Shown here: positions 1-60,348 of the stretch, piece by piece
Layout of the letters: every line of letters starts with the position of its first letter
How positions within the stretch are numbered: the stretch's first letter is position 1
Virus genome (UHGV): UHGV-0030339
DNA length: 60,348 nucleotides
Source: a virus
Reading direction: 5' to 3' (one strand)
Translations under genes and position numbers: made by a program
The notes under the pieces: model-generated
What the model was told of the DNA's origin: nothing
Seen by the model: only the letters and a program-made list of their open reading frames with translations
The model's database searches: none

Positions 1-751
1 GATAATCTTTTCTGGTATTTGTTATTTTCTCATGGCATAATGCTATCTTTTTCTTTGTTTTGTAGTAATTTTGACTTTTTTTCTCTTTATGGGCTAACTG
101 CCTTTGCAGTTTTTCCAGTTTCTTCTCGTTTTTTCTGATAATTTTGGGATTTTCGTATTTCTTTCCACCAGAAGTAATACATAAATCCTTAATACCTAAA
201 TCGATTCCTGTATTTTGGGTTGTATGTGGCAATTCCACATGTTCTGTTTCCACTAAAACCGATACATAATATTTCCCACTCGGCACTTGTGATATCGTTG
301 CTGATTTTATCTGCCCGCTAAACTTTCTATGCAGTTTTACTTTTACGCCTTTTAATTTAGGCAATTTTACTTTGTTTCCATCGAAATCTACTGTTATGTT
401 GCCATTCGTAAAATTTGTTGTATATGATTTATGATTATCATGTTTACTCTTAAACTTTGGATAACCTGCATGCTCCCTAAAAAATTTCTGATATGAACTG
501 TCCATGTTATAAATCGCATTTGTTAAAGCAAACTTATCCACTTCTTTCAGCCATTCATACTCTTTCTTTAATTCCCTGTTGCAGTAATTATTACAATCTG
601 TTTTGCTGACAGATTTTTTCTCTTTTTCGTATCTTTCTTTCCGATATGCAAGTGTCTGATTATACACAAAACGGCAACAGCCAAATGTTTTTTCTATCTG
701 TACTTTCTGCTCATTATTGGGATATATTCTGTATTTATATGCTTTTAACAT
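1..751 (-). CDS. tnpB: TnpB (OrfB) RNA-guided endonuclease, N-terminal ~250 aa; same ORF continues at 60348..59996
   Basis: RC translation MLKAYKYRIYPNNEQKVQIEKTFGCCRFVYNQTLAY...GIDLGIKDL (RuvC-I) ...LCHEKITNTRKDY; the partial codon at pos 1 plus the last 2 nt of the window make CTT(L), followed by [12 protein letters not shown]... Confidence 0.85.
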   Translation of the reverse strand, partial: MLKAYKYRIYPNNEQKVQIEKTFGCCRFVYNQTLAYRKERYEKEKKSVSKTDCNNYCNRELKKEYEWLKEVDKFALTNAIYNMDSSYQKFFREHAGYPKFKSKHDNHKSYTTNFTNGNITVDFDGNKVKLPKLKGVKVKLHRKFSGQIKSATISQVPSGKYYVSVLVETEHVELPHTTQNTGIDLGIKDLCITSGGKKYENPKIIRKNEKKLEKLQRQLAHKEKKSQNYYKTKKKIALCHEKITNTRKDY

Positions 752-769
752 TCGCTGCCACCTTCTTTC

Positions 770-1189
770 TTAGCCTTGATTTTCGATATACTTTTTTAGC
801 ATTTCTTCTGATACATTTCCTACACTACAAGCAAAATAACCATCTGTCCAAAATGTATGTTCTTTCCAGAAATGCTTCCGCAAATAATTCGGATAGCGTT
901 TCCATATATGGTAAGTCGTATAACTTTTCATTAGGTTTACAATTTTACTCACCGACATTGTAGGTTCAGTTTCTATCATGTAGTGAATATGGTCTTTGTC
1001 AGTTTCCATGTATTTGATAATAACTTTGTGCTTTTGACATATCTCATATGAAAACTGCTTTATATCATCTGATACCTGTTGCGAAACCAGTAATTTCTTC
1101 CTATATTTGCAGACGAAAATAATGTGGTATTGTAATAAATATTTGTGTCTGTTTTTAGATTTCCATGTTCCCATATCATTAGCATACAA
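770..1189 (-). CDS. tnpA: IS200/IS605 TnpA (Y1 HUH transposase)
   Basis: 139 aa; HIH motif (DHIHYMIETEP), C-terminal ...TDGYFACSVGNVSEEMLKKYIENQ typical of IS200 TnpA. Confidence 0.9.
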   Translation of the reverse strand: MYANDMGTWKSKNRHKYLLQYHIIFVCKYRKKLLVSQQVSDDIKQFSYEICQKHKVIIKYMETDKDHIHYMIETEPTMSVSKIVNLMKSYTTYHIWKRYPNYLRKHFWKEHTFWTDGYFACSVGNVSEEMLKKYIENQG

Positions 1190-1204
1190 TAATTCTCAGC
1201 TTTT

Positions 1205-1249
1205 GGCTACCTTAACCCACCGTCTAAAGCCAGTGGGATTGCGGTAGCC
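1205..1249 (-). repeat. IS left-end subterminal imperfect palindrome (TnpA recognition hairpin)
   Basis: ggctacc..cccac-tggctttagac-ggtggg..ggtagcc; near-identical hairpin cccattggctttagacaatggg at 59893-59914. Confidence 0.7.
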
Positions 1250-1856
1250 TTATTTCAACAAGGTCAAGTCCTTTCTCTGGAGCATGACCAACTTCCTTTT
1301 TATAGATTTCATTTGCCTTGTCCAAGTCAAATTCCTCGCCAACTTTCAGCATAATGTGGTATTCCAACACAAACTGTGGCACATTGGCATTGTTGCAAAT
1401 CCTATACATCCTCCGCTGATTTCTCGCATACCAGCTAGGATTTTTTGGTATAGGTGTATTGCTTGGCTGGCAAACTGAAGATTGCTCCAAAGTTGCTGGT
1501 TTTGCTTTTGCACGGAAGTATGTGTTCACCAACTCCCTCTGGACTTTCCAAGATAAATCATCTGTAAAGGTTTTGACTATCATCAAATAGCCGCTTTCTG
1601 TAAGCAAATAAGTTATAAGGCTTGGATTTCCCTTAATTATTTCATTAGGGGAATATCGTTCCCCTAATTCTTTTCTTGTCATTTCAAAGTAATCCTCACC
1701 CAAAATAAAATGCTTTTTATGCTTTTGAAAAGATTTCTTTGCGGTATCTGTTTGCTTCCCATGTACTCTGTCAATGTCTTTTAGTGTCACAACTCTCTGA
1801 CCGTTGTACTCTCTCACTGGCATTTCAGTATTTTCAATAGTAATGACTTCTTTCAT
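1224..1856 (-). CDS. ORF6N-domain phage antirepressor-like protein; last ~11 codons lie inside the IS left end
   Basis: N-terminal ...EYNGQRVVTLKDIDRVHGKQTDTAKKSFQKHKKHF resembles ORF6N; paralog of 58937..59563. Confidence 0.55.
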   Translation of the reverse strand: MKEVITIENTEMPVREYNGQRVVTLKDIDRVHGKQTDTAKKSFQKHKKHFILGEDYFEMTRKELGERYSPNEIIKGNPSLITYLLTESGYLMIVKTFTDDLSWKVQRELVNTYFRAKAKPATLEQSSVCQPSNTPIPKNPSWYARNQRRMYRICNNANVPQFVLEYHIMLKVGEEFDLDKANEIYKKEVGHAPEKGLDLVEIRLPQSHWL

Positions 1857-2128
1857 TTTTTCATGCCTCCCCCAAATTCAATCTTGCCATTGGAAAGGCA
1901 CTTGCAGGCATATGCAAAACCCGCAATAAATGACTGCTCTTGAATACTCCATACCTGCTTATTTACAGATCTCTCAATTTCGTCTGCCAGTTTCTCATTG
2001 AGAATACCATAGACTTTCTTCCAGGCGTCATTATATCCCTGACCCCACGCAATTTTTTCTACTTCTCCAGAACTACACCACTGCTCATAAATCATCTTTG
2101 CAAATTCTTCCATTTTAAAATCCTCCAA
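1853..2128 (-). CDS. hypothetical protein
   Basis: 91-aa ORF translationally coupled to the downstream gene. Confidence 0.4.
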   Translation of the reverse strand: MEDFKMEEFAKMIYEQWCSSGEVEKIAWGQGYNDAWKKVYGILNEKLADEIERSVNKQVWSIQEQSFIAGFAYACKCLSNGKIEFGGGMKK

Positions 2129-2232
2129 AAATTATTGAAATTTCCGCAAGAATTTGATAGGATAGATTTATCAGTCCTTGCGGATTGGTGTTTGGAGTAG
2201 CCATAAGTCGGTCAAAACTTGTAGTGGCTACT

Positions 2233-2418
2233 CTATTTTTTTAAGTCCGAATAAAGTTTCTGAACGCCTCTGCGAATACTTTCTGCCCTTGTCTCGTTAT
2301 AATGCATTGCAACTACATCAAGTTGTTTAAGCTGCTCATCATCAAACCTAACTCCTAATTGCGTTTGCTTTGGCTTTTCGCTTTTCGGTCTTCCTGTTCG
2401 TGGACTCATGTTCTTCAC
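2233..2418 (-). CDS. small ribbon-helix-helix-like DNA-binding protein
   Basis: 61 aa, RPKSEKPKQTQLGVRFDDEQLKQLD pattern typical of RHH/CopG-like proteins. Confidence 0.45.
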   Translation of the reverse strand: MKNMSPRTGRPKSEKPKQTQLGVRFDDEQLKQLDVVAMHYNETRAESIRRGVQKLYSDLKK

Positions 2419-2530
2419 CTCACTTTTTGATTACCACAAATTTATATTACTTTATGATTACCAAAAAGTCAACCATAAAAAACAAAAAAATCAGGGAAGT
2501 TTTTCGCTCCCCTGATAATTCGTACCAATA

Positions 2531-2836
2531 TTAAACTTTCCATGTGTGACCGCAGTTCTGGCATGTGGCTCTGGTTTCAAGGATAGATTTTTCTTTTCCC
2601 TGAGTTTTTCCAACACCTACTTTATCACCTCTAAGAGTTCCAAAAAGTAATTTCCACAACCAGCCCATACACAAAAATTGTATTACGTCAATACACCAGC
2701 CAAAGCAAAGCCAATATAAACAGCCCTTTTTTCTAGGCTCTCTCATAACGATTTTCCCGGTAGATGTGCTACCGGTCTGTACATTCTGAACAAAAACATT
2801 TTCGCTTCCACATTTAGGACACTTCATAAAATCCAC
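2531..2836 (-). CDS. zinc-ribbon membrane protein
   Basis: CPKCGSE...CQNCGH flanking a hydrophobic W/L-rich core. Confidence 0.45.
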   Translation of the reverse strand: MDFMKCPKCGSENVFVQNVQTGSTSTGKIVMREPRKKGCLYWLCFGWCIDVIQFLCMGWLWKLLFGTLRGDKVGVGKTQGKEKSILETRATCQNCGHTWKV

Positions 2837-2903
2837 CCCTTGTATAATATTTGTGGATATTGTACCACATAAAAGGGCAAAAGAAAAGAGGCTCGGTGGC
2901 CCC

Positions 2904-3569
2904 TTATGCTGTCAGATATGCAATATCTGCAAATCTCTCCAATCTGTCTTTGCAGTCCTTGTAAATATCCTTATATGGCATATTCATTGACATGTCAATT
3001 CTGATTGTCTGTAAAATGATGCTTTCAACTAACGTCAGGTTATTCAGGTCGGTAACCGATGCAGCGTCCCGGTTTCCCCCAACAATTGACTTAGCCAGCT
3101 TCGTATATGTGAGATACAGTTTATCAGAATGCGTACTGCCCTGTTCTTTCGCATAATCAACAAGCATCTTGATCACATCAGTTTCTTTCAGCCGGTTTTC
3201 TTTATTGGCAAGTCTGGTGTCGTTCCACTGCTTTGACTGTTTTTCGCGAATAAATTCTCTCATTCTGATAAACTCGCTTGCCAGTCTTGCTTTGAAATTT
3301 ACTACCGCGCCATCTACGCCATCGTTTCTCAAAAGCGTCATCAGAAACATTGCCTGCCCCTCATTTAAAAAGTATATTTTTTCTTTTTGACCGTTTTTTG
3401 AAGGCTCCGTTTTAAACGTAACCTTTCCGAGCATAGGTGTTTTTTCAAACACTTCCTCATACTTCTGTATAATTTCTCTTACATTTTTGTGCTGATTTCC
3501 AGTTCCTTCCGCAATCATCTTGCTGTTTGTAAATACATCATTCCCTTTGAGTTCAACCAATTCATACAT
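2904..3569 (-). CDS. Rha-family phage regulatory protein (antirepressor-like)
   Basis: N-terminal NDVFTNSKMIAEGTGNQHKNVREII matches the Rha family signature. Confidence 0.6.
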   Translation of the reverse strand: MYELVELKGNDVFTNSKMIAEGTGNQHKNVREIIQKYEEVFEKTPMLGKVTFKTEPSKNGQKEKIYFLNEGQAMFLMTLLRNDGVDGAVVNFKARLASEFIRMREFIREKQSKQWNDTRLANKENRLKETDVIKMLVDYAKEQGSTHSDKLYLTYTKLAKSIVGGNRDAASVTDLNNLTLVESIILQTIRIDMSMNMPYKDIYKDCKDRLERFADIAYLTA

Positions 3570-3659
3570 ACTGATACCGCCTTTCCTTAACTACTGCTTG
3601 TGCAGGTAGGTTATTTTGTATCAGTATTATGGACATGTACTTCATCAATGGAACTGGGC

Positions 3660-6600
3660 TTAAGTAAAGCTAAATCCATTTCTGCTAATCCGGCTGTTAA
3701 TAGCACTGACAAGCTCGCGCCCGTCAAGACTAATTGACGTATCCTTGTCAGCAGTTTCCCTGGTATTCTCTGCAATCTGGGACAGATATGGAGCTAAGAC
3801 ATCTGCAACAGCTTCTCTTACTCCGGCAGTAATGCCAGCTACAATCTGCTCATTATTTGCTACTGCTGTCTTGCCATTAGAGAATTGGCCAACCATTTCA
3901 TTATGATTTGCAAAAAACAGACCATCTTCTGGAAACCCACCTACAGAGTATTTCGGAATGTCAACATGAGCTATTGCTCTAAAAGATACATGTGAAATGG
4001 TATCTTCTTGCATTTCCTTTGCCGCCTCATTGTAATCGCTGATCAGGTCATTCATGGACTCTGCAATTCTGGACAATCCAGTATTGAACAAGTCAATCAT
4101 GCCATTGACTAAATCTCCAACTTCTTTCACAATGCCTTTAAATCCAGAATAGATACCATCTTTCATATTAGTGCCAAATGGTTCCCATTTTTCCTTTGTG
4201 AACCACGTAGACACGTTATTGGTAAACCAGTTGTTGATATTGATATTCCACTGAGTTTCAAACTCTGTCCATTTGTCCAGAAGCGCAGTTTTGAAATGGT
4301 CGCCCTGTTCCTTCCACTTTTCAACGGTAAACCATGTTTTTACGTTAGTATTCCACCACGTATTAGTCTTTGTTTTCCACTGAGATACAAATTCGTCCCA
4401 CTTGGCAATAAGACCTGTTTTCATTCCGTCCGTTGTAGTTTTCCATTTTTCAGTGGTAAACCATGGAGAAACATTTGCACTAAAAAATGTTGGCATTGCG
4501 GTTCCAGACCACCATACAGCAGCTTGGTTCCATGCATTCATTAACGATGTCTTAAGATTGCCAAAAATAGGATCCAGTGCCGTAGTAGTAAAACTTGACG
4601 CAAGACCGGATACAGCGGTTGTACCAATCGTGCTAAACTGCGACTCGCTAAGGGTATCAGAAATGGTATTGTACACGTCAGTAGCAAATGTGCTGATCGT
4701 ATCAATGCCGTTGCTACTCTCAAATGGCTTTATCAATCCGTCCAGCATACCTTGACCTATCTCTTTCCACTTGGACTCAGAGAATATATCATAGACATCG
4801 TTTATGGTGTCAGAAATACCATTGTGCAGTCCTTCAATAAGGTAAACACCATTCTCATCCATGACAGTAGATGGAGAATGGATACCAAGAACATCTTTAA
4901 ATTTGTCAATAACTCCTTTGGCAACATTTCCAACACTCTCTTTGATATTATTCCAACCGTCTTTGATGCCATTAATCAAGCCTTCCATGAGGTATCCACC
5001 CATTTCCGCCATGACTTTCGATGGAGAGTGGATAATAAATACTGACTGAAATGCATTCATAAATGGAGTAAAAATGTTATCAGCAACCCACTGTCCTATT
5101 GACTTTAATGCATCTACAATACCCGTAAATAAGCCTGCAACAATGTCTCCGCCAGCCGCCTGGATATAAGTGGTAAAATATGTTTTAGTCGCGTTAAATC
5201 CATTCACAAGCATATTCCATACTTGTTGTGCAAGAGCTACCACCAGCGAAGAAAGCGCACCTAAATATGTGCCTAAGTATGTGAAATACGTGGTAATTAA
5301 TCCAGTATAGTTAAATGCAGTAACAATATTGTATAAGGCATTCCAAAGATTAGTTCCAATTTGTGCCCAGTCTACAGAAGCAAGACCGGATATTACGAAG
5401 TCAAATATACCTGTGGTAATTGCATAGCCGGCATCTACCAATCTCTGTGCCAGGCCACCCCAGTCAATACCTACCAGAAAATCCATAACTCCTTCGCCAA
5501 AAGCTCCCCAATCGGTTTCGTCAACAAAGGTAATAAGTGCATCAAGTAGGCCATTAACCACAGAGTTGAGACTTGTAGCCGCACCTGCCCAACTAAATGT
5601 TGAAGCAAATGTATTAAAACTAAGCGCCAAGCTGTTTCCCAAATTCGTCCAACTAAATGTTGTCGCTGCATTTTCCAATACTGTAAACGCTGCGTTTAAC
5701 CCATTAGCGAACATTTGTCCCAGTTCATCCCATTGAACCGTATCGACAATTCCATTAAGTCCGTCACCAATGAATTTTCCAATAGAGTCCCAGTGCGTAA
5801 CATCCAGAAGAGTATTGGCAAAATCTACAGCCGTGTTAACTGCCTGTCCAATTGTTGTACCAATTGATGTAGCCAAACCTTCTGTTTCAACAAAGCCATT
5901 GATGAAGGTTCCAATACTGGATGCAATCTTTCTGGCAGACTCCTGAATGCCGTCCCACGGGATAGAGTCAAGGCCGTTCTTAAGCCACTTTCCAACAGCT
6001 GATCCAAGTTCTGTAAAATCTCCGGCGTTCCACATGGACTTGATTTTATCAGCCCATTCTTTGTACTTGCTGTCAATATCTTGTGTCTCAAACATATCAG
6101 CAGCACTAGCGCCGCCGCTACCGCCGGATCCGCTATTTTTGTTTTGGTCTACAACATTCAGTTCGTCAATTCCAAGCGTATGGGTCTTAAGATCATCAGC
6201 AGCTTTTCCAGCCTTTCCAAGGCTTTTGGCATAGTCTTGTGTCTGTTTTTTAGCTTTAATCCATGTGCCATGTCCTGTAAGTGCTGAAAACAACTGATTA
6301 ACCGCATTTGCCGCATTGATACACAGTTGGATTATCGTGTTTAAAGCCGGGGCGAGTGCATTAAGTATTGGGGCTCCTGCCGCCGCCACAGAGTTTTTCA
6401 GCTGGTTTGTAGAATTCATTAACAATGACATGCTAGCATTGGTTTCACTGCTATATTTAACCAAGTTTTGCATGCCGTCAGTAAAGGCTTTTCTAAGTTT
6501 ATTGACCAATGCAAATAAAGTTCTTACACCAATTGCATATCTCAGTATCGTTCCCAGGTTTTTCAACAATGAATTATGAGTGCCTTTACTTGCACCTGTA

Positions 6601-8078
6601 AGTCCGGAAAATGCTTTTGAAAGTTTACTTTTAATCGCAGATGCCAATGAGACTATTGTTTTTTTTGCTACCTTTAAAGGTGCAGTCAATCCGGTTAATA
6701 TAGCTTTTTTGGCGGCACCTGCTGCTGCTCTAGCAGCCGCTCCAATAAGTGACAATTTGCCAGCAATTCCTGAAGCTGCTCTTTTTGCCAAATTTGGCAA
6801 ATCTCTAAAAGTCTGAGCTATCATGCCTTTCATATTTTGCAATTGACCTGATAAGCTGCTAGTATTCGGCCCGGCAATCGCCGCAGGTTGAGCGGGTACT
6901 TTTGCAGCTTCCTCAGCTGCTTGACGTGCGGACCCACGCATAGCATCTAATTGCGCTTTTAAGCTTTCAATCTGGTTTTCATACTTAACAACACTTGCAA
7001 TAGCATGTTCGTATGATTTACCATCTGTATCCCCTGAAAGTTCGATTTCTTGCTGTTTGAGCTTTGCATTTTCTAAACTGTTGGTCAGAGATTTTATCTT
7101 TGACTCAATTTCTTTTTCGCTGCCAGACATGGTAAAACTTTTTCCAAGTTCCGCATATTTTTCTCTGATTTCCTGAGCTTTTTCAGAAATGCTTTTGCTC
7201 ATATTTGACATTTGGTCATTGATTTCTTGGCTTGTCTCAGTAGCACCTTGAACCATTTCAGGGTTATTTAAGGCCTGTCCGGCCTGCGCACCATACTCAC
7301 TTACAGCCTGTGCCCAATCCCTAATCTGTGCTGCGGCTTCTCCAAATGTTGCAGCCATAGCATCTGCGTTATACTGCATATCAGAAACAGCCACTTTTAC
7401 AGCGTCTTGAACTTCGGTAATGTTTTCCTTGACGTTGTCTCCAAAAAGTTCTGATACATCATGTACATCAAACATATCGTCAAGTTTTGGAAATTCACCA
7501 TCAATCGTACCTGTAAACTCATTGGGGTTTGATTTTGTAGCCGCTACCTCTTGCGCCGCAGCAGCGGCTTCAATTTCAGCTTGTCTAAGAGCCTCAAGCT
7601 GTGATTTCAGACTTTCAATCTGGTTCTCATACTTGACAACGCTTGCTACAGCTTTCTCGTATGACTGACCGCCAGTATTTCCGGAAGCTTCTAATTCCTG
7701 CTGTTTCAAGCGTGCATTTGCTAAGGCGTTAGTTAAAGAGTCTACTTTTTTTTGAATTTGCTTTTCAGAACCGGACATGGTAAATCCCTTACCAACTTCC
7801 GCATACTGCTTTCTAATTTCTTCTAATGATTTAGAAACATTCTTTGCAAGCGCCGACGTTTGATCCTTAATTTGCTTGTTAATGGAATCAAGGCTTTTAC
7901 CACTATCTTGGGAAGCCTTAGAAAAACTCTTTCTAAAGTCAGATAGGGTAGAATTTTTTTTTAACGCAGAAATACCTTCTGCCACAAGCCCTAACTTTTT
8001 TATAAGCTCATCAAGGCTCTTACTTGCTTCGTCAGCTGTAGTTTTAACTGATATTTCCAGAGAATCTACTTCTGCCAT
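3660..8078 (-). CDS. tail tape measure protein
   Basis: 1472 aa; duplicated coiled-coil blocks; IHSPS/HSPS motifs; W-rich tandem repeats (WFT.EKW); long Ala/Gly-rich segments. Confidence 0.9.
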   Translation of the reverse strand: MAEVDSLEISVKTTADEASKSLDELIKKLGLVAEGISALKKNSTLSDFRKSFSKASQDSGKSLDSINKQIKDQTSALAKNVSKSLEEIRKQYAEVGKGFTMSGSEKQIQKKVDSLTNALANARLKQQELEASGNTGGQSYEKAVASVVKYENQIESLKSQLEALRQAEIEAAAAAQEVAATKSNPNEFTGTIDGEFPKLDDMFDVHDVSELFGDNVKENITEVQDAVKVAVSDMQYNADAMAATFGEAAAQIRDWAQAVSEYGAQAGQALNNPEMVQGATETSQEINDQMSNMSKSISEKAQEIREKYAELGKSFTMSGSEKEIESKIKSLTNSLENAKLKQQEIELSGDTDGKSYEHAIASVVKYENQIESLKAQLDAMRGSARQAAEEAAKVPAQPAAIAGPNTSSLSGQLQNMKGMIAQTFRDLPNLAKRAASGIAGKLSLIGAAARAAAGAAKKAILTGLTAPLKVAKKTIVSLASAIKSKLSKAFSGLTGASKGTHNSLLKNLGTILRYAIGVRTLFALVNKLRKAFTDGMQNLVKYSSETNASMSLLMNSTNQLKNSVAAAGAPILNALAPALNTIIQLCINAANAVNQLFSALTGHGTWIKAKKQTQDYAKSLGKAGKAADDLKTHTLGIDELNVVDQNKNSGSGGSGGASAADMFETQDIDSKYKEWADKIKSMWNAGDFTELGSAVGKWLKNGLDSIPWDGIQESARKIASSIGTFINGFVETEGLATSIGTTIGQAVNTAVDFANTLLDVTHWDSIGKFIGDGLNGIVDTVQWDELGQMFANGLNAAFTVLENAATTFSWTNLGNSLALSFNTFASTFSWAGAATSLNSVVNGLLDALITFVDETDWGAFGEGVMDFLVGIDWGGLAQRLVDAGYAITTGIFDFVISGLASVDWAQIGTNLWNALYNIVTAFNYTGLITTYFTYLGTYLGALSSLVVALAQQVWNMLVNGFNATKTYFTTYIQAAGGDIVAGLFTGIVDALKSIGQWVADNIFTPFMNAFQSVFIIHSPSKVMAEMGGYLMEGLINGIKDGWNNIKESVGNVAKGVIDKFKDVLGIHSPSTVMDENGVYLIEGLHNGISDTINDVYDIFSESKWKEIGQGMLDGLIKPFESSNGIDTISTFATDVYNTISDTLSESQFSTIGTTAVSGLASSFTTTALDPIFGNLKTSLMNAWNQAAVWWSGTAMPTFFSANVSPWFTTEKWKTTTDGMKTGLIAKWDEFVSQWKTKTNTWWNTNVKTWFTVEKWKEQGDHFKTALLDKWTEFETQWNININNWFTNNVSTWFTKEKWEPFGTNMKDGIYSGFKGIVKEVGDLVNGMIDLFNTGLSRIAESMNDLISDYNEAAKEMQEDTISHVSFRAIAHVDIPKYSVGGFPEDGLFFANHNEMVGQFSNGKTAVANNEQIVAGITAGVREAVADVLAPYLSQIAENTRETADKDTSISLDGRELVSAINSRISRNGFSFT

Positions 8079-8100
8079 TTTGCACCTCTTTTCTGTAAAA

Positions 8101-8138
8101 CAAAAAAAGGGAGATAAGTGATTAAACCTATCTCCCTA
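8101..8138 (-). terminator. intrinsic terminator between the CHAP lysin gene and the TMP gene
   Basis: minus-strand gggagata-loop-tatctccc followed by a T7 run, then RBS and the TMP ATG. Confidence 0.6.
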
Positions 8139-8142
8139 AAAC

Positions 8143-8922
8143 TTAAAAATTTCCCACATCCTGTTTGCCATCTGAATTTGTCAAGTACAATGCACACTCA
8201 TATGGATGTCCTGATCTAGGCTCAAAGTAATACCAACTATCGCCAATCTCTTGCCAGCCAGTTACCGCATATCCATCTTTGTTGAAATAATACTTATGAT
8301 GGTTGATAACTTTCCAACAATTTTTGCAATATGTTGATTTCGTATCTGCATACCACCAACCATTGCTATCATGGTTCCATCCAACAGTGTATGAATTACT
8401 TTCTGCAAGGGTCCAATCCGGTCTTCCATATCCATCAATTCTGCTGTTGTTAAGATTATACGATTTTTCGCAGACGGCACCACCATTGGCGACAACTTCT
8501 GCACCACTGCTGGTATTACCTTCAATCGTATAGACTTTCCCACCGGAAACTTTTATTACAATTCCGGTGTGGCATATTCTTGACGAATTGCGAAAAAAAA
8601 TCTGGTCTCCTGGTTTGGGATCAGATTTGTGGTATTGGCCCTTATTTTTAAAATATTGTGCAGACGTAGGAGTATAAGCGCTAAAGCCATCACACAACAA
8701 TTGTTTAGCTTTTACTGAACCAAAGGCTTGTACAAAACACCAGTCTACGAACATATCACACCACGCTTGACCTTGAAGTGACGGATAAATATCCCTGGCA
8801 TACTTTGTGTAATTATTGCTACCTGCATTGCCGGTTTTACTATCTAGAATATCATTTGACCTTTTTTCAAGATATCCAACTTCTGCTTTTGCAATTCCTA
8901 TTAATCTGTCAACTACGCTCAT
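8143..8922 (-). CDS. CHAP-domain peptidoglycan hydrolase with C-terminal cell-wall-binding repeats (endolysin or virion lysin)
   Basis: QAWCDMFVDWC (Cys) and ICHTGIV (His) catalytic motifs; C-terminal GW...WYY choline-binding-type repeats. Confidence 0.75.
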   Translation of the reverse strand: MSVVDRLIGIAKAEVGYLEKRSNDILDSKTGNAGSNNYTKYARDIYPSLQGQAWCDMFVDWCFVQAFGSVKAKQLLCDGFSAYTPTSAQYFKNKGQYHKSDPKPGDQIFFRNSSRICHTGIVIKVSGGKVYTIEGNTSSGAEVVANGGAVCEKSYNLNNSRIDGYGRPDWTLAESNSYTVGWNHDSNGWWYADTKSTYCKNCWKVINHHKYYFNKDGYAVTGWQEIGDSWYYFEPRSGHPYECALYLTNSDGKQDVGNF

Positions 8923-8936
8923 TCATAGATTCTCCT

Positions 8937-9281
8937 TTAATCCGGCCCTTCAGGAAGACCAGCTTGCCTTAGCAAGTTAATTCTCTGCTTCATTTCATAG
9001 ACAGCGCATTCCTCATTAGATTCAACATTACCGTTATCAGAGCTATCTTTGTATTTATCCAATACTGGATGTTCGATATACTTAGCTCTTGACTTTTTGC
9101 CTGCCAAATTGCGCTCAATTGCAACTCCAACGGCAGATAACCCATAGGATCCCCATTGCATCCATGCTTCTACATCTCTATGTTTACGTTCAAGCATATT
9201 AGCCTCAGCATATGGCTGTAAATCAGTCGGGCATGATTCGTCTATTTCTGATACTGTCAATCCATAACCTTTAGACACCAT
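8937..9281 (-). CDS. tail assembly chaperone T-portion (expressed as a G-T fusion by -1 frameshift)
   Basis: frame open upstream through the G stop; sits between the tail tube and TMP genes. Confidence 0.55.
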   Translation of the reverse strand: MVSKGYGLTVSEIDESCPTDLQPYAEANMLERKHRDVEAWMQWGSYGLSAVGVAIERNLAGKKSRAKYIEHPVLDKYKDSSDNGNVESNEECAVYEMKQRINLLRQAGLPEGPD

Positions 9282-9322
9282 TAACCAATACGGCCGTATT
9301 TCTTTACAATATGTCTGCCAGG

Positions 9323-9799
9323 TTAGTTCTTTTTGTTCTCTGCCGTTTCCGAAACTGCCTGAGACGTTTTCTGCTTTTTGGCTTTTGCCATTCTGGATAA
9401 AAAACCATTCTCAAGCAACTCCTTCTGTAAAATAGAAAACAAGGTATTCATGTCTCCCTCTTCACCATCAAAATAATCATCCAGAAGCGCATATACTTTT
9501 TCCAGACATGCGTCTTTCTGACTTTCATTTTCCGGTTCATAACCAAACTCTTCTTTGTGGAATTTTTGCAGACCAACTAAAAGCATCTCTGGTAAGAAAA
9601 GTAAAAGTTTTTCCACTGACTCCATGTCTCCTGAAATATTATCCATATTCATCAGATCACGAATAATGCCAGACTTGATTGTAGCCTCATAGCCATACTT
9701 GATTTTTAATTCTCTATCTCCAAACTTAATTGTAGTCATTTTTATCCCCTTTCCCCTATGGTATACATAGGAAAGGGGGCACTCCGTAGAATGCCCCAC
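9323..9799 (-). CDS. tail assembly chaperone G (probable true start near 9739, MTTIKFGDRELKI...)
   Basis: position between major tail and TMP; acidic C-terminus; frameshift partner downstream. Confidence 0.6.
   Translation of the reverse strand: MGHSTECPLSYVYHRGKGIKMTTIKFGDRELKIKYGYEATIKSGIIRDLMNMDNISGDMESVEKLLLFLPEMLLVGLQKFHKEEFGYEPENESQKDACLEKVYALLDDYFDGEEGDMNTLFSILQKELLENGFLSRMAKAKKQKTSQAVSETAENKKN
9329..9335 (-). other. putative -1 programmed ribosomal frameshift slippery site (C AAA AAG) at the end of chaperone G
   Basis: minus-strand gag aac aaa aag aac taa; the -1 frame continues into ORF 8937..9281 without a stop. Confidence 0.5.
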
Positions 9800-9808
9800 T
9801 TATCTTAC

Positions 9809-10309
9809 TTATGATTTTTTAGTTAATGTAATGCTTGTCGGATAACCATTTTCATCCTCAACTACCGCAACGTCATAATCATCCTCAATCCACTTAGGAA
9901 CAGTCTGAACAGATACCGTTGCAGTACCAGTCAGATGATCATCGGATGCTTCTCCAGGTGCGAAGGACTCCTGACCAATAAATCCGCAGATTCCTTCTGA
10001 ACCCTTACCGTCTGTTCCATACAGAATGATAAAGTCCAGTTTCTTGCCCTCGTTGGTCACCATCTCATCTTTGTACTTTTTCTCAAAAGCACCCTCAACT
10101 TCCATGGAACCAGCAGAACGTCTTCCCATTTCCTGAGTCTCTACAAGATCCTCCAGCGTAGATGTGTCTACCATATTCTGAGAACCGAATGGAGACGGAA
10201 TGCTCTTCGCTCTCAGCAAAAGCTTATAAGTACCAGCCCAATACTCGCCTGTAGTTGCAGAAGTGCTGGTTTCTTTGTAAGCAATCCTTGATTTTAAGCC
10301 TGTAGCCAT
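9809..10309 (-). CDS. major tail (tube) protein
   Basis: 166 aa, position after tail completion genes, RBS, beta-rich composition. Confidence 0.6.
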   Translation of the reverse strand: MATGLKSRIAYKETSTSATTGEYWAGTYKLLLRAKSIPSPFGSQNMVDTSTLEDLVETQEMGRRSAGSMEVEGAFEKKYKDEMVTNEGKKLDFIILYGTDGKGSEGICGFIGQESFAPGEASDDHLTGTATVSVQTVPKWIEDDYDVAVVEDENGYPTSITLTKKS

Positions 10310-10359
10310 AGTTTTACCTCCTGAATTTTCATAAAAAAATAAGAGCCATAAGCCCTTTA

Positions 10360-10773
10360 CTACAAAATGTCTGTTGCGCTAATAATGCGCCGCGCCCTCA
10401 TCGTGCTTCTGTACGTTCCATTGTCACCGGAAAACTCCGGCATTACAGTTATCCGAAAGCACATGCGTTTAAACTCATCGGCTATGACTGCCATAACCTT
10501 ATTTGCATCACTCTGATTTGTATTAGTGATGACATCAACCTGGAACGTTTCTTGTACTGCATTCACGCTGATCCCTTCTAGGTCTTGTGCTTTCTCAACA
10601 CCAGGGAGTTCGTGCAGATACACCGTAGGAAACAGGGCCTTAGAAGTATTCTGCTCAATGTCGGTAAAGTAAATGTTTGGGTATTTTCCAGAAAGCTTCT
10701 CAGTCGCCCTGGATTTCACGATTGAGAATATTTTCTTTTCAAGGTCATATACCCATTGATTTACACTTATCAT
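10360..10773 (-). CDS. tail completion / head-tail joining protein
   Basis: position in the morphogenesis block. Confidence 0.4.
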   Translation of the reverse strand: MISVNQWVYDLEKKIFSIVKSRATEKLSGKYPNIYFTDIEQNTSKALFPTVYLHELPGVEKAQDLEGISVNAVQETFQVDVITNTNQSDANKVMAVIADEFKRMCFRITVMPEFSGDNGTYRSTMRARRIISATDIL

Positions 10774-11324
10774 GCGCCAAACACCTCCCTTACTGTCTCC
10801 TCTATAATGTCCCTCAATTCATTTGCTGTATTGTGCATAAATGGTCGGCTTGTCATGCCTTTTGTGATATGAACTTTTCCGTCCTTGCCAACATAACTCC
10901 AATAATACTCACCAGCCTTAACAAACGTGCTGCCATGAATTACAATGTCATTCAATGCCTGACGAATGGTTTTACCTGTATTGTATGACCATGAGATACC
11001 GTCTGGAAATCCATACGGATAAGGTGACTGCTGTCCTACTTGACCTGTACCAAATTCTACGAACAATGCATGATCGGTACCGGCCACAACAGCCCATACA
11101 CCGTCCCCTTTGTCTTCAGAGTGAATACTATTAAGAAGTTCACTGGTAAATACCGCATCAAGGTCCACAATCTCTGCCTTGGCAATCTCCACGCCCTTTT
11201 CAGCCAATCTTTGGCTAAGCATGTTACACTTATTTGCCAAATCCTTTTTATAGTCCTCTAAGTCCTTTATAGCGGCTCTAACGGACGAAACTGAAAGGTT
11301 AAACGTTATGGTATGGCCAGTCAT
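10770..11324 (-). CDS. head closure / minor capsid-like protein
   Basis: position, translational coupling. Confidence 0.4.
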   Translation of the reverse strand: MTGHTITFNLSVSSVRAAIKDLEDYKKDLANKCNMLSQRLAEKGVEIAKAEIVDLDAVFTSELLNSIHSEDKGDGVWAVVAGTDHALFVEFGTGQVGQQSPYPYGFPDGISWSYNTGKTIRQALNDIVIHGSTFVKAGEYYWSYVGKDGKVHITKGMTSRPFMHNTANELRDIIEETVREVFGA

Positions 11325-11749
11325 TACTTCACCACTTTTTGTAATAAGAACAAGTCTACAGTCAACCCCTCGTCAGCTACACCACGGACCGTGTAATCCG
11401 CAGTCAGCGGGTCAACGCCACCATAAGCATCATATCCCACAGCTGACTTTTTCCAAACCATGTCCCCGGCAGTCAGTGATAGATAACCTTTGTCTGTCAC
11501 AATCTGGACATAAGTGCTGCTATCATCAATACCAAATTCTTTAACAAGAACCTCACTAAGTTTGTTGCTGATGTTTGCATAAAACTCTTGTGGTTCGGAA
11601 TAACCGATTTTTTCGTCAGCAATAATCGGTATCTTATTCCCATCCCCATCAATGTAGTATTTTATGCTTCCATCTTCTTCTTTTTCATATACAATGATAC
11701 GCTGTCCTTTGCGGGAACATTTCATTTTCTGCTTATTAATATCAAGCAT
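11324..11749 (-). CDS. head-tail adaptor-like protein
   Basis: position. Confidence 0.35.
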   Translation of the reverse strand: MLDINKQKMKCSRKGQRIIVYEKEEDGSIKYYIDGDGNKIPIIADEKIGYSEPQEFYANISNKLSEVLVKEFGIDDSSTYVQIVTDKGYLSLTAGDMVWKKSAVGYDAYGGVDPLTADYTVRGVADEGLTVDLFLLQKVVK

Positions 11750-12020
11750 CTTTCTTTACCTGTTTAAATATCTGATTCACTCCGGTACTTGCCAAACCGC
11801 TAACAATGCCAACTGCAATAGCTGTCATAATATCGCTGGCTGGGAAATCAGGCATAACATACATTCCTACTGCTCCAAGAATGCCACCAGCCGCACCTAC
11901 TATGACCGGAATATAAGTATCCTTGACTCCATCCATTGTTTTAGCCACAAGCCCTACTAGATAACAAATAACCACTATTGCTAATGACGTTCCGATTTGA
12001 GTAATATCCATAATTATCAC
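11742..12020 (-). CDS. holin-like small membrane protein (3 predicted TM helices, charged C-terminus)
   Basis: 92 aa, three hydrophobic Gly-rich segments, ends KQVKKDA. Confidence 0.5.
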   Translation of the reverse strand: MIIMDITQIGTSLAIVVICYLVGLVAKTMDGVKDTYIPVIVGAAGGILGAVGMYVMPDFPASDIMTAIAVGIVSGLASTGVNQIFKQVKKDA

Positions 12021-12382
12021 TCCCTATCCTCTCTTTGTTCATCAATGCTCAACCGCCTGTTAAGTTCATCAATTCGTTTATGTGCCTGTTTACAGCTCTG
12101 TTCAAGCACAATCAACTTATCATTATGCTTTTGCAGATCCACTCTCACTGTGCTGAGTTCCGTCTTGATATCCTGCGTTGTCGAATTGATATTATCGAGT
12201 TTCATGTTAATACGAGTATTTTCTTTGACCCGTTCTTCAACATCTTTTGTATCAGTACGCTTATTGCTTTTTAATCCCATTATGATAGTAAAAGTAAGCG
12301 ATATCACGCTTATTACGATTGCTGCCGATACTTCTATCGTCACATCATATACCGCCTTCCTTTGTATTTGCACACTGCCCAC
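12017..12382 (-). CDS. XhlA-like membrane-anchored coiled-coil protein
   Basis: N-terminal TM (VSAAIVISVISLTFTIIMGL) then heptad-rich coiled coil; overlaps the holin start. Confidence 0.4.
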   Translation of the reverse strand: MGSVQIQRKAVYDVTIEVSAAIVISVISLTFTIIMGLKSNKRTDTKDVEERVKENTRINMKLDNINSTTQDIKTELSTVRVDLQKHNDKLIVLEQSCKQAHKRIDELNRRLSIDEQREDRE

Positions 12383-12471
12383 CGCCGCAAAAAAGTGTGC
12401 CCCCTGCTACGTTTTGTTGACCTCAACAAAACCATAACGCACAATCTTCTAACCCCCTCGATATCGAGGGG

Positions 12472-12834
12472 TTATAAAACCTTTACAAATGGATATACCC
12501 CAGCCAGAAGGCTATCACGATCCTTCCAGTTCCTGCTTACTCCATTCTCTGTATAAGATGCCATATAAGCCTCTCCTGCCTGTGACCTGTCATACACAAC
12601 CAAATTTACGATGACACTTTCATATTTCTTCATGTCATTTTCAATTTGTTCCTTTGTATAACTCTCTGGGTACATCCGCCTGCTCATGATTTCATCTGTT
12701 GCCTGAACAATTAGCTGCTCCAATAATGGATTTTCTTCTTTATGGTCAAACACAGTAATGTCAGTTCCGGAGCTATCATCGATGTGAAATTGTTTCAGCC
12801 GGATTTTTACCTGCTCTAATACCGTATATGCCAT
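12472..12834 (-). CDS. gp6-like head-tail connector protein
   Basis: MAYTVLEQVKIRLKQFHIDDSS... typical of the Phage_connect_1 family. Confidence 0.6.
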   Translation of the reverse strand: MAYTVLEQVKIRLKQFHIDDSSGTDITVFDHKEENPLLEQLIVQATDEIMSRRMYPESYTKEQIENDMKKYESVIVNLVVYDRSQAGEAYMASYTENGVSRNWKDRDSLLAGVYPFVKVL

Positions 12835-12842
12835 AAAACCTC

Positions 12843-13079
12843 CTAAAGCCCAAACAAGTTGATAAAATACTCTTTCAGTGCTGATCCTGTCATAGATTCA
12901 TATCCTACAACTCCATTTTCAGCAGCAAGAGACTTTAAATCGTCAGTGCTCATTCTGTTAATTTCTGTTTTGGTAAACCTTTGGTCAAATGGTAAAGAAG
13001 CGGTTTCACCCACTTTTTTAATTTCTTGACCAGGAAGATACCATTTGCCATTGTATTTAACTTTGTAGTCAAACTTCAT
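12843..13079 (-). CDS. small protein with HeH/SAP-like motif
   Basis: DDLKSLAAENGVVG motif. Confidence 0.35.
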   Translation of the reverse strand: MKFDYKVKYNGKWYLPGQEIKKVGETASLPFDQRFTKTEINRMSTDDLKSLAAENGVVGYESMTGSALKEYFINLFGL

Positions 13080-13095
13080 GGTAATAGCCCTCCAA

Positions 13096-14202
13096 TTAAT
13101 AACACTTGATTACATATGTGCTATCCATTCTTTCATAGGACGGAAGTACGATTTCAGATACGGTAGTCTTTGTCTGTACTGGATCACTGGTGGTTGTCAC
13201 TGCCACAGCTACACCAGTATTGACAATTGATACATCTGCTTCTCCACTTCCCATAAGGGTTCTTTCCTCAGGAGTTGTACCATACCAAGTGTTTCCTAAT
13301 GCACCATTAGGAATAAGTGTTGCAAATCCATCTGGATAGAATTTGGCAGCAGTGCCAGCCTCATTCTTGTACTGCTTTGAGTATACAATAATGCTTACTC
13401 CTAACTCGTTGGAGAATACTTCTTTTACACGATTGTCATTCATGAAAATGTTAGCTGTTACATTTTGTGCCAGAATAGCATTGCGGATTTTCTTATTCTG
13501 CTTCAGATAATCCATTGTCTTTCTGGAAACAATCATGATGGATGGGCGTTCTCCAGTTTCTGCTTCTACTGCATCTAATGCAGTAGCAACATCATCTAAT
13601 GGGTCAGAATTAGTAGTATCGTCCCATTTATCAGTTGCAGTTTCAAGTGAAGCAAAATTCTTCGTAGCATATGTGTTGTTTGGATCATAGTTATATGCAT
13701 AATTTACTCCATTTGCCTGAATTGAAATCTTAGGATGTCCATCGGATGGTGCTAATAACTGCATAATCATACGTTCTGGAACAACATTGGCACCGTCAAT
13801 TAAGGTATTGGCATCATCGAAGATTCTGCTCAATACTTCTGATGCATATGGATCCGTACTATCCTGAACACGCATAATTTCCTGTTCATCTGCTTCCTTA
13901 ATCAGCATTGATTCGCGAAAAAACGCCATCTCTGTTTCAGTCAGCTTAAAACCTTCACGGCTTCTAAGAGTAGACACAGCATCAAAATTTGATGGTGCCA
14001 GGGAAACTGGAAGACCTTTAGATGTCTTGATCCACTTCAGGTCAAGTCCCATTTTCTTTTTTGCCGGAAATAATCCGGAACCAAGATATGCAATTTTGTT
14101 ACTTGCAACTTCTGTATTTACGAGTGCAATCGCTTTAGCGCTATACGCATCTCTAATATTCATCATGTCCTCACTTTCTACCGATACGGTTAATGGTCGC
14201 AA
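13096..14202 (-). CDS. major capsid protein (lambda gpE-like)
   Basis: 368 aa immediately after a 112-aa D-like decoration gene and a scaffold gene. Confidence 0.7.
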   Translation of the reverse strand: MRPLTVSVESEDMMNIRDAYSAKAIALVNTEVASNKIAYLGSGLFPAKKKMGLDLKWIKTSKGLPVSLAPSNFDAVSTLRSREGFKLTETEMAFFRESMLIKEADEQEIMRVQDSTDPYASEVLSRIFDDANTLIDGANVVPERMIMQLLAPSDGHPKISIQANGVNYAYNYDPNNTYATKNFASLETATDKWDDTTNSDPLDDVATALDAVEAETGERPSIMIVSRKTMDYLKQNKKIRNAILAQNVTANIFMNDNRVKEVFSNELGVSIIVYSKQYKNEAGTAAKFYPDGFATLIPNGALGNTWYGTTPEERTLMGSGEADVSIVNTGVAVAVTTTSDPVQTKTTVSEIVLPSYERMDSTYVIKCY

Positions 14203-14222
14203 ATCTTTATGACCATTTTTTC

Positions 14223-14561
14223 TTACTCAAATACAATAAGCGGAAGTGCTGTTTTTACACCTGATGCAATTGTAATTCCCGCATTAGTGTTCGCATTGGT
14301 CTCATTTACACATGCAAATGCCTTCACAATGGTTCCATTCGGGTTTGAATCATATACATCTGTCAGAAGTATTCCTACTGCTGCCCCATCAGAAGATCCA
14401 GCATTTACTTTTTTTCCAGTAGCATCAATGGGATTTCCTGCCTTGCAAACATGATCCGTAAAAGCTGTAGAATCGAGGGTGATCTCTTCAAACAGTTCTC
14501 CGCCCAGTTTTCTTTTTAAAATTTCTTTCTGTGTAGTTACACTAGACTCTGTAAATTTCAT
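14223..14561 (-). CDS. head decoration protein (gpD-like)
   Basis: 112 aa, directly upstream of the MCP. Confidence 0.5.
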   Translation of the reverse strand: MKFTESSVTTQKEILKRKLGGELFEEITLDSTAFTDHVCKAGNPIDATGKKVNAGSSDGAAVGILLTDVYDSNPNGTIVKAFACVNETNANTNAGITIASGVKTALPLIVFE

Positions 14562-14571
14562 TGCTTGCCTC

Positions 14572-15129
14572 CTATAAATAACTATCTACGACTGACTTTG
14601 CAGCTTCATTCACTCCGGCAAGTGACTTTCCAATTGACTCAGCTGCTTTTTCAGCATCTGTTTTTGCTTTATTACCGCCTGTTCCACCACCCGGAATTTC
14701 CTGATTTTTAGCAATCTCTTGTTCCTTGGCCTGTGCTGCAGCCGTTTCTTTATCGGACATAATTTTTCCAAGTTCAGCGTAGTCAAGGCTACCGTCATCT
14801 TTCACAACCGTTTTGGCCTGTTCAGCTGTAATCTTAAAATTGGTCATTGCAGCTTCTCTCTGATCTCTGATGGCATTATTCTTCTGTAGGTCAGCAATTG
14901 TCTTATTCGCCGCTTCCAGAGCCTTGTTGACTTTCTCAACCTCAGAAAGATTACCGGCTTCCAAGTCATCAATTTTTTTCTGAAGATCAGCCGCCTTATC
15001 TGCATCAGCTTTATAAGCCTTTGCTTTTTCTTTTTCCCTAGCCACTTCACTGTTGTTCTGATTTAACAGATTTGTAATCTGGTCATCGGTTGCGTCTGGA
15101 AAAAGTTTTAAGATTTGTTCCCTTGTCAT
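14572..15129 (-). CDS. capsid scaffolding protein
   Basis: 185 aa, highly charged coiled coil (KAKAYKADADKAADLQKKIDDLEA). Confidence 0.65.
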   Translation of the reverse strand: MTREQILKLFPDATDDQITNLLNQNNSEVAREKEKAKAYKADADKAADLQKKIDDLEAGNLSEVEKVNKALEAANKTIADLQKNNAIRDQREAAMTNFKITAEQAKTVVKDDGSLDYAELGKIMSDKETAAAQAKEQEIAKNQEIPGGGTGGNKAKTDAEKAAESIGKSLAGVNEAAKSVVDSYL

Positions 15130-15244
15130 AAAAAATTACCTCCATTACTCACGCTTTTGTTTCCGCAGGTCGCTCCTGCTGAGTTTCCTATTTACCGCAT
15201 AGGTGCAAATTTTTATAAGAAAAAAGCAACCCTAAAAAGGTTGC

Positions 15245-15880
15245 TTAATCTTTCGTGTATCTCAATGAACATCGACAATTAATAATTTCCTCGGGAAAAG
15301 CATCTGCTCCTAAAGATGTATCCCTCGGGAACATCATTTGCGCTTTTCCAACATCGAAATGCTCAAAAATACCTATTTTCTGTTCATCTAATCTGATATG
15401 TGTATGCCGAACACGGCTATCTTTCATCGTGCGCCAAGTCTTGAACCGGTATCCCTGTTTTACCATTTCCACCTGCTCTCGATAGTTTCCAACAGAGTTA
15501 GCCTCATTGGCAGCCAGAAGCATTGCTCTGTCTTCTGACAGGTAATACTCACTGTCGACATTCTCCAATGTGGTATCAACAATCGACTTTGTTACCTGCG
15601 CAGCGTATTCCGAAATATATGCCGGAGTTGCTTTTACACCCATATACTTTGTGGCAATCTGACAATATTTATCATCAATGTACTGATAGCAACTGTCTGC
15701 ATTCTCATCATCCTGTACTGCCATTGCAAATAAAAGTAAAAAAGCCGCTTCCATATCTTTTGCAAGTTGAATGCGGTCTTTCTTTTCCTTTTCCGATATT
15801 TCCATTTCTCCAAAATATTGCTCATAGGATAGTGGTTCGGCTATATTCAGTTCATCTATGTCTAGTCTACGACTTGCCAT
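15245..15880 (-). CDS. head morphogenesis protein (Mu F-like / SPP1 gp7 family)
   Basis: C-terminal ...RHTHIRLDEQ...INCRCSL motif. Confidence 0.65.
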   Translation of the reverse strand: MASRRLDIDELNIAEPLSYEQYFGEMEISEKEKKDRIQLAKDMEAAFLLLFAMAVQDDENADSCYQYIDDKYCQIATKYMGVKATPAYISEYAAQVTKSIVDTTLENVDSEYYLSEDRAMLLAANEANSVGNYREQVEMVKQGYRFKTWRTMKDSRVRHTHIRLDEQKIGIFEHFDVGKAQMMFPRDTSLGADAFPEEIINCRCSLRYTKD

Positions 15881-15884
15881 ATCA

Positions 15885-17387
15885 TCACTTCTCTACCTTC
15901 TGATTGCTGTTACTGATATTATTTCCATTTTGATTGCCAATCTGAGAAGCTATTTCTTGCGCTTTGCGTTCCTGTTCTTCCACATCATCAATGGTTTTCC
16001 ACAAATTATCAACGTATGGCTTAGACAGAAGGAAGGTCTTTTCTGCATCTCCCCAAAGCCCGACAGTCTTTATTGCAACAAGCGGATGAATGCCACATTG
16101 AAGAAGCTGTAACAGTGTCTGTGACTTAGTATACATGTTGTCCTGAGGACTGTGATTAATCTGTACATCAAAATCACGAACAGTAAGGTTCAAACCGTTA
16201 CCTGCAACACGCAGAACATTCAGCACTACCATTGCAAGCCTTTTCTCTGCCGACTTAACAAGCGGGTCTTTCAGTTTTGCCCTGGTTTTAGAAAAGTCCC
16301 ATCCATTTCTCAACTGTACCGCCCCTTGTGTATCGCCTCCGGTATTGCTCTGCTTCGTTGGAATAGCCAGAATTGACAACGTATTATCCCACAGATCATC
16401 TTTTGCGACTTGACATTGGGACTGATTCAATTCCTGTGTCATCACATCAACATCAGACTTATTGTCTTTATTAATGGACTTTACTACTAGAGCCCTGTTC
16501 ATCTTCATTTTTTTAAACTGCTCTTCGTCAACTTCGCAGTTTACAAATTTAATCCACGACTGAACGAACTGTTCAATACCATCCATGCGGTTGGACTGCA
16601 TGTTGTTAATCGCATCCAGCATAGAAATAACCAGTTCAATATCTGAAATTCTTTCATGATTGTTCGGATACTCTACAATCGGGATTCCGCCATATGTATG
16701 CAGTTTTGTTTCAACCACATTGCTGTCAGCAATCTTAAATGACATCGTTTCGGAAAATGCCAGTTTGCAGTATTTTCCTTCCTCATCCTTCAGTTCTTGT
16801 ACGGCAAGAATCGGTTCTTCCGTGTTCCTGTTATAAATCATGAAGGTATTCATAGGAGTAGGTGCAGTAATCCGAAACGGAACGTCTCCTTGCTTTGGCT
16901 GTATAGCTTTAAACGATGTTCCTGTAGCCGACTGCCACTCACCGGCCTTAATGTCCTTTTCCTGCTTGTTGGCATCTACCATGTAATCGTTCAGCTCATC
17001 AACAGCCTTGTTGATAGCTTCATCATCTTTCCGGCTGATAAACTGCACAGGTTCTCCATATATCTGGCCCACTTTAAACTGGACAATCTCATAAGCATGA
17101 TTCTCAACGATTTTGTTTGTTATGTCCTCATTGGTAATCTTCGTTCTGTATAAAGTTGGCTGGTCACCTTTATAGTAGCGCCATAGATACCTGATTGCAA
17201 TTTTATTCCCATAGAAAACACCAATGCAATCACCAATTACCTTTACAACATTCTGTGGTGTGATTTTATCGACATCCGTATATGCTATTTTTCGTCCATA
17301 AACTCCATGAACCAGGTCTTGGAATTTCATTGTGTTTCTTGTAAAATTCATGTTTTCACCTACATATAAGTAAGGCCTGAAGAACAT
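15885..17387 (-). CDS. portal protein
   Basis: 500 aa between terL and the head morphogenesis gene. Confidence 0.8.
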   Translation of the reverse strand: MFFRPYLYVGENMNFTRNTMKFQDLVHGVYGRKIAYTDVDKITPQNVVKVIGDCIGVFYGNKIAIRYLWRYYKGDQPTLYRTKITNEDITNKIVENHAYEIVQFKVGQIYGEPVQFISRKDDEAINKAVDELNDYMVDANKQEKDIKAGEWQSATGTSFKAIQPKQGDVPFRITAPTPMNTFMIYNRNTEEPILAVQELKDEEGKYCKLAFSETMSFKIADSNVVETKLHTYGGIPIVEYPNNHERISDIELVISMLDAINNMQSNRMDGIEQFVQSWIKFVNCEVDEEQFKKMKMNRALVVKSINKDNKSDVDVMTQELNQSQCQVAKDDLWDNTLSILAIPTKQSNTGGDTQGAVQLRNGWDFSKTRAKLKDPLVKSAEKRLAMVVLNVLRVAGNGLNLTVRDFDVQINHSPQDNMYTKSQTLLQLLQCGIHPLVAIKTVGLWGDAEKTFLLSKPYVDNLWKTIDDVEEQERKAQEIASQIGNQNGNNISNSNQKVEK

Positions 17388-17557
17388 TTTCTTTCAGGTC
17401 TCTCTTTCAGTTCAGTATCATCATTATCGGGATAATAGATGACCCGCCTATAGCATTTTTTGCAAATACAAATAACTGGTGTTGATGTACGCCCGTCCCA
17501 TCTGCCTACTCTTATACCGCATCTAGGACAGTACACAGTTTTAGGTTCATGCTTCAT
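17360..17557 (-). CDS. small zinc-ribbon protein
   Basis: CPRCG...CKKC. Confidence 0.35.
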   Translation of the reverse strand: MKHEPKTVYCPRCGIRVGRWDGRTSTPVICICKKCYRRVIYYPDNDDTELKERPERKCSSGLTYM

Positions 17558-17697
17558 ACTGGTATCCTCTTTTCACATAAGAAAAGCGCTACCACATTAT
17601 GGTAGCGCTCCTCACGTTTGGATGGATTGGATTTTTACAAGTATATAGTAACACATTGTTTTTTCAAAATAAAGCATTGTAAAGAGGACATTTCGGG

Positions 17698-18144
17698 TCA
17701 TTTTGACTCATTGTGGGACACTTTGCCCCCTAAATACTTATTCCCGTACATATTTTCAAAAACAGCCAATGCATTGTAATAAATCCTTTTGACTTGTTTA
17801 AGCGAAATATCACCTCTAAGTCGAATGGTTTTTAAATCCTTATCCAAAATAAACTTCTGACACAGAACATCATACATATTCGTATCTGGAATGCTTTCAA
17901 TTTCTTGAACAATCTCATATCGCTTATCAATAATATTGTCAACTTCACGTTCCATATCTACAATTTTGGAAACATATGAACTAATTTTGTCAGGATTCTT
18001 CGAGGTCTGTATTCTATCACCATTACTCTGAACAGCCGACGTGCTGTAGATAATAGACCTTAGATTTTCAACTTCCTTTAATTTATTTTCAATCATTCGA
18101 TTATATCTTACTACTAATGATAAATACTCTCTCGTTTCCATCAT
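17698..18144 (-). CDS. hypothetical protein between terL and portal
   Basis: 148-aa ORF coupled to the terL stop. Confidence 0.4.
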   Translation of the reverse strand: MMETREYLSLVVRYNRMIENKLKEVENLRSIIYSTSAVQSNGDRIQTSKNPDKISSYVSKIVDMEREVDNIIDKRYEIVQEIESIPDTNMYDVLCQKFILDKDLKTIRLRGDISLKQVKRIYYNALAVFENMYGNKYLGGKVSHNESK

Positions 18145-19919
18145 CCAAACCTCCTAAACGGATTTATTACTGCTTCAACCTTTGCCGTCCTGTTCCCTTG
18201 CGTAATCCTAAGCGCAAAGTTTGAGAACACATCTGGAACATCGTCTAATTGCTTCTTTCCAGATACGGAATATTGCTTAAGCAACGTCATCATCACACCA
18301 TATGGTTCTTTCGGTGTATACTTTGATGCATCTTTGAATATCACATGTTGTAATATCCAGTTTGAGCACTGGAAGATACGTGCTTCTTTGTTAGTTTCAG
18401 TAGGGACATCAGTGATATTACAAATCCACCCCTTTGCTTCTACTCGCTTATTGACTTCCATTGCTACACGGTCACCACCAGCATTTCGCTCAAATTCGCA
18501 CTCAATAACCTCGTTATTGACAAGCATATTTGCCGCATTTTCATACTGCATTTCATAATCAGCTGTATTGTCGCACACAGCATCCACACAATAATAATCC
18601 TCGCCAAATTTCTGAAATACCGGCATAACAAAATAATCAGTTCCCTTACCCTTGGTATCGCACTGAGCTGTGACAATCTCAGGTACACCATGTGGCATAT
18701 TCAAATATCGCCTGATTTTATCTTCTGGGAATAACAGGCCCTCACGTTCAATAGGCTCCTGCTTATACAGACATTTGTATGAAATATCATCCATCAATAA
18801 TTGTTGATCCGCAAAGAACTCCTCGTCAAAGCCTGAGAATTCATAATCAAAATTACTTTTTCCGGTAACCGGATCAACATCAGGAACAGCAATTACCTTT
18901 ACTCTTTGATTCCCTTCATACATTTTTTGGATACGCCCTATGACATCCTGGACGCTCCATCTGGTTGCAATGTGTATTTCCTTACAATTCTTACCATCAG
19001 TATCTTTGATTTTTCTTTGGCGTGCATCTACAGAATACTTACTCCACAACTTTTCAAGTATAGCCGGATTCAATGCTTCCTCGATACCGCCAATCATATC
19101 ATCAACTAGTAGAAACTTAGAAGCACGTACCTTACCGGCATTTTTGCTTCCTACTGATGTGCACTGCACAGATGGGAACGGCTTATATTTTCCTACGTTG
19201 AACTGTTCTGTCTTTGCATTTGTACTTGTCACATACAAATCCGGGAAAATATCATTCCACGCATATTCGTCAGAATTAGTAACTATATCGTATATACCGT
19301 CATAGTACATTCTGGTAATGTCACCGCTATGGGAATAAAACAGGTTAAAGTCTTTTGGGTACCAACCAATTACCGCAGCATTAAAGAATTTTTCGATGGT
19401 CGTTTTCCCGGCGCCCGGAATGAGGCTAATACACAAAATATCGTACCTGTCATCAATCATGCCTTGAAGCGCATCAACCAGCCCGATTTTAAGTAGCTGT
19501 TTTCGCCTAGGCATATAAAACCGCTCTTTCGGTTCTCTTTTGTGCTCTATATACCTGAAAAAACTGTCAATCACTTTATGTTGAGCTTCCAAAAGCAAAA
19601 CCGAATAAAAACAGTCTATCAGCTCCAATATGGTTTTATTGGTTGTCTTATGCTCAAATGCATATTTTTCCAATTCCCATATAGCACCACCTGTCTGTTC
19701 TAGACAATAACGCTCCGTCAGCTCCTTTGAGCGCTTTGCAAGTTGTAATCCATAATGAATATCATTTTCACCATTAATAGCCACTGCGCAAGCCTTTGCG
19801 TATGCCTGAACAACCCGCCAATCGACACCGTTAGCCTGTATGTAATTTTCATAGTCCTTGATTGTTTGCTTCAGATTTTCGGAAGCCAAAAGGCAAGCAC
19901 CTCCACTTTCAAAAAGCAA
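18141..19919 (-). CDS. terL: terminase large subunit
   Basis: Walker A IPGAGKTT, Walker B LLVDDM, 592 aa. Confidence 0.9.
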   Translation of the reverse strand: MLFESGGACLLASENLKQTIKDYENYIQANGVDWRVVQAYAKACAVAINGENDIHYGLQLAKRSKELTERYCLEQTGGAIWELEKYAFEHKTTNKTILELIDCFYSVLLLEAQHKVIDSFFRYIEHKREPKERFYMPRRKQLLKIGLVDALQGMIDDRYDILCISLIPGAGKTTIEKFFNAAVIGWYPKDFNLFYSHSGDITRMYYDGIYDIVTNSDEYAWNDIFPDLYVTSTNAKTEQFNVGKYKPFPSVQCTSVGSKNAGKVRASKFLLVDDMIGGIEEALNPAILEKLWSKYSVDARQRKIKDTDGKNCKEIHIATRWSVQDVIGRIQKMYEGNQRVKVIAVPDVDPVTGKSNFDYEFSGFDEEFFADQQLLMDDISYKCLYKQEPIEREGLLFPEDKIRRYLNMPHGVPEIVTAQCDTKGKGTDYFVMPVFQKFGEDYYCVDAVCDNTADYEMQYENAANMLVNNEVIECEFERNAGGDRVAMEVNKRVEAKGWICNITDVPTETNKEARIFQCSNWILQHVIFKDASKYTPKEPYGVMMTLLKQYSVSGKKQLDDVPDVFSNFALRITQGNRTAKVEAVINPFRRFG

Positions 19920-20039
19920 AGGTGCTAGTAGACCTCTGCCTATAATTTTTTAGGTTAGCGGCTGAAACAATATTCAGTCGGTAAAGTTTCATCAATTTTT
20001 AAATTTTCTTTTAGTTTACCACCTCGGGCAAAAATGGTT

Positions 20040-20393
20040 TTAAATACAGCCTCCACAGCTTCCGGATCTAAAATCTTTTTCATTTATCGCGAAAAAGATT
20101 TTCTCTTTTATTTCTTCGTCAGTAGTAATGTTTTTAAGCCAATAATCGTTATCTGCAATCCACTCATCACATTCTAACCCGTCTTCATAAGGTTCCCATG
20201 TTTCATCGTAATGTTCTCCAAAACGCAACATTTCATATGTTTTATAGGTGTTCATACTGGAGGTTCTCAGACTTTCAGGAATTTGGGAAGAAACATTTTT
20301 GCCATTTACTATCAATGTCCATTGCCCTGAACACAGGCATGGATAACGCCCGCTCCAACTAGCAAATATTTTTTCACTCTTATGTTTCTCCAT
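20040..20393 (-). CDS. hypothetical protein
   Basis: 117-aa ORF. Confidence 0.4.
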   Translation of the reverse strand: MEKHKSEKIFASWSGRYPCLCSGQWTLIVNGKNVSSQIPESLRTSSMNTYKTYEMLRFGEHYDETWEPYEDGLECDEWIADNDYWLKNITTDEEIKEKIFFAINEKDFRSGSCGGCI

Positions 20394-20511
20394 ATATATC
20401 CTTTCTAAATTTCTTTGATTCTTTACTGTTTTATTCCTCTACGCCATTCGTTGCCAAACATAAACCGTCAAGTATGGGGGCATGTTTTTATTGTTTTTGG
20501 ATAATGATTAT

Positions 20512-21036
20512 TTAAAATAATTTTGTCCAATTTCCTGTAAATCGTCCATCCTGTATTCCAACTCTTTTATACAAGGTATAAAGATTATCTGCCATCCATA
20601 ATTGGAATGGTGTACCAACACTCATTATTACTATGAACAAACAGTTATTGGTATTAGGACCATTTGTGTAACTAGAAACAATCGTATACATACCTTCAGT
20701 TGTTAGCGTATTCAAATCTACTGTTGTGCTAATTTTAAAATAAGGAAATAAATTACTATTTAGCGTATTAATAGCACTAATTACATCTGGTGCATCTGAT
20801 GGTAATTCATCTGTTCCCAATTTTTCTTGCAGAGTATATACCGCAGCCATACTTGCGATTTTATCTGGGTCATTCACGATATTGGAAACTACGGCATTTG
20901 CAATTTGATTTATTGCTTCTGAGTTACTTCCAATGCCATTTTCAATGTGGTTCAAACGTTCAGCATTAAGCGGTGTACTTTTATCTGGTCTATCGTGCCA
21001 GTATTGCTTTACATATTTTACGAAATCACTTAGCAT
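20512..21036 (-). CDS. hypothetical protein
   Basis: 174-aa ORF. Confidence 0.4.
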   Translation of the reverse strand: MLSDFVKYVKQYWHDRPDKSTPLNAERLNHIENGIGSNSEAINQIANAVVSNIVNDPDKIASMAAVYTLQEKLGTDELPSDAPDVISAINTLNSNLFPYFKISTTVDLNTLTTEGMYTIVSSYTNGPNTNNCLFIVIMSVGTPFQLWMADNLYTLYKRVGIQDGRFTGNWTKLF

Positions 21037-21068
21037 TGCTACTCTCTCCTAAAAATCAATTTTTAAAA

Positions 21069-21141
21069 TCGGAACACCTGGACTTGAACCAAGGCGCATG
21101 GCTTATAAGGCCACCGCTCTAACCAACTGAGCTATGTTCCG
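21069..21141 (-). tRNA. tRNA, anticodon TAT (Ile-like)
   Basis: cloverleaf folded by hand: acceptor CGGAACA/TGTTCCG, D-arm GCTC..GAGC, anticodon loop CTTATAA, T-loop TTCAAGT. Confidence 0.7.
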
Positions 21142-21443
21142 TTTTTAAATGCGGTGCCGCTTCTCCAAACTGCATATGCCCCGTGAAAGCATTCTAGGTG
21201 ATATGCAAGCACCTGACGGCCTTGTACGTGACCGCCGAACGGATTTTAACGTCTTTACTGACCTTAACCTTATTGCGAGGAGAAGGATTCTGCTGCCTAT
21301 AACAGCCGTGTTGACGCACAGGTTGATTTTCACAAATCCCACCGGACCTTGTGACGGTCCTTTAATCAGCTTTCCGCTAGTGGGTCAGGGAGGATACCTA
21401 TATGAAAACACATACAGATATTGGGGCCCTTGCCATACCCCAG

Positions 21444-21516
21444 CTAGGCTACCGGGATTTGAACCCGGGCATTCAGGAGTCAAAGTCCTGTGTCTTTACC
21501 GCTTGACTATAGCCCA
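21444..21516 (-). tRNA. tRNA-Gln (anticodon TTG) with U1-A72 and G73
   Basis: acceptor TGGGCTA/TAGCCTA, anticodon loop CTTTGAC, T-arm CCGGG-TTCAAAT-CCCGG. Confidence 0.7.
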
Positions 21517-21660
21517 TTGTTTTTGCGCCGTTCTTCATGGTGCATCTGGCACCGGAACATCTGAGAAACATTTTCTCTTTCCCGGCCTATTCCGTGCCCT
21601 TGCCTACATAATTCGCAGGTAAGAATTTGACCGCAATATTGGCACTCATCTTTGATTTCC

Positions 21661-22083
21661 TTAGCACCAATCTTCATTTTCTTCCTCTTCCAGCTCAATG
21701 TATTTTTTCAAATACCAGTCAGCTTTCTTAATGTCCTCAATGCCGTTCTTACGTTTGTGCCGATACAGATATTTGAATGCGTTGCATATACAGAAGTTCT
21801 TTACAGCCTCAGCGCCTTGTGTTTCCAGCATGGCACCGATACATTCAAACTTACCAGTTTCATAATGCCCAGGATGATTAATTGAATCGATTTCAGAAGA
21901 ATCCATGTGGACTTCTGTATATGTAAACGGAAGTTCTTCAATTGCATCAGGTCCGTATACATCGCATTCATCTATTGCTTCAATAAACCGATCGTAATTA
22001 TCACTGCTACTGTTCCCGCAAACTAACTTATCATTGCATTTGAAAAGCTTAGGGCATCTCTCACATTCTTTCATTTTACTCAA
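21661..22083 (-). CDS. DUF3310-family phage protein
   Basis: HPGHYETGKFECIGAMLETQGAEAVKNFCICNAFKYLYRHKRKNGIEDIKKADWYL. Confidence 0.6.
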   Translation of the reverse strand: MSKMKECERCPKLFKCNDKLVCGNSSSDNYDRFIEAIDECDVYGPDAIEELPFTYTEVHMDSSEIDSINHPGHYETGKFECIGAMLETQGAEAVKNFCICNAFKYLYRHKRKNGIEDIKKADWYLKKYIELEEEENEDWC

Positions 22084-22421
22084 ATGTCACCCTCTTTTCT
22101 ATGCAGGGATTTATCCGTCTCGAAACCATTTGGGTATCGTTCCCAAAGCTTACGATTGTTTGTAATGGCAACATTCTCCAGTGTTGTCCCCAGAGCTTCA
22201 GCAATCAGGGCTAAATAATATAGCACGTCACCACACTCTTTGATGTAATGATCCCTGTCATGCGGATGACCTTGGAATAATTCCTTTTTAATCAAGTCTG
22301 CAAGTTCACCTGATTCACCGGCCGCCCCTAAAATACCATTTAGCAGCATATTTTCCTTTGTGGCCGCTGTCACCCCGCTTGCAGTGCGCAGGCAACCTTT
22401 CTGAAATTCATCAAATGTCAT
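22080..22421 (-). CDS. MazG-like nucleotide pyrophosphohydrolase
   Basis: EE.GEL motifs (AAGESGELADLIKK ... ECGDVLYYLALIAEALG). Confidence 0.6.
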   Translation of the reverse strand: MTFDEFQKGCLRTASGVTAATKENMLLNGILGAAGESGELADLIKKELFQGHPHDRDHYIKECGDVLYYLALIAEALGTTLENVAITNNRKLWERYPNGFETDKSLHRKEGDI

Positions 22422-22753
22422 TTTGTGTTCTCCTTTTCCGTTTCAAACCGAACGCCACCATATGTCCATAAATCTTCTACCATGGACTCCATTGATACTT
22501 TTCCTGCCTCATACTGTTCGTACAGATCTAAAACCTTTTGGACAAATCCAGGACATCTTTTCTCTGCTGATCTAGGCCAATAATCTTTTGCCAAGACCTC
22601 CAGAGGAATTGTCAGCATCAATTTCATTGCCTCTGCTATCGCTTCTTCATGAGCTACTTGCTTTAGCTGTTCTATCTGCGATTGCGTCAGCGTATATGTA
22701 TTTTGCTTTCTTTGCGCAGCCTTTTGCATTCTACGCATTTCAGCTCTTCCCAT
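22418..22753 (-). CDS. hypothetical protein
   Basis: 111-aa ORF. Confidence 0.4.
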   Translation of the reverse strand: MGRAEMRRMQKAAQRKQNTYTLTQSQIEQLKQVAHEEAIAEAMKLMLTIPLEVLAKDYWPRSAEKRCPGFVQKVLDLYEQYEAGKVSMESMVEDLWTYGGVRFETEKENTK

Positions 22754-23193
22754 CCAACCATCTCCCGTATATTTGCTATTTTTGCTTTAGTCTAAAATAC
22801 TCAGATACCGCCTGTCTAACTATCTGTGATACGCTCTTCCCTGTTCGATTCTTTTCCTCAAACAACTTATTTGCCATATCATCATCAAGTCTAATCCTTA
22901 AAGCCTGACCTTTTAAAACTACTCTACGATTACCCATTTGGTATCATCCCTTTGTGTTTTATATTATTTTAATCGGCATAGAAGCTGTATCTTTACAGTT
23001 TATCGGATTATCCTATCTATGCCAGGAGAGTGCCTTTTTGTTTTTGGCGGATATTTTGGTGACTTAGTAGGCCCCTCTTCGGGCACCTCCCAGACCCCCA
23101 CCCTGGTGCCTCTGGGAGCTGATCCGGTGGTATTTCAGCAACTATTCGTTAAAGAGATGTTTCGCGAATAGTTAAATACTATATTTTGTTGTT

Positions 23194-23871
23194 TTAATCG
23201 TCATTCACACAAGATATAGCGTCATTCCCATTGTTTTCCGCTTTTGTGGATAACTTCGGGAGTGCTTCGGCTGTAAGCGCTTGTTTTGGCGGCTCAATAT
23301 GCACCGGAGCAGTCTCTACTAGACCATCAACAGCTTTGCAGAGGAAGATATAACCAACATTGCCAGCTGCGGCCCCTTTGTAGCGTCCTAACCTGCATTC
23401 ATTCTGCCATTTTCGGACGGTGTCGGCCCTCGAACAGCTAAGTTTAGAACACCAATCACTGCTCCTATACTCACCAGAAGCCCACGAATATAATATATCT
23501 CTTGAGCATCCAATCAATAACGCAAACTCTTCTAATACAGGCTTTTGATCATACTTATAAACGATATCAATATACATATCCCATATATCATCTAAAAGAT
23601 TAATATCGTCATATATAGCCCTGGTAAATCCCATTTTTTTATTAATATATCTTATAAGGCCTGTAAATGTACTAGATGATAGCTTATACAGATTTTCTGG
23701 ATGTGGTAAGCTGTCCTCGTACTCTTGAGCGTATATGTGCATGTCATCTGGGTATATCTCAACGCCTGCATCTGTACTGATTGCATTAGTCTTTTTTTGC
23801 GCCCTGTTCACTGTATCACCTCCAGAAGAGAAATAAAAAACGCCCACAGACAGAACCGATATAGATCCCAT
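23194..23871 (-). CDS. terminase small subunit (putative)
   Basis: HTH FALLIGCSRDILYSWASGEY resembling TerS; first gene of the late operon after a long non-coding region. Confidence 0.5.
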   Translation of the reverse strand: MGSISVLSVGVFYFSSGGDTVNRAQKKTNAISTDAGVEIYPDDMHIYAQEYEDSLPHPENLYKLSSSTFTGLIRYINKKMGFTRAIYDDINLLDDIWDMYIDIVYKYDQKPVLEEFALLIGCSRDILYSWASGEYRSSDWCSKLSCSRADTVRKWQNECRLGRYKGAAAGNVGYIFLCKAVDGLVETAPVHIEPPKQALTAEALPKLSTKAENNGNDAISCVNDD

Positions 23872-24424
23872 CTGTGAGCGTGTAGCCTCAAAGTTTGCCG
23901 TCCTTGCTCCTGCTGCCTATCCTGATCCGAGTTGTGCGCCCTTCTCACGGCTCCAGGGCAACCCTACAAGACTCAGCTATATTGTACATAAAGCATACAC
24001 CAGTTTTTTTTATCTGTCAAGCATATACACCATGTCATTTTTACAAATACCCTAGGCCCTTATATATAATATATATATTAATAATAATTATCGTTGATTA
24101 TATTAAAAATAAAATATATAAAAAAATTAATATAATAATTAAATTCGCCAAAGGGATTAAAAGAGATAAAAGGATATAGGATAATAATAGGGGGTATGGG
24201 GGAAAGAAGAAGGGAAAAGGGAAGAAGAGAAATTAAGGGGAAGGACACATTTTTACACGTATTGTCTACCTGCTGATCTGCTGACCTTGCCCGGCTGTCT
24301 GGATCCAGCCCAATTGCGATCCTCGGAGCCATGGAAAACCTAGGATTTACGCCGGTTTGCGGGATTTATGGAAGTTGCCCGGCGCCGCCTCTGGAAGTGC
24401 CCACAAAACGCCCAAATAAACGCC

Positions 24425-24580
24425 GTGAACCCCAGACGAACCAGAAAGTGAACCAACACATGAACCACCAGACGAACCAGCAAAAATCCAGTAAATACAA
24501 GGCTTCACGGGCACATGTGAACAGCGGGCGAACCAACTAACGAACCAGTAAACGGACACCCAGACGAACCAACAAGTCAC
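24425..24580 (+). repeat. array of about 8 [T/C]GAACCA repeats, five spaced 11-13 bp apart
   Basis: copies start near 24428, 24439, 24451, 24464, 24475, 24531, 24543, 24566. Confidence 0.6.
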
Positions 24581-24646
24581 AAAAAAGAGGTCTTATTCGA
24601 CCCCTTTCATGTGGGGCGGTTGCCCGTCCCGGTGGTTTAGTCTAGT

Positions 24647-24796
24647 CCTCTAACGTGCTTTGCAGGTTATCCAGAATTTTCTGGATCCGCTCATCTTTCT
24701 TTTCGGTGTCCTGCTCTTCCTTGGCTTCTTTTAATCCGTCAATCAGGAAGCGAATAAAGCCGTTAAACTGCTTATCTGTCATTCCCATGTCTTGCA
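24647..24796 (-). CDS. small hypothetical protein (49 aa)
   Basis: MQDMGMTDKQFNGFIRFLIDGLKEAKEEQDTEKKDERIQKILDNLQSTL by RC translation. Confidence 0.35.
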
Positions 24797-24856
24797 TCTT
24801 TTACCTTCCTTTCCGGCCTATTGCCATTTGGTTACTACCTCTTGACAGTTATTATT

Positions 24857-24874
24857 ATAACTTATTTTAGTTAT
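24857..24874. promoter_or_regulatory. operator palindrome ATAACTTATTTTAGTTAT (copy 2)
   Basis: identical to 25222-25239. Confidence 0.55.
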
Positions 24875-24884
24875 AATATCAATA

Positions 24885-25136
24885 CTACGATTTAAGTTTT
24901 ATTTTTATTTCTTTTTCCTCTTCCTGATCCTTATCATAGTATATCAGATGCTCCGGCTGCATGTTTAATATAGCGCATATGCTATTTAATGATTTCATGC
25001 TTATATTTGCATTGTTTTCTTTTATTTTTCTCCATGTGTCCTGTGATAAAATCCCACTTTTTTGTGCCTTGTATGCTGTCATTCCGGCGGTTTTAAGCGC
25101 TCCCGCCACGTCAAATTTAAAACGTATCATTTGCAT
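24885..25136 (-). CDS. XRE-family HTH repressor (Cro/CI-like)
   Basis: 83 aa, HTH TAYKAQKSGILSQDTWRKIKEN; flanked by two copies of an 18-bp palindrome. Confidence 0.7.
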   Translation of the reverse strand: MQMIRFKFDVAGALKTAGMTAYKAQKSGILSQDTWRKIKENNANISMKSLNSICAILNMQPEHLIYYDKDQEEEKEIKIKLKS

Positions 25137-25215
25137 TACCTCCTTATAAATAGAGGATACAGCAACAGCTGTAAAAAGTCAAACAAAAAATAACTAAAAA
25201 AAGTTGTATTTGCTC

Positions 25216-25244
25216 TTGACTATAACTTATTTTAGTTATATAAT
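25216..25244 (+). promoter_or_regulatory. sigma-70-type promoter (TTGACT-17-TATAAT) whose spacer is the operator palindrome ATAACTTATTTTAGTTAT
   Basis: consensus hexamers with a 17-bp spacer upstream of 25292..25663. Confidence 0.65.
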
Positions 25245-25291
25245 AAGGACAGTTAAAGAAAGCAACACACCAAGAAAAGGAGATACAAACC

Positions 25292-25663
25292 ATGAGAAAA
25301 TACACCGTAGAAAACAGAAGCAAGTACACCGAGTTAATCACATTTGACGAGCTTAACAGCAAGGGCGAGAAAATCCAGCTTGAAATTATCAAATGCACAA
25401 ATCCGGGTGGAAAGCATTCCCTCCCGTACCTCTGGAAGAAAAACGGATTCGCTGACAAGATTCTTGATACCTGGTTAAGCATTGACACATACGCCACCGA
25501 GGACGGCGGAAAAGGTACTTGCTGGGGGCGCTACAATCCACAGACCAAATTATCAGAAGACGGAAGACGCCAAGTTATCAACTTTGAGTGGATGCTTGAA
25601 GCCACCGAAGAAAACCGCAAAAAACTTATAGAAGAAGTTGAGCGGTTAGCGTTTACAAAATAA
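25292..25663 (+). CDS. hypothetical protein (moron-like, higher GC)
   Basis: strong RBS aaaggaga; 123 aa. Confidence 0.55.
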   Translation: MRKYTVENRSKYTELITFDELNSKGEKIQLEIIKCTNPGGKHSLPYLWKKNGFADKILDTWLSIDTYATEDGGKGTCWGRYNPQTKLSEDGRRQVINFEWMLEATEENRKKLIEEVERLAFTK

Positions 25664-26057
25664 GCCGAAACGCCCGCCAGGGCGTCCACCGCGGGACGGT
25701 CTCCCGGTGCTGATGAGGCAGACCAGAAAGGGAAAAACATGAGTAGCGAAGATAGACACGTTTTAGAAAGCTTGGTATTTGCTTATTTTGTCGGTGAAAT
25801 GGAAATGGAGCCGATCACGGCACGCCGCAAAGTTGACAACATGACAGATGAGCAACTAGAAAGCTTTACAAAATAACCGCCGCAGGGGATGCAAGCCCGG
25901 CCCGATACCGGGCGGCGGTGTTTATCTCCCGGCTCCCAGGTTGAAAGGGAAGAAAGAAAAGCTATGTTAGATTTTATCATGGCGATATGCATATTTTTAG
26001 GTGGTTATGCGTGCCGCGTAGCTGCTGAGGATACAGAAGAATAAGGAGGTTCACACA

Positions 26058-26354
26058 ATGAGAAAATACGATTTTGACAAAATGGGCGGTTTATGGGCAG
26101 ATCAGGCCCGCGAGATTACAGAAAAGGGCGTATTTGTAGCCCATTCCGGCAATTGGGATTTATGGAGCTATTCCGGCACTGTTTATAGTATCCCGGTTAA
26201 AGGCTCCGGCTGCGGTGCTTCCGCTTGGTGTGCCCTGTCCAATCTGCGGCGGCATCTGTACCACCTGCGGAACGTCTGCGGCTATGCAGATCTAATCCCG
26301 GCATATTGGGAAGATATCAACCGGGATTTCCTGAACTCTTACGGTATTGTATAA
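26058..26354 (+). CDS. hypothetical protein
   Basis: RBS aaggagg; 98 aa. Confidence 0.5.
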   Translation: MRKYDFDKMGGLWADQAREITEKGVFVAHSGNWDLWSYSGTVYSIPVKGSGCGASAWCALSNLRRHLYHLRNVCGYADLIPAYWEDINRDFLNSYGIV

Positions 26355-26399
26355 ATATTGCCTGCTATCCGGATCCAGTCCGGCGAGGGTTCGCGACCT

Positions 26400-27300
26400 G
26401 TAGCAGGCGTTTCCTCTGTTGTACCTTGCCACGCCCGGCAAACGTGGAAACCATACCGGAACAGAGATAACAAAGCGGCTAGGATGTCAGGAAAGCGAAG
26501 GCAGCCGCAAAACTTCGCAACGATTTTATAGCAGCCCCAAGAGCATATACAGCAAATAAACGGCCTTAAAGCCGTTCCGAGAGCCGCGAGCGGTAAATAA
26601 CAGCGGCGATCCTGTGAGGGCTACCCATGCGGTAATAAGTGCATACACCAGGCGCAAGGAAAAGCGGAACCCGTGGAGGTTGGCAATAATCCATAACCAG
26701 AGATACCACGTTAAACACAAGGGCTCATATTGGACGCAGCCGAGAGCGTAAGACCCGAAAACCGCACGAGACCGGGAAAGCGGTATAAAATCGGCCCGGC
26801 ATCGTGTCAACGCCTTAAGGGACACAAACAAAGATTGAAGGCAATCAGAAAAAAAGTACTTGCTGCAGATCACCAGCAAGCCGGGCACTTGTAAACCTTT
26901 CCACCCTCTGCCGGAGTTAGGCAGCGCACAACGGGCGGCGATATAGTCCAGTATAGCGCGGGAGGTACTCCCTATAAGCCACGGGGCAGGACGTGGACGG
27001 AAGAAGGACACACTATACAAAGCAACCAGAAAACCACAGCAAAGCAGAAAGAAAGTGATAAAAATGTTTACAGCTGACATCATAAGCCAGAAAACAAGGG
27101 CGGTGTATATTGCCGCCCCGGTATCTATGATCTTGTTAATTCTTCAATATATTTGTACGGCGGGTTTTGCCTCTGCTCACACGCTTCTTTTGCTTGCGCT
27201 GCCTGTATTCAGTCTTTATGATTGTTATGTTTCCGCGCTTTTCTTCCATTCTAATCTTGACGGCCTCCGGGATATAGGCAGACGTTATAAGCCGGTGCTT
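26400..27300 (+). ncRNA. candidate large structured non-coding RNA (purine-rich, ORF-free, many local hairpins); strand uncertain
   Basis: no ORF in any + frame; the only minus ORF is a no-A compositional artefact; hairpins such as aacggccttaaagccgtt, cttgctgcagatcaccagcaag, gggaggtactccc. Confidence 0.3.
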
Positions 27301-27313
27301 GGTTCCCGATCTA

Positions 27314-28024
27314 CTACCCATTTATCCACACCCCCGCATCATTTAAAACGGTTTGTCCGCCACTGATCCGCCGGATCTGCTGCCCGTATGACTCCAGGTA
27401 GACCACCGGCGCAAGGTCCCGGGGTAAATTCTGAAGCTCAGGCCCCACAACTAGCACTTGATCTGGATGTAACCGGCGAATCATTTCCCGGTATCCAGTC
27501 TCAAAGCAGTGTTTCCCGTCATCCCAGAAGCAGCCGGTTGTACTTATTGCCACTGTTCCGCCCTGGCTCAGTCCGTCAAAACAAAAACTAAAGCTGTCTG
27601 GGCTGCCCCATCCAACCGAAGGAATCACTTCAAAACCGTTGGCATGGAGCCACCAGCTAAGCGCCCGGCTTCTGTAGACTTGCCAAACCTTCATAGCTAG
27701 CGGCATACCGTCATAAAATGAAAAATCCGGTGCGCAAACATATCTGAAATTCTCCAAAATTCCAAAATATTTCTCTGGATTATTCCATAATCGCTCAAAC
27801 CTGTGATCGTCAATAAAAAAATGGCATACAGAATTTCTGGGCTTTAGTTCTCTTTGTGCCAAATTAAAAGGCACTGCTTTAACTCCAGTCAAATCTGCGT
27901 TGACCGCCGGAAGTTTTGGAAAACCATATTTCCCGTCTAATTCTGAGCCATACAAATAGCGCTCACGTATTACATCGTTAATCGTATTGATTTCTTGATA
28001 CATTCGGTTCTCTCCTTTCGTCAA
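27314..28024 (-). CDS. hypothetical protein
   Basis: 236-aa ORF. Confidence 0.45.
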   Translation of the reverse strand: MTKGENRMYQEINTINDVIRERYLYGSELDGKYGFPKLPAVNADLTGVKAVPFNLAQRELKPRNSVCHFFIDDHRFERLWNNPEKYFGILENFRYVCAPDFSFYDGMPLAMKVWQVYRSRALSWWLHANGFEVIPSVGWGSPDSFSFCFDGLSQGGTVAISTTGCFWDDGKHCFETGYREMIRRLHPDQVLVVGPELQNLPRDLAPVVYLESYGQQIRRISGGQTVLNDAGVWING

Positions 28025-28093
28025 CTTGAATAATCGTAACTACAGGCTGTTAATCACAATTCATGCAAAAGGTAAAAATCCAAATCGTACCAA

Positions 28094-28432
28094 TCAATTT
28101 CCTGTATTCAGCATACCATTATTCTCTGAATTAAGCAACATTAAATTGTCTAGCAAATACACCAGGTCCGTCCCATACAGGCTGATCCAGTCCGCCATAT
28201 ATTCTTCTTGTTCAATAGGCATATGGATATTGTAGGAAAAGCAAAAACAATGGCATAATTCATGTGACAATACTTTGCGCAGGAATACCCCTCTAAGACG
28301 TTTGTTTAGGTAAATGGTTTTGTTGTTCCAATCGGTCACTCCAACGGTTTCTGAGCCGTCTGAGCGCATCAGAAAGGTACTTCCGCTAGGTACTCTGCTT
28401 ATGGTCCATTGTATCCCGTTGATTTCAAACAT
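28094..28432 (-). CDS. ImmA/IrrE-like zinc metallopeptidase (short)
   Basis: HEXXH motif VLSHELCHC. Confidence 0.5.
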   Translation of the reverse strand: MFEINGIQWTISRVPSGSTFLMRSDGSETVGVTDWNNKTIYLNKRLRGVFLRKVLSHELCHCFCFSYNIHMPIEQEEYMADWISLYGTDLVYLLDNLMLLNSENNGMLNTGN

Positions 28433-28492
28433 AATTTGCCCCTTTCAAAAAGAACTACCGTCTGAATATCAGACGATAGTTCATCTTCATCA

Positions 28493-29137
28493 CTATAGTT
28501 TGGTAGCCAGTGCAGAAATCTTAGATTTAAGCATGGTTCTTTCTTCTGGTGTCATATCAGACAGCAGTCCTGTGATGTCAGAAGAAATTTCTTTGAAATA
28601 ATCTTCCAAGCCTCTCATTTTGGCTTCTTTGTCCTGCGGAGTATTAGCTCTATGCAGTTCCTTTGTTTCGGTGTAATTGCGCTTTGCTCTATCGTAGTTA
28701 CTTTCATTCATGGTCATAGTTGGCTCAGTGTAATACATCCGTCCGGTATTTCTGTCCATGTCCCGGTATTCCTGCATGTCTTTGTACATTTCCGGAGTCA
28801 TTCTCCAATATGGTCCCTCATATCCTCTGCGATAAGAACCTCTGCCTTTTGGAGCAAATCTTCCGTCAGAATAGCGGTAATGATCGTAATACCGTCTTTC
28901 TGGATAATCTTCATATTGTTCCAGCATTTCCATAATATCATCGTTTTCTTCTGCTTTTTTCATTGCCTCTACGATTTTAAAATCTTTATCAAAGCAAGCA
29001 ATGTTCTTAGCAATTTCTGTCCAATCTTTCAAATCATCCAAATTTTGTCCTTCAAAATTCTCAATTCCGATTGATTCCGCTTTTACCTTAACACATTCCA
29101 GGATTTTTTTTGCCCATTCATGCATACATTCCACCAC
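28493..29137 (-). CDS. hypothetical R/Y/D/M-rich protein
   Basis: 214-aa ORF. Confidence 0.4.
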   Translation of the reverse strand: MVECMHEWAKKILECVKVKAESIGIENFEGQNLDDLKDWTEIAKNIACFDKDFKIVEAMKKAEENDDIMEMLEQYEDYPERRYYDHYRYSDGRFAPKGRGSYRRGYEGPYWRMTPEMYKDMQEYRDMDRNTGRMYYTEPTMTMNESNYDRAKRNYTETKELHRANTPQDKEAKMRGLEDYFKEISSDITGLLSDMTPEERTMLKSKISALATKL

Positions 29138-29141
29138 CCTT

Positions 29142-29579
29142 TCACGCTTCTCTGGTAACTACAAGGTTAGCGTTAGCCACTTCAATAGCCTGTGTGCTGG
29201 TATTTTCAACCGCAATATTCGCACAGCAGCCTGCCGGAACATCAATATAGATTCCGGCGGACACGTTGTTATACTGTGATACTGCTGCCGGAGTGGAGCG
29301 CATCTGAGAAGAAAGTATAGGTTCTCCGCTGACTGCGATTGCTAGAGAAATTTCTCCTGCTGTACCTCCTGCTGGAACAGCAATATTTGCAGAAAAATCT
29401 ACAAAGTATCTTGCTCTGCACTGATTAGTCAGTCCACGAAGCGTGATAATGCCGGATCCTTCCCGGTGTTTAATGCAATTCCCGCCTTTAACAGCGGTGC
29501 TTGTAAAGACTACGTTCCCATTCTGCGCTACTTCTTGAGCAGCTACAGCCACAAATTCAGCCATAATATTTACCTCCAT
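29142..29579 (-). CDS. hypothetical Ala/Val/Gly-rich protein
   Basis: 145-aa ORF. Confidence 0.4.
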   Translation of the reverse strand: MEVNIMAEFVAVAAQEVAQNGNVVFTSTAVKGGNCIKHREGSGIITLRGLTNQCRARYFVDFSANIAVPAGGTAGEISLAIAVSGEPILSSQMRSTPAAVSQYNNVSAGIYIDVPAGCCANIAVENTSTQAIEVANANLVVTREA

Positions 29580-29691
29580 AAATGATAAGGGCAGACCGTT
29601 AAGCCTGCCCTGTGTAATTCTGCTATGCAGACATAACCTGTTTGGTTAAGTTACGATTATTCCGTTGTAACCGTATGTGATTCCATACGGT

Positions 29692-30471
29692 TTAGCAACC
29701 GCAGCCTGTATTGCAGCCACAGCCATATGCATAAGCGTTCGGATTCGGAACAACGTATGCCGGAACTGCTGCCGGATTAACCGCGTTGATAATCTGCTGT
29801 GTCTGATTAGCCATCTGAGTTGTGAGCAATGCGCTCTGACGATCCTGAGAAGCTGCCCGACGAAGATCGTTGTTTTCTGCTTGCAGAGAAGAAATCTTCT
29901 CATTGCACAGATAATCAAGAATAGCACGGGTTCCAGCATTCTGGCTATCAATAATATCTCTGGTATTGTTGTTCATTGTATTCTGCAATGCGCAGGTATT
30001 CTGTGCCATGTTGTAGTTTACGCCCTGGATTGCTTCCCGGGTTTCGCAGCAACATGAAGCATTTTGAGCTGCCATATTAGCAAGTGTAGACTGAATAGCA
30101 TTTGTATTCTGCATGCCCGCTACTGTATCAGCGTTGATAGCCTGCTGGATTCCAAATCCAGTCTGCATGATGTTTGTGTTGATTCCGTTCATTCCGGTTT
30201 GGACTGCGTAGAATCCATCACACAAACCGTTGGTGATTCCGTCCAGTTTACTGATAACCGCCTGATTATCAAATCCACGCTGGATTGCAGAATCCGTATA
30301 ATAGCTAGAGTTGGAGCCGTTTCCTCCCCAGCCTCCATTGCCCCATCCTCCGAATACGAAAAACAGAACAAACAGGATAATCCACCATCCATTGCCATCT
30401 CCAAAGCCATCTCCTCCGTTGCCATAAGCAGGAGTTACCGGCATTGTAAAAGGTGTGTTTGAGTTAAACAT
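29692..30471 (-). CDS. Gly-rich membrane protein with Q/N-rich region and C-terminal CGCNTGCGC
   Basis: one TM (WWIILFVLFFVFGGW), low-complexity composition. Confidence 0.4.
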   Translation of the reverse strand: MFNSNTPFTMPVTPAYGNGGDGFGDGNGWWIILFVLFFVFGGWGNGGWGGNGSNSSYYTDSAIQRGFDNQAVISKLDGITNGLCDGFYAVQTGMNGINTNIMQTGFGIQQAINADTVAGMQNTNAIQSTLANMAAQNASCCCETREAIQGVNYNMAQNTCALQNTMNNNTRDIIDSQNAGTRAILDYLCNEKISSLQAENNDLRRAASQDRQSALLTTQMANQTQQIINAVNPAAVPAYVVPNPNAYAYGCGCNTGCGC

Positions 30472-30653
30472 GATTTTACCTCCTGAAATTGATATATACT
30501 TAATTCTTGCAAGAAATTAGTATCTTTTTTATAAAACTTGTTGTATAATGTTTATGTACGGATAGGGTAGCTCCCGAAAGCTGTTTGTCCTAACAGTTTC
30601 CGTACATTAAACTTATATAGGACATTTACACTGAAAGGACAGGTGTTATTTTT

Positions 30654-31469
30654 ATGCTCAAATACAAAATTGAGGATTATGTTGGTCAAAAATATGGTCA
30701 CCTAAAAGTTTTAGGAAAATCTGTCGATTCCAATATTCCTAACTGTTTCTTATTCCTGTGCGACTGCGGAAGAGAAATTTCTCTCGCTCCCGATCTAGTT
30801 ATTAAAGGTCACCAGAAATCTTGCGGAAAATGTTTGTTTTCTAACGAATCTCCATCAAGAATAAATCCAGAAGATTATATTGGAAAAAGAAACAATCTTT
30901 TAACTGTTGTTTCCACGCACAAAGAATCAAAAGGAAGAACAAAGCTCATTTGCCTATGTGATTGTGGTAAAACTACAGAAGTTTTGTCATATCAGTTCAA
31001 AAAAGGATCTATAAAAAGTTGCGGTTGCTTGCTCAAAAACAGTCCAAACTACTTGGACGGAAGAAGCACCAACGAACTTTATGGACTTTGGAAAAACATG
31101 CTTGGAAGATGTGAAAATCCAAATCACCCTAAATTTTACCGGTATGGTGCTAGAGGAATCAAAGTGTGCAATGAATGGCATAATTTTTGGAGTTTTGTTT
31201 CGTGGTCTATTTCTGTCGGAGGAAGACCAAACGGTTTTTCCTTAGACCGAATAAACAATGATAAAAATTACTGTCCAGAAAATTGCAGATGGGCTGATTC
31301 CAAAATTCAATCTACAAACAAGTCAACAAACAGAATCATTGAATATAACGGAGTTTCAAAGACTCTTCATGAATGGGCCACAGAAATCGGAATAAGCGAT
31401 CAATCTTTATCCAAACGCCTGCAAAAAAATTGGCCATCAGAAAAAGTTTTTGCTCCAAAGTCCAAATAG
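30654..31469 (+). CDS. HNH endonuclease (HNH_3/AP2-type) with duplicated Cys-rich N-terminal repeats
   Basis: FSLDRINNDKNYCPENCRWADSKIQSTNK motif; only large + strand gene in this block. Confidence 0.6.
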   Translation: MLKYKIEDYVGQKYGHLKVLGKSVDSNIPNCFLFLCDCGREISLAPDLVIKGHQKSCGKCLFSNESPSRINPEDYIGKRNNLLTVVSTHKESKGRTKLICLCDCGKTTEVLSYQFKKGSIKSCGCLLKNSPNYLDGRSTNELYGLWKNMLGRCENPNHPKFYRYGARGIKVCNEWHNFWSFVSWSISVGGRPNGFSLDRINNDKNYCPENCRWADSKIQSTNKSTNRIIEYNGVSKTLHEWATEIGISDQSLSKRLQKNWPSEKVFAPKSK

Positions 31470-31700
31470 TTATTTTATGGGGAATTGGTTTTTAAATTCA
31501 GCAAATGCTTTATCAAAATCAATTCCCTTTTCTTTTGCAATGTTTCTTCCAAATTTCTCTATTCCTTGTATATCTCCTCTTTGAGCCATATTCATTATAT
31601 TTCTTACCATTGGATTGCTCATGATCTGGTTATTCCCCATTATGTTTTGCATAAACTGCTGCGGATTTTGAAACATCTGCATTAAATTCATCGGATTCAT
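31470..31700 (-). CDS. hypothetical M/N/Q-rich small protein
   Basis: 76-aa ORF. Confidence 0.35.
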   Translation of the reverse strand: MNPMNLMQMFQNPQQFMQNIMGNNQIMSNPMVRNIMNMAQRGDIQGIEKFGRNIAKEKGIDFDKAFAEFKNQFPIK

Positions 31701-32218
31701 TCAGATTCACCATCCTTTTTCACTGTAGCAGTTCTTCCTTTTGTTCCTGGTCTGGCTATTGAAAGTTCCAACCGGTCAATCTTTTCGGAAAGCTCGTTGA
31801 AATGTCTCTCAAATACCTCTGTGACGTTCTGTGCGAGTCCAGAAGCCATTTTATCTGTATCAGCTTGTACTTCTTTAGGTGCATTTGGTTGAACCGGTTT
31901 ATAGGTCAATGTGCGTATCGTACCATCAGCGCACCAGCTTTTAACATAGATTTCTGATAAGTCCTGTTTTGGGAAGAAAGCTGCCGAACCATCCATCGGG
32001 ACGCAATCAGCTGTCACGTTTTCGATTGCCTGCACTACCATTCCGTTAAGTCCCCTTGGCATCTGTTGCACCTGTGGAGTCTGCTGCTGCACCTGTTGTA
32101 CCGGAACTTCCGGCTGCTGAAATCTCGGCTGCATATACGGAATGTAAGAATTTACACCGTACTGCTGCTGGCCATACGGCATCTGAGGATACATATTATT
32201 CTGATACGGAACCGGCAT
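31697..32218 (-). CDS. hypothetical Q/P-rich protein
   Basis: 173-aa ORF. Confidence 0.4.
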   Translation of the reverse strand: MPVPYQNNMYPQMPYGQQQYGVNSYIPYMQPRFQQPEVPVQQVQQQTPQVQQMPRGLNGMVVQAIENVTADCVPMDGSAAFFPKQDLSEIYVKSWCADGTIRTLTYKPVQPNAPKEVQADTDKMASGLAQNVTEVFERHFNELSEKIDRLELSIARPGTKGRTATVKKDGESE

Positions 32219-32374
32219 CTTCCTTTACCTCCTCTAAAACTTCCTCTATTGCATGAATTACGGCAGACTGAGTTTGCAAATCAAGCCTCTGCAATTCCTC
32301 TCTGGCAAAAATCTTTTCTAAAACTTCATCCGAAAACATATCTTATCCTCCTTCTACTTAAATTTTCGCATAAA

Positions 32375-32398
32375 AAAAGACGGTTAAACCGTCAAAAT
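32375..32398 (-). terminator. intrinsic terminator downstream of the integrase
   Basis: minus-strand gacggtt-taa-aaccgtc followed by T7. Confidence 0.55.
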
Positions 32399-32509
32399 GT
32401 CGCACATTATTAGTAAATTATCAGTAAAAATAGAATAAATTCCTAGCCATTTCTGTTTTTCGTCTTACCCACACTCACGGGAGCAACAGTAGGTAAGTTG
32501 AAAAGTCTA

Positions 32510-33859
32510 TTAAAAAGTAACGAAACGAATTTCTATATCGTTTCCGCTAATAACAATTCTTTCAATACATTCTTTCAAAACTCGGTTTTTCTCCTTAACA
32601 GAAAGCGTGTCCCAAACATCCGAAACATGCTTAATCTCTTGGATTTTTTGGGTATTATCTGGTTCCTTTCTATCATTTTCAGTTAAAAGTTGTTTGTTCA
32701 GTTTTTCAATTTTCTTTTCCGTCTCCTTGATGACGTCCATCAAGTTTTTACTTGGATTATCTGCATAAAGTACATATAAACGTTTGACATGCTCATTTTC
32801 TTTTCTAATTGCTACTTTGAGCTTTGCAACCGGATCATCTTTCGGTCCACTATTCGCTTTAACATTGATAGCAAACTTTTTAAAGCAGTCTTCCACATCT
32901 GCTTCTATAATCTCTGCATATGCTTTAATGTTAGTGCAGTTTTTATCCCGAATCATGTAACTCTTGCCACTGTATTGCGAGTAGCAAATAATGCGTGGCT
33001 TTATTCCGTCCCATTTATGATATCTCATCCTAGCACCACATATTCCACAGTAACACAGTCCACTTAACAAATAACCATTTGACACATGAGCATTTGTTGA
33101 ACGCTTTTTTTGCATATCTTGAACCAAGTAAAAAGTTTCTTCGTCAATGATAGGTTCATGCTTGCCTTTATAGACATTGCCTTTGTATTCAATTAATCCA
33201 ATGTATGTTTTACGCTTAAGCGCATTTTTCACAACATTTTCACAGCTAAATCCAAGAATATTAGCAATTTTATCACATGAGTATCCTTTCAGGTAAAGTC
33301 TAAATGCATCACGAACCAGAGCTGCCTTATCAGTATTGACATGGAGTATTCCGTCATTTCTATCGTAATAATACCCAACAGGAATATTTCCACCACCAGG
33401 CCAAAGACCGTTTTTTACACGTTCAACCATTCCTGAAGACATCCTCATTCGGATGACTTCCCTCTCATACTGGTTCATTGCTGCGTTCATAGTCAGCATC
33501 ATTCTATCCATTGGATTTTCTGTCCGCAACTCTTCTGTCATGGACACAACCTTTACTCCATATCCAGGAAGTGTTTTGTAGAACAAAGTCAGTGTATCAA
33601 TAACATCACGACTCATACGATCCAATTTATAGATGTACACCGTATCTATGATTCCACTTTTTGCATGTTCAAGCAACTCCTGTATCTCCGGTCTATCAAG
33701 TTTACTTCCACTATACCCCCCGTCTATGTACCATTTGTCAATAGTAATACCATGTTTTTCACAGTAATCCATGATTTTTTGTTTCTGCATATCCAAGCCG
33801 TATTTTTCAGTCTGTGTCTCTGTTGATACTCTCAAATATGCCACTTGCAATTTGCTCAT
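32510..33859 (-). CDS. large serine recombinase (phage integrase)
   Basis: N-terminal YLRVSTETQ...DRMSRD resolvase catalytic domain plus zinc-ribbon/coiled-coil C-terminus; 449 aa. Confidence 0.85.
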   Translation of the reverse strand: MSKLQVAYLRVSTETQTEKYGLDMQKQKIMDYCEKHGITIDKWYIDGGYSGSKLDRPEIQELLEHAKSGIIDTVYIYKLDRMSRDVIDTLTLFYKTLPGYGVKVVSMTEELRTENPMDRMMLTMNAAMNQYEREVIRMRMSSGMVERVKNGLWPGGGNIPVGYYYDRNDGILHVNTDKAALVRDAFRLYLKGYSCDKIANILGFSCENVVKNALKRKTYIGLIEYKGNVYKGKHEPIIDEETFYLVQDMQKKRSTNAHVSNGYLLSGLCYCGICGARMRYHKWDGIKPRIICYSQYSGKSYMIRDKNCTNIKAYAEIIEADVEDCFKKFAINVKANSGPKDDPVAKLKVAIRKENEHVKRLYVLYADNPSKNLMDVIKETEKKIEKLNKQLLTENDRKEPDNTQKIQEIKHVSDVWDTLSVKEKNRVLKECIERIVISGNDIEIRFVTF

Positions 33860-33873
33860 ATGCCATCCTCCTA

Positions 33874-33904
33874 AAAGAAAATGGCTAGGTTTTTATTCTA
33901 GCCA
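33874..33904 (-). terminator. intrinsic terminator between the sigma-like gene and the integrase
   Basis: minus-strand atggctag-aataaaaac-ctagccat plus T-rich tract. Confidence 0.5.
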
Positions 33905-33916
33905 TAGTCTACAACA

Positions 33917-34252
33917 TCACTTTGTCTTAGTCAATTTCTCAGCAAGCATTTTTTTAACACTTTCTATTTGAATTTCATTATTTTTCAGATCTTCCTTTGT
34001 AACTCGCTGCCCATTAACATAAATTGTAGTCATGTTTTCAAACACCTCCAAAAAATCCATTATTTTTCTGAAAATAATTTTCTTCTTTTTGGTTATGCTA
34101 GAAAGTGACAAATTTAGCTTTTCTGCCATTTGAATATCACTAGCACCAGCACTTGCCATTTTTAATAATATGATTTCAGGTCGTGAAAAATTACAGTTAT
34201 CCAATAAAAAATCAACTTCTGGCTTACTCAGTTTATTAAATCCTAACCGCAT
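33917..34252 (-). CDS. sigma-70 region-4-like HTH regulator
   Basis: 111 aa, HTH-like ...IQMAEKLNLSLSSITKKKK. Confidence 0.4.
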   Translation of the reverse strand: MRLGFNKLSKPEVDFLLDNCNFSRPEIILLKMASAGASDIQMAEKLNLSLSSITKKKKIIFRKIMDFLEVFENMTTIYVNGQRVTKEDLKNNEIQIESVKKMLAEKLTKTK

Positions 34253-34264
34253 AAGCCCTCCAAT

Positions 34265-34921
34265 TTAATTTCTAAAAATCAATTGGTTACTCTCTTTCCA
34301 AAATTTATTCTGAGGAAATTTCTCTGGATGTGTTTTTCTGAGTTTTATAGCATCATCGTGGCATTTTTGTATGCATGCGGCACACACTTTCTTTACGGAT
34401 CCATCTTCAAGCGGTGATCCGCAGTATCGGCAAAGATAATTTTTTTCTTTATATTCCATTTTAGGGATGACATTCGGAGGAAGTCTGTGCTTTTCCGCAT
34501 CTATTTCTAGGCACAGCTTGCATTTCTTTCTTCCGGGAGCAGCCTTACGTTTTCCGCATCTTGTACAAATGCCTCGTTCGCTTCTTTCTCTGTATACACT
34601 GCGACCATAATCTCTCATATCTGCTTTCTGTTCATCTGTTAAAGGTTCCTTGCTTTTCTGCTTATATTCATACTGCTTCTGTCTGCAAGTAATACACATT
34701 TTTTCAGTTCCGAAAAGGCGTTCCTTTCCGCACTCTGGGCAAATATGGTGTGCGCGCCAAAACGCCCTATTGTCTCTTAAATATTCATTACGCTTCGCTA
34801 AACACGCTGTACAGTAATAACCTTGTCTATCCATTTCTTTACCACACGTAGGGCATTTTCCTTCGCTTATCCTTCTGCGGCGCGTATATTCAATCCTTGT
34901 CTTCTTTTGAGTTGTTGTCAT
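34265..34921 (-). CDS. multi-zinc-ribbon protein
   Basis: 6-7 CxxC pairs in repeated modules. Confidence 0.5.
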   Translation of the reverse strand: MTTTQKKTRIEYTRRRRISEGKCPTCGKEMDRQGYYCTACLAKRNEYLRDNRAFWRAHHICPECGKERLFGTEKMCITCRQKQYEYKQKSKEPLTDEQKADMRDYGRSVYRERSERGICTRCGKRKAAPGRKKCKLCLEIDAEKHRLPPNVIPKMEYKEKNYLCRYCGSPLEDGSVKKVCAACIQKCHDDAIKLRKTHPEKFPQNKFWKESNQLIFRN

Positions 34922-34980
34922 AATTCATGGAGTAAAGTGCACTTTGTTGTCCGGACAAACCTCTTTACCTCCAATTCATA

Positions 34981-35649
34981 TTATCTCAGTCCAAATGCTT
35001 TTAATTTCTCCATAGCATTATCAGGAATGCCATGTAACCTTCCAGAAGCTTTATTTTTCTGCTTTTCTTCTTCTCTCGTATTTTCTATCAATTTGGTATC
35101 CGAAGTCTCTAACCTTCCTGCTAATGCGTTCTGGTTAAGATTTTCAACTAATGTCCTAATTTTTTCAGGAAGTTTATTAAGTTCCTTTCTTCTATCCATA
35201 ACCACACGATATGACCGCATAAAATTGCTACTGGCAACACTCTCATTAAAAGTTTCGTCCATAGCCCATATTTTGAGTTGTTCTGGCCTGCCAACTGCCT
35301 TTTGAACTGATGTGGGAAGTTTTTGGAACTCTCCAACACTATTATATGTACTATTCCTCAATGCCTTACTTACTAAAGTCCAGGCTTCCAACTCATTCAT
35401 TTCTTGTGGAGAAGTTAGCAGCATGATCTTCTCCACAATTTGACCAGGTGAAGGAGCAAAACCACTGGAATTTGTACGCATGTATACAGCAAATGCTCTC
35501 TGAACATCATCCCATTGACAATCGCTCAAAGCCATTCTCCAGGCATTAACAGCTGCTGTCTTGTCAGGTGGGTTGAAATTCGGATATGTTGCCTGTATCA
35601 TTGCAAGCAAGTTCTGTGTTTCTTCTCTCGTCATTATGACTGCCTCCAT
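34981..35649 (-). CDS. helicase loader (SPP1 G39P-like)
   Basis: AMIQATYPNFNPPDKTAAVNAWRMALSDC resembles G39P N-terminus; follows the replisome organizer. Confidence 0.5.
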   Translation of the reverse strand: MEAVIMTREETQNLLAMIQATYPNFNPPDKTAAVNAWRMALSDCQWDDVQRAFAVYMRTNSSGFAPSPGQIVEKIMLLTSPQEMNELEAWTLVSKALRNSTYNSVGEFQKLPTSVQKAVGRPEQLKIWAMDETFNESVASSNFMRSYRVVMDRRKELNKLPEKIRTLVENLNQNALAGRLETSDTKLIENTREEEKQKNKASGRLHGIPDNAMEKLKAFGLR

Positions 35650-36269
35650 TCATCTATAAGATTTCTATCTGTATGAGCTTCTGGCTGCTTCCGCAGTCTT
35701 TCCCACGTTCTAACAGCAGCTTTCCAGTCTTTCATTTTGTTTTTGCCTATCATCCAGCCTTTAGAACTGTAAAAATTTACAAAAGATTGAGCATCAATTC
35801 CATTTTGCCTTTGCTCACAGTAAGTCTGGACCTCATCCGCTGTTGGTGGAACAAAAATCTGTCTTTTGGGTTCAGGCTTTTTCTCTGCGTTAGGTGGTTC
35901 ATCTGGTGGTTCGTTAGGTGGTTCACTCAGATTTTCGGTAATCTGAAATTTATTGTAATTTACTACGTTTATCAGCGTTCCTCTGTTGGTTCGCTCTGTT
36001 GTCACCATTTGTTCATTCTCCAACAGTTTAAGGAAGCGTTTAACTTTGTTCCTGGACCATGACCAGCGGGCACTTAGCTTCTCTATACTGAACATATAGG
36101 AGCCTTTTGGGACTATGGTAGTCTTGCCGTCTATCAACATTTTTACATCCTTATGAGAAGCTGAAAGCAATATATCTATCCAAGCTGATCTTCTATCAAA
36201 TGCTTCCCTGCTGTTCCAAATAGAACAGTCAAATATTTGTCTATGTAGCTTTATCCAGCCTTTTTCCAT
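35634..36269 (-). CDS. phage replisome organizer (origin-binding, N-terminal domain)
   Basis: MEKGWIKLHRQIFDCSIWN... ; internal GGTGGTTC(A) direct repeats at ~35884-35925 encoding EPPNEPPDEPPN. Confidence 0.6.
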   Translation of the reverse strand: MEKGWIKLHRQIFDCSIWNSREAFDRRSAWIDILLSASHKDVKMLIDGKTTIVPKGSYMFSIEKLSARWSWSRNKVKRFLKLLENEQMVTTERTNRGTLINVVNYNKFQITENLSEPPNEPPDEPPNAEKKPEPKRQIFVPPTADEVQTYCEQRQNGIDAQSFVNFYSSKGWMIGKNKMKDWKAAVRTWERLRKQPEAHTDRNLIDEWRQS

Positions 36270-36284
36270 AATCCCACTCCACTA

Positions 36285-36632
36285 TCATTCAATCGTTGTA
36301 AATTGTTTCAATAAGCAGTCTTCGCAAAGTTGCCTATCTTCATATTCATAAAGACGATCCACCTCTGACTTGCACTTATCACAAATTAATATTTTTTCAT
36401 GCTGCTTCGGGCAGCTATCTCCCAAACAAGGATATCCAGGAGCAGCGCACCCACAGCAATTATTTACTTCTCGAACCATTCTATCTCCTATAATCCGAAT
36501 CCGGGCACAACTCAGTATATGCATATGGTGGCATATTGGCTGACCATGTATTTGGTCTATCCTGAAGCGCAGCTGCATCACTAGCTGCTTGCACAGCTTT
36601 GAGACGTAATGCATTTGCTTTTCTCTGCGCAT
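36285..36632 (-). CDS. Cys-rich small protein
   Basis: 115-aa ORF. Confidence 0.35.
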   Translation of the reverse strand: MRREKQMHYVSKLCKQLVMQLRFRIDQIHGQPICHHMHILSCARIRIIGDRMVREVNNCCGCAAPGYPCLGDSCPKQHEKILICDKCKSEVDRLYEYEDRQLCEDCLLKQFTTIE

Positions 36633-36707
36633 CCGTGTTCTTTAATCTCATGTTTTTTATCCTCCGTTAAATTTCTCATCCTTTGAATAACATACTCAAA
36701 CGCTGGT

Positions 36708-37313
36708 TTATTCCGTTTCCACATCTTGGCCCTCTTTCAATAACTCTTGGAATTTTTCATACTGTCTTTGGGATATCTTATTATTGGATTTATCGGGTCT
36801 AATAGCGATTGTAAGGTGTTTTTCTGCAATAGACGATAATTCCCTAGCCATAGCCTTTCTGCCTTGCTGTATTCCGTCCCTATAGTTCTTAACGGGTTTA
36901 AATTCATTTATCTTTTCCTTGCCTTCACCCTGGCCACCAGCTGTTTTGTTGTAGCGACACTGATATCCTTTCTTGGTGTATTCCAAGATCCAGTATTGTT
37001 CCCATTTATCAAGTTCTGGCACTGGATAATGAATAAAATTCAGCTTCCACCCATAAGGATTATTCTCACTGTAAAATCCTCTCTTTTTAATCGAAAGATC
37101 AATATGTTGATATCCTACCAAATGTCCGCACATCCTTTGTAAAATGTGCAGTGCCTGTCCGATATAAAAGTAAAATATTCCATTTTCGTCTTCCCTAGTT
37201 AAAAAATAGATGCCACTTTCATTATCTAAAAATGGATTTATTTCTAACAGTTTTTTTGAGTTTGCTTTCTCAATTGCCTTTGCTTTCGCAATATTTCTGT
37301 AGTTTTGCATCAC
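36708..37313 (-). CDS. GIY-YIG domain protein
   Basis: GIYFLT...FYFYIGQA motif. Confidence 0.5.
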   Translation of the reverse strand: MMQNYRNIAKAKAIEKANSKKLLEINPFLDNESGIYFLTREDENGIFYFYIGQALHILQRMCGHLVGYQHIDLSIKKRGFYSENNPYGWKLNFIHYPVPELDKWEQYWILEYTKKGYQCRYNKTAGGQGEGKEKINEFKPVKNYRDGIQQGRKAMARELSSIAEKHLTIAIRPDKSNNKISQRQYEKFQELLKEGQDVETE

Positions 37314-38468
37314 TTAATCTTTAATCCTTTTCGCCATATTTTCAGGTAATACTTCTGGAAAATCCATTATGCTCATTTGACCAGCTATCTTATCAGTCGG
37401 ACCACATTTTTCTTGTGACATTCTAGCCTTTTTATATTCGTTGTACTTAGATCTATAGATATAGCTTTTTCCGAATATAGCCCAAGCAGCCTTAACTACG
37501 TTCGGCTCAAATGGCTTGATTTTCTCAAGATCATCTACTGCTTTATACGATATAGGGCAGCCGCAGCAACCGGTCCTGGTAAGACCGTACACTTCATATG
37601 CATCTGAATATTTAATCCCATAGTGTTCCTTGTACCATGCCTTATCTTTATCAGAGACATAATACAATGGTCTTAGCCGGAACTGCCCTGATGCGGTCTC
37701 TGTAAAGCACAATGCTGTGTTATCTTTTCTAGGGACCGATCTCATACCGCCCTCATCTCTGCGCTCACCTGTGATTATCATTTCATAATCTTTTTGAACT
37801 TTATGGGCAACCTGCTTTTTACAATAGTCGCAGCACTTTGCAGATATTTTAAAATCCGGCGGATACTCTCCGATAAAATCACGCATGTACTTCGATGAAT
37901 TGATAACCAGCTGAATATTAGGTCTTGGCTCTCCAGCGGCATTGCAACAGCATAAGAAATTAATCACACTTTCACATTTTGGATATCTTTCTCTCAGCTC
38001 CTGTCGCTTCGCTGCTTTATCTTCCGCCTGATCATATTCATCAGCAATAGACAACGGAATGTTTTTCTTCTGCCATTCTGACAACCCAGAAGACATAATC
38101 TTGGAAACAAACGGCACTCCATTTGTACGTGTAGCCTGGACAATATTGATTTTTGGTCTAACTTCATCAATTTCAATACCATATTTTTCTGCTGTTCTCT
38201 TTACATGATCCTTTGTAGCTTTCATTTCCAAACCAGTATTGAAAAACACATACTTAACAAGTGGAAGGTCAAATGCTTTCCTTGTACGTTCAATCAGATC
38301 GAGCATGATATCACTATCTGATCCCCCTGAATATGAACAAATTGCATTAGGATGTTCTTTTAAATGCTTTGCAATAATGCTCTGAATTGCTGTAAATTTC
38401 GCTGGCGCTTCAAAATCGGCATAATCTGGTCTATCTGTGTATACTCTGCTCCTATATTCTTCTTTCAT
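37314..38468 (-). CDS. PAPS reductase / PP-loop ATP pyrophosphatase-family protein
   Basis: SYSGGSDSD PP-loop motif; 384 aa with Cys clusters. Confidence 0.6.
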   Translation of the reverse strand: MKEEYRSRVYTDRPDYADFEAPAKFTAIQSIIAKHLKEHPNAICSYSGGSDSDIMLDLIERTRKAFDLPLVKYVFFNTGLEMKATKDHVKRTAEKYGIEIDEVRPKINIVQATRTNGVPFVSKIMSSGLSEWQKKNIPLSIADEYDQAEDKAAKRQELRERYPKCESVINFLCCCNAAGEPRPNIQLVINSSKYMRDFIGEYPPDFKISAKCCDYCKKQVAHKVQKDYEMIITGERRDEGGMRSVPRKDNTALCFTETASGQFRLRPLYYVSDKDKAWYKEHYGIKYSDAYEVYGLTRTGCCGCPISYKAVDDLEKIKPFEPNVVKAAWAIFGKSYIYRSKYNEYKKARMSQEKCGPTDKIAGQMSIMDFPEVLPENMAKRIKD

Positions 38469-38700
38469 TTTTGTTTGGAGTAAAGACGTCTTTTGTACCG
38501 GCCGGTAAACCTCTTACTCCTTTCGATTATTCTTTTTGGTACTTATCGCACCACCCAATTTCACAATTTCTGCTCCTATGGGTTATGATTATATAATTGC
38601 AGCTGACTTCTTTATTAGTATTGTGTGTACAGTATTTACAAGTTCGGCAAAGTTTGCGACTTGTTTTAATCATCTGTGTCTCACTTGGCATAAGCTCTCC

Positions 38701-39147
38701 CTAATTGAAAGGTAATGAATCATCATCCAAATTGTCTGGGATATTCATAAATCCATCTGAGTCAGCCGGACCATACGGAGAAGAGCCAGGATCAGTCTGC
38801 GTAGCTACGTTGCTATTCTGCTGCTTACTTTCGCCAAACTCAATCTCTTCCACTACAACATCTGTAGTGTGAACAGTATTCCCGTCCTTATTCTTATAAC
38901 TTCCGGTCTGAATACGTCCAAAGACAACGGCTTTCATCCCTTTTCGGAAATATTTTTCGATAAACTCCGCAGTATTTCTAAACGCTGTACAGTTAATAAA
39001 GTCAGCAGTCTGCTGGTCCTTATCCTTTTTAGCAAATCTTCTGTCAACAGCAAGAGTAAATCTTGCCACCGCCATTGATTGACTTCCCTGTGTATATCTC
39101 ACTTCTGGATCCCGGGCGAAACGCCCGGACAAAATCACTTTATTCAT
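38701..39147 (-). CDS. ssb: single-stranded DNA-binding protein
   Basis: OB-fold N-terminus, acidic tail ...DDDSLPFN. Confidence 0.85.
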   Translation of the reverse strand: MNKVILSGRFARDPEVRYTQGSQSMAVARFTLAVDRRFAKKDKDQQTADFINCTAFRNTAEFIEKYFRKGMKAVVFGRIQTGSYKNKDGNTVHTTDVVVEEIEFGESKQQNSNVATQTDPGSSPYGPADSDGFMNIPDNLDDDSLPFN

Positions 39148-39163
39148 AGCTTTTATTCCTTTC

Positions 39164-39883
39164 TTAAAACGGGCATTCGCCCGGATTTTTTAATTTCCAG
39201 CATTTACCTGGTTCTGCAACATCTACATTTACTCTGGGAACCACTGCTTTCATCTTCTCGATAAATTTACCAGCATCTGCATTTCCATTTGACAAATGGC
39301 ACATAATAACGTTCTGTAACTGATCTGATGCATTCGCTTTCACAAATTCGCAAGCTGTATCAATGCTCATGTGTCCACGGACAACATGGTTCGTTTTTGC
39401 ATCGTCACTAGGCAACAGTTTCGGATCGTAATTGACACCAAGCAGAATGTGATTTACATCCTTGAACCGCCACTTAATCAATTCTGTGTCAGTTACATAA
39501 ATCATTGTTCCCATCTCCGGGTGCTGAATCCAAAAGCCGTAACACTGGCATTCAGAGCCATCACCGTTCGTGTGCATCCATTTGTCATTTAAGTCAGTTA
39601 AATCAAATGCCCTCACTTTCCACGGAGCTTTGAATTTCACGCCATCATTCCTGTATGGTGCAAATATTTGTACCCCAATGTTTTCTAGGTCATTCATTGA
39701 TTTGTTGTGATCTTTATGTTCATGAGTAACTAAACATCCAAAAACATGCCTTAAATCCCAATTCAAACCTTTTTTAATTTCGGCTATTCGCAAACCAGCA
39801 TCTAATATAAGTGTTTCTTCAGTATTTGTTGTTAAAAGATAACAATTCCCAGAAGATCCAGTCCCAATAATTTTCAACCTCAT
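39164..39883 (-). CDS. MBL-fold metallo-hydrolase
   Basis: THEHKDH motif. Confidence 0.65.
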   Translation of the reverse strand: MRLKIIGTGSSGNCYLLTTNTEETLILDAGLRIAEIKKGLNWDLRHVFGCLVTHEHKDHNKSMNDLENIGVQIFAPYRNDGVKFKAPWKVRAFDLTDLNDKWMHTNGDGSECQCYGFWIQHPEMGTMIYVTDTELIKWRFKDVNHILLGVNYDPKLLPSDDAKTNHVVRGHMSIDTACEFVKANASDQLQNVIMCHLSNGNADAGKFIEKMKAVVPRVNVDVAEPGKCWKLKNPGECPF

Positions 39884-40053
39884 ACTATGCTGCTTTACCG
39901 GTATGCTTCCGGTCTTTTCTTTCCAGGTACAGCTTTACCAGTGTGTAGATCTGGCGAAGGAACAGGCTGTCTTCTATACTGTTTATGTTCTGGATGATGT
40001 ACTGCTTTACATGTTTGTTATTCATAGGCTACCTCCTCTAAATTTCAGTTTAC

Positions 40054-40755
40054 CTACGCAATCCATGCTTCCGGCGGCAAAGCATCGGCATAACGTTCAA
40101 ATTCTCTCCATTCTTTGCTGTACTCCGCGTACCGTCCCTGTTTTGCAGCGGCATTTTCATATAGCCTCTCGATTTCTTTCACTGCCTGCAAATACCCTGT
40201 GTTTTGATCACGCAAAATGTCAATGGCCGCTTTCAAATTATCATATCTGTTCCGTAAGCCAACGTAAGCAGAGTAAATCTTGAAACACTGTCTGGCTGCA
40301 ACAATCATTTCGTCCTTTGTCATCTGCTTTAATTTCTTTTTAGCTTCATCCTCTGACCAAGAGTCAGAACATCCAATGCCAAAGTAATCCTGTTCATACG
40401 CATCAAAGCCAAGCAGCCCACCATATGTCTCTCCGGCTCCTACTACCACAAAAAATATATCGAAGCAGGCCGGGACCCATTCCTCCTGGAGATCCTCAAA
40501 CATTCTGTCGCATTCTCCACACAAATCGGCAAATGCCATTCTAAATTCATACACTTCATCTTCATCCCCAAACAGCGCATTAATAAGACTATCATTCCCG
40601 TCTTCAGAATCCGTGTACCAATGTACCTCTTCGCAAGCTTCTTGGATGTCACACAGGTCCTGTTGAATAAATTCAAGATTGAGATTTTTTACAATAGGCT
40701 TTTTATATCTTAGTTGCCTTGCCTTAAATCGCTTTGTTTCTTCTGCGTCTACCAT
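40054..40755 (-). CDS. hypothetical acidic protein
   Basis: 233-aa ORF. Confidence 0.4.
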   Translation of the reverse strand: MVDAEETKRFKARQLRYKKPIVKNLNLEFIQQDLCDIQEACEEVHWYTDSEDGNDSLINALFGDEDEVYEFRMAFADLCGECDRMFEDLQEEWVPACFDIFFVVVGAGETYGGLLGFDAYEQDYFGIGCSDSWSEDEAKKKLKQMTKDEMIVAARQCFKIYSAYVGLRNRYDNLKAAIDILRDQNTGYLQAVKEIERLYENAAAKQGRYAEYSKEWREFERYADALPPEAWIA

Positions 40756-40777
40756 ATCTTGCTCCTTTTGCTAAATC

Positions 40778-41110
40778 TTAATTTTCTTTAATATCTCTCA
40801 AATCCAAATACATACATCCATCGGGTTCGTAATCTCCGTTTTCCCAGTCTGCTTCAAACTCCTCCCATGCTCCGATATATCTTCCAATCATGCTATCCTG
40901 TTCGATCAAGTAAAACAGATCCTTATTCTTTTTCCCATCGACCAGACCACAGAAGACCCATTTGCCTTTTTCTATTGAGCTTTCATAAACAAAAGCATCT
41001 TCCCCATTTATAAGCTCGTAAACTTTTTTCCAAAGATTATAATCATCATCTTGGGGATTCGCCTCGTCAAGCATTCTTTCCGTATTGAGGCACACTTTTT
41101 TCATGTTCAA
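40778..41110 (-). CDS. hypothetical protein
   Basis: 110-aa ORF. Confidence 0.35.
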   Translation of the reverse strand: MNMKKVCLNTERMLDEANPQDDDYNLWKKVYELINGEDAFVYESSIEKGKWVFCGLVDGKKNKDLFYLIEQDSMIGRYIGAWEEFEADWENGDYEPDGCMYLDLRDIKEN

Positions 41111-41617
41111 ATCACCACCAATCTTAATTTTTGTTTTTATGAGATTCAGATATCCGCCTTTTTACACACTTGGGGCATAAAAAGGCTCTCTTACTTTTAG
41201 CTTTAAATACAGTTCCGCAGTCTTCGCAGATCGTGTTATATACCTTTTCCATCCTATCTCCTATCTTAATTTTCCTTTTCATCCATGATGTCCTTGAAAA
41301 AGTTTTCCACCTTTTTCTTTGTTTCTTCGGAATCCGTCTCAAAAACTAGATGATATTCTTTCTTTGTGCTCCCATCTTTCAGCTCTATACCGTTAATTCT
41401 GCTGTACCAAGATTTACTCACAATAACCTCCAACTCTTAATTATTCCCATCATAAAGTCCAACATTATATTCTTCATTAGGCACCACCTCCATATGGTGT
41501 TGTTATGACTTTATAAATCCAGTTGTTAATGTTGAAAAATAATCCTGTAGAGATATATTTTCCTGATTTAGTCAAATATCCTACATATTTCTTCATATAC
41601 TTATTTCTCCAATTTTG

Positions 41618-42157
41618 TTAATCCTTCCACTGGATAACTCGTCTAAATGCATCTACCACTTTTCCTTCTCGTACCAGTCTCATGGTTTCCCGGCTATACA
41701 TTTCCGTGCAATACTCATCCACACTCATCATTGCTGGTAGTTTAAATAAAAAATCAAACAGATCTGCACCTGCATCTTTGTCTGGATCACGATATCTGCC
41801 AAATGATTTCTTCATTTTGCCGTCAATGCATTCAAATACTGCCACACAGTCCAGATTTACCACACCAGTTAGATATTCCATTCGCTTCTCTGGCTTTACA
41901 GCGTCATCGAAGAAGCAGAATCCCACAGAACTTGTTACCCGTGATCTCTTGCGCCAGTCCGTAAGGTTTCGCAGCGTTTCACCTGCTTTATATTTATCCA
42001 ACTCATCCTGACTCATGAATCTCACGTATCTCATTGCATCACCTCCAAACTTTAATTTTGCTTTATTCTCCATAAACAATATTCCTTGCAATCTCATACA
42101 GATACGGGTAAGCATGAGGGTTGAAATTAAACCCATACAACCGAAAGAATGCATCAT
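41618..42157 (-). CDS. hypothetical protein (true start probably internal)
   Basis: ORF; the N-terminal extension looks like junk. Confidence 0.35.
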   Translation of the reverse strand: MMHSFGCMGLISTLMLTRICMRLQGILFMENKAKLKFGGDAMRYVRFMSQDELDKYKAGETLRNLTDWRKRSRVTSSVGFCFFDDAVKPEKRMEYLTGVVNLDCVAVFECIDGKMKKSFGRYRDPDKDAGADLFDFLFKLPAMMSVDEYCTEMYSRETMRLVREGKVVDAFRRVIQWKD

Positions 42158-42572
42158 TGCTCATCTTGAACCATAATACAGCCCACTCAATTAAGCTTTT
42201 TCCTTTATATCTGCGCACTGCGTACCGTGCTTTTGCTCTGCTTCGCGCTAAACTATGTACTTCCATTACATCCTCCCTGATCTTAATATACAAATAACTC
42301 AATCAATATCTCCAGAATCGTCATCATTCCAATATATTGAAAAGCTTGCAACATGCATTTTTACTATTTTTTCATATGCTGCAGCTTCTTCTTCAGAAAG
42401 CTCTTTGTTTGCAATGGAATGATGTTCAAGTTGGGTAATTCCGTATTTATTACGGATTTGCTCACGTGTCATAAAAAGCTCCTTAATATTAGCGATGATA
42501 CCAAATCATCTTGCCGTCAACCATTTTCAGTTCTACCTTATTAGGATATGTCATTTCCTTTTCCCCACGCAT

Positions 42573-42797
42573 CTAATGACTTATAACTTCTGTACAAATA
42601 TCGAACAGGCCGCACCCGTTATTTTCAATAAGATAATCAACACCATTTTTATTAAGTTCTTTTTGCCGTTTTAAGGCCTTTCTTTCCGATGTCCACACAC
42701 TGTCGATAACATAATAACAATCATCAGCAAATCCACAAGCTATAACGATGTATACTACATTCGGCATTTTTTCACTTCCTCTGCATAATCTGGACAC
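42573..42797 (-). CDS. hypothetical protein
   Basis: 74-aa ORF. Confidence 0.35.
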   Translation of the reverse strand: MSRLCRGSEKMPNVVYIVIACGFADDCYYVIDSVWTSERKALKRQKELNKNGVDYLIENNGCGLFDICTEVISH

Positions 42798-42918
42798 TCT
42801 ACTGCATATTCGTAAGCATCCATATAGTCACACTGAAACCCGCAAGTGTCATTTGAAGGGCACTCTAGGCAACAGTATTGTGATCCGAATGTACATTCCC
42901 TTTTACACATACTGTTCC

Positions 42919-43662
42919 TCACTTCATAAAATCCGGCATTGCCTGCTGGCCGTCTGGTTCGGTTATTGTTTCCGGTTCTTCTGGTTCAAAATCAACCATA
43001 TTGGCATTGGCTGCAATTTCTTTTTGAGCCTGCATCTGCATTTCTTCCACTGGATATTCCTTAAAGTCGTTGTCCTGCATTTCCTCTTTTGTATACAGTC
43101 CCATAGTCAGTTCTGGGCAATTAAGGCTAGAAAAGAAAGATGCAGCTCTGTAACGAAGCATCAGCTGTGGCATGGTTTTCCATTTGCTTCCATTTTTAGA
43201 AAGCCAGCCTTCATCTTTTGCCATATCCATATCAACAGTCATACCTTCAACTCGTCTGCCGTTCTTCATTGTCCATGCCATGCAAGAAAATGGCTTCCCG
43301 TCTTTATCCTTCGTTTCCTCAAACTGCAATTCCATGTCAAATTTTCCAGAATTGTTAATAGCTGCAATCAAGAATTTAGAACTCCATGACGGTCTACCTT
43401 GGATTACATAAAGGTTCTGCATAACCATAAGCGGACTAACCTTAAGCCGATTGGCCTGCTCTATTGCAATTAAACAGTTTGCATCATTCCTCTGAAATGT
43501 AGCCGGAACAATTGTAGAACTCGAAAGCGCTTTAGCCATTTGCATAGCCATAATGAAATTGTCTGACGTACCAAAAATTCCAAGACTGTAGTCTGTCACT
43601 TTGTTTCTTGCCTGAATGGCCTCTTTCTTTTCCTCCGTTACTGCTATCTGTGTATCTGCCAT
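42919..43662 (-). CDS. recT: RecT-family single-strand annealing protein
   Basis: 247 aa; family pattern; acidic C-terminus. Confidence 0.7.
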   Translation of the reverse strand: MADTQIAVTEEKKEAIQARNKVTDYSLGIFGTSDNFIMAMQMAKALSSSTIVPATFQRNDANCLIAIEQANRLKVSPLMVMQNLYVIQGRPSWSSKFLIAAINNSGKFDMELQFEETKDKDGKPFSCMAWTMKNGRRVEGMTVDMDMAKDEGWLSKNGSKWKTMPQLMLRYRAASFFSSLNCPELTMGLYTKEEMQDNDFKEYPVEEMQMQAQKEIAANANMVDFEPEEPETITEPDGQQAMPDFMK

Positions 43663-43911
43663 AATTATTTCTCCTCCCCATCAAAAATAAGATTTATAAA
43701 ATCATTTACAATTTTCTCTTTTCCTTTTAATTTTTCTGCTTCTTCGTGAAGTTCCTCATCTGTTTTTCGGGATTTCTCTATTGCAAAATCTACAAGTTTA
43801 TCTCCGAAATTTTCTCTTGCACTTTTCAAAATAGTAAATACTTCGCCAAGAAGATCTACTGTATTTCCATTCATTTCCACTAAACCTCTATCTGCTTTAA
43901 TCATATTTTCC

Positions 43912-44934
43912 CTACCTTTCCAATAATTCTTTTACATACAAATCCATTGAATGGCACAGCTTAATGCAATTTCCATGTAATGCATGGTTTTTCCAAGCAT
44001 TATATTTTTCGTAAAACTTCTCTTCTGGCATTTTTTCAACCTTAACCAACTCTATCCATTTACGGATGTTTTTCTTGGCTCTACGTTTGTTGCTGCCATT
44101 CAATTTCCTTATATACTTGCCGTCAGATGTTATATAATGGTGAAAACCTGTAAAAGCTATCCCACATTTAAACGGAACTATTTGTGTTTTCCCATTTAGC
44201 TCCAATTTAAGGCTTGACAGAATTTGTATTATCTGATCTAAGCACATCTTCAGATACCCTTTGTCTGGATGAATTAAATAAAAATCATCCATATATCTCC
44301 CATACCTGGAAATTTTGAGATTTTCCGTAATGATATGATCCATTTCATCTAACATCAGAAGCGCATATACCTGCGCTACCTGGTTTCCAAGGGGAAGTCC
44401 CAGACCTTCTGTACTGTCAATAAATAAATGGTTCAGCCATTTAATGTACTCATCTGGGAAATGATAATCTACAATCTGTTTGAGGATTTCGTGATCTATC
44501 TTGTAGAAAAACTTCCTGATATCACACTTAAGAATCCAACCAGATAGTCCGTATTGGCTATAAAACTCTAACATCTGCTCTTTCAGGCAATCCATTCCAT
44601 AATGAGTACCTTTACCCTCTTGCCCGGCATAATTCGTTCTGATAAAACGTTCCTTTAATACCGGATGCAAGATTTCATCGCAAAGACAATGCTGCACCAC
44701 TTTGTCTTTAAAAGAACACGATTTAATCACCCGTTCTTTAGGCTCATATATTTTAAATTCATTGTACGGGTTCATACTATATGTCTGATTTTCCAGTTGC
44801 TCTTTTAATAGGTGCAAACCTTCCAAATTCATAGTCTGGAATTTCGCACAACTTCCATTAAAACCTTTACCAGACTTAGCTTTCCTATACGCTTTATACA
44901 GGTTTTCATAACTACATATAACATCTTTATACAT
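43912..44934 (-). CDS. diversity-generating retroelement reverse transcriptase
   Basis: 340 aa; DGR-RT N-terminus (NLYKAYRKAKSGK...DKVVQHCL), LGNQVAQ (DGR variant of the QGxxxSP box), YMDD. Confidence 0.85.
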   Translation of the reverse strand: MYKDVICSYENLYKAYRKAKSGKGFNGSCAKFQTMNLEGLHLLKEQLENQTYSMNPYNEFKIYEPKERVIKSCSFKDKVVQHCLCDEILHPVLKERFIRTNYAGQEGKGTHYGMDCLKEQMLEFYSQYGLSGWILKCDIRKFFYKIDHEILKQIVDYHFPDEYIKWLNHLFIDSTEGLGLPLGNQVAQVYALLMLDEMDHIITENLKISRYGRYMDDFYLIHPDKGYLKMCLDQIIQILSSLKLELNGKTQIVPFKCGIAFTGFHHYITSDGKYIRKLNGSNKRRAKKNIRKWIELVKVEKMPEEKFYEKYNAWKNHALHGNCIKLCHSMDLYVKELLER

Positions 44935-45032
44935 TGTAAAAATTCCTTTGTATTTACCCTTCCTGGGAGGGCCATGAGCTTTTTTGTATCTTTTACTGAT
45001 TTCGGCTTAATGCCTACTCTTACCGTCTGTGT

Positions 45033-45106
45033 GATACAGAATGGACGAACACCGTTGTTGTTATTGTAATTGTTGTTGTTGATATTGCCGGAAGGCGAAA
45101 CAACGG
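45033..45106 (-). repeat. DGR template repeat (TR)
   Basis: 74 bp homologous to the VR copies; coding sense is AAC/AAT-rich (GNINNNNYNNNNGVRPF); every TR-VR mismatch sits at a TR adenine. Confidence 0.85.
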
Positions 45107-45131
45107 TTTGTACAGTTCACAGCCCAATTTC

Positions 45132-45503
45132 TTATCTTTCTCTGTCTTTCGTTCTCCAAGCAATCGCCATATGCTTAATATCGGTCACTATTTTTGACCA
45201 ATATTCCATGCTTTTCACATTGATAATATTTAACTTCATGGACAATTCAATGTAAAACAGAAGCTCATCGCAATGTGTGATTGCCTTGGTTTGCAATTCT
45301 GACCGGTCCCTGCGATATGATTTCAAATCAGTTCTGTTTGCTTCGTACAGATACTCATAAATTTCAAGAGCCTTATTCTGCATTTTATCTACAAGAGAAA
45401 ATCTATATTTCTTGGGATACCGGTTGCAATTTGAAGTCACTCGCAAGGTATGCTCCGCCAGTTCCTTTGCTTTAAGAATCACCTTTAAGTCGTTTTCTGC
45501 CAT
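45132..45503 (-). CDS. avd: DGR accessory variability determinant (Avd)
   Basis: 123-aa basic helical protein between the VR-bearing gene and TR-RT. Confidence 0.7.
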   Translation of the reverse strand: MAENDLKVILKAKELAEHTLRVTSNCNRYPKKYRFSLVDKMQNKALEIYEYLYEANRTDLKSYRRDRSELQTKAITHCDELLFYIELSMKLNIINVKSMEYWSKIVTDIKHMAIAWRTKDRER

Positions 45504-45507
45504 TTAC

Positions 45508-46122
45508 TTATTCCTCTGATTCAAAGATTGAAGAGGAAAAGATACAAAACGGACGAACACCGTTGCTGCCATAGTAACTGCAGTAGTTGACATCGCCGGA
45601 AGGCGAAACAACGGCTACTGTACTGGAATAATCATTGCAGGGTGTACTCCATGGAGTAATTAACCACCACCATTTATTTGCATTAGGAATGTACTCCCTA
45701 TATTTTCTGTACTCATCTACTGTCAGAAGAGACATTTTATCAGTGCATGATCCGTATTCTGTCTGACCATCCAGAGAAATGAGATTTCTTTCAAACTCTA
45801 ATACATTTCCTTTACCTATTTCTTCTTCCAGCTTTTCTAAAAACTCTTTGTTCAGATAGCTTCTCAGGTCACTTGTTTTCCAGTTGTTATCATCAGAGTC
45901 AAATTCTCTATTTCCAATAGATTCTGCCAGGCACATATATCCCGCATCTGTAATATCCAGAATTTTCCATGTTGTTCCAGCAAGTTGAAATTCGTCTCCG
46001 ATTGAAAGTCCAGCCGGTAGATTCTTCATGTTCTTAGAATCGTTACCTTTCAATGCATTTATTTCTTTCTTCAACTCATCGATCTGATCCTGAAGCACTT
46101 TCATTGTTAATGCCATGATCAT
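45508..46122 (-). CDS. DGR target protein 1 (DUF1566/C-type-lectin-like variable domain at C-terminus)
   Basis: C-terminal ...WWWLITPWS...VAVVSPSGDVNYCSYYGSNGVRPF; VR at its 3' end. Confidence 0.8.
   Translation of the reverse strand: MIMALTMKVLQDQIDELKKEINALKGNDSKNMKNLPAGLSIGDEFQLAGTTWKILDITDAGYMCLAESIGNREFDSDDNNWKTSDLRSYLNKEFLEKLEEEIGKGNVLEFERNLISLDGQTEYGSCTDKMSLLTVDEYRKYREYIPNANKWWWLITPWSTPCNDYSSTVAVVSPSGDVNYCSYYGSNGVRPFCIFSSSIFESEE
45541..45614 (-). repeat. DGR variable repeat VR1
   Basis: flanks ggacgaacaccgtt / gccggaaggcgaaacaacgg identical to TR; internal differences only at TR adenines. Confidence 0.85.
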
Positions 46123-46718
46123 TCTCCCTTCGATACAAAGATATGAGATTTCAAGATACAGAACGGACGAACACCGTGGAAGTTAATGCAACCGCTGTTG
46201 CTGACATTGCCGGAAGGCGAAACAACGGCTACTGAGTACTCCCAACCGCGTTCTTTGGTGCTCCATGGGGTGCATGTCCACCCCCAGTCATTCAGATTCT
46301 TATTGACAAGCAGGTCATTAAATTCCCTTGCCTCATCAAAGGTAATTGGCCTTACTTTGCATACACAGTCTTCATATTCATGCTGCATATCTACCGATGC
46401 CAAGTTTACAGTATGCTCAATCAGATTTTCTGCGCCTACAGCATTTTCAATGATCGGCTGAATATCCGATTCAATCAGTTTTTTAAGTTTGGACTTATTG
46501 TAATCTGTTGATCTTTTGTCAAATTCAACATTCTCGGCCATAAAGCCCTTTGAAATAACTGCCGCATAATTAGGTGCCTGCATAAGCACGATAAAATCAT
46601 GCTCACCAACTTTAAATACTTCCCCTGGCTTCAGTTCTGACAGCCTCGCTTCGTTCTTTTTCTCTGCTTCTTCTAATCGCTTTACTAACTCTCTTGCCAT
46701 GTCTAAGGCTTTGCTCAT
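46119..46718 (-). CDS. DGR target protein 2 (paralog of target 1)
   Basis: C-terminal ...CTPWS...VAVVSPSGNVSNSGCINFHGVRPF; ATGA overlap with target 1. Confidence 0.8.
   Translation of the reverse strand: MSKALDMARELVKRLEEAEKKNEARLSELKPGEVFKVGEHDFIVLMQAPNYAAVISKGFMAENVEFDKRSTDYNKSKLKKLIESDIQPIIENAVGAENLIEHTVNLASVDMQHEYEDCVCKVRPITFDEAREFNDLLVNKNLNDWGWTCTPWSTKERGWEYSVAVVSPSGNVSNSGCINFHGVRPFCILKSHIFVSKGE
46155..46228 (-). repeat. DGR variable repeat VR2
   Basis: same conserved flanks; adenine-specific substitutions relative to TR. Confidence 0.85.
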
Positions 46719-46900
46719 TTTTACTTCCTCCCTTACTAAATTGCGTTAAATGTCTGGACTGCAAACAGCTCATTTACGGTCTTTTTAAAGACTTCACCGT
46801 CAATCTTCACGCTGTACATAAACCCGTCATTTTCAAGAGTTACTCTGCACTGCTTTTTTCCTGCCCAAATTCTCTTTTCCTTTTCGATAACCAACATTTC

Positions 46901-48817
46901 TTAACCCTCCACTTTTAATTTTCCACTGTCGTTTACGACCAACATAATCAACTGACCTCTGACCATGTTAGAAACCTTTTTCTGGTTTTCAGAGTCCAGT
47001 GATTCGCAGTCATCCACCCAGATAGGAACTGATATTCCGACAATATCCTGTACGCTCTGGCAAATATCAACTCTACCAAGGATCCGATTACCCTTGTTAC
47101 TGATCGTTGTAAGGATAGATTTATCGTCAACCATAGGAATGCAGGTCGATTTATAGTTGCCATTCTTTGCGGTTTCAAATAACTGCCACTGAACTAATTT
47201 GAATTTCTGGTTGATCTGGTTTGAAAGCTCCTCATTCTTAGCTTTCTCCAATTCTGTAAGCAGATAAAGGACCTTTTCTGAATCTGCCTGCTGCTGCACC
47301 ATGTCAGTTCTCTGTTCTTTCAACTCTGCCAGACGCTTCTCTTCGGCTTCCGTATTTGACATAAGAATCTTTGATTCGCAGCCAGAAAGTTCTTCTCTTA
47401 GCTCCTGTTCCTCTTCCTTAAGTGCTTTTCGGTACTCGGAAATATTTTCCATGCTCTTAAGCGCATTTTCTTTTTCAGTAATCTGCTGCTTAATTTCCTG
47501 ATATTCACTTGTATCCGATATGTCGATCTTTTCCGGAAGTTCTGAAAGCTTGTCTTCTAATTCTTTAATCTCGGAAAAAACTGCATCATACTCAGCTTTT
47601 TGCTCTTCCAGATCTAACCGAAACTGGTCTAAATCTTTTGTTTTCCTATCCAACTGGTCTTTGGTATTGTTTCCGTCTGTTGTGATTGAAGCAAGCAGCT
47701 CTGCCTTTTCCTTTTCAAAATTGGTAAAAAGCTCTGCCTTCTTCTCTTCTGGATAAAGCTGCCTGCAGTACGGGCAAATGAGAGACTTTTCGTCAAGTTT
47801 TCTCTCATTCTCTTCTTTCCACTCTATACGGATACCTTCCAGTTTTCCTTTTAACCGATCAATAGCATCTGTAGCCGCAGAAATTTTGGTTTCGATAGCA
47901 TTTATATCTGCCTGTAATTTGTTACGCTCCAATTTCTTTTGTATGGAAACATCCAATAATTTAGACCTTTCTTCCACCAGTGACTCATTCGCTTTTCTTT
48001 CAAGCCCAGACAGTTCCATTTTCAGTTCTAAAACACCGTCAGTTAGCTCATTATAATTCTCATAAAGTTTTTCACTTTCAAGCTGCTTATCAGCATTTTC
48101 CTGAATTTTCTGCTTAAGGCAGTTTTTCTGGACTTCCAGATCAGATACATCCATATCTGACTTGGCTTTAATATCCGCTTCCTTTTCCCTAATCTGTCCC
48201 TCTAATATAGGAAGCTCTTTTTTAATATCAGCTACTTTTTTCTTATTCATCGCTGATAATTCCTCTGCTGAATATTTTCCAAGCAGCACTCCCAGTTCTG
48301 CCAGATCTGGATATTTGTCTGCCACAGACGTATCCGGAATATCTTTGACTGTCTGGAATAAAAACTTACGGACCTCATCCGGTTTCTGATTGAGAAATGC
48401 GTTAATATTGCTTGACATTTTAAAAGCATTTCCAACTTCCAAATATTCATTAAATTCAGTTTTGGTCTTCGAAACGTCATTAATAAAATACTTGTTATCA
48501 TCTTTATATGAGCTTCCGTCTTTGCTATAGGTACGCTTCTGTACCTTGCGAACTGTAATCTCTCTTCCGTCCATATCCAGAACCAGAGTTACTTCTACAT
48601 CACCGTCTACCGGCGATCCGTTTACCTCACGTCTTACAACTGGATTACTTCTCATTTCATAATCGCAGTCAAGAAAGCACCAAGTATATGCACTTGCTAT
48701 GCTGGACTTGCCTTTTCCGTTTGCACCAGAAATGACGGTCTTATCATGGAAATGGAAATCCTGTTCTTCATAACACATGAAGTTTTTGAGGTGCATACTT
48801 AAAAGCTTAATTTTCAT
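46901..48817 (-). CDS. SbcC/RecN-like AAA ATPase with zinc hook
   Basis: Walker A GANGKGKSS, long coiled coil, CPYC hook, C-terminal ABC signature region. Confidence 0.7.
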   Translation of the reverse strand: MKIKLLSMHLKNFMCYEEQDFHFHDKTVISGANGKGKSSIASAYTWCFLDCDYEMRSNPVVRREVNGSPVDGDVEVTLVLDMDGREITVRKVQKRTYSKDGSSYKDDNKYFINDVSKTKTEFNEYLEVGNAFKMSSNINAFLNQKPDEVRKFLFQTVKDIPDTSVADKYPDLAELGVLLGKYSAEELSAMNKKKVADIKKELPILEGQIREKEADIKAKSDMDVSDLEVQKNCLKQKIQENADKQLESEKLYENYNELTDGVLELKMELSGLERKANESLVEERSKLLDVSIQKKLERNKLQADINAIETKISAATDAIDRLKGKLEGIRIEWKEENERKLDEKSLICPYCRQLYPEEKKAELFTNFEKEKAELLASITTDGNNTKDQLDRKTKDLDQFRLDLEEQKAEYDAVFSEIKELEDKLSELPEKIDISDTSEYQEIKQQITEKENALKSMENISEYRKALKEEEQELREELSGCESKILMSNTEAEEKRLAELKEQRTDMVQQQADSEKVLYLLTELEKAKNEELSNQINQKFKLVQWQLFETAKNGNYKSTCIPMVDDKSILTTISNKGNRILGRVDICQSVQDIVGISVPIWVDDCESLDSENQKKVSNMVRGQLIMLVVNDSGKLKVEG

Positions 48818-49928
48818 CTGCCTTTACCGCCTTTCTTTCAACACCCAGAATAGCTCTCACAACTTCATCTGAGATATATCCGCAGTTTTCGAAAACCTCT
48901 TTAAGGACATTAAATCTGGCCTGCTTGTCTGCCAAAACTTCATATTCACACTTGGTAAGCGTAACAATTCTGTTATTTTCAACCATCCAACTTATCTCCT
49001 CATTCTTTTAAATTTGTCCACGATTTTTCTCTTATTCGTGGTCTTGTTAATGAGTTTCAAATAGAACTCAGTTTCTTCCACCAGCATCCATTCACTGGCG
49101 TTTAAATGGGCTGCCGAAACAGCTTCTTTCTGCGACCGGGTTAGTTTCTTCGGCTGCTTCATTTTCTGCTTCTCCATGCTACATAGAACAGAAACCCTAA
49201 AACTACTGTAACCTCAGCCAAAAGCGTGGTTAATACCCCAGCCCAAAACGGGTCTATATACATTTTGAGTATCCTCCTATCTTGTTACCAGCCACAGCGC
49301 CAGTGCTGCTCCCACCAGCATCAGCCCTACAGCTACAATCACTGTATCCGCAACCTTACAAAAGATTTCTTTCCAGTGTTTTTTTTCAGCCTTAATTGCC
49401 ACGTAGCTTACGCCAAGTGGACAATCATGATTTTTCATTTTTGCCATTATTCCAACACCTTTCTGTGATATAATCCTCTTATCTTTATCCAGAAAAGAGG
49501 TGAATTGAAATGGATACCAAAGAATTTGCATCTGCTTATGCTGTTGCTAAAATTTGCGGTTACACCGGATTATTTGACGATTTTAAGAACCTGTACGACC
49601 AATACTACTCTGAAATCATCAAATCACTACTGGAAGAAGAACCACAATTAGCAACCATAGAAGCAGTTGCTAATCCTTTCCATAACCCGAAGCACTTCTA
49701 AACGCTTCAATTACCGGTGCAATGGCGGTAAGGACTTTGATAGACAAATCAATGCTGGTTTCCTCAATCTTCTTATCGCCATTTGTAATGCTATAGTAAT
49801 CTTCAATGATGTTCATAGCTACATGCTGTGCCATTTCATCAATTCCAATATAGCGACCGTCTACTTTTTTCACTAAAACAGCCTTTCCTCTTGTATCGAC
49901 AACGTTGTATCTCTGTGCCTGCACTCTT

Positions 49929-50198
49929 TCACCCTCTTTCTACTTCAAAGTTAATTTTTTTATTGGTTTTGAATTTTATCTCTTCTATTTCTCCAATTCC
50001 GTCTTGTTTCATTATTAAAACAGATAAATCTACCGCAAGATCAAGTGCATTCAAATCCAACGTTAACGTTGGTACTGAATTTCCCACTTCCTGTTTAAGC
50101 TCAAATCTACGGACTCCATCAACTTTGTGTCCGTCAATAAGCACTTCTGTGAAAATTCCATGTTCGCCATCTACCTGTCGAATTTCAAGTTTTCCCAT
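49929..50198 (-). CDS. hypothetical protein, paralog of 52535..52807
   Basis: shared IDG.K..GVR.FELKQ....PTLT.DLNA pattern. Confidence 0.45.
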   Translation of the reverse strand: MGKLEIRQVDGEHGIFTEVLIDGHKVDGVRRFELKQEVGNSVPTLTLDLNALDLAVDLSVLIMKQDGIGEIEEIKFKTNKKINFEVERG

Positions 50199-50200
50199 TT

Positions 50201-50965
50201 TTACCTTTTCTCCGCTTCTTCCTCTACATTGACTTCCCGCACACTTCCGACAAACTTATTGACAAAGTAAATCTGACCTTTGCCTGTGACTTTTGTTGTC
50301 CGGGTTATTCGTACTGATCCGTCTGGGTTCTGTACATTGCTTTCTTTGACCTCAAACAACCCTTGTTCTACATACCTTTGCATTGGCATGTTTTTTGAGC
50401 TTCCGCCCTTTACCAAGTACCCATTTTCTCGCAGCCACTCAAATAATCTTTTCTGCCCTATCTGGTATCCGTTTTGGCAAATCAGCTTTGCCAAGTCACC
50501 AACAAGAATTGATGTGTGACTTGCGCTTACCGCATCCGCAAAAATTGTCTTAGGTTTATCGGCTTCAATTTTCTGCTCCAGAAGTCGGTTATTATGCTTT
50601 AGATCTTCAATCTGCCGGTCTGCGATTTTCAAGGCTCTTGCCATAACCTGTTCAGGCGTGTTCCAGGCTTTTTCCAAATCAATGAGATATTCTCGTATCT
50701 GCTTGCCTTTTTCAGTTCTCGACATAAGCGATAAATGTTTGGCCATTAATACTGAAATTTGATAATCTTCAAGCTCTCTTGTTGCACCATTGTTTACAAC
50801 CGTACTCGATGTACACTTGTGATAATCTTCGTTCTCTACAAATAATTCCTTATTTGTATCAAACCACCTACTAAATCTTGAAACGATACCCAATGCACTA
50901 TGCAGTTCTCTAGCGGACACTGTTTGCGTGTCAAAATTTACGTTCAATAACTCATTCATTTCCAT
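50201..50965 (-). CDS. phage antirepressor (Rha-like N-terminus, KilA-C/ANT C-terminus)
   Basis: VSARELHSALGI.SRFSRWF and ...LAKLICQNGYQIGQKRLFEWLRENGYL. Confidence 0.65.
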   Translation of the reverse strand: MEMNELLNVNFDTQTVSARELHSALGIVSRFSRWFDTNKELFVENEDYHKCTSSTVVNNGATRELEDYQISVLMAKHLSLMSRTEKGKQIREYLIDLEKAWNTPEQVMARALKIADRQIEDLKHNNRLLEQKIEADKPKTIFADAVSASHTSILVGDLAKLICQNGYQIGQKRLFEWLRENGYLVKGGSSKNMPMQRYVEQGLFEVKESNVQNPDGSVRITRTTKVTGKGQIYFVNKFVGSVREVNVEEEAEKR

Positions 50966-51008
50966 CCACCTTCTTTCGTGGTATAATGATAAAAAATTCT
51001 TGGAGGTA

Positions 51009-51438
51009 CATGCTCATGCAATCCTTAAATTCAGACCACTTAGAGCTTGCTATATCTGCCATAACTCTATGCGTAGCAATAATCTGTCCTGTTCTTGTTA
51101 CTATCGTCAATAGCATTCATAGTACTCACATACGAAAGCTTGAATTGAAATATGAAAAGCAGCTTTCCTATTATCAGAAACAGCAGTCTGTATTCAACTG
51201 TTTTTTAGAATTTGCTTCCAAACAGTTAGAGGCAAATTATCAAAGTGAGCGAATCGAATACATACGTTCTTACCATGAGTTAGTTTTATATGTACCCTCC
51301 AAATACTGGGGACAACTGTCATCTCTCCATGAGTCATTGCTCAATAGAAAAAATGACTCCTCTGAAAAATTGCTTGCCGTTACCCAAACATTGGGAAAAA
51401 TCCTACAAGAATCTGAGCAATTATTCCCAAAATTATAG
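51009..51438 (+). CDS. membrane-anchored hypothetical protein (possible superinfection exclusion or abortive-infection protein)
   Basis: TATAAT at 50981-50986, RBS ggagg, N-terminal TM helix; opposite strand to its neighbours. Confidence 0.45.
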
Positions 51439-51575
51439 TGTAGACAAGCCCCGCAATTCTCCAACCATGCACTGACCTTCCATGCCAATAACTTGTAGTG
51501 CATGTTACAAGCACAAATGCCGCAATAGGTATTGCGTCCAGCCAACTATAATGAAGCATTTCTTTCTCTCCTAAA

Positions 51576-51764
51576 CTAACTACTGACTAGCTCAGCCACT
51601 GTAATTCCAGTTACCTTTGCGATTTTTTCAAGGGTATCCAATGATGGTTTGCTACCCTTTTCCCATCTTCCGATAGTTCCATTTCCGATGTTACATTTCT
51701 TTTCAAACGCCGCAATCGAAAGACTGTTTTTCTCGCAATACTTTATGATTTTTTTATAAATCAT
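51576..51764 (-). CDS. Cro-like XRE HTH protein
   Basis: 62 aa, HTH LSIAAFEKKCNIGNGTIGRWEKG. Confidence 0.7.
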   Translation of the reverse strand: MIYKKIIKYCEKNSLSIAAFEKKCNIGNGTIGRWEKGSKPSLDTLEKIAKVTGITVAELVSS

Positions 51765-51977
51765 AAAATCGTCTCCTTTCTCTAAATATTTAGAGAAAAG
51801 TCTATTGACTTTAATTATATAGCGGTCTAAAATATGAATTGTCCAGAAACATATTTTTAGAGGCTTTTCTATATTATTTTTAGGCTTTTCTCTAATTCAT
51901 AAGCCAATTATATAGACTAACCTCTAATTTGTCAACCCTATTTTTAGAGTTTTACCTAATTTTTTAGGAGGTAGTCA
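51765..51977. promoter_or_regulatory. divergent promoter/operator region with repeated ATTTTTAG(A/G)G motifs and palindrome TCTAAATATTTAGA
   Basis: repeats at ~51781, 51854, 51877, 51942, 51962; TTGACT-17-TAAAAT at 51805-51833. Confidence 0.55.
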
Positions 51978-52322
51978 ATGAACGCAGTAGAACGGGTAAA
52001 AGCCATATGTAAACAGCGAAAAATACCAATTTCTAAACTAGAAACTGATTTAGGATATGGAAATGCATACATATCCAGATTAAAAAAAGGCGTATTCCCC
52101 AATGATAGATTAGAGGAAATAGCCAATTACTTAAATTTATCGTCTTATTATCTTTCCACCGGGGAAGAAAAATCCCCTAATGAATTGCCGGATCAGTCTG
52201 AATTATGGAAGAAAATTCGCCATGATGAAGCACTGCTAAGTGCTTTAGAAAAGTACATGAAACTTTCAGACAAAAAGAAAAAGCACGTTCTTGATACAAT
52301 CGACGTGCTTAGTGAGGCGTAA
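51978..52322 (+). CDS. CI-like XRE HTH repressor
   Basis: 114 aa, HTH ISKLETDLGYGNAYISRLKKG, divergent from the cro-like gene. Confidence 0.7.
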   Translation: MNAVERVKAICKQRKIPISKLETDLGYGNAYISRLKKGVFPNDRLEEIANYLNLSSYYLSTGEEKSPNELPDQSELWKKIRHDEALLSALEKYMKLSDKKKKHVLDTIDVLSEA

Positions 52323-52324
52323 AT

Positions 52325-52531
52325 ATGAGTTGCATATCTAAGAAATTCGCAGGATTTTGTCCTACTCAACAGAAAGAATACTCTGTTTTAGTAGAATATT
52401 ATGGTGACGGCATTCTGGAAGAAAAAGAAACTTTTTCCAGAGGTCGTCTTGACTGTAGTTATCAAAAAGGCTATGGATGTCCGCAAGCAAATAAATGTCC
52501 TATTATGGCAAATGCTCCGTATAAATTATAG
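52325..52531 (+). CDS. small Cys-containing hypothetical protein
   Basis: coupled to the CI-like gene. Confidence 0.4.
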   Translation: MSCISKKFAGFCPTQQKEYSVLVEYYGDGILEEKETFSRGRLDCSYQKGYGCPQANKCPIMANAPYKL

Positions 52532-52534
52532 CAG

Positions 52535-52807
52535 TTAGCTTTCACTACCAAGCAATTCGCTTTCATTGCCGTAATCGTCCTTAAGCGTTATCTTCAATTC
52601 TCCGTAGCCTTTGTGCCGTAAAATGCCCAAGCAGTCCACGCTCATGTTCATGGCATTAAGGTCTACGGTCAATGTGGGGATACCAGGCGCATCTTGTTTC
52701 AGTTCAAAGCTTCTCACGCCCTTCAGCTTTACCCCATCAATGAATATTTCCGTATATCCATCTTTGACATTTGACTTAATTTCTATATTAGGGTAATTAT
52801 CTTTCAT
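52535..52807 (-). CDS. hypothetical protein, paralog of 49929..50198
   Basis: see paralog. Confidence 0.45.
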   Translation of the reverse strand: MKDNYPNIEIKSNVKDGYTEIFIDGVKLKGVRSFELKQDAPGIPTLTVDLNAMNMSVDCLGILRHKGYGELKITLKDDYGNESELLGSES

Positions 52808-53081
52808 TATAATCCTCCTTAATAATATCTTCTACAATTTTGAAAATATAAATGAGAATATCTTTTCTGTTTACGTTTTTTACCATTTCAATAATTTTCT
52901 TCCGATACTCTTCTTTTTCATCCACTAAAAGTCCCTCCAATTCATCCAAGTCGCACGTTCTCTGTGTAGCGATAGGCATATTATAGAACGTATGTTCGAT
53001 TATGTCAAGATAGCATCGGGGACACCGATACAAAATCAATGTCCCCAAACCAGAAGTTGATTGCCCATTTTCATTGGACAT
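52797..53081 (-). CDS. hypothetical protein with CxxC
   Basis: 94-aa ORF. Confidence 0.35.
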   Translation of the reverse strand: MSNENGQSTSGLGTLILYRCPRCYLDIIEHTFYNMPIATQRTCDLDELEGLLVDEKEEYRKKIIEMVKNVNRKDILIYIFKIVEDIIKEDYNER

Positions 53082-53134
53082 TTCTAGTATATGCTTTTAG
53101 TGGGTAAAATATTCTTACGAGCAACGAAAAACTT

Positions 53135-53275
53135 TTATGATTCTTCTGTTTCTTCTGCAAGTTCTCCGCAATCCAGATCAATTAAAACCTGCTTTACCTG
53201 AGGCTTAATCTTTTCTGGTACCTGTGCGTAAGTCTTTTTACCTTTGATAATAAGAGTTGCATAGATAATTGCCAT
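53135..53275 (-). CDS. XkdX-like small protein
   Basis: MAIIYATLIIKGKKTYAQVPEKIKPQVKQVL after RBS aggagg. Confidence 0.5.
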   Translation of the reverse strand: MAIIYATLIIKGKKTYAQVPEKIKPQVKQVLIDLDCGELAEETEES

Positions 53276-53315
53276 ATCGCTTACCTCCTTTCGTAGTATT
53301 AAGAAAAGCAATAGC

Positions 53316-53429
53316 CTAAGCATTTAATAATGCCTCGACCTCTGCTCTAATCTTTTTCGGTACTTCATCAATTGTTTTTTTGCCCTTGCGGATTAAGTCC
53401 GCATATACTGTTGCCATGTAGCTTGCCAT
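53316..53429 (-). CDS. second XkdX-like small protein (37 aa)
   Basis: MASYMATVYADLIRKGKKTIDEVPKKIRAEVEALLNA. Confidence 0.45.
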   Translation of the reverse strand: MASYMATVYADLIRKGKKTIDEVPKKIRAEVEALLNA

Positions 53430-53431
53430 GA

Positions 53432-53800
53432 TTAAGCCTCCTTTGTGGTAGTTGTAGTGGTCTGGTTTGCTTCATAAAGTTCAGTCAATGCTAACTGGGT
53501 GTTAGTGACTTCATCTTCCAGTGCCAGATTAGCTTCATACTGCTCGGTAAGAGCTAACTGGGCTTCGGTGAGCTGGTCTTCCAAATCTGTTACTCTAATC
53601 TGTAGTTTTCCAATATCTGATTCTGGCAGATAAGAAAACACTGCTTTAGGCTCATCTGGATTAGTTACGTCAATTCTTTCAAGAGCTGCTCCGTCTGGAA
53701 TGTCCACGAACATTGACAACAGACCTTGTGGGGCTTGTTCTTCCCCATATACAATTGACCAGATTCTACCTGTGGCATCGTAAATTACTAATGCTTTCAT
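53432..53800 (-). CDS. tail-fiber-associated hypothetical protein with internal 42-bp tandem duplication
   Basis: QLALTEQYEAN / QLALTELYEAN repeat. Confidence 0.4.
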   Translation of the reverse strand: MKALVIYDATGRIWSIVYGEEQAPQGLLSMFVDIPDGAALERIDVTNPDEPKAVFSYLPESDIGKLQIRVTDLEDQLTEAQLALTEQYEANLALEDEVTNTQLALTELYEANQTTTTTTKEA

Positions 53801-53890
53801 TTGTTCTGTTCCTTTCTTGATTGTGATATACTGTTAATATCTTTTTACTTTTCTACAAATTTCTGCACCACACCCATTACCTGTTGATAC

Positions 53891-53933
53891 TATACTTTAT
53901 GGGAAGTCGATTTTTGGTGTAGCGGGGAATGTA
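53891..53933. repeat. inverted repeat L of the tail-fiber invertible segment
   Basis: tatactttatgggaagtc 18-bp perfect core; ~43 bp imperfect IR with 54527-54570. Confidence 0.75.
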
Positions 53934-54263
53934 AGACGATATGCTTATAAAAGTGGAACTGTTAATTCGTCTTCTGGTACACTGGCTTTTAAGGAAAGTG
54001 GTGGTTCAACCTATTATCTTCATTATTGTCAGATAAACAATATAGGATTTACCCCTATACTGGCTGTTTTTTTTGGTAGTGGTCACGTAACAATAGTTAG
54101 CAGTGGTGGCAATATAAACTTAGAAGCACAAAACGCAAGTGGAACCGGATATTATGCGAAAGGTTCCAATAGTAATGTAGTATTTAGCAGTTCTAAAGTA
54201 CAGGTGCCATCCACGTATCCTAGTGCAAATCCACATTGGTATTTTATAGCTGGATATTATTAA
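53891..54263 (+). other. promoterless alternative tail-fiber C-terminal cassette (no start codon) inside an invertible segment
   Basis: + frame encodes TILYGKSIFGVAGNV...AGYY*, paralleling ILYGKSIFGVSGNV...VTGYY* of the minus-strand gene. Confidence 0.7.
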
Positions 54264-54913
54264 TAGTATCCTGTAACGTAGTAATTGTATGTAAAATTAG
54301 CTGTAGTAACTTTTATTGTGATTGAATTACCATTTCTTGTTGGTGTAGATGTAGGCATGCTTGGGAGAATTAATGTATCTCTTGGATTCCATGGTACAGT
54401 TATTGATACATCTCTAGGATCTTCCACTTTCATCAAAATCCAGGATGTCACATAAAATCCAGGATTTAAAGTAACATAACCATTATTGTTTGAATTAACC
54501 TGTCCACTTCGAGATGCGTGCTGACGTACATTACCACTTACTCCAAAAATGGACTTCCCATAAAGTATATTATTACCAGTTAAATTCCCATCACCTTTGA
54601 TAACAATATCGCCGGTCATTTTCTTACCACTGCATGATACTGTCTGTTGAGCCGTATTAGGCGTATAAGTCCCACCACTCATCGTACCCATGGTGCCGGT
54701 CTGCTTGCTTTTGGGATTGGTGGTATAGAAAGTTTTACCGGATAACACATCACCGGCTCCGGCATCGCCACTAAGGGTTAGTGTACCTGTTAAAGGCTCT
54801 CCATCTACGCCAACAATTACCTTTCCAGACAAAACATCGTCCGCTGCGGCTGATACAACATCGAGGTCAATTCCACCACTACCACCAATCATTAATACCT
54901 GTCCCATGGTCAT
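54260..54913 (-). CDS. tail fiber / receptor-binding protein with switchable C-terminus
   Basis: DVLSGK..Y repeats; C-terminal half lies within the invertible segment. Confidence 0.65.
   Translation of the reverse strand: MTMGQVLMIGGSGGIDLDVVSAAADDVLSGKVIVGVDGEPLTGTLTLSGDAGAGDVLSGKTFYTTNPKSKQTGTMGTMSGGTYTPNTAQQTVSCSGKKMTGDIVIKGDGNLTGNNILYGKSIFGVSGNVRQHASRSGQVNSNNNGYVTLNPGFYVTSWILMKVEDPRDVSITVPWNPRDTLILPSMPTSTPTRNGNSITIKVTTANFTYNYYVTGYY
54527..54570. repeat. inverted repeat R of the tail-fiber invertible segment
   Basis: reverse complement of IR-L, located inside the fiber gene at codons ~115-129. Confidence 0.75.
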
Positions 54914-55368
54914 ACCCCTTTCAAGCCAATAACAATATCAACTGTTGGCAGTTTGTAAACTTTAAATGTCACACTGCCGTCTGCTGTAGTTCCAGTTCCA
55001 GAAGATATAATTCCAAATGCTTTACTATATGCCTTTTGTGCATCCACAGAAGCCCCATCAGCAAGCATACTTACAATTATTGGATTATCGTCTGCCCTAA
55101 GTCCCTCAACATCTACAGTTTGGCTATATGGGGCTGTATCGCCTACCCAACCAGTAGCAGTCAGTGTAACCGGTGTAATATGATTTATCTGATTGACATT
55201 TTTATTAGTCTTGTTGATATCATTTGCCCCAAAGGTATCCCCAACCTGTGAATAACTTGTAGCATCTGTAAACGATACTGTGCCATCATCATTGCTTGTT
55301 TGCGTATATTTGCGACTGTTTCCAGATGCAATGATATCGTCCATATAACTCGTTTTTAAAGTTTCCAT
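54910..55368 (-). CDS. tail fiber/baseplate-associated protein
   Basis: position, coupled ORF. Confidence 0.4.
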   Translation of the reverse strand: METLKTSYMDDIIASGNSRKYTQTSNDDGTVSFTDATSYSQVGDTFGANDINKTNKNVNQINHITPVTLTATGWVGDTAPYSQTVDVEGLRADDNPIIVSMLADGASVDAQKAYSKAFGIISSGTGTTADGSVTFKVYKLPTVDIVIGLKGV

Positions 55369-55775
55369 CAGGTTCTCACTCCTTTCACATTCCCAAGTCT
55401 AAATGCTAATACTGGCAACCCAGCTTCCAGCCTGTTCAACATTTCATAGATTCTTAATGTCGCAGACTCTATCCTGTTCAACTCATTCCATTGGATAAAT
55501 GCTCCATTGCTGTAAAAGGTAGATGTCATGCCTATATTCTGGGTGTAAACGTTTTTGTTGATGGTTTCCAGATTCTTCTCAAAATTATTGATTTCTTTGG
55601 CATACGGATAATCCGCATACCCTTTATCAGCTCCCATATCAATAATTCCAAAATTAGGGTAAAATTGTTCTGCTCTTTCATGCAGAAAATTCAAGTTCCC
55701 TTTTATCCGATTGTAATCACTGGCATTGAATCTGTCAGAAGATTCCCAATCAGTTTTAGGTTGTATCCATGGCAT
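55368..55775 (-). CDS. tail fiber N-terminal/collar-like protein
   Basis: MPWIQPKTDWESSDRFNASDYNRIKGNLNFL motif common at N-termini of Firmicutes prophage fiber proteins. Confidence 0.45.
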   Translation of the reverse strand: MPWIQPKTDWESSDRFNASDYNRIKGNLNFLHERAEQFYPNFGIIDMGADKGYADYPYAKEINNFEKNLETINKNVYTQNIGMTSTFYSNGAFIQWNELNRIESATLRIYEMLNRLEAGLPVLAFRLGNVKGVRT

Positions 55776-58078
55776 TACTCCACCACCTTCCTAGCCTTTA
55801 ATGTGCCGCTCCAAGCACCGCTATAATTTAGCTCGTTTTGATATGCACGTATCATTGTCTTATCCCTGTCTTTCAATTCCAGAAAGAATAAATCATTAGC
55901 ATCTGTACGTGGGTCTCCATTCCAAGGGATTTGATAATCAACATCGCCTAGATAATATTCTGCTAACCATTCTTCCTGGTCCTTCGCCAACTTTTCTTCA
56001 CTGATGAGCGGATTATTCCATGTCTTATTCACTCCTGTATCATTGTGCTTTGCAGTATAAGACTTTTCTAATACCACATATTCGTATCCGCTTACAGAAA
56101 TCTGAATGGAATCCCCGACTGTACCTGTAACTTTGATATTCGCATAATAATTGCTGCTCGATACTATTTCGACCACTGCTGTTCCTGAAGTAACAGATAC
56201 TTCCAGTCCATATGCAGGATTTGTAAAATATATCGTCTTTGTTATTTCTTCGCTATCAAGTGTCAATTCCTCTGATGTCAATTCAGTGATTTCCGCTTGC
56301 GACATGCTGTATATATTTCGTTTAACCGTAATGGACTGAATTTTCTCTTGCCTAGTAGCTACAGGAGATCCTTTTAAATTAAAATCTCGTGACAGCGTAT
56401 AATCTGTTGAGTCTCCAAATGATACTTTATCAACTGTTATCCTTGCATTAGGATATCCTTTCGAAAAAACGATTTCCATTTCATCGAATTTTTCAAGTTG
56501 TTCTTTATACTCACTATGCAGTTGTGGATTTTCTATCTCAATATCTTGTACCTGTTCTTGTTGATAATAAGTGATAATATGGTATTTCTGAGGTGCTACA
56601 TTACGAAAATCAATTGAAAATCCAAAACATGTGTATCCTGTTTCTAAGTCAATATTAATTTTAGGAATATCTTCAAAATCACCATTTGAATCCGCTATAC
56701 TATCACTAACGTACCCTGTATCTTTTGAGTACTCCGCTTCATTCTCCGGCAGAAACAAAACAGATCCGTCAACCAATGAAAAATCATTACTATACATGGC
56801 ATAGCCTATACGCTGATCTTGTTTCAAAACATTCTCAACATGGCTAAACTTTGTCTCGTTGTTAGCAGCTTTAATACCGGCCGGTAAAACATCCGCTCCT
56901 GGATACAAAAATCTACTCGGATATACAAGATCAATACCGGCACTGGCATACATGTCTGGCAGAAATGATGATTTTATCCATACCCTTCCTTGCCGGTCAA
57001 CACTTAATACACATCTGCCTGCATTTGAGATTATCTGTAATGCCTCTGAATGTTTTACCACCGGAACAGGATTATACACCTTAACATTTTGCAAATATGG
57101 ATCAACCACGTACTCATCTGTTTTCATACCGGCATCTTCCAGTACATCTAATGCCAAATCATAAAGTGATATTCCTTCTGGTCTATACAATCCCCTGTAA
57201 TACGTCCCATTCAATTTCCAGTCAAACACATCAACCATTGTGAATTTGGCTTCTGTATCAGTTGCGCTCCAAGATTTTAAAAATGCTGTAATTTCAGGAA
57301 CCCATTCAATATTCCTAGTCCCATCCAGATCATATCCAAATGACACTTTCATTTGCTGTCCTTGTTCCATATAAGCAACTGCTGATTCTGGATTATCTGG
57401 ATTGTAATATAGGTTCTGATTATCTACAGTCAAAGTCATATCTTGGCTTGGAAGCGATTCACAAATCGTTGATACATAATCCTTATAAGTAAATGATTTC
57501 ACTTGCTTATTTGAGAAAGTATTTGAAATTCCACATGTAAATTCCAAAATCCTCATTCTTCCCTGCCCATTAACCATTGTCAGTGGGGTTATCCGCAAGA
57601 AAGAAATAGCATCGAATGTATCTTCTGTAACGAAATTCCGGGAAGAATTTTCATAGGTTTGTGTGCCATTATCAGATTGAACTGTAAATGAAGTTGGGTA
57701 ATATTCGCCAAAATCAATTGTCAAGCCTTTTATGTCTGCCACATTGCCGTCAAAGTTAATATATACTGAGCCTTGGATTTTATCTGGAACCAAGCCATTA
57801 TTGTAATAGGCATATCCGTCATCCTGCTCTGGAAGAAAATACATTGTGCCGTCAACCTTGGCAAAATCTTCTTCCAGTGTAGCGTATACCTGGCTAACTG
57901 TATTACCTTTAAATGCTGCTGTTGTATTTGCAAAATAGGCAAAATCATTGTCTGCTTCACTTGCCACTATATTATTTTGTGCTATTGAACTAATAATACC
58001 AATCCTGGCAGTGATATAACCACGATTCCTATTAGGTTTTCGCATGGCTTTTTTATAAGCTGCACTTACAGTTTGCAT
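55775..58078 (-). CDS. tail-associated protein (Tal-like, prophage tail endopeptidase family N-terminus)
   Basis: 767 aa following a Dit-position gene. Confidence 0.55.
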   Translation of the reverse strand: MQTVSAAYKKAMRKPNRNRGYITARIGIISSIAQNNIVASEADNDFAYFANTTAAFKGNTVSQVYATLEEDFAKVDGTMYFLPEQDDGYAYYNNGLVPDKIQGSVYINFDGNVADIKGLTIDFGEYYPTSFTVQSDNGTQTYENSSRNFVTEDTFDAISFLRITPLTMVNGQGRMRILEFTCGISNTFSNKQVKSFTYKDYVSTICESLPSQDMTLTVDNQNLYYNPDNPESAVAYMEQGQQMKVSFGYDLDGTRNIEWVPEITAFLKSWSATDTEAKFTMVDVFDWKLNGTYYRGLYRPEGISLYDLALDVLEDAGMKTDEYVVDPYLQNVKVYNPVPVVKHSEALQIISNAGRCVLSVDRQGRVWIKSSFLPDMYASAGIDLVYPSRFLYPGADVLPAGIKAANNETKFSHVENVLKQDQRIGYAMYSNDFSLVDGSVLFLPENEAEYSKDTGYVSDSIADSNGDFEDIPKINIDLETGYTCFGFSIDFRNVAPQKYHIITYYQQEQVQDIEIENPQLHSEYKEQLEKFDEMEIVFSKGYPNARITVDKVSFGDSTDYTLSRDFNLKGSPVATRQEKIQSITVKRNIYSMSQAEITELTSEELTLDSEEITKTIYFTNPAYGLEVSVTSGTAVVEIVSSSNYYANIKVTGTVGDSIQISVSGYEYVVLEKSYTAKHNDTGVNKTWNNPLISEEKLAKDQEEWLAEYYLGDVDYQIPWNGDPRTDANDLFFLELKDRDKTMIRAYQNELNYSGAWSGTLKARKVVE

Positions 58079-58084
58079 TTGCTA

Positions 58085-58513
58085 TCACTCCAGTCCTGCA
58101 TCAATCAGATTAAACTTGCAGTTTTCATACTTGGTTACTATATGGCTCTCCGGATCTGCGAACAATGGTTTAGCTTCACGGTCTCCAGGATACATTGTTA
58201 TGGTTATCGGCTTTCCGGTTCTATAATCTTCAAATGTTACCGGAACGTAAAAAGGTTCAACTGCTCTCAACATCATCTGCCAGACTTCCGGTTCAAGCAT
58301 GGCCCATTCAAGGTTATTCAGCTTATACAGATCTCTACCCACTCGTTGACCTATGACGGCATTGTTAGCATTTCTTCCGGCATTGACAGTTGTTGTGATG
58401 ATATAACTAAATCCAGCCTTAGGACAGGGAAAGTCATATCCATTCACGTTCAGGAAAGCTGTTAGACCTGATCCAGTAACCTTTGTTGTTTGCGCCATTA
58501 AGTACACCTCCAT
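58085..58513 (-). CDS. distal tail protein-position gene (short, 142 aa)
   Basis: position upstream of Tal. Confidence 0.35.
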   Translation of the reverse strand: MEVYLMAQTTKVTGSGLTAFLNVNGYDFPCPKAGFSYIITTTVNAGRNANNAVIGQRVGRDLYKLNNLEWAMLEPEVWQMMLRAVEPFYVPVTFEDYRTGKPITITMYPGDREAKPLFADPESHIVTKYENCKFNLIDAGLE

Positions 58514-58936
58514 TCATTGGCAGTAATCTTTTTATCCCCCAAAAGGTAAAATCAGGGGACTTTTTCTTTTTAGATTATTACGTAAGTAATAATCTTTTTC
58601 TTTTTAATTTCTTACATTCTTATATTCTTACATTCTTTATATTCTTACATTCTTGTTTTGTGGTCCGCCTGGTAGTTCAAGTGGTGGTTCAACAGGTAGT
58701 CCATTAGGTGGTTCAATAGGTAGTTCATCTGGTGGTTCGTTGGTTGGTTCAATATTTTTTCAAAAAGTCCGCAAACCGTTGATTTTACTAGCTTTTTCGG
58801 CTATCAATATCAGTTCGCCAGTTGGTTCACATACATAACACTACTTGAGCACCAAAGTGAACACCAACCACACACCAAAACGATCACTCAGCGATCACGT
58901 TTTTTGGGTGCATTTTACCGACTGGAATGAGCTGAT

Positions 58937-59563
58937 TTAAAGCTCATAATCTGGATAAACAGCTTCCCAAACATCTTTATGATAAGCATTAATCGACCCA
59001 TAATTAGCGTCGAAGATCTTCTTGACTTCGTACCCCATACGTTCCCCAGCCTCTTTTAGCCTTCTCCATTTGAATGTTTTCCAAGAAACATTATTCAGTG
59101 CTGCTACTCGCTTGATAGAGTACCAATCTTTGCTTGTATCAAGCTGTGCCTGTAGCTCTGCTTCCCGATCCAGGCTTTCCAAAAGCTGTGCGATAGCGTC
59201 CCGGTAAGACATCGGCATATTCATCTTATCGTCTTTCTTCTGGAAGTAATTGTCAACTAGGCGGTCATACACTTCCCATGCCTGATCCGTATTCAGTGAC
59301 TTAGCGTGAAGAAAAGCACCTTTTTCTGTCCAGAGGTAAATTGTTTTTGCATTTTTCAGACCGTCGTGATTTTCCAGACGGTTCACAAATAAGGTCTTTT
59401 CTTCGTTTTCAAGTTTTATAAAATGTTTTCCTTCTACAAAACGATCAATATTGTGGTTAAAATTGTACGAGATTGTTTTTCTGTCCGTTCCATACGCTTC
59501 CGCAATCTGCTGTGTGGTCAATACTCTCTGGCATCTGTACTCTGTTACTGTTAATCCTTCCAT
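58937..59563 (-). CDS. ORF6N-domain antirepressor-like protein (paralog of 1224..1856)
   Basis: RVLTTQQIAEAYGTDRKTISYNFNHNIDRFVEGKHF. Confidence 0.55.
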   Translation of the reverse strand: MEGLTVTEYRCQRVLTTQQIAEAYGTDRKTISYNFNHNIDRFVEGKHFIKLENEEKTLFVNRLENHDGLKNAKTIYLWTEKGAFLHAKSLNTDQAWEVYDRLVDNYFQKKDDKMNMPMSYRDAIAQLLESLDREAELQAQLDTSKDWYSIKRVAALNNVSWKTFKWRRLKEAGERMGYEVKKIFDANYGSINAYHKDVWEAVYPDYEL

Positions 59564-59874
59564 CCAATTATCTCCTTCTGTATTTTAAGCAACAAAAAAC
59601 GCCCACCAGACATAGATTTTCTACATCTAGTGAGCGTGATTCTTAAACTGTTTTTGCCGTCCTTGCTCAGCTCGTCCTATCCTTTAAGCCTTGTTTTTCC
59701 CGCAACGGCTATTGGGCAAAGCTGATGGATTCGGCTAAATTTTACCCTTTTATTATACCTGTTTTGGGCTGGAATATCAAGGTTTCTTGAGCATTTACCT
59801 CAGTCTTCTACTAAAATAAAATCTGTCAAGTTCTTCCAAGCGGTCAAGATAATCGTCTGCGGTTTTCCCAAGGT

Positions 59875-60080
59875 CTGTGAAGTGGTGAACTACCCATTGT
59901 CTAAAGCCAATGGGCTTCCTGCTTCCCTGACCTCGTAACCTACTATCTCCACAGGCGTTAATTCGGGCAGTTCCTGCCCTATGTTGTTATTCCTTTTATG
60001 CTATTTGTCTTAATCCTTCTTCCAGTATATTCTTCGCCGCATTGATATCCCTGTCATGATTCGTTCCACAGACGGGACAT
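59875..60080 (-). ncRNA. candidate TnpB omega-RNA (reRNA) scaffold covering the tnpB 3' end and RE
   Basis: established architecture of IS200/IS605 TnpB systems; no sequence-specific verification possible here. Confidence 0.35.
59893..59914 (-). repeat. IS right-end subterminal hairpin
   Basis: cccattggctttagacaatggg (minus strand). Confidence 0.7.
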
Positions 60081-60348
60081 ATCCATTCCCTTACTGTCAG
60101 ATTTTTCGTCTCTGTATTTTGGTATCCACAGACTGAACACAACTGACTACTGGCATAGAAGGTATCTATTTTGACATATTCCCTTCCATTCCATTTTGCC
60201 TTGTATTCCAACTGCCTTGTCAGCTCATACCATGATACATCACTTATTGACTTTGCCAGATGATGATTTTTTACCATATTCTTTATCTGCAAATTCTCCG
60301 AGACTATCACTTGGTTTTCGCTGATAATCTCATGGGATATCTTGTGAA
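59996..60348 (-). CDS. tnpB: TnpB C-terminal part (RuvC-II E, zinc finger, RuvC-III)
   Basis: ...[44 protein letters not shown]. Confidence 0.85.

Follow-up and report, generated by a model that had tools for sequence, protein, structure and literature searches.

The tail-fibre gene of the virus genome UHGV-0030339 appears to carry in its 3′ half a two-cassette inversion switch, possibly flipped by a site-specific invertase acting in trans; we advance this combined reading tentatively. Sequence comparison showed that sister lineages exist naturally in both orientations and that in 4 of 5 inferred events the crossover lies within the core of a short inverted repeat. From these sister lineages we infer switching in the genome itself, since its own lineage shows one orientation only. 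Fibre inversion of the Mu G type is already known, and an orphan precedent exists in bifidophages; what is new is a minimal, enzyme-less module in a gut phage whose host is a Gram-positive anaerobe of the Lachnospiraceae type. All coordinates refer to the whole 60,348-nt stretch analysed (hereafter, the window).

Anatomy of the invertible segment

An earlier note on this DNA had described an inverted repeat with an 18-bp perfect core, and this was borne out (Table 1). The core is present in the window in exactly two copies with up to three mismatches allowed (0.03 matches expected by chance) and codes for (N)ILYGKS, residues 115-121 of the fibre. In-silico inversion of 53891..54569 fused fibre residues 1-115 in frame to the start-less cassette, giving a 238-aa product, and this agreement of frames is one of the points on which the earlier note had staked its reading. 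Inversion of 53891..54570 broke the frame; of the boundaries originally proposed, the left one (53891) therefore stands, and the right one (54527-54570) is one base too high. The predicted junctions of the flipped state are CTGGTAATAATATACTTTATGGGAAGTCGATTTTTGGTGTAGCGGGG (A) and CCTGTTGATACTATACTTTATGGGAAGTCCATTTTTGGAGTAAGTGG (B).

The previously noted start-less plus-strand frame was found as described: it is open from 53847 to its stop codon at 54261-54263, reads TILYGKSIFGVAGNV...HWYFIAGYY*, and comprises 123 codons counted from ILYGKS, with no ATG/GTG/TTG ORF of at least 40 aa listed over it. Sequence and ORF ends likewise confirmed the overlapping stop codons and the GYY with which both cassettes terminate. 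This tail-to-tail layout with convergent stops is common to all double-cassette relatives. The segment contains the two tip cassettes only, without fibre-assembly genes of the U/U′ type. Overall, the suggestion that the segment is invertible and exchanges the fibre's C-terminal half is supported by the in-frame fusion, by natural full-length counterparts of the fusion and by the two orientations seen in sister phages (see below).

Table 1. Features of the fibre locus and recombination-related genes in the window.
Feature	Position	Strand	Basis
Invertible segment, 679 bp, two tail-to-tail tip cassettes	53891..54569	.	In-frame in-silico inversion; homologous segments in both orientations
Left 18-nt core copy TATACTTTATGGGAAGTC, head of silent cassette	53891..53908	+	Sequence
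Right 18-nt core copy TATACTTTATGGGAAGTC, encodes ILYGKS of expressed gene	54552..54569	-	Sequence; sister-lineage crossovers map inside
Extended left arm, imperfect inverted repeat	53877..53968	+	92 nt, 75% complementary
Extended right arm, imperfect inverted repeat	54492..54583	-	92 nt, 75% complementary
Overlapping convergent stop codons TTATTAA	54257..54263	.	Sequence and ORF ends
Tip cassette B, silent, start-less, IFGVAGNVRRYAYKSGTVNSS...HWYFIAGYY + stop	53909..54263	+	Translation; expressed elsewhere
Tip cassette A, expressed, FGVSGNVRQHASRSGQVNSNNNGYV...YYVTGYY + stop	54260..54551	-	ORF; predicted beta-sandwich
Tail-fibre / receptor-binding gene (predicted), 217 aa, tip A expressed	54260..54913	-	ORF; synteny
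Constant fibre part, residues 1 to ~115, outside the segment	54570..54913	-	Shared N-termini
Conserved 122-aa coiled-coil gene immediately downstream of fibre	53432..53800	-	tblastn in relatives
Large serine recombinase (phage integrase), 449 aa	32510..33859	-	Pfam Resolvase + Recombinase + Zn_ribbon_recom
RecT-family single-strand annealing protein	42919..43662	-	Pfam RecT, E = 2e-7
DGR reverse transcriptase	43912..44934		

The fibre gene and its tips

Judged from gene order and comparison with relatives, the fibre gene closes the series of large genes in the tail module; it combines a constant shaft with a hypervariable C-terminal tip and has a predicted role in receptor binding. It is preceded by the tape measure gene and then by distal-tail genes of 767, 135 and 152 aa (phrog_13879, phrog_18725), and followed by small XkdX/CD1375-like genes in the window and by holins in relatives; in myo-type relatives the identical fibre follows Baseplate_J / Tail_P2_I genes. 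Throughout the family a constant N-terminus is combined with variable tips, every one of them ending in GYY, and from contig to contig the same or almost the same N-terminus is followed by tip A, A′, B, C or D.

In the AlphaFold model of the monomer the constant part has a pLDDT below 50, which would fit folding only within an oligomeric shaft, while residues 131-217 (tip A) form a predicted beta-sandwich (pLDDT 82-96). The pLDDT rises from <50 to ~90 directly after the junction motif, so that the repeat marks the edge of a tip domain predicted with confidence.

Matches of tip A to tail-fibre tips were weak, and in a profile search against solved structures the only hits were to EGFR and not significant (E >= 0.09). 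Neither the fibre nor its neighbours (the 122-aa gene included) matched a Pfam family, and in PHROGs they fall only into families of unknown function (phrog_13589 for the fibre). Megablast of 53300-56000 against 50,697 GenBank phages gave no match, so that no isolated relative is available for annotation. The 122-aa gene is 86-98% identical in window-type and close sister loci and 46-70% in distant relatives (tblastn); it is also present at single-cassette loci (L015-L018, L022-L026) and is thus not specific to double-cassette ones. The diversity-generating retroelement (DGR) of the phage was considered as a diversifier of the fibre and rejected, its template and variable repeats (45000-46234) lying in other genes.

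The silent cassette

Tip B is the expressed tip of full-length fibres in four related contigs (L001, L020, L212 and L213). Between the window and its relative L002 cassette B differs by 23 synonymous and 6 non-synonymous substitutions (dN/dS 0.06), a pattern of purifying selection which indicates that the silent cassette is functional. Nearly every double-cassette contig keeps the reading frame of its silent cassette intact; L159 and L181 are frameshifted there and look like noisy assemblies. In the same comparison the expressed cassette differs at one synonymous site only, and dS is 0.34 for the silent and 0.014 for the expressed cassette. The silent cassette has evidently been replaced by a diverged allele, an indication that exchange between phages does happen.

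Both orientations in sister phages

Natural full-length proteins with the architecture of the in-silico fusion exist: P0001 and P0002, from a sibling lineage, are 72% identical to it over 99% of its length. In the sibling lineage the very same A/B pair occurs in both orientations, A being expressed and B silent in L021, as opposed to L020, L212 and L213. Positions 1-710 of L020 align with 188-897 of L021 on the plus strand (98%), and positions 645-1157 with 1529-1017 on the minus strand (99.4%), the junction being chimeric inside a 24-nt identical core. Contigs L212 and L213 come from a sibling phage of 65 kb that shares the gene order and the DGR; in it B is expressed and a complete A is silent. 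An even closer comparison is that of L019 with L029, L030 and L160, which are flipped relative to it: the left flank differs at 3 of 1500 nt, the reverse-complemented segment at 1 of 679 and the right flank at 0 of 400. L019 is ERZ28598197 scaffold_453, which has a near-identical flipped counterpart in IMGVR_UViG_3300045988_129316, and L212 is ERZ28594611 scaffold_382.

Besides A/B, two cassette pairs are flipped between near-identical phages (~0.16% apart). Unique contigs per orientation number 10 versus 4 for the C/A′ pair and 8 versus 6 for the D/A″ pair. Homologous segments of 667, 679 and 688 bp were thus observed in both orientations among sister phages, for three cassette pairs; the documented flips all belong to lineages with 21-27 nt of perfect identity between the arms. 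In the four events that map to the core, a synonymous marker just 3′ of it follows the cassette and the 5′ flank follows the N-terminus; between L027 and L019 markers were exchanged beyond the core. These flips are unlikely to be artefacts of assembly: the repeats are shorter than the reads, flipped forms recur in independent ENA, JGI and Logan assemblies, and the markers stay consistently linked to their cassettes.

The wider fibre family has the same layout and the same protein junction, but with unrelated repeats of 15, 22, 58 and 81-89 nt. Within it, the expressed cassette of L066 matches (86%) a cassette that is silent in L069-L075. For the distant lineage with the 58-nt repeat, represented by a single contig, no flip was found.

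Recombinases in the window and its relatives

The earlier note had stated that no cognate invertase is encoded nearby, and this holds for the window as well as for about 35 related double-cassette contigs. None of about 40 window ORFs contains a small serine or tyrosine recombinase by Pfam, a phmmer search with the large serine recombinase against all six-frame window ORFs revealed no small one, and no Phage_integrase-domain protein was present among the window ORFs scanned. In the related contigs, whose backbones are of at least four kinds and differ in their integrases, no recombinase flanks the double-cassette locus, and no Resolvase-domain protein lies within 4-10 kb of it; among all loci L028 alone has a tyrosine recombinase, a prophage integrase of 412 aa at a distance of 2 kb. 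The further statement that the only recombinase of the genome is the large serine integrase ~20 kb from the segment is accurate for canonical site-specific enzymes; it left unmentioned the RecT-family protein and the DGR reverse transcriptase.

Constraint on the core and the proposed mechanism

Across 29 distinct arms the five core codons are free of synonymous variation, while 11 of 11 codons downstream do vary, and no core variant with 1-3 mismatches was found in 2.3 Mb of loci. Single-cassette relatives reading ILNGKS do vary at the core synonymous sites. These patterns suggest that the core is constrained at the DNA level, although the same invariance would be expected if arm-to-arm identity itself were selected. 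By eye the core contains only a 4-nt dyad (ACTT-N6-AAGT; 5/7 when extended); the gix/cix/hix crossover sites are 26 bp long and consist of two inverted half-sites on either side of a central dinucleotide.

In the mechanism that we tentatively propose, the constant part of the fibre ends in the conserved junction peptide ILYGKSIFGV, the DNA of which (the core) is repeated in inverted orientation ahead of a second tip cassette devoid of promoter and start codon. Reciprocal exchange inside the core would invert the 679 bp, converting the 217-aa fibre with tip A into a 238-aa fibre with tip B and leaving the remaining operon unaltered. The tip swap would change the receptor-binding domain, and the two tips would presumably differ in receptor specificity. 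The invertase would be a conservative site-specific enzyme recognising the core, supplied by the host or a co-resident element and distinct from the large serine integrase of the phage. Its action in trans is suggested by the absence of recombinases adjoining the loci and by the core itself, which flips in a phage with a tyrosine integrase (L028) and is present in the window together with a serine integrase. Invertases working in trans, and an orphan inverton in a phage, have precedents (PMC6109161).

Several observations sit poorly with a trans-acting invertase. No such invertase was found, and outside the fibre family the exact core occurs in IMG/VR and JGI metagenomes only as unpaired chance singletons; with the core confined to fibre loci, no wider regulon is indicated. 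The flips documented so far involve longer tracts than the 18 nt of the window, the exchange between L027 and L019 extends beyond the core, and the unrelated 15-89-nt repeats of the wider relatives are not explicable by one site-specific enzyme.

Some of these points fit a possible, though in our view somewhat doubtful, alternative, in which general recombination between the 18-27-nt tracts inverts the segment with no site-specific recombinase involved, and strong selection for a usable receptor then amplifies rare recombinants. The phage RecT-type annealing protein, host RecA and replication-fork template switching are candidates for such a role, and a RecT-family gene, a candidate under this alternative only, is indeed present in the window. 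The lack of a flanking recombinase, the reuse of the junction with unrelated repeats, the L066 cassette and the restriction of flips to tracts of at least 21 nt all argue in this direction; the L027/L019 exchange would need either a crossover in a second identity tract of 15-18 nt or gene conversion. A precedent is provided by the pneumococcal spnIII hsdS inversions, which persist without a known site-specific recombinase (PMC6620402).

On the other hand, most inferred crossovers fall in the core despite a nearly equal second tract only 10 nt away, and the edges of the identity tract are sharp and conserved, not extended by gene conversion. Both orientations are common among phages as little as ~0.16% apart. 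Tracts of 18-27 nt barely reach, or fall short of, the length that homologous exchange normally needs to be efficient. We retain the trans-acting invertase as our tentative reading.

Is the switch of the window active?

The earlier note had read the locus as an invertible switch of this genome, a view that the flipping sister lineages uphold and the window's own lineage does not. All six further contigs of that lineage that were read (L002-L004, L209-L211) have the orientation of the window, and all members of its 90%-identity protein cluster (roughly 20 contigs) express tip A. Samples that contain this phage include ERZ27287414, ERZ28618854 and ERR7747615. The flipped product is absent from the protein collection, in which the 238-aa fusion found nothing above the 72% identity given above. 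The 18-nt perfect identity is the shortest seen, and three close relatives (L022, L023, L026) have no silent cassette. All this, together with the replacement of the silent allele between the window and L002, would suit a fossil or passive reservoir, that is, a copy that no longer flips and serves as raw material for recombination between phages. We consider this improbable: the core is the same as in the flipping lineages, the L034-type arms are likewise 18 nt long, the cassette is intact and under strong purifying selection, and in the sibling phage this very A/B pair does flip. We therefore infer that the window's own copy still flips.

Two enzymes encoded by the phage itself deserve less credit still. 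A new kind of recombinase might hide among the small fibre-linked genes (the 122-aa gene and downstream ORFs of 37-62 aa, together at 53135..53800), which have no assigned function and accompany the module in both sipho-type and myo-type backbones. This is very improbable, as they are equally present at single-cassette loci (L015-L018 differ from L005 by the extra cassette only), their position and size fit XkdW/XkdX-type tail or lysis-module proteins (including a CD1375-like match), and no catalytic motif is evident. The use of the large serine integrase as the invertase, put forward in the earlier note and appealing because it is the only canonical enzyme in the window, is the least credible option, since the identical core flips in the tyrosine-integrase phage L028, close relatives of the enzyme (the only ones that the search reaches) do not track the double-cassette state, being found in IMG/VR in the single-cassette contigs L022 and L026 and in L051 with a distant fibre but in 0 of 8 double-cassette contigs, no third core copy (a possible att site) was found near the integrase gene in the window, and large serine recombinases join unlike sites (attP to attB) and not a pair of equal ones.

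Comparison with known inversion systems

Inversion of tail-fibre genes in Mu and P1 is textbook knowledge, tied to a neighbouring invertase and to enterobacteria. As in the Din family (Mu G/Gin, P1 C/Cin, e14 P/Pin and p15B Min), a constant N-terminus is combined here with one of two opposed C-termini, the inverted repeats lie within coding sequence at the constant/variable boundary, and a change of host range is the predicted outcome. The Din-family segments, however, measure about 3-4 kb and include U/U′-type assembly genes, compared to 0.68 kb with tips only and overlapping stops; they come with an adjacent ~190-aa serine invertase and an enhancer-bearing gene, neither of which is present here; and their enterobacterial hosts contrast with a Lachnospiraceae-type anaerobe. 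The fibres themselves are unrelated, the present one having no Pfam family and only phrog_13589.

The closest architectural precedent is an unnamed ~500-bp locus of the bifidophages 689b-1 and Bb423phi2, inverted between relatives at a short repeat and composed of a small gene and the 3′ end of a neighbouring structural gene, with no flanking recombinase; Mavrich et al. 2018 proposed an invertase supplied in trans (PMC6109161). That locus belongs to phages of Actinobacteria, its repeat is 8 bp long, its genes have no known function and it is known from one genome pair, whereas here the target is identifiable as a fibre tip, flips recur across four pairs of cassettes and in dozens of contigs, and the module moves between backbones. 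With orphan invertons the present locus shares the two orientations (in sister pairs, not in the window lineage) and the lack of a flanking recombinase; those of the Mpi type in B. fragilis rely on an unlinked invertase that usually serves several loci sharing its site.

In the bifidophage Rin and R64 Rci shufflons, receptor-binding C-terminal domains are also exchanged by inversion at short repeats, but among at least three cassettes, at asymmetric sites of 11 or 31 bp and by an adjacent tyrosine recombinase. With two sites, two cassettes, no adjacent recombinase and close relatives that all have two cassettes, the label "shufflon-like" given to the locus in the earlier note was an overstatement. 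A better match is the signature of gene-altering programmed inversions described by Milman et al. 2023 (PMC9881135), in which a full gene converges across inverted repeats on a shorter homologous fragment that lacks a start; here the 217-aa gene and the convergent 123-codon cassette correspond to it. Tail-fibre genes are an enriched target class of bacterial intragenic inversions, and surveys of bacterial genomes found recombinase genes enriched near programmed inversions (PMC9881135; Chanin et al., bioRxiv 10.1101/2023.03.11.532203). The spnIII hsdS locus is similar in swapping specificity domains by short-repeat inversion with no strict need for a dedicated recombinase; it differs as a restriction-modification system of a bacterial chromosome with a local recombinase (CreX/PsrA) and repeats of 15-333 bp (PMC6620402). 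We found nothing in the literature specific to this fibre family, the core sequence or phage invertons in Lachnospiraceae; the paper on the Roseburia phage Shimadzu describes a DGR and a cro inversion, not a fibre.

Implications

These observations indicate that the Mu/P1 logic operates in phages of abundant gut Firmicutes, as a minimal 0.7-kb two-tip module that has no enzyme of its own, moves between unrelated backbones and can be seen flipping in public metagenomes; they also bear on how orphan invertons are flipped. Conceivably, the module is a self-contained, portable tip switch, in which an 18-27-nt tract at a domain junction is flipped by general functions such as RecT. If true, this would explain its spread among Lachnospiraceae phages of both sipho and myo type that differ in their integrases, the absence of an invertase from all ~35 contigs and the reuse of the junction with unrelated repeats in wider relatives.

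For host-range prediction, a single genome would stand for two receptor specificities, in a phage that also carries a DGR. The compact cassette might be of use in engineering as a portable means of swapping receptor-binding domains. For genome analysis, assembled contigs may break at the arms, and gene calling always misses the silent tip.

Anatomy of the probable fibre-tip inversion locus

The fibre-tip inversion locus is a real feature. A repeat search of the window recovered two inverted arms of 92 nt (75% complementary) that carry a perfect 18-nt core (TATACTTTATGGGAAGTC), of which exactly two copies exist in the window with up to 3 mismatches tolerated (chance expectation 0.03). The plus-strand frame of the second cassette is open from 53847, reads TILYGKSIFGVAGNV...HWYFIAGYY* and has no usable start codon. 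The inverted repeat inside the fibre gene, the start-less second cassette and the overlap of the two stop codons (TTATTAA) had all been proposed in an earlier note from the sequence alone, and all three were confirmed. Its right-hand coordinates (54527-54570) were one base too high: in-silico inversion of 53891-54569 yields an uninterrupted 238-aa protein, whereas inversion of 53891-54570 destroys the frame. The window (60,348 bp, in which no terminal repeat was found) is probably a circularly permuted, complete genome of a temperate phage, with the tail module running across the window ends.

Coordinates of the features (in the window unless a contig is named)
Feature	Coordinates	Strand	Remark
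Inverted-repeat arms	53877-53968, 54492-54583		
Perfect core	53891-53908	+	
Perfect core	54552-54569	-	
Overlapping stops, TTATTAA	54257-54263		
Tape-measure gene	3660-8078	-	
Tail module	55775-58078, 55368-55775, 54910-55368, 54260-54913		last is the 217-aa fibre gene
Direct repeat in 122-aa gene	53466-53583		
Large serine recombinase	32510-33859		449 aa
DGR, whole	43912-46718		
DGR reverse transcriptase	43912..44934	-	
DGR Avd-like gene	45132..45503	-	
DGR template repeat	~45000-45112		
DGR variable repeat 1	45508-45620		3' end of DUF6273 gene 45508..46122
DGR variable repeat 2	46122-46234		3' end of adjacent gene 46119..46718
Rha-family and ORF6N-domain genes	2904-3569, 1224-1856, 58937-59563		
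Paralogous ~90-aa ORFs	52535-52807, 49929-50198		
tRNA genes	21069-21516		Ile (anticodon TAT), Gln (anticodon TTG)
GC-rich island	26000-28000		contains DUF4417 gene 27314..28024
P0008 module, L005	4001-5466		
P0008 module, L008 and L009	4001-5466		
Silent-cassette locus, L041	1023-2041		inverted repeat 58 nt, perfect
Silent-cassette loci, L066 group (L066, L069, L073, L074, L075)	~420-1480 nt from fibre start		inverted repeats 81-89 nt, 97%
Silent-cassette loci, L099 and L120			inverted repeats 15-22 nt
IS200/IS605 element, L005	7116-8696		

The fibre gene is the final large gene of the tail module. Neither it nor its neighbours match Pfam, and their PHROGs matches are confined to function-unassigned families; in relatives, an identical fibre protein directly follows Baseplate_J/Tail_P2_I-type genes. 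Downstream come a conserved gene for a 122-aa coiled-coil protein and small genes of XkdX/CD1375-like type, with holins in relatives. Within the 122-aa gene, a direct repeat of 55 nt (71% identity, spacing 63 nt) corresponds at the protein level to a recurring block of coiled-coil heptads (LALTEQYEANLALEDE / LALTELYEAN).

Querying with the 238-aa fusion protein predicted for the flipped state retrieved 717 relatives, in which the N-terminus is constant through ILYGKSIFGV(S/A)GNVR and is followed by unrelated C-termini (tips A, A', B, C, D and others), ending in GYY in nearly all cases. AlphaFold pLDDT stays below 50 over residues 1-129, which would be compatible with a shaft folding only as an oligomer, and is 82-96 for the beta-sandwich of residues 131-217, placing the repeat exactly at the shaft/tip boundary. 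Structural matches of the window tip to known fibre tips are weak; the tip is presumably the receptor-binding part. Literature searches turned up no account of this fibre family or its core, and 53300-56000 had no megablast match among 50,697 GenBank phages.

Both orientations occur in sister phages

Evidence for inversion in nature comes from related contigs that carry the same cassettes in opposite orientations. Contig L021 expresses tip A and keeps a complete B cassette silent; in L020, from a different sample, B is the expressed tip and A the silent one. Plus-strand alignment pairs L020 1-710 with L021 188-897 (98%), and minus-strand alignment pairs L020 645-1157 with L021 1529-1017 (99.4%). 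At the L020 junction, the sequence left of a 24-nt identical core matches the L021 expressed arm, and the sequence right of it the L021 silent arm. B is likewise expressed, with a complete silent A, in L212 and L213, from a 65-kb sibling phage with the gene order and diversity-generating retroelement (DGR) of the window. For the D/A'' pair, L019 differs from L029/L030/L160 at 3/1500 nt on the left, 1/679 nt in the reverse-complemented segment and 0/400 nt on the right; they are essentially one phage, flipped. L008 and L012 versus L024 and L162 are flipped likewise for the C/A' pair. Orientation counts among unique contigs are 10:4 (C/A') and 8:6 (D/A''). Misassembly is an unlikely cause, because the repeats are shorter than sequencing reads and the flips recur across independent ENA, JGI and Logan assemblies. 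Four contigs (L013, L021, L165, L178) end within ~80 nt outside the silent arm, which may reflect assembly breaks caused by orientations coexisting in a sample.

The silent cassette is an intact open frame in nearly all contigs with two tail-to-tail cassettes; the exceptions, L159 and L181, are frameshifted in both cassettes and resemble noisy assemblies. Between the window and its close relative L002, the expressed cassette A shows 1 synonymous difference (dS 0.014), and silent B shows 23 synonymous and 6 non-synonymous differences (dS 0.34, dN/dS 0.06). The latter ratio indicates that B evolves as a protein under purifying selection, and B has evidently been exchanged independently of its surroundings.

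The lineage of the window itself has the same orientation in 6/6 further contigs (L002-L004, L209-L211), of which L209-L211 are identical to it over 2679 nt; all members of its 90%-identity protein cluster (~20 contigs) express tip A, and the fusion-protein query found nothing closer than 72% to a flipped form. Its perfect arm identity is the minimal 18 nt, and in the close relatives L022, L023 and L026 a lone A' cassette has no silent partner. Switching of the window's own copy is therefore inferred from the sibling lineage, where this A/B pair does flip; that the arrangement is instead a fossil or reservoir state seems improbable.

Crossover position and the enzyme involved

In all close lineages the perfect arm-to-arm tract spans 18-27 nt and always includes the 18-mer; just 3' of it lie synonymous markers (e.g. 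CATTTTTGGA vs GATATTCGGT), and beyond them the arms share another identical stretch of 15-18 nt. Four of the inferred flips have the 3' markers moving with the cassette and the 5' flank remaining with the N-terminus, which places the crossover inside the core. A single haplotype group (L027, L165, L175 and L173 versus L019, L029, L030 and L160) requires exchange in this second tract or gene conversion. The core codons ATA CTT TAT GGG AAG show 0 synonymous variants in 29 distinct arms, whereas 11/11 downstream and 4/9 upstream codons vary in the same arms; part of this set was fetched by the exact 18-mer, and loci retrieved by protein show the same pattern. No core variant with 1-3 mismatches was found in 2.3 Mb of fetched loci, and single-cassette ILNGKS relatives vary freely at the core sites. 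A frozen core would be expected under either mechanism considered below, because a change in one arm would cripple the switch.

We tentatively and slightly favour, as a matter of judgement, a site-specific invertase acting in trans. The core is sharp-edged and invariant, exchange prefers it over a nearly equal second tract, near-identical phages commonly occur in both orientations, and there are precedents in Mpi-type enzymes and an orphan bifidophage locus (PMC6109161). Recombination at short homology is a possible but somewhat less probable alternative: the window encodes a RecT-family protein, pneumococcal spnIII offers a precedent (PMC6620402), a recombinase at the locus is completely absent, one exchange lies off the core, and flips are documented only at identity of at least 21 nt. 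The wider fibre family points the same way, keeping the protein junction and layout with unrelated repeats of 15-22, 58 or 81-89 nt.

The only canonical site-specific recombinase in the window, a large serine recombinase suggested earlier as one possible switch enzyme, is a poor candidate. Large serine recombinases join attP to attB, not two like sites, and the window has no third core-like site. L028, with an identical core and flipped relative to its relatives, has a tyrosine integrase; in IMG/VR, where the search reaches close relatives only, those of the window's serine recombinase occur in the single-cassette contigs of L022 and L026 and in one distant-fibre contig (L051), and in 0/8 double-cassette contigs. 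The neighbouring small ORFs, also proposed, are likewise improbable as the source of the enzyme, since loci with a single cassette have them just as regularly: L015-L018 keep the small genes, and their sole difference from L005 is the missing extra cassette. The claim that no invertase lies nearby held, and it extends to double-cassette relatives, where no recombinase was found within 4-10 kb apart from the L028 integrase (2 kb off).

Comparison with known switches and module mobility

The locus shares its working principle with the Mu G, P1 C, e14 P and p15B Min switches, which bears out functionally the earlier likening to the Mu G segment; unlike the window, these have an adjacent serine invertase and co-invert assembly genes. 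Their crossover sites are of 26 bp with two inverted half-sites; by eye, the core shows a dyad of only 4 nt (ACTT-N6-AAGT; 5/7 on extension). The earlier comparison with a shufflon does not hold: the locus has just two sites, and a tyrosine recombinase is not next to it. In layout it agrees with the general pattern described for gene-altering programmed inversions (PMC9881135), and the closest architectural precedent is an unnamed ~500-bp inversion without recombinase in two bifidophages (PMC6109161).

The fibre, its silent cassette and a 121-aa downstream gene move together as one module. An identical 231-aa fibre, P0008, accompanies both in different phage types (L005-L014), namely siphovirus-type contigs (tape measure, 743-aa distal tail protein) and myovirus-type contigs (Baseplate_J, sheath initiator, P2 gpI/gpU-like genes), and the module passes horizontally between morphotypes. 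Distant family members keep the convergent silent-cassette layout with unrelated inverted repeats; the cassette expressed in L066 is an 86% match to the one silent in L069-L075. In L005, an IS200/IS605 element (TnpB/OrfB and Y1 transposase genes) closely follows the lysis genes; the other double-cassette relatives lack it.

Other features of the genome

The window also encodes a DGR, shared by the sibling phage L212, whose template and variable repeats differ at template adenines. The fibre was rejected as its target; the variable repeats lie in two other genes, so the phage possesses two separate systems for diversification. Between the tape-measure and distal tail genes, an unusual place for regulatory genes, lie Rha-family and ORF6N-domain (antirepressor-like) genes; in L212, Bro-N/ORF6N genes occupy this position. 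Two paralogous ~90-aa ORFs (common pattern DG.K..GVR.FELKQ...PTLT.DLNA) flank the antirepressor/immunity region on both sides. Two phage tRNA genes and a GC-rich island (0.49 vs ~0.39) were also observed.
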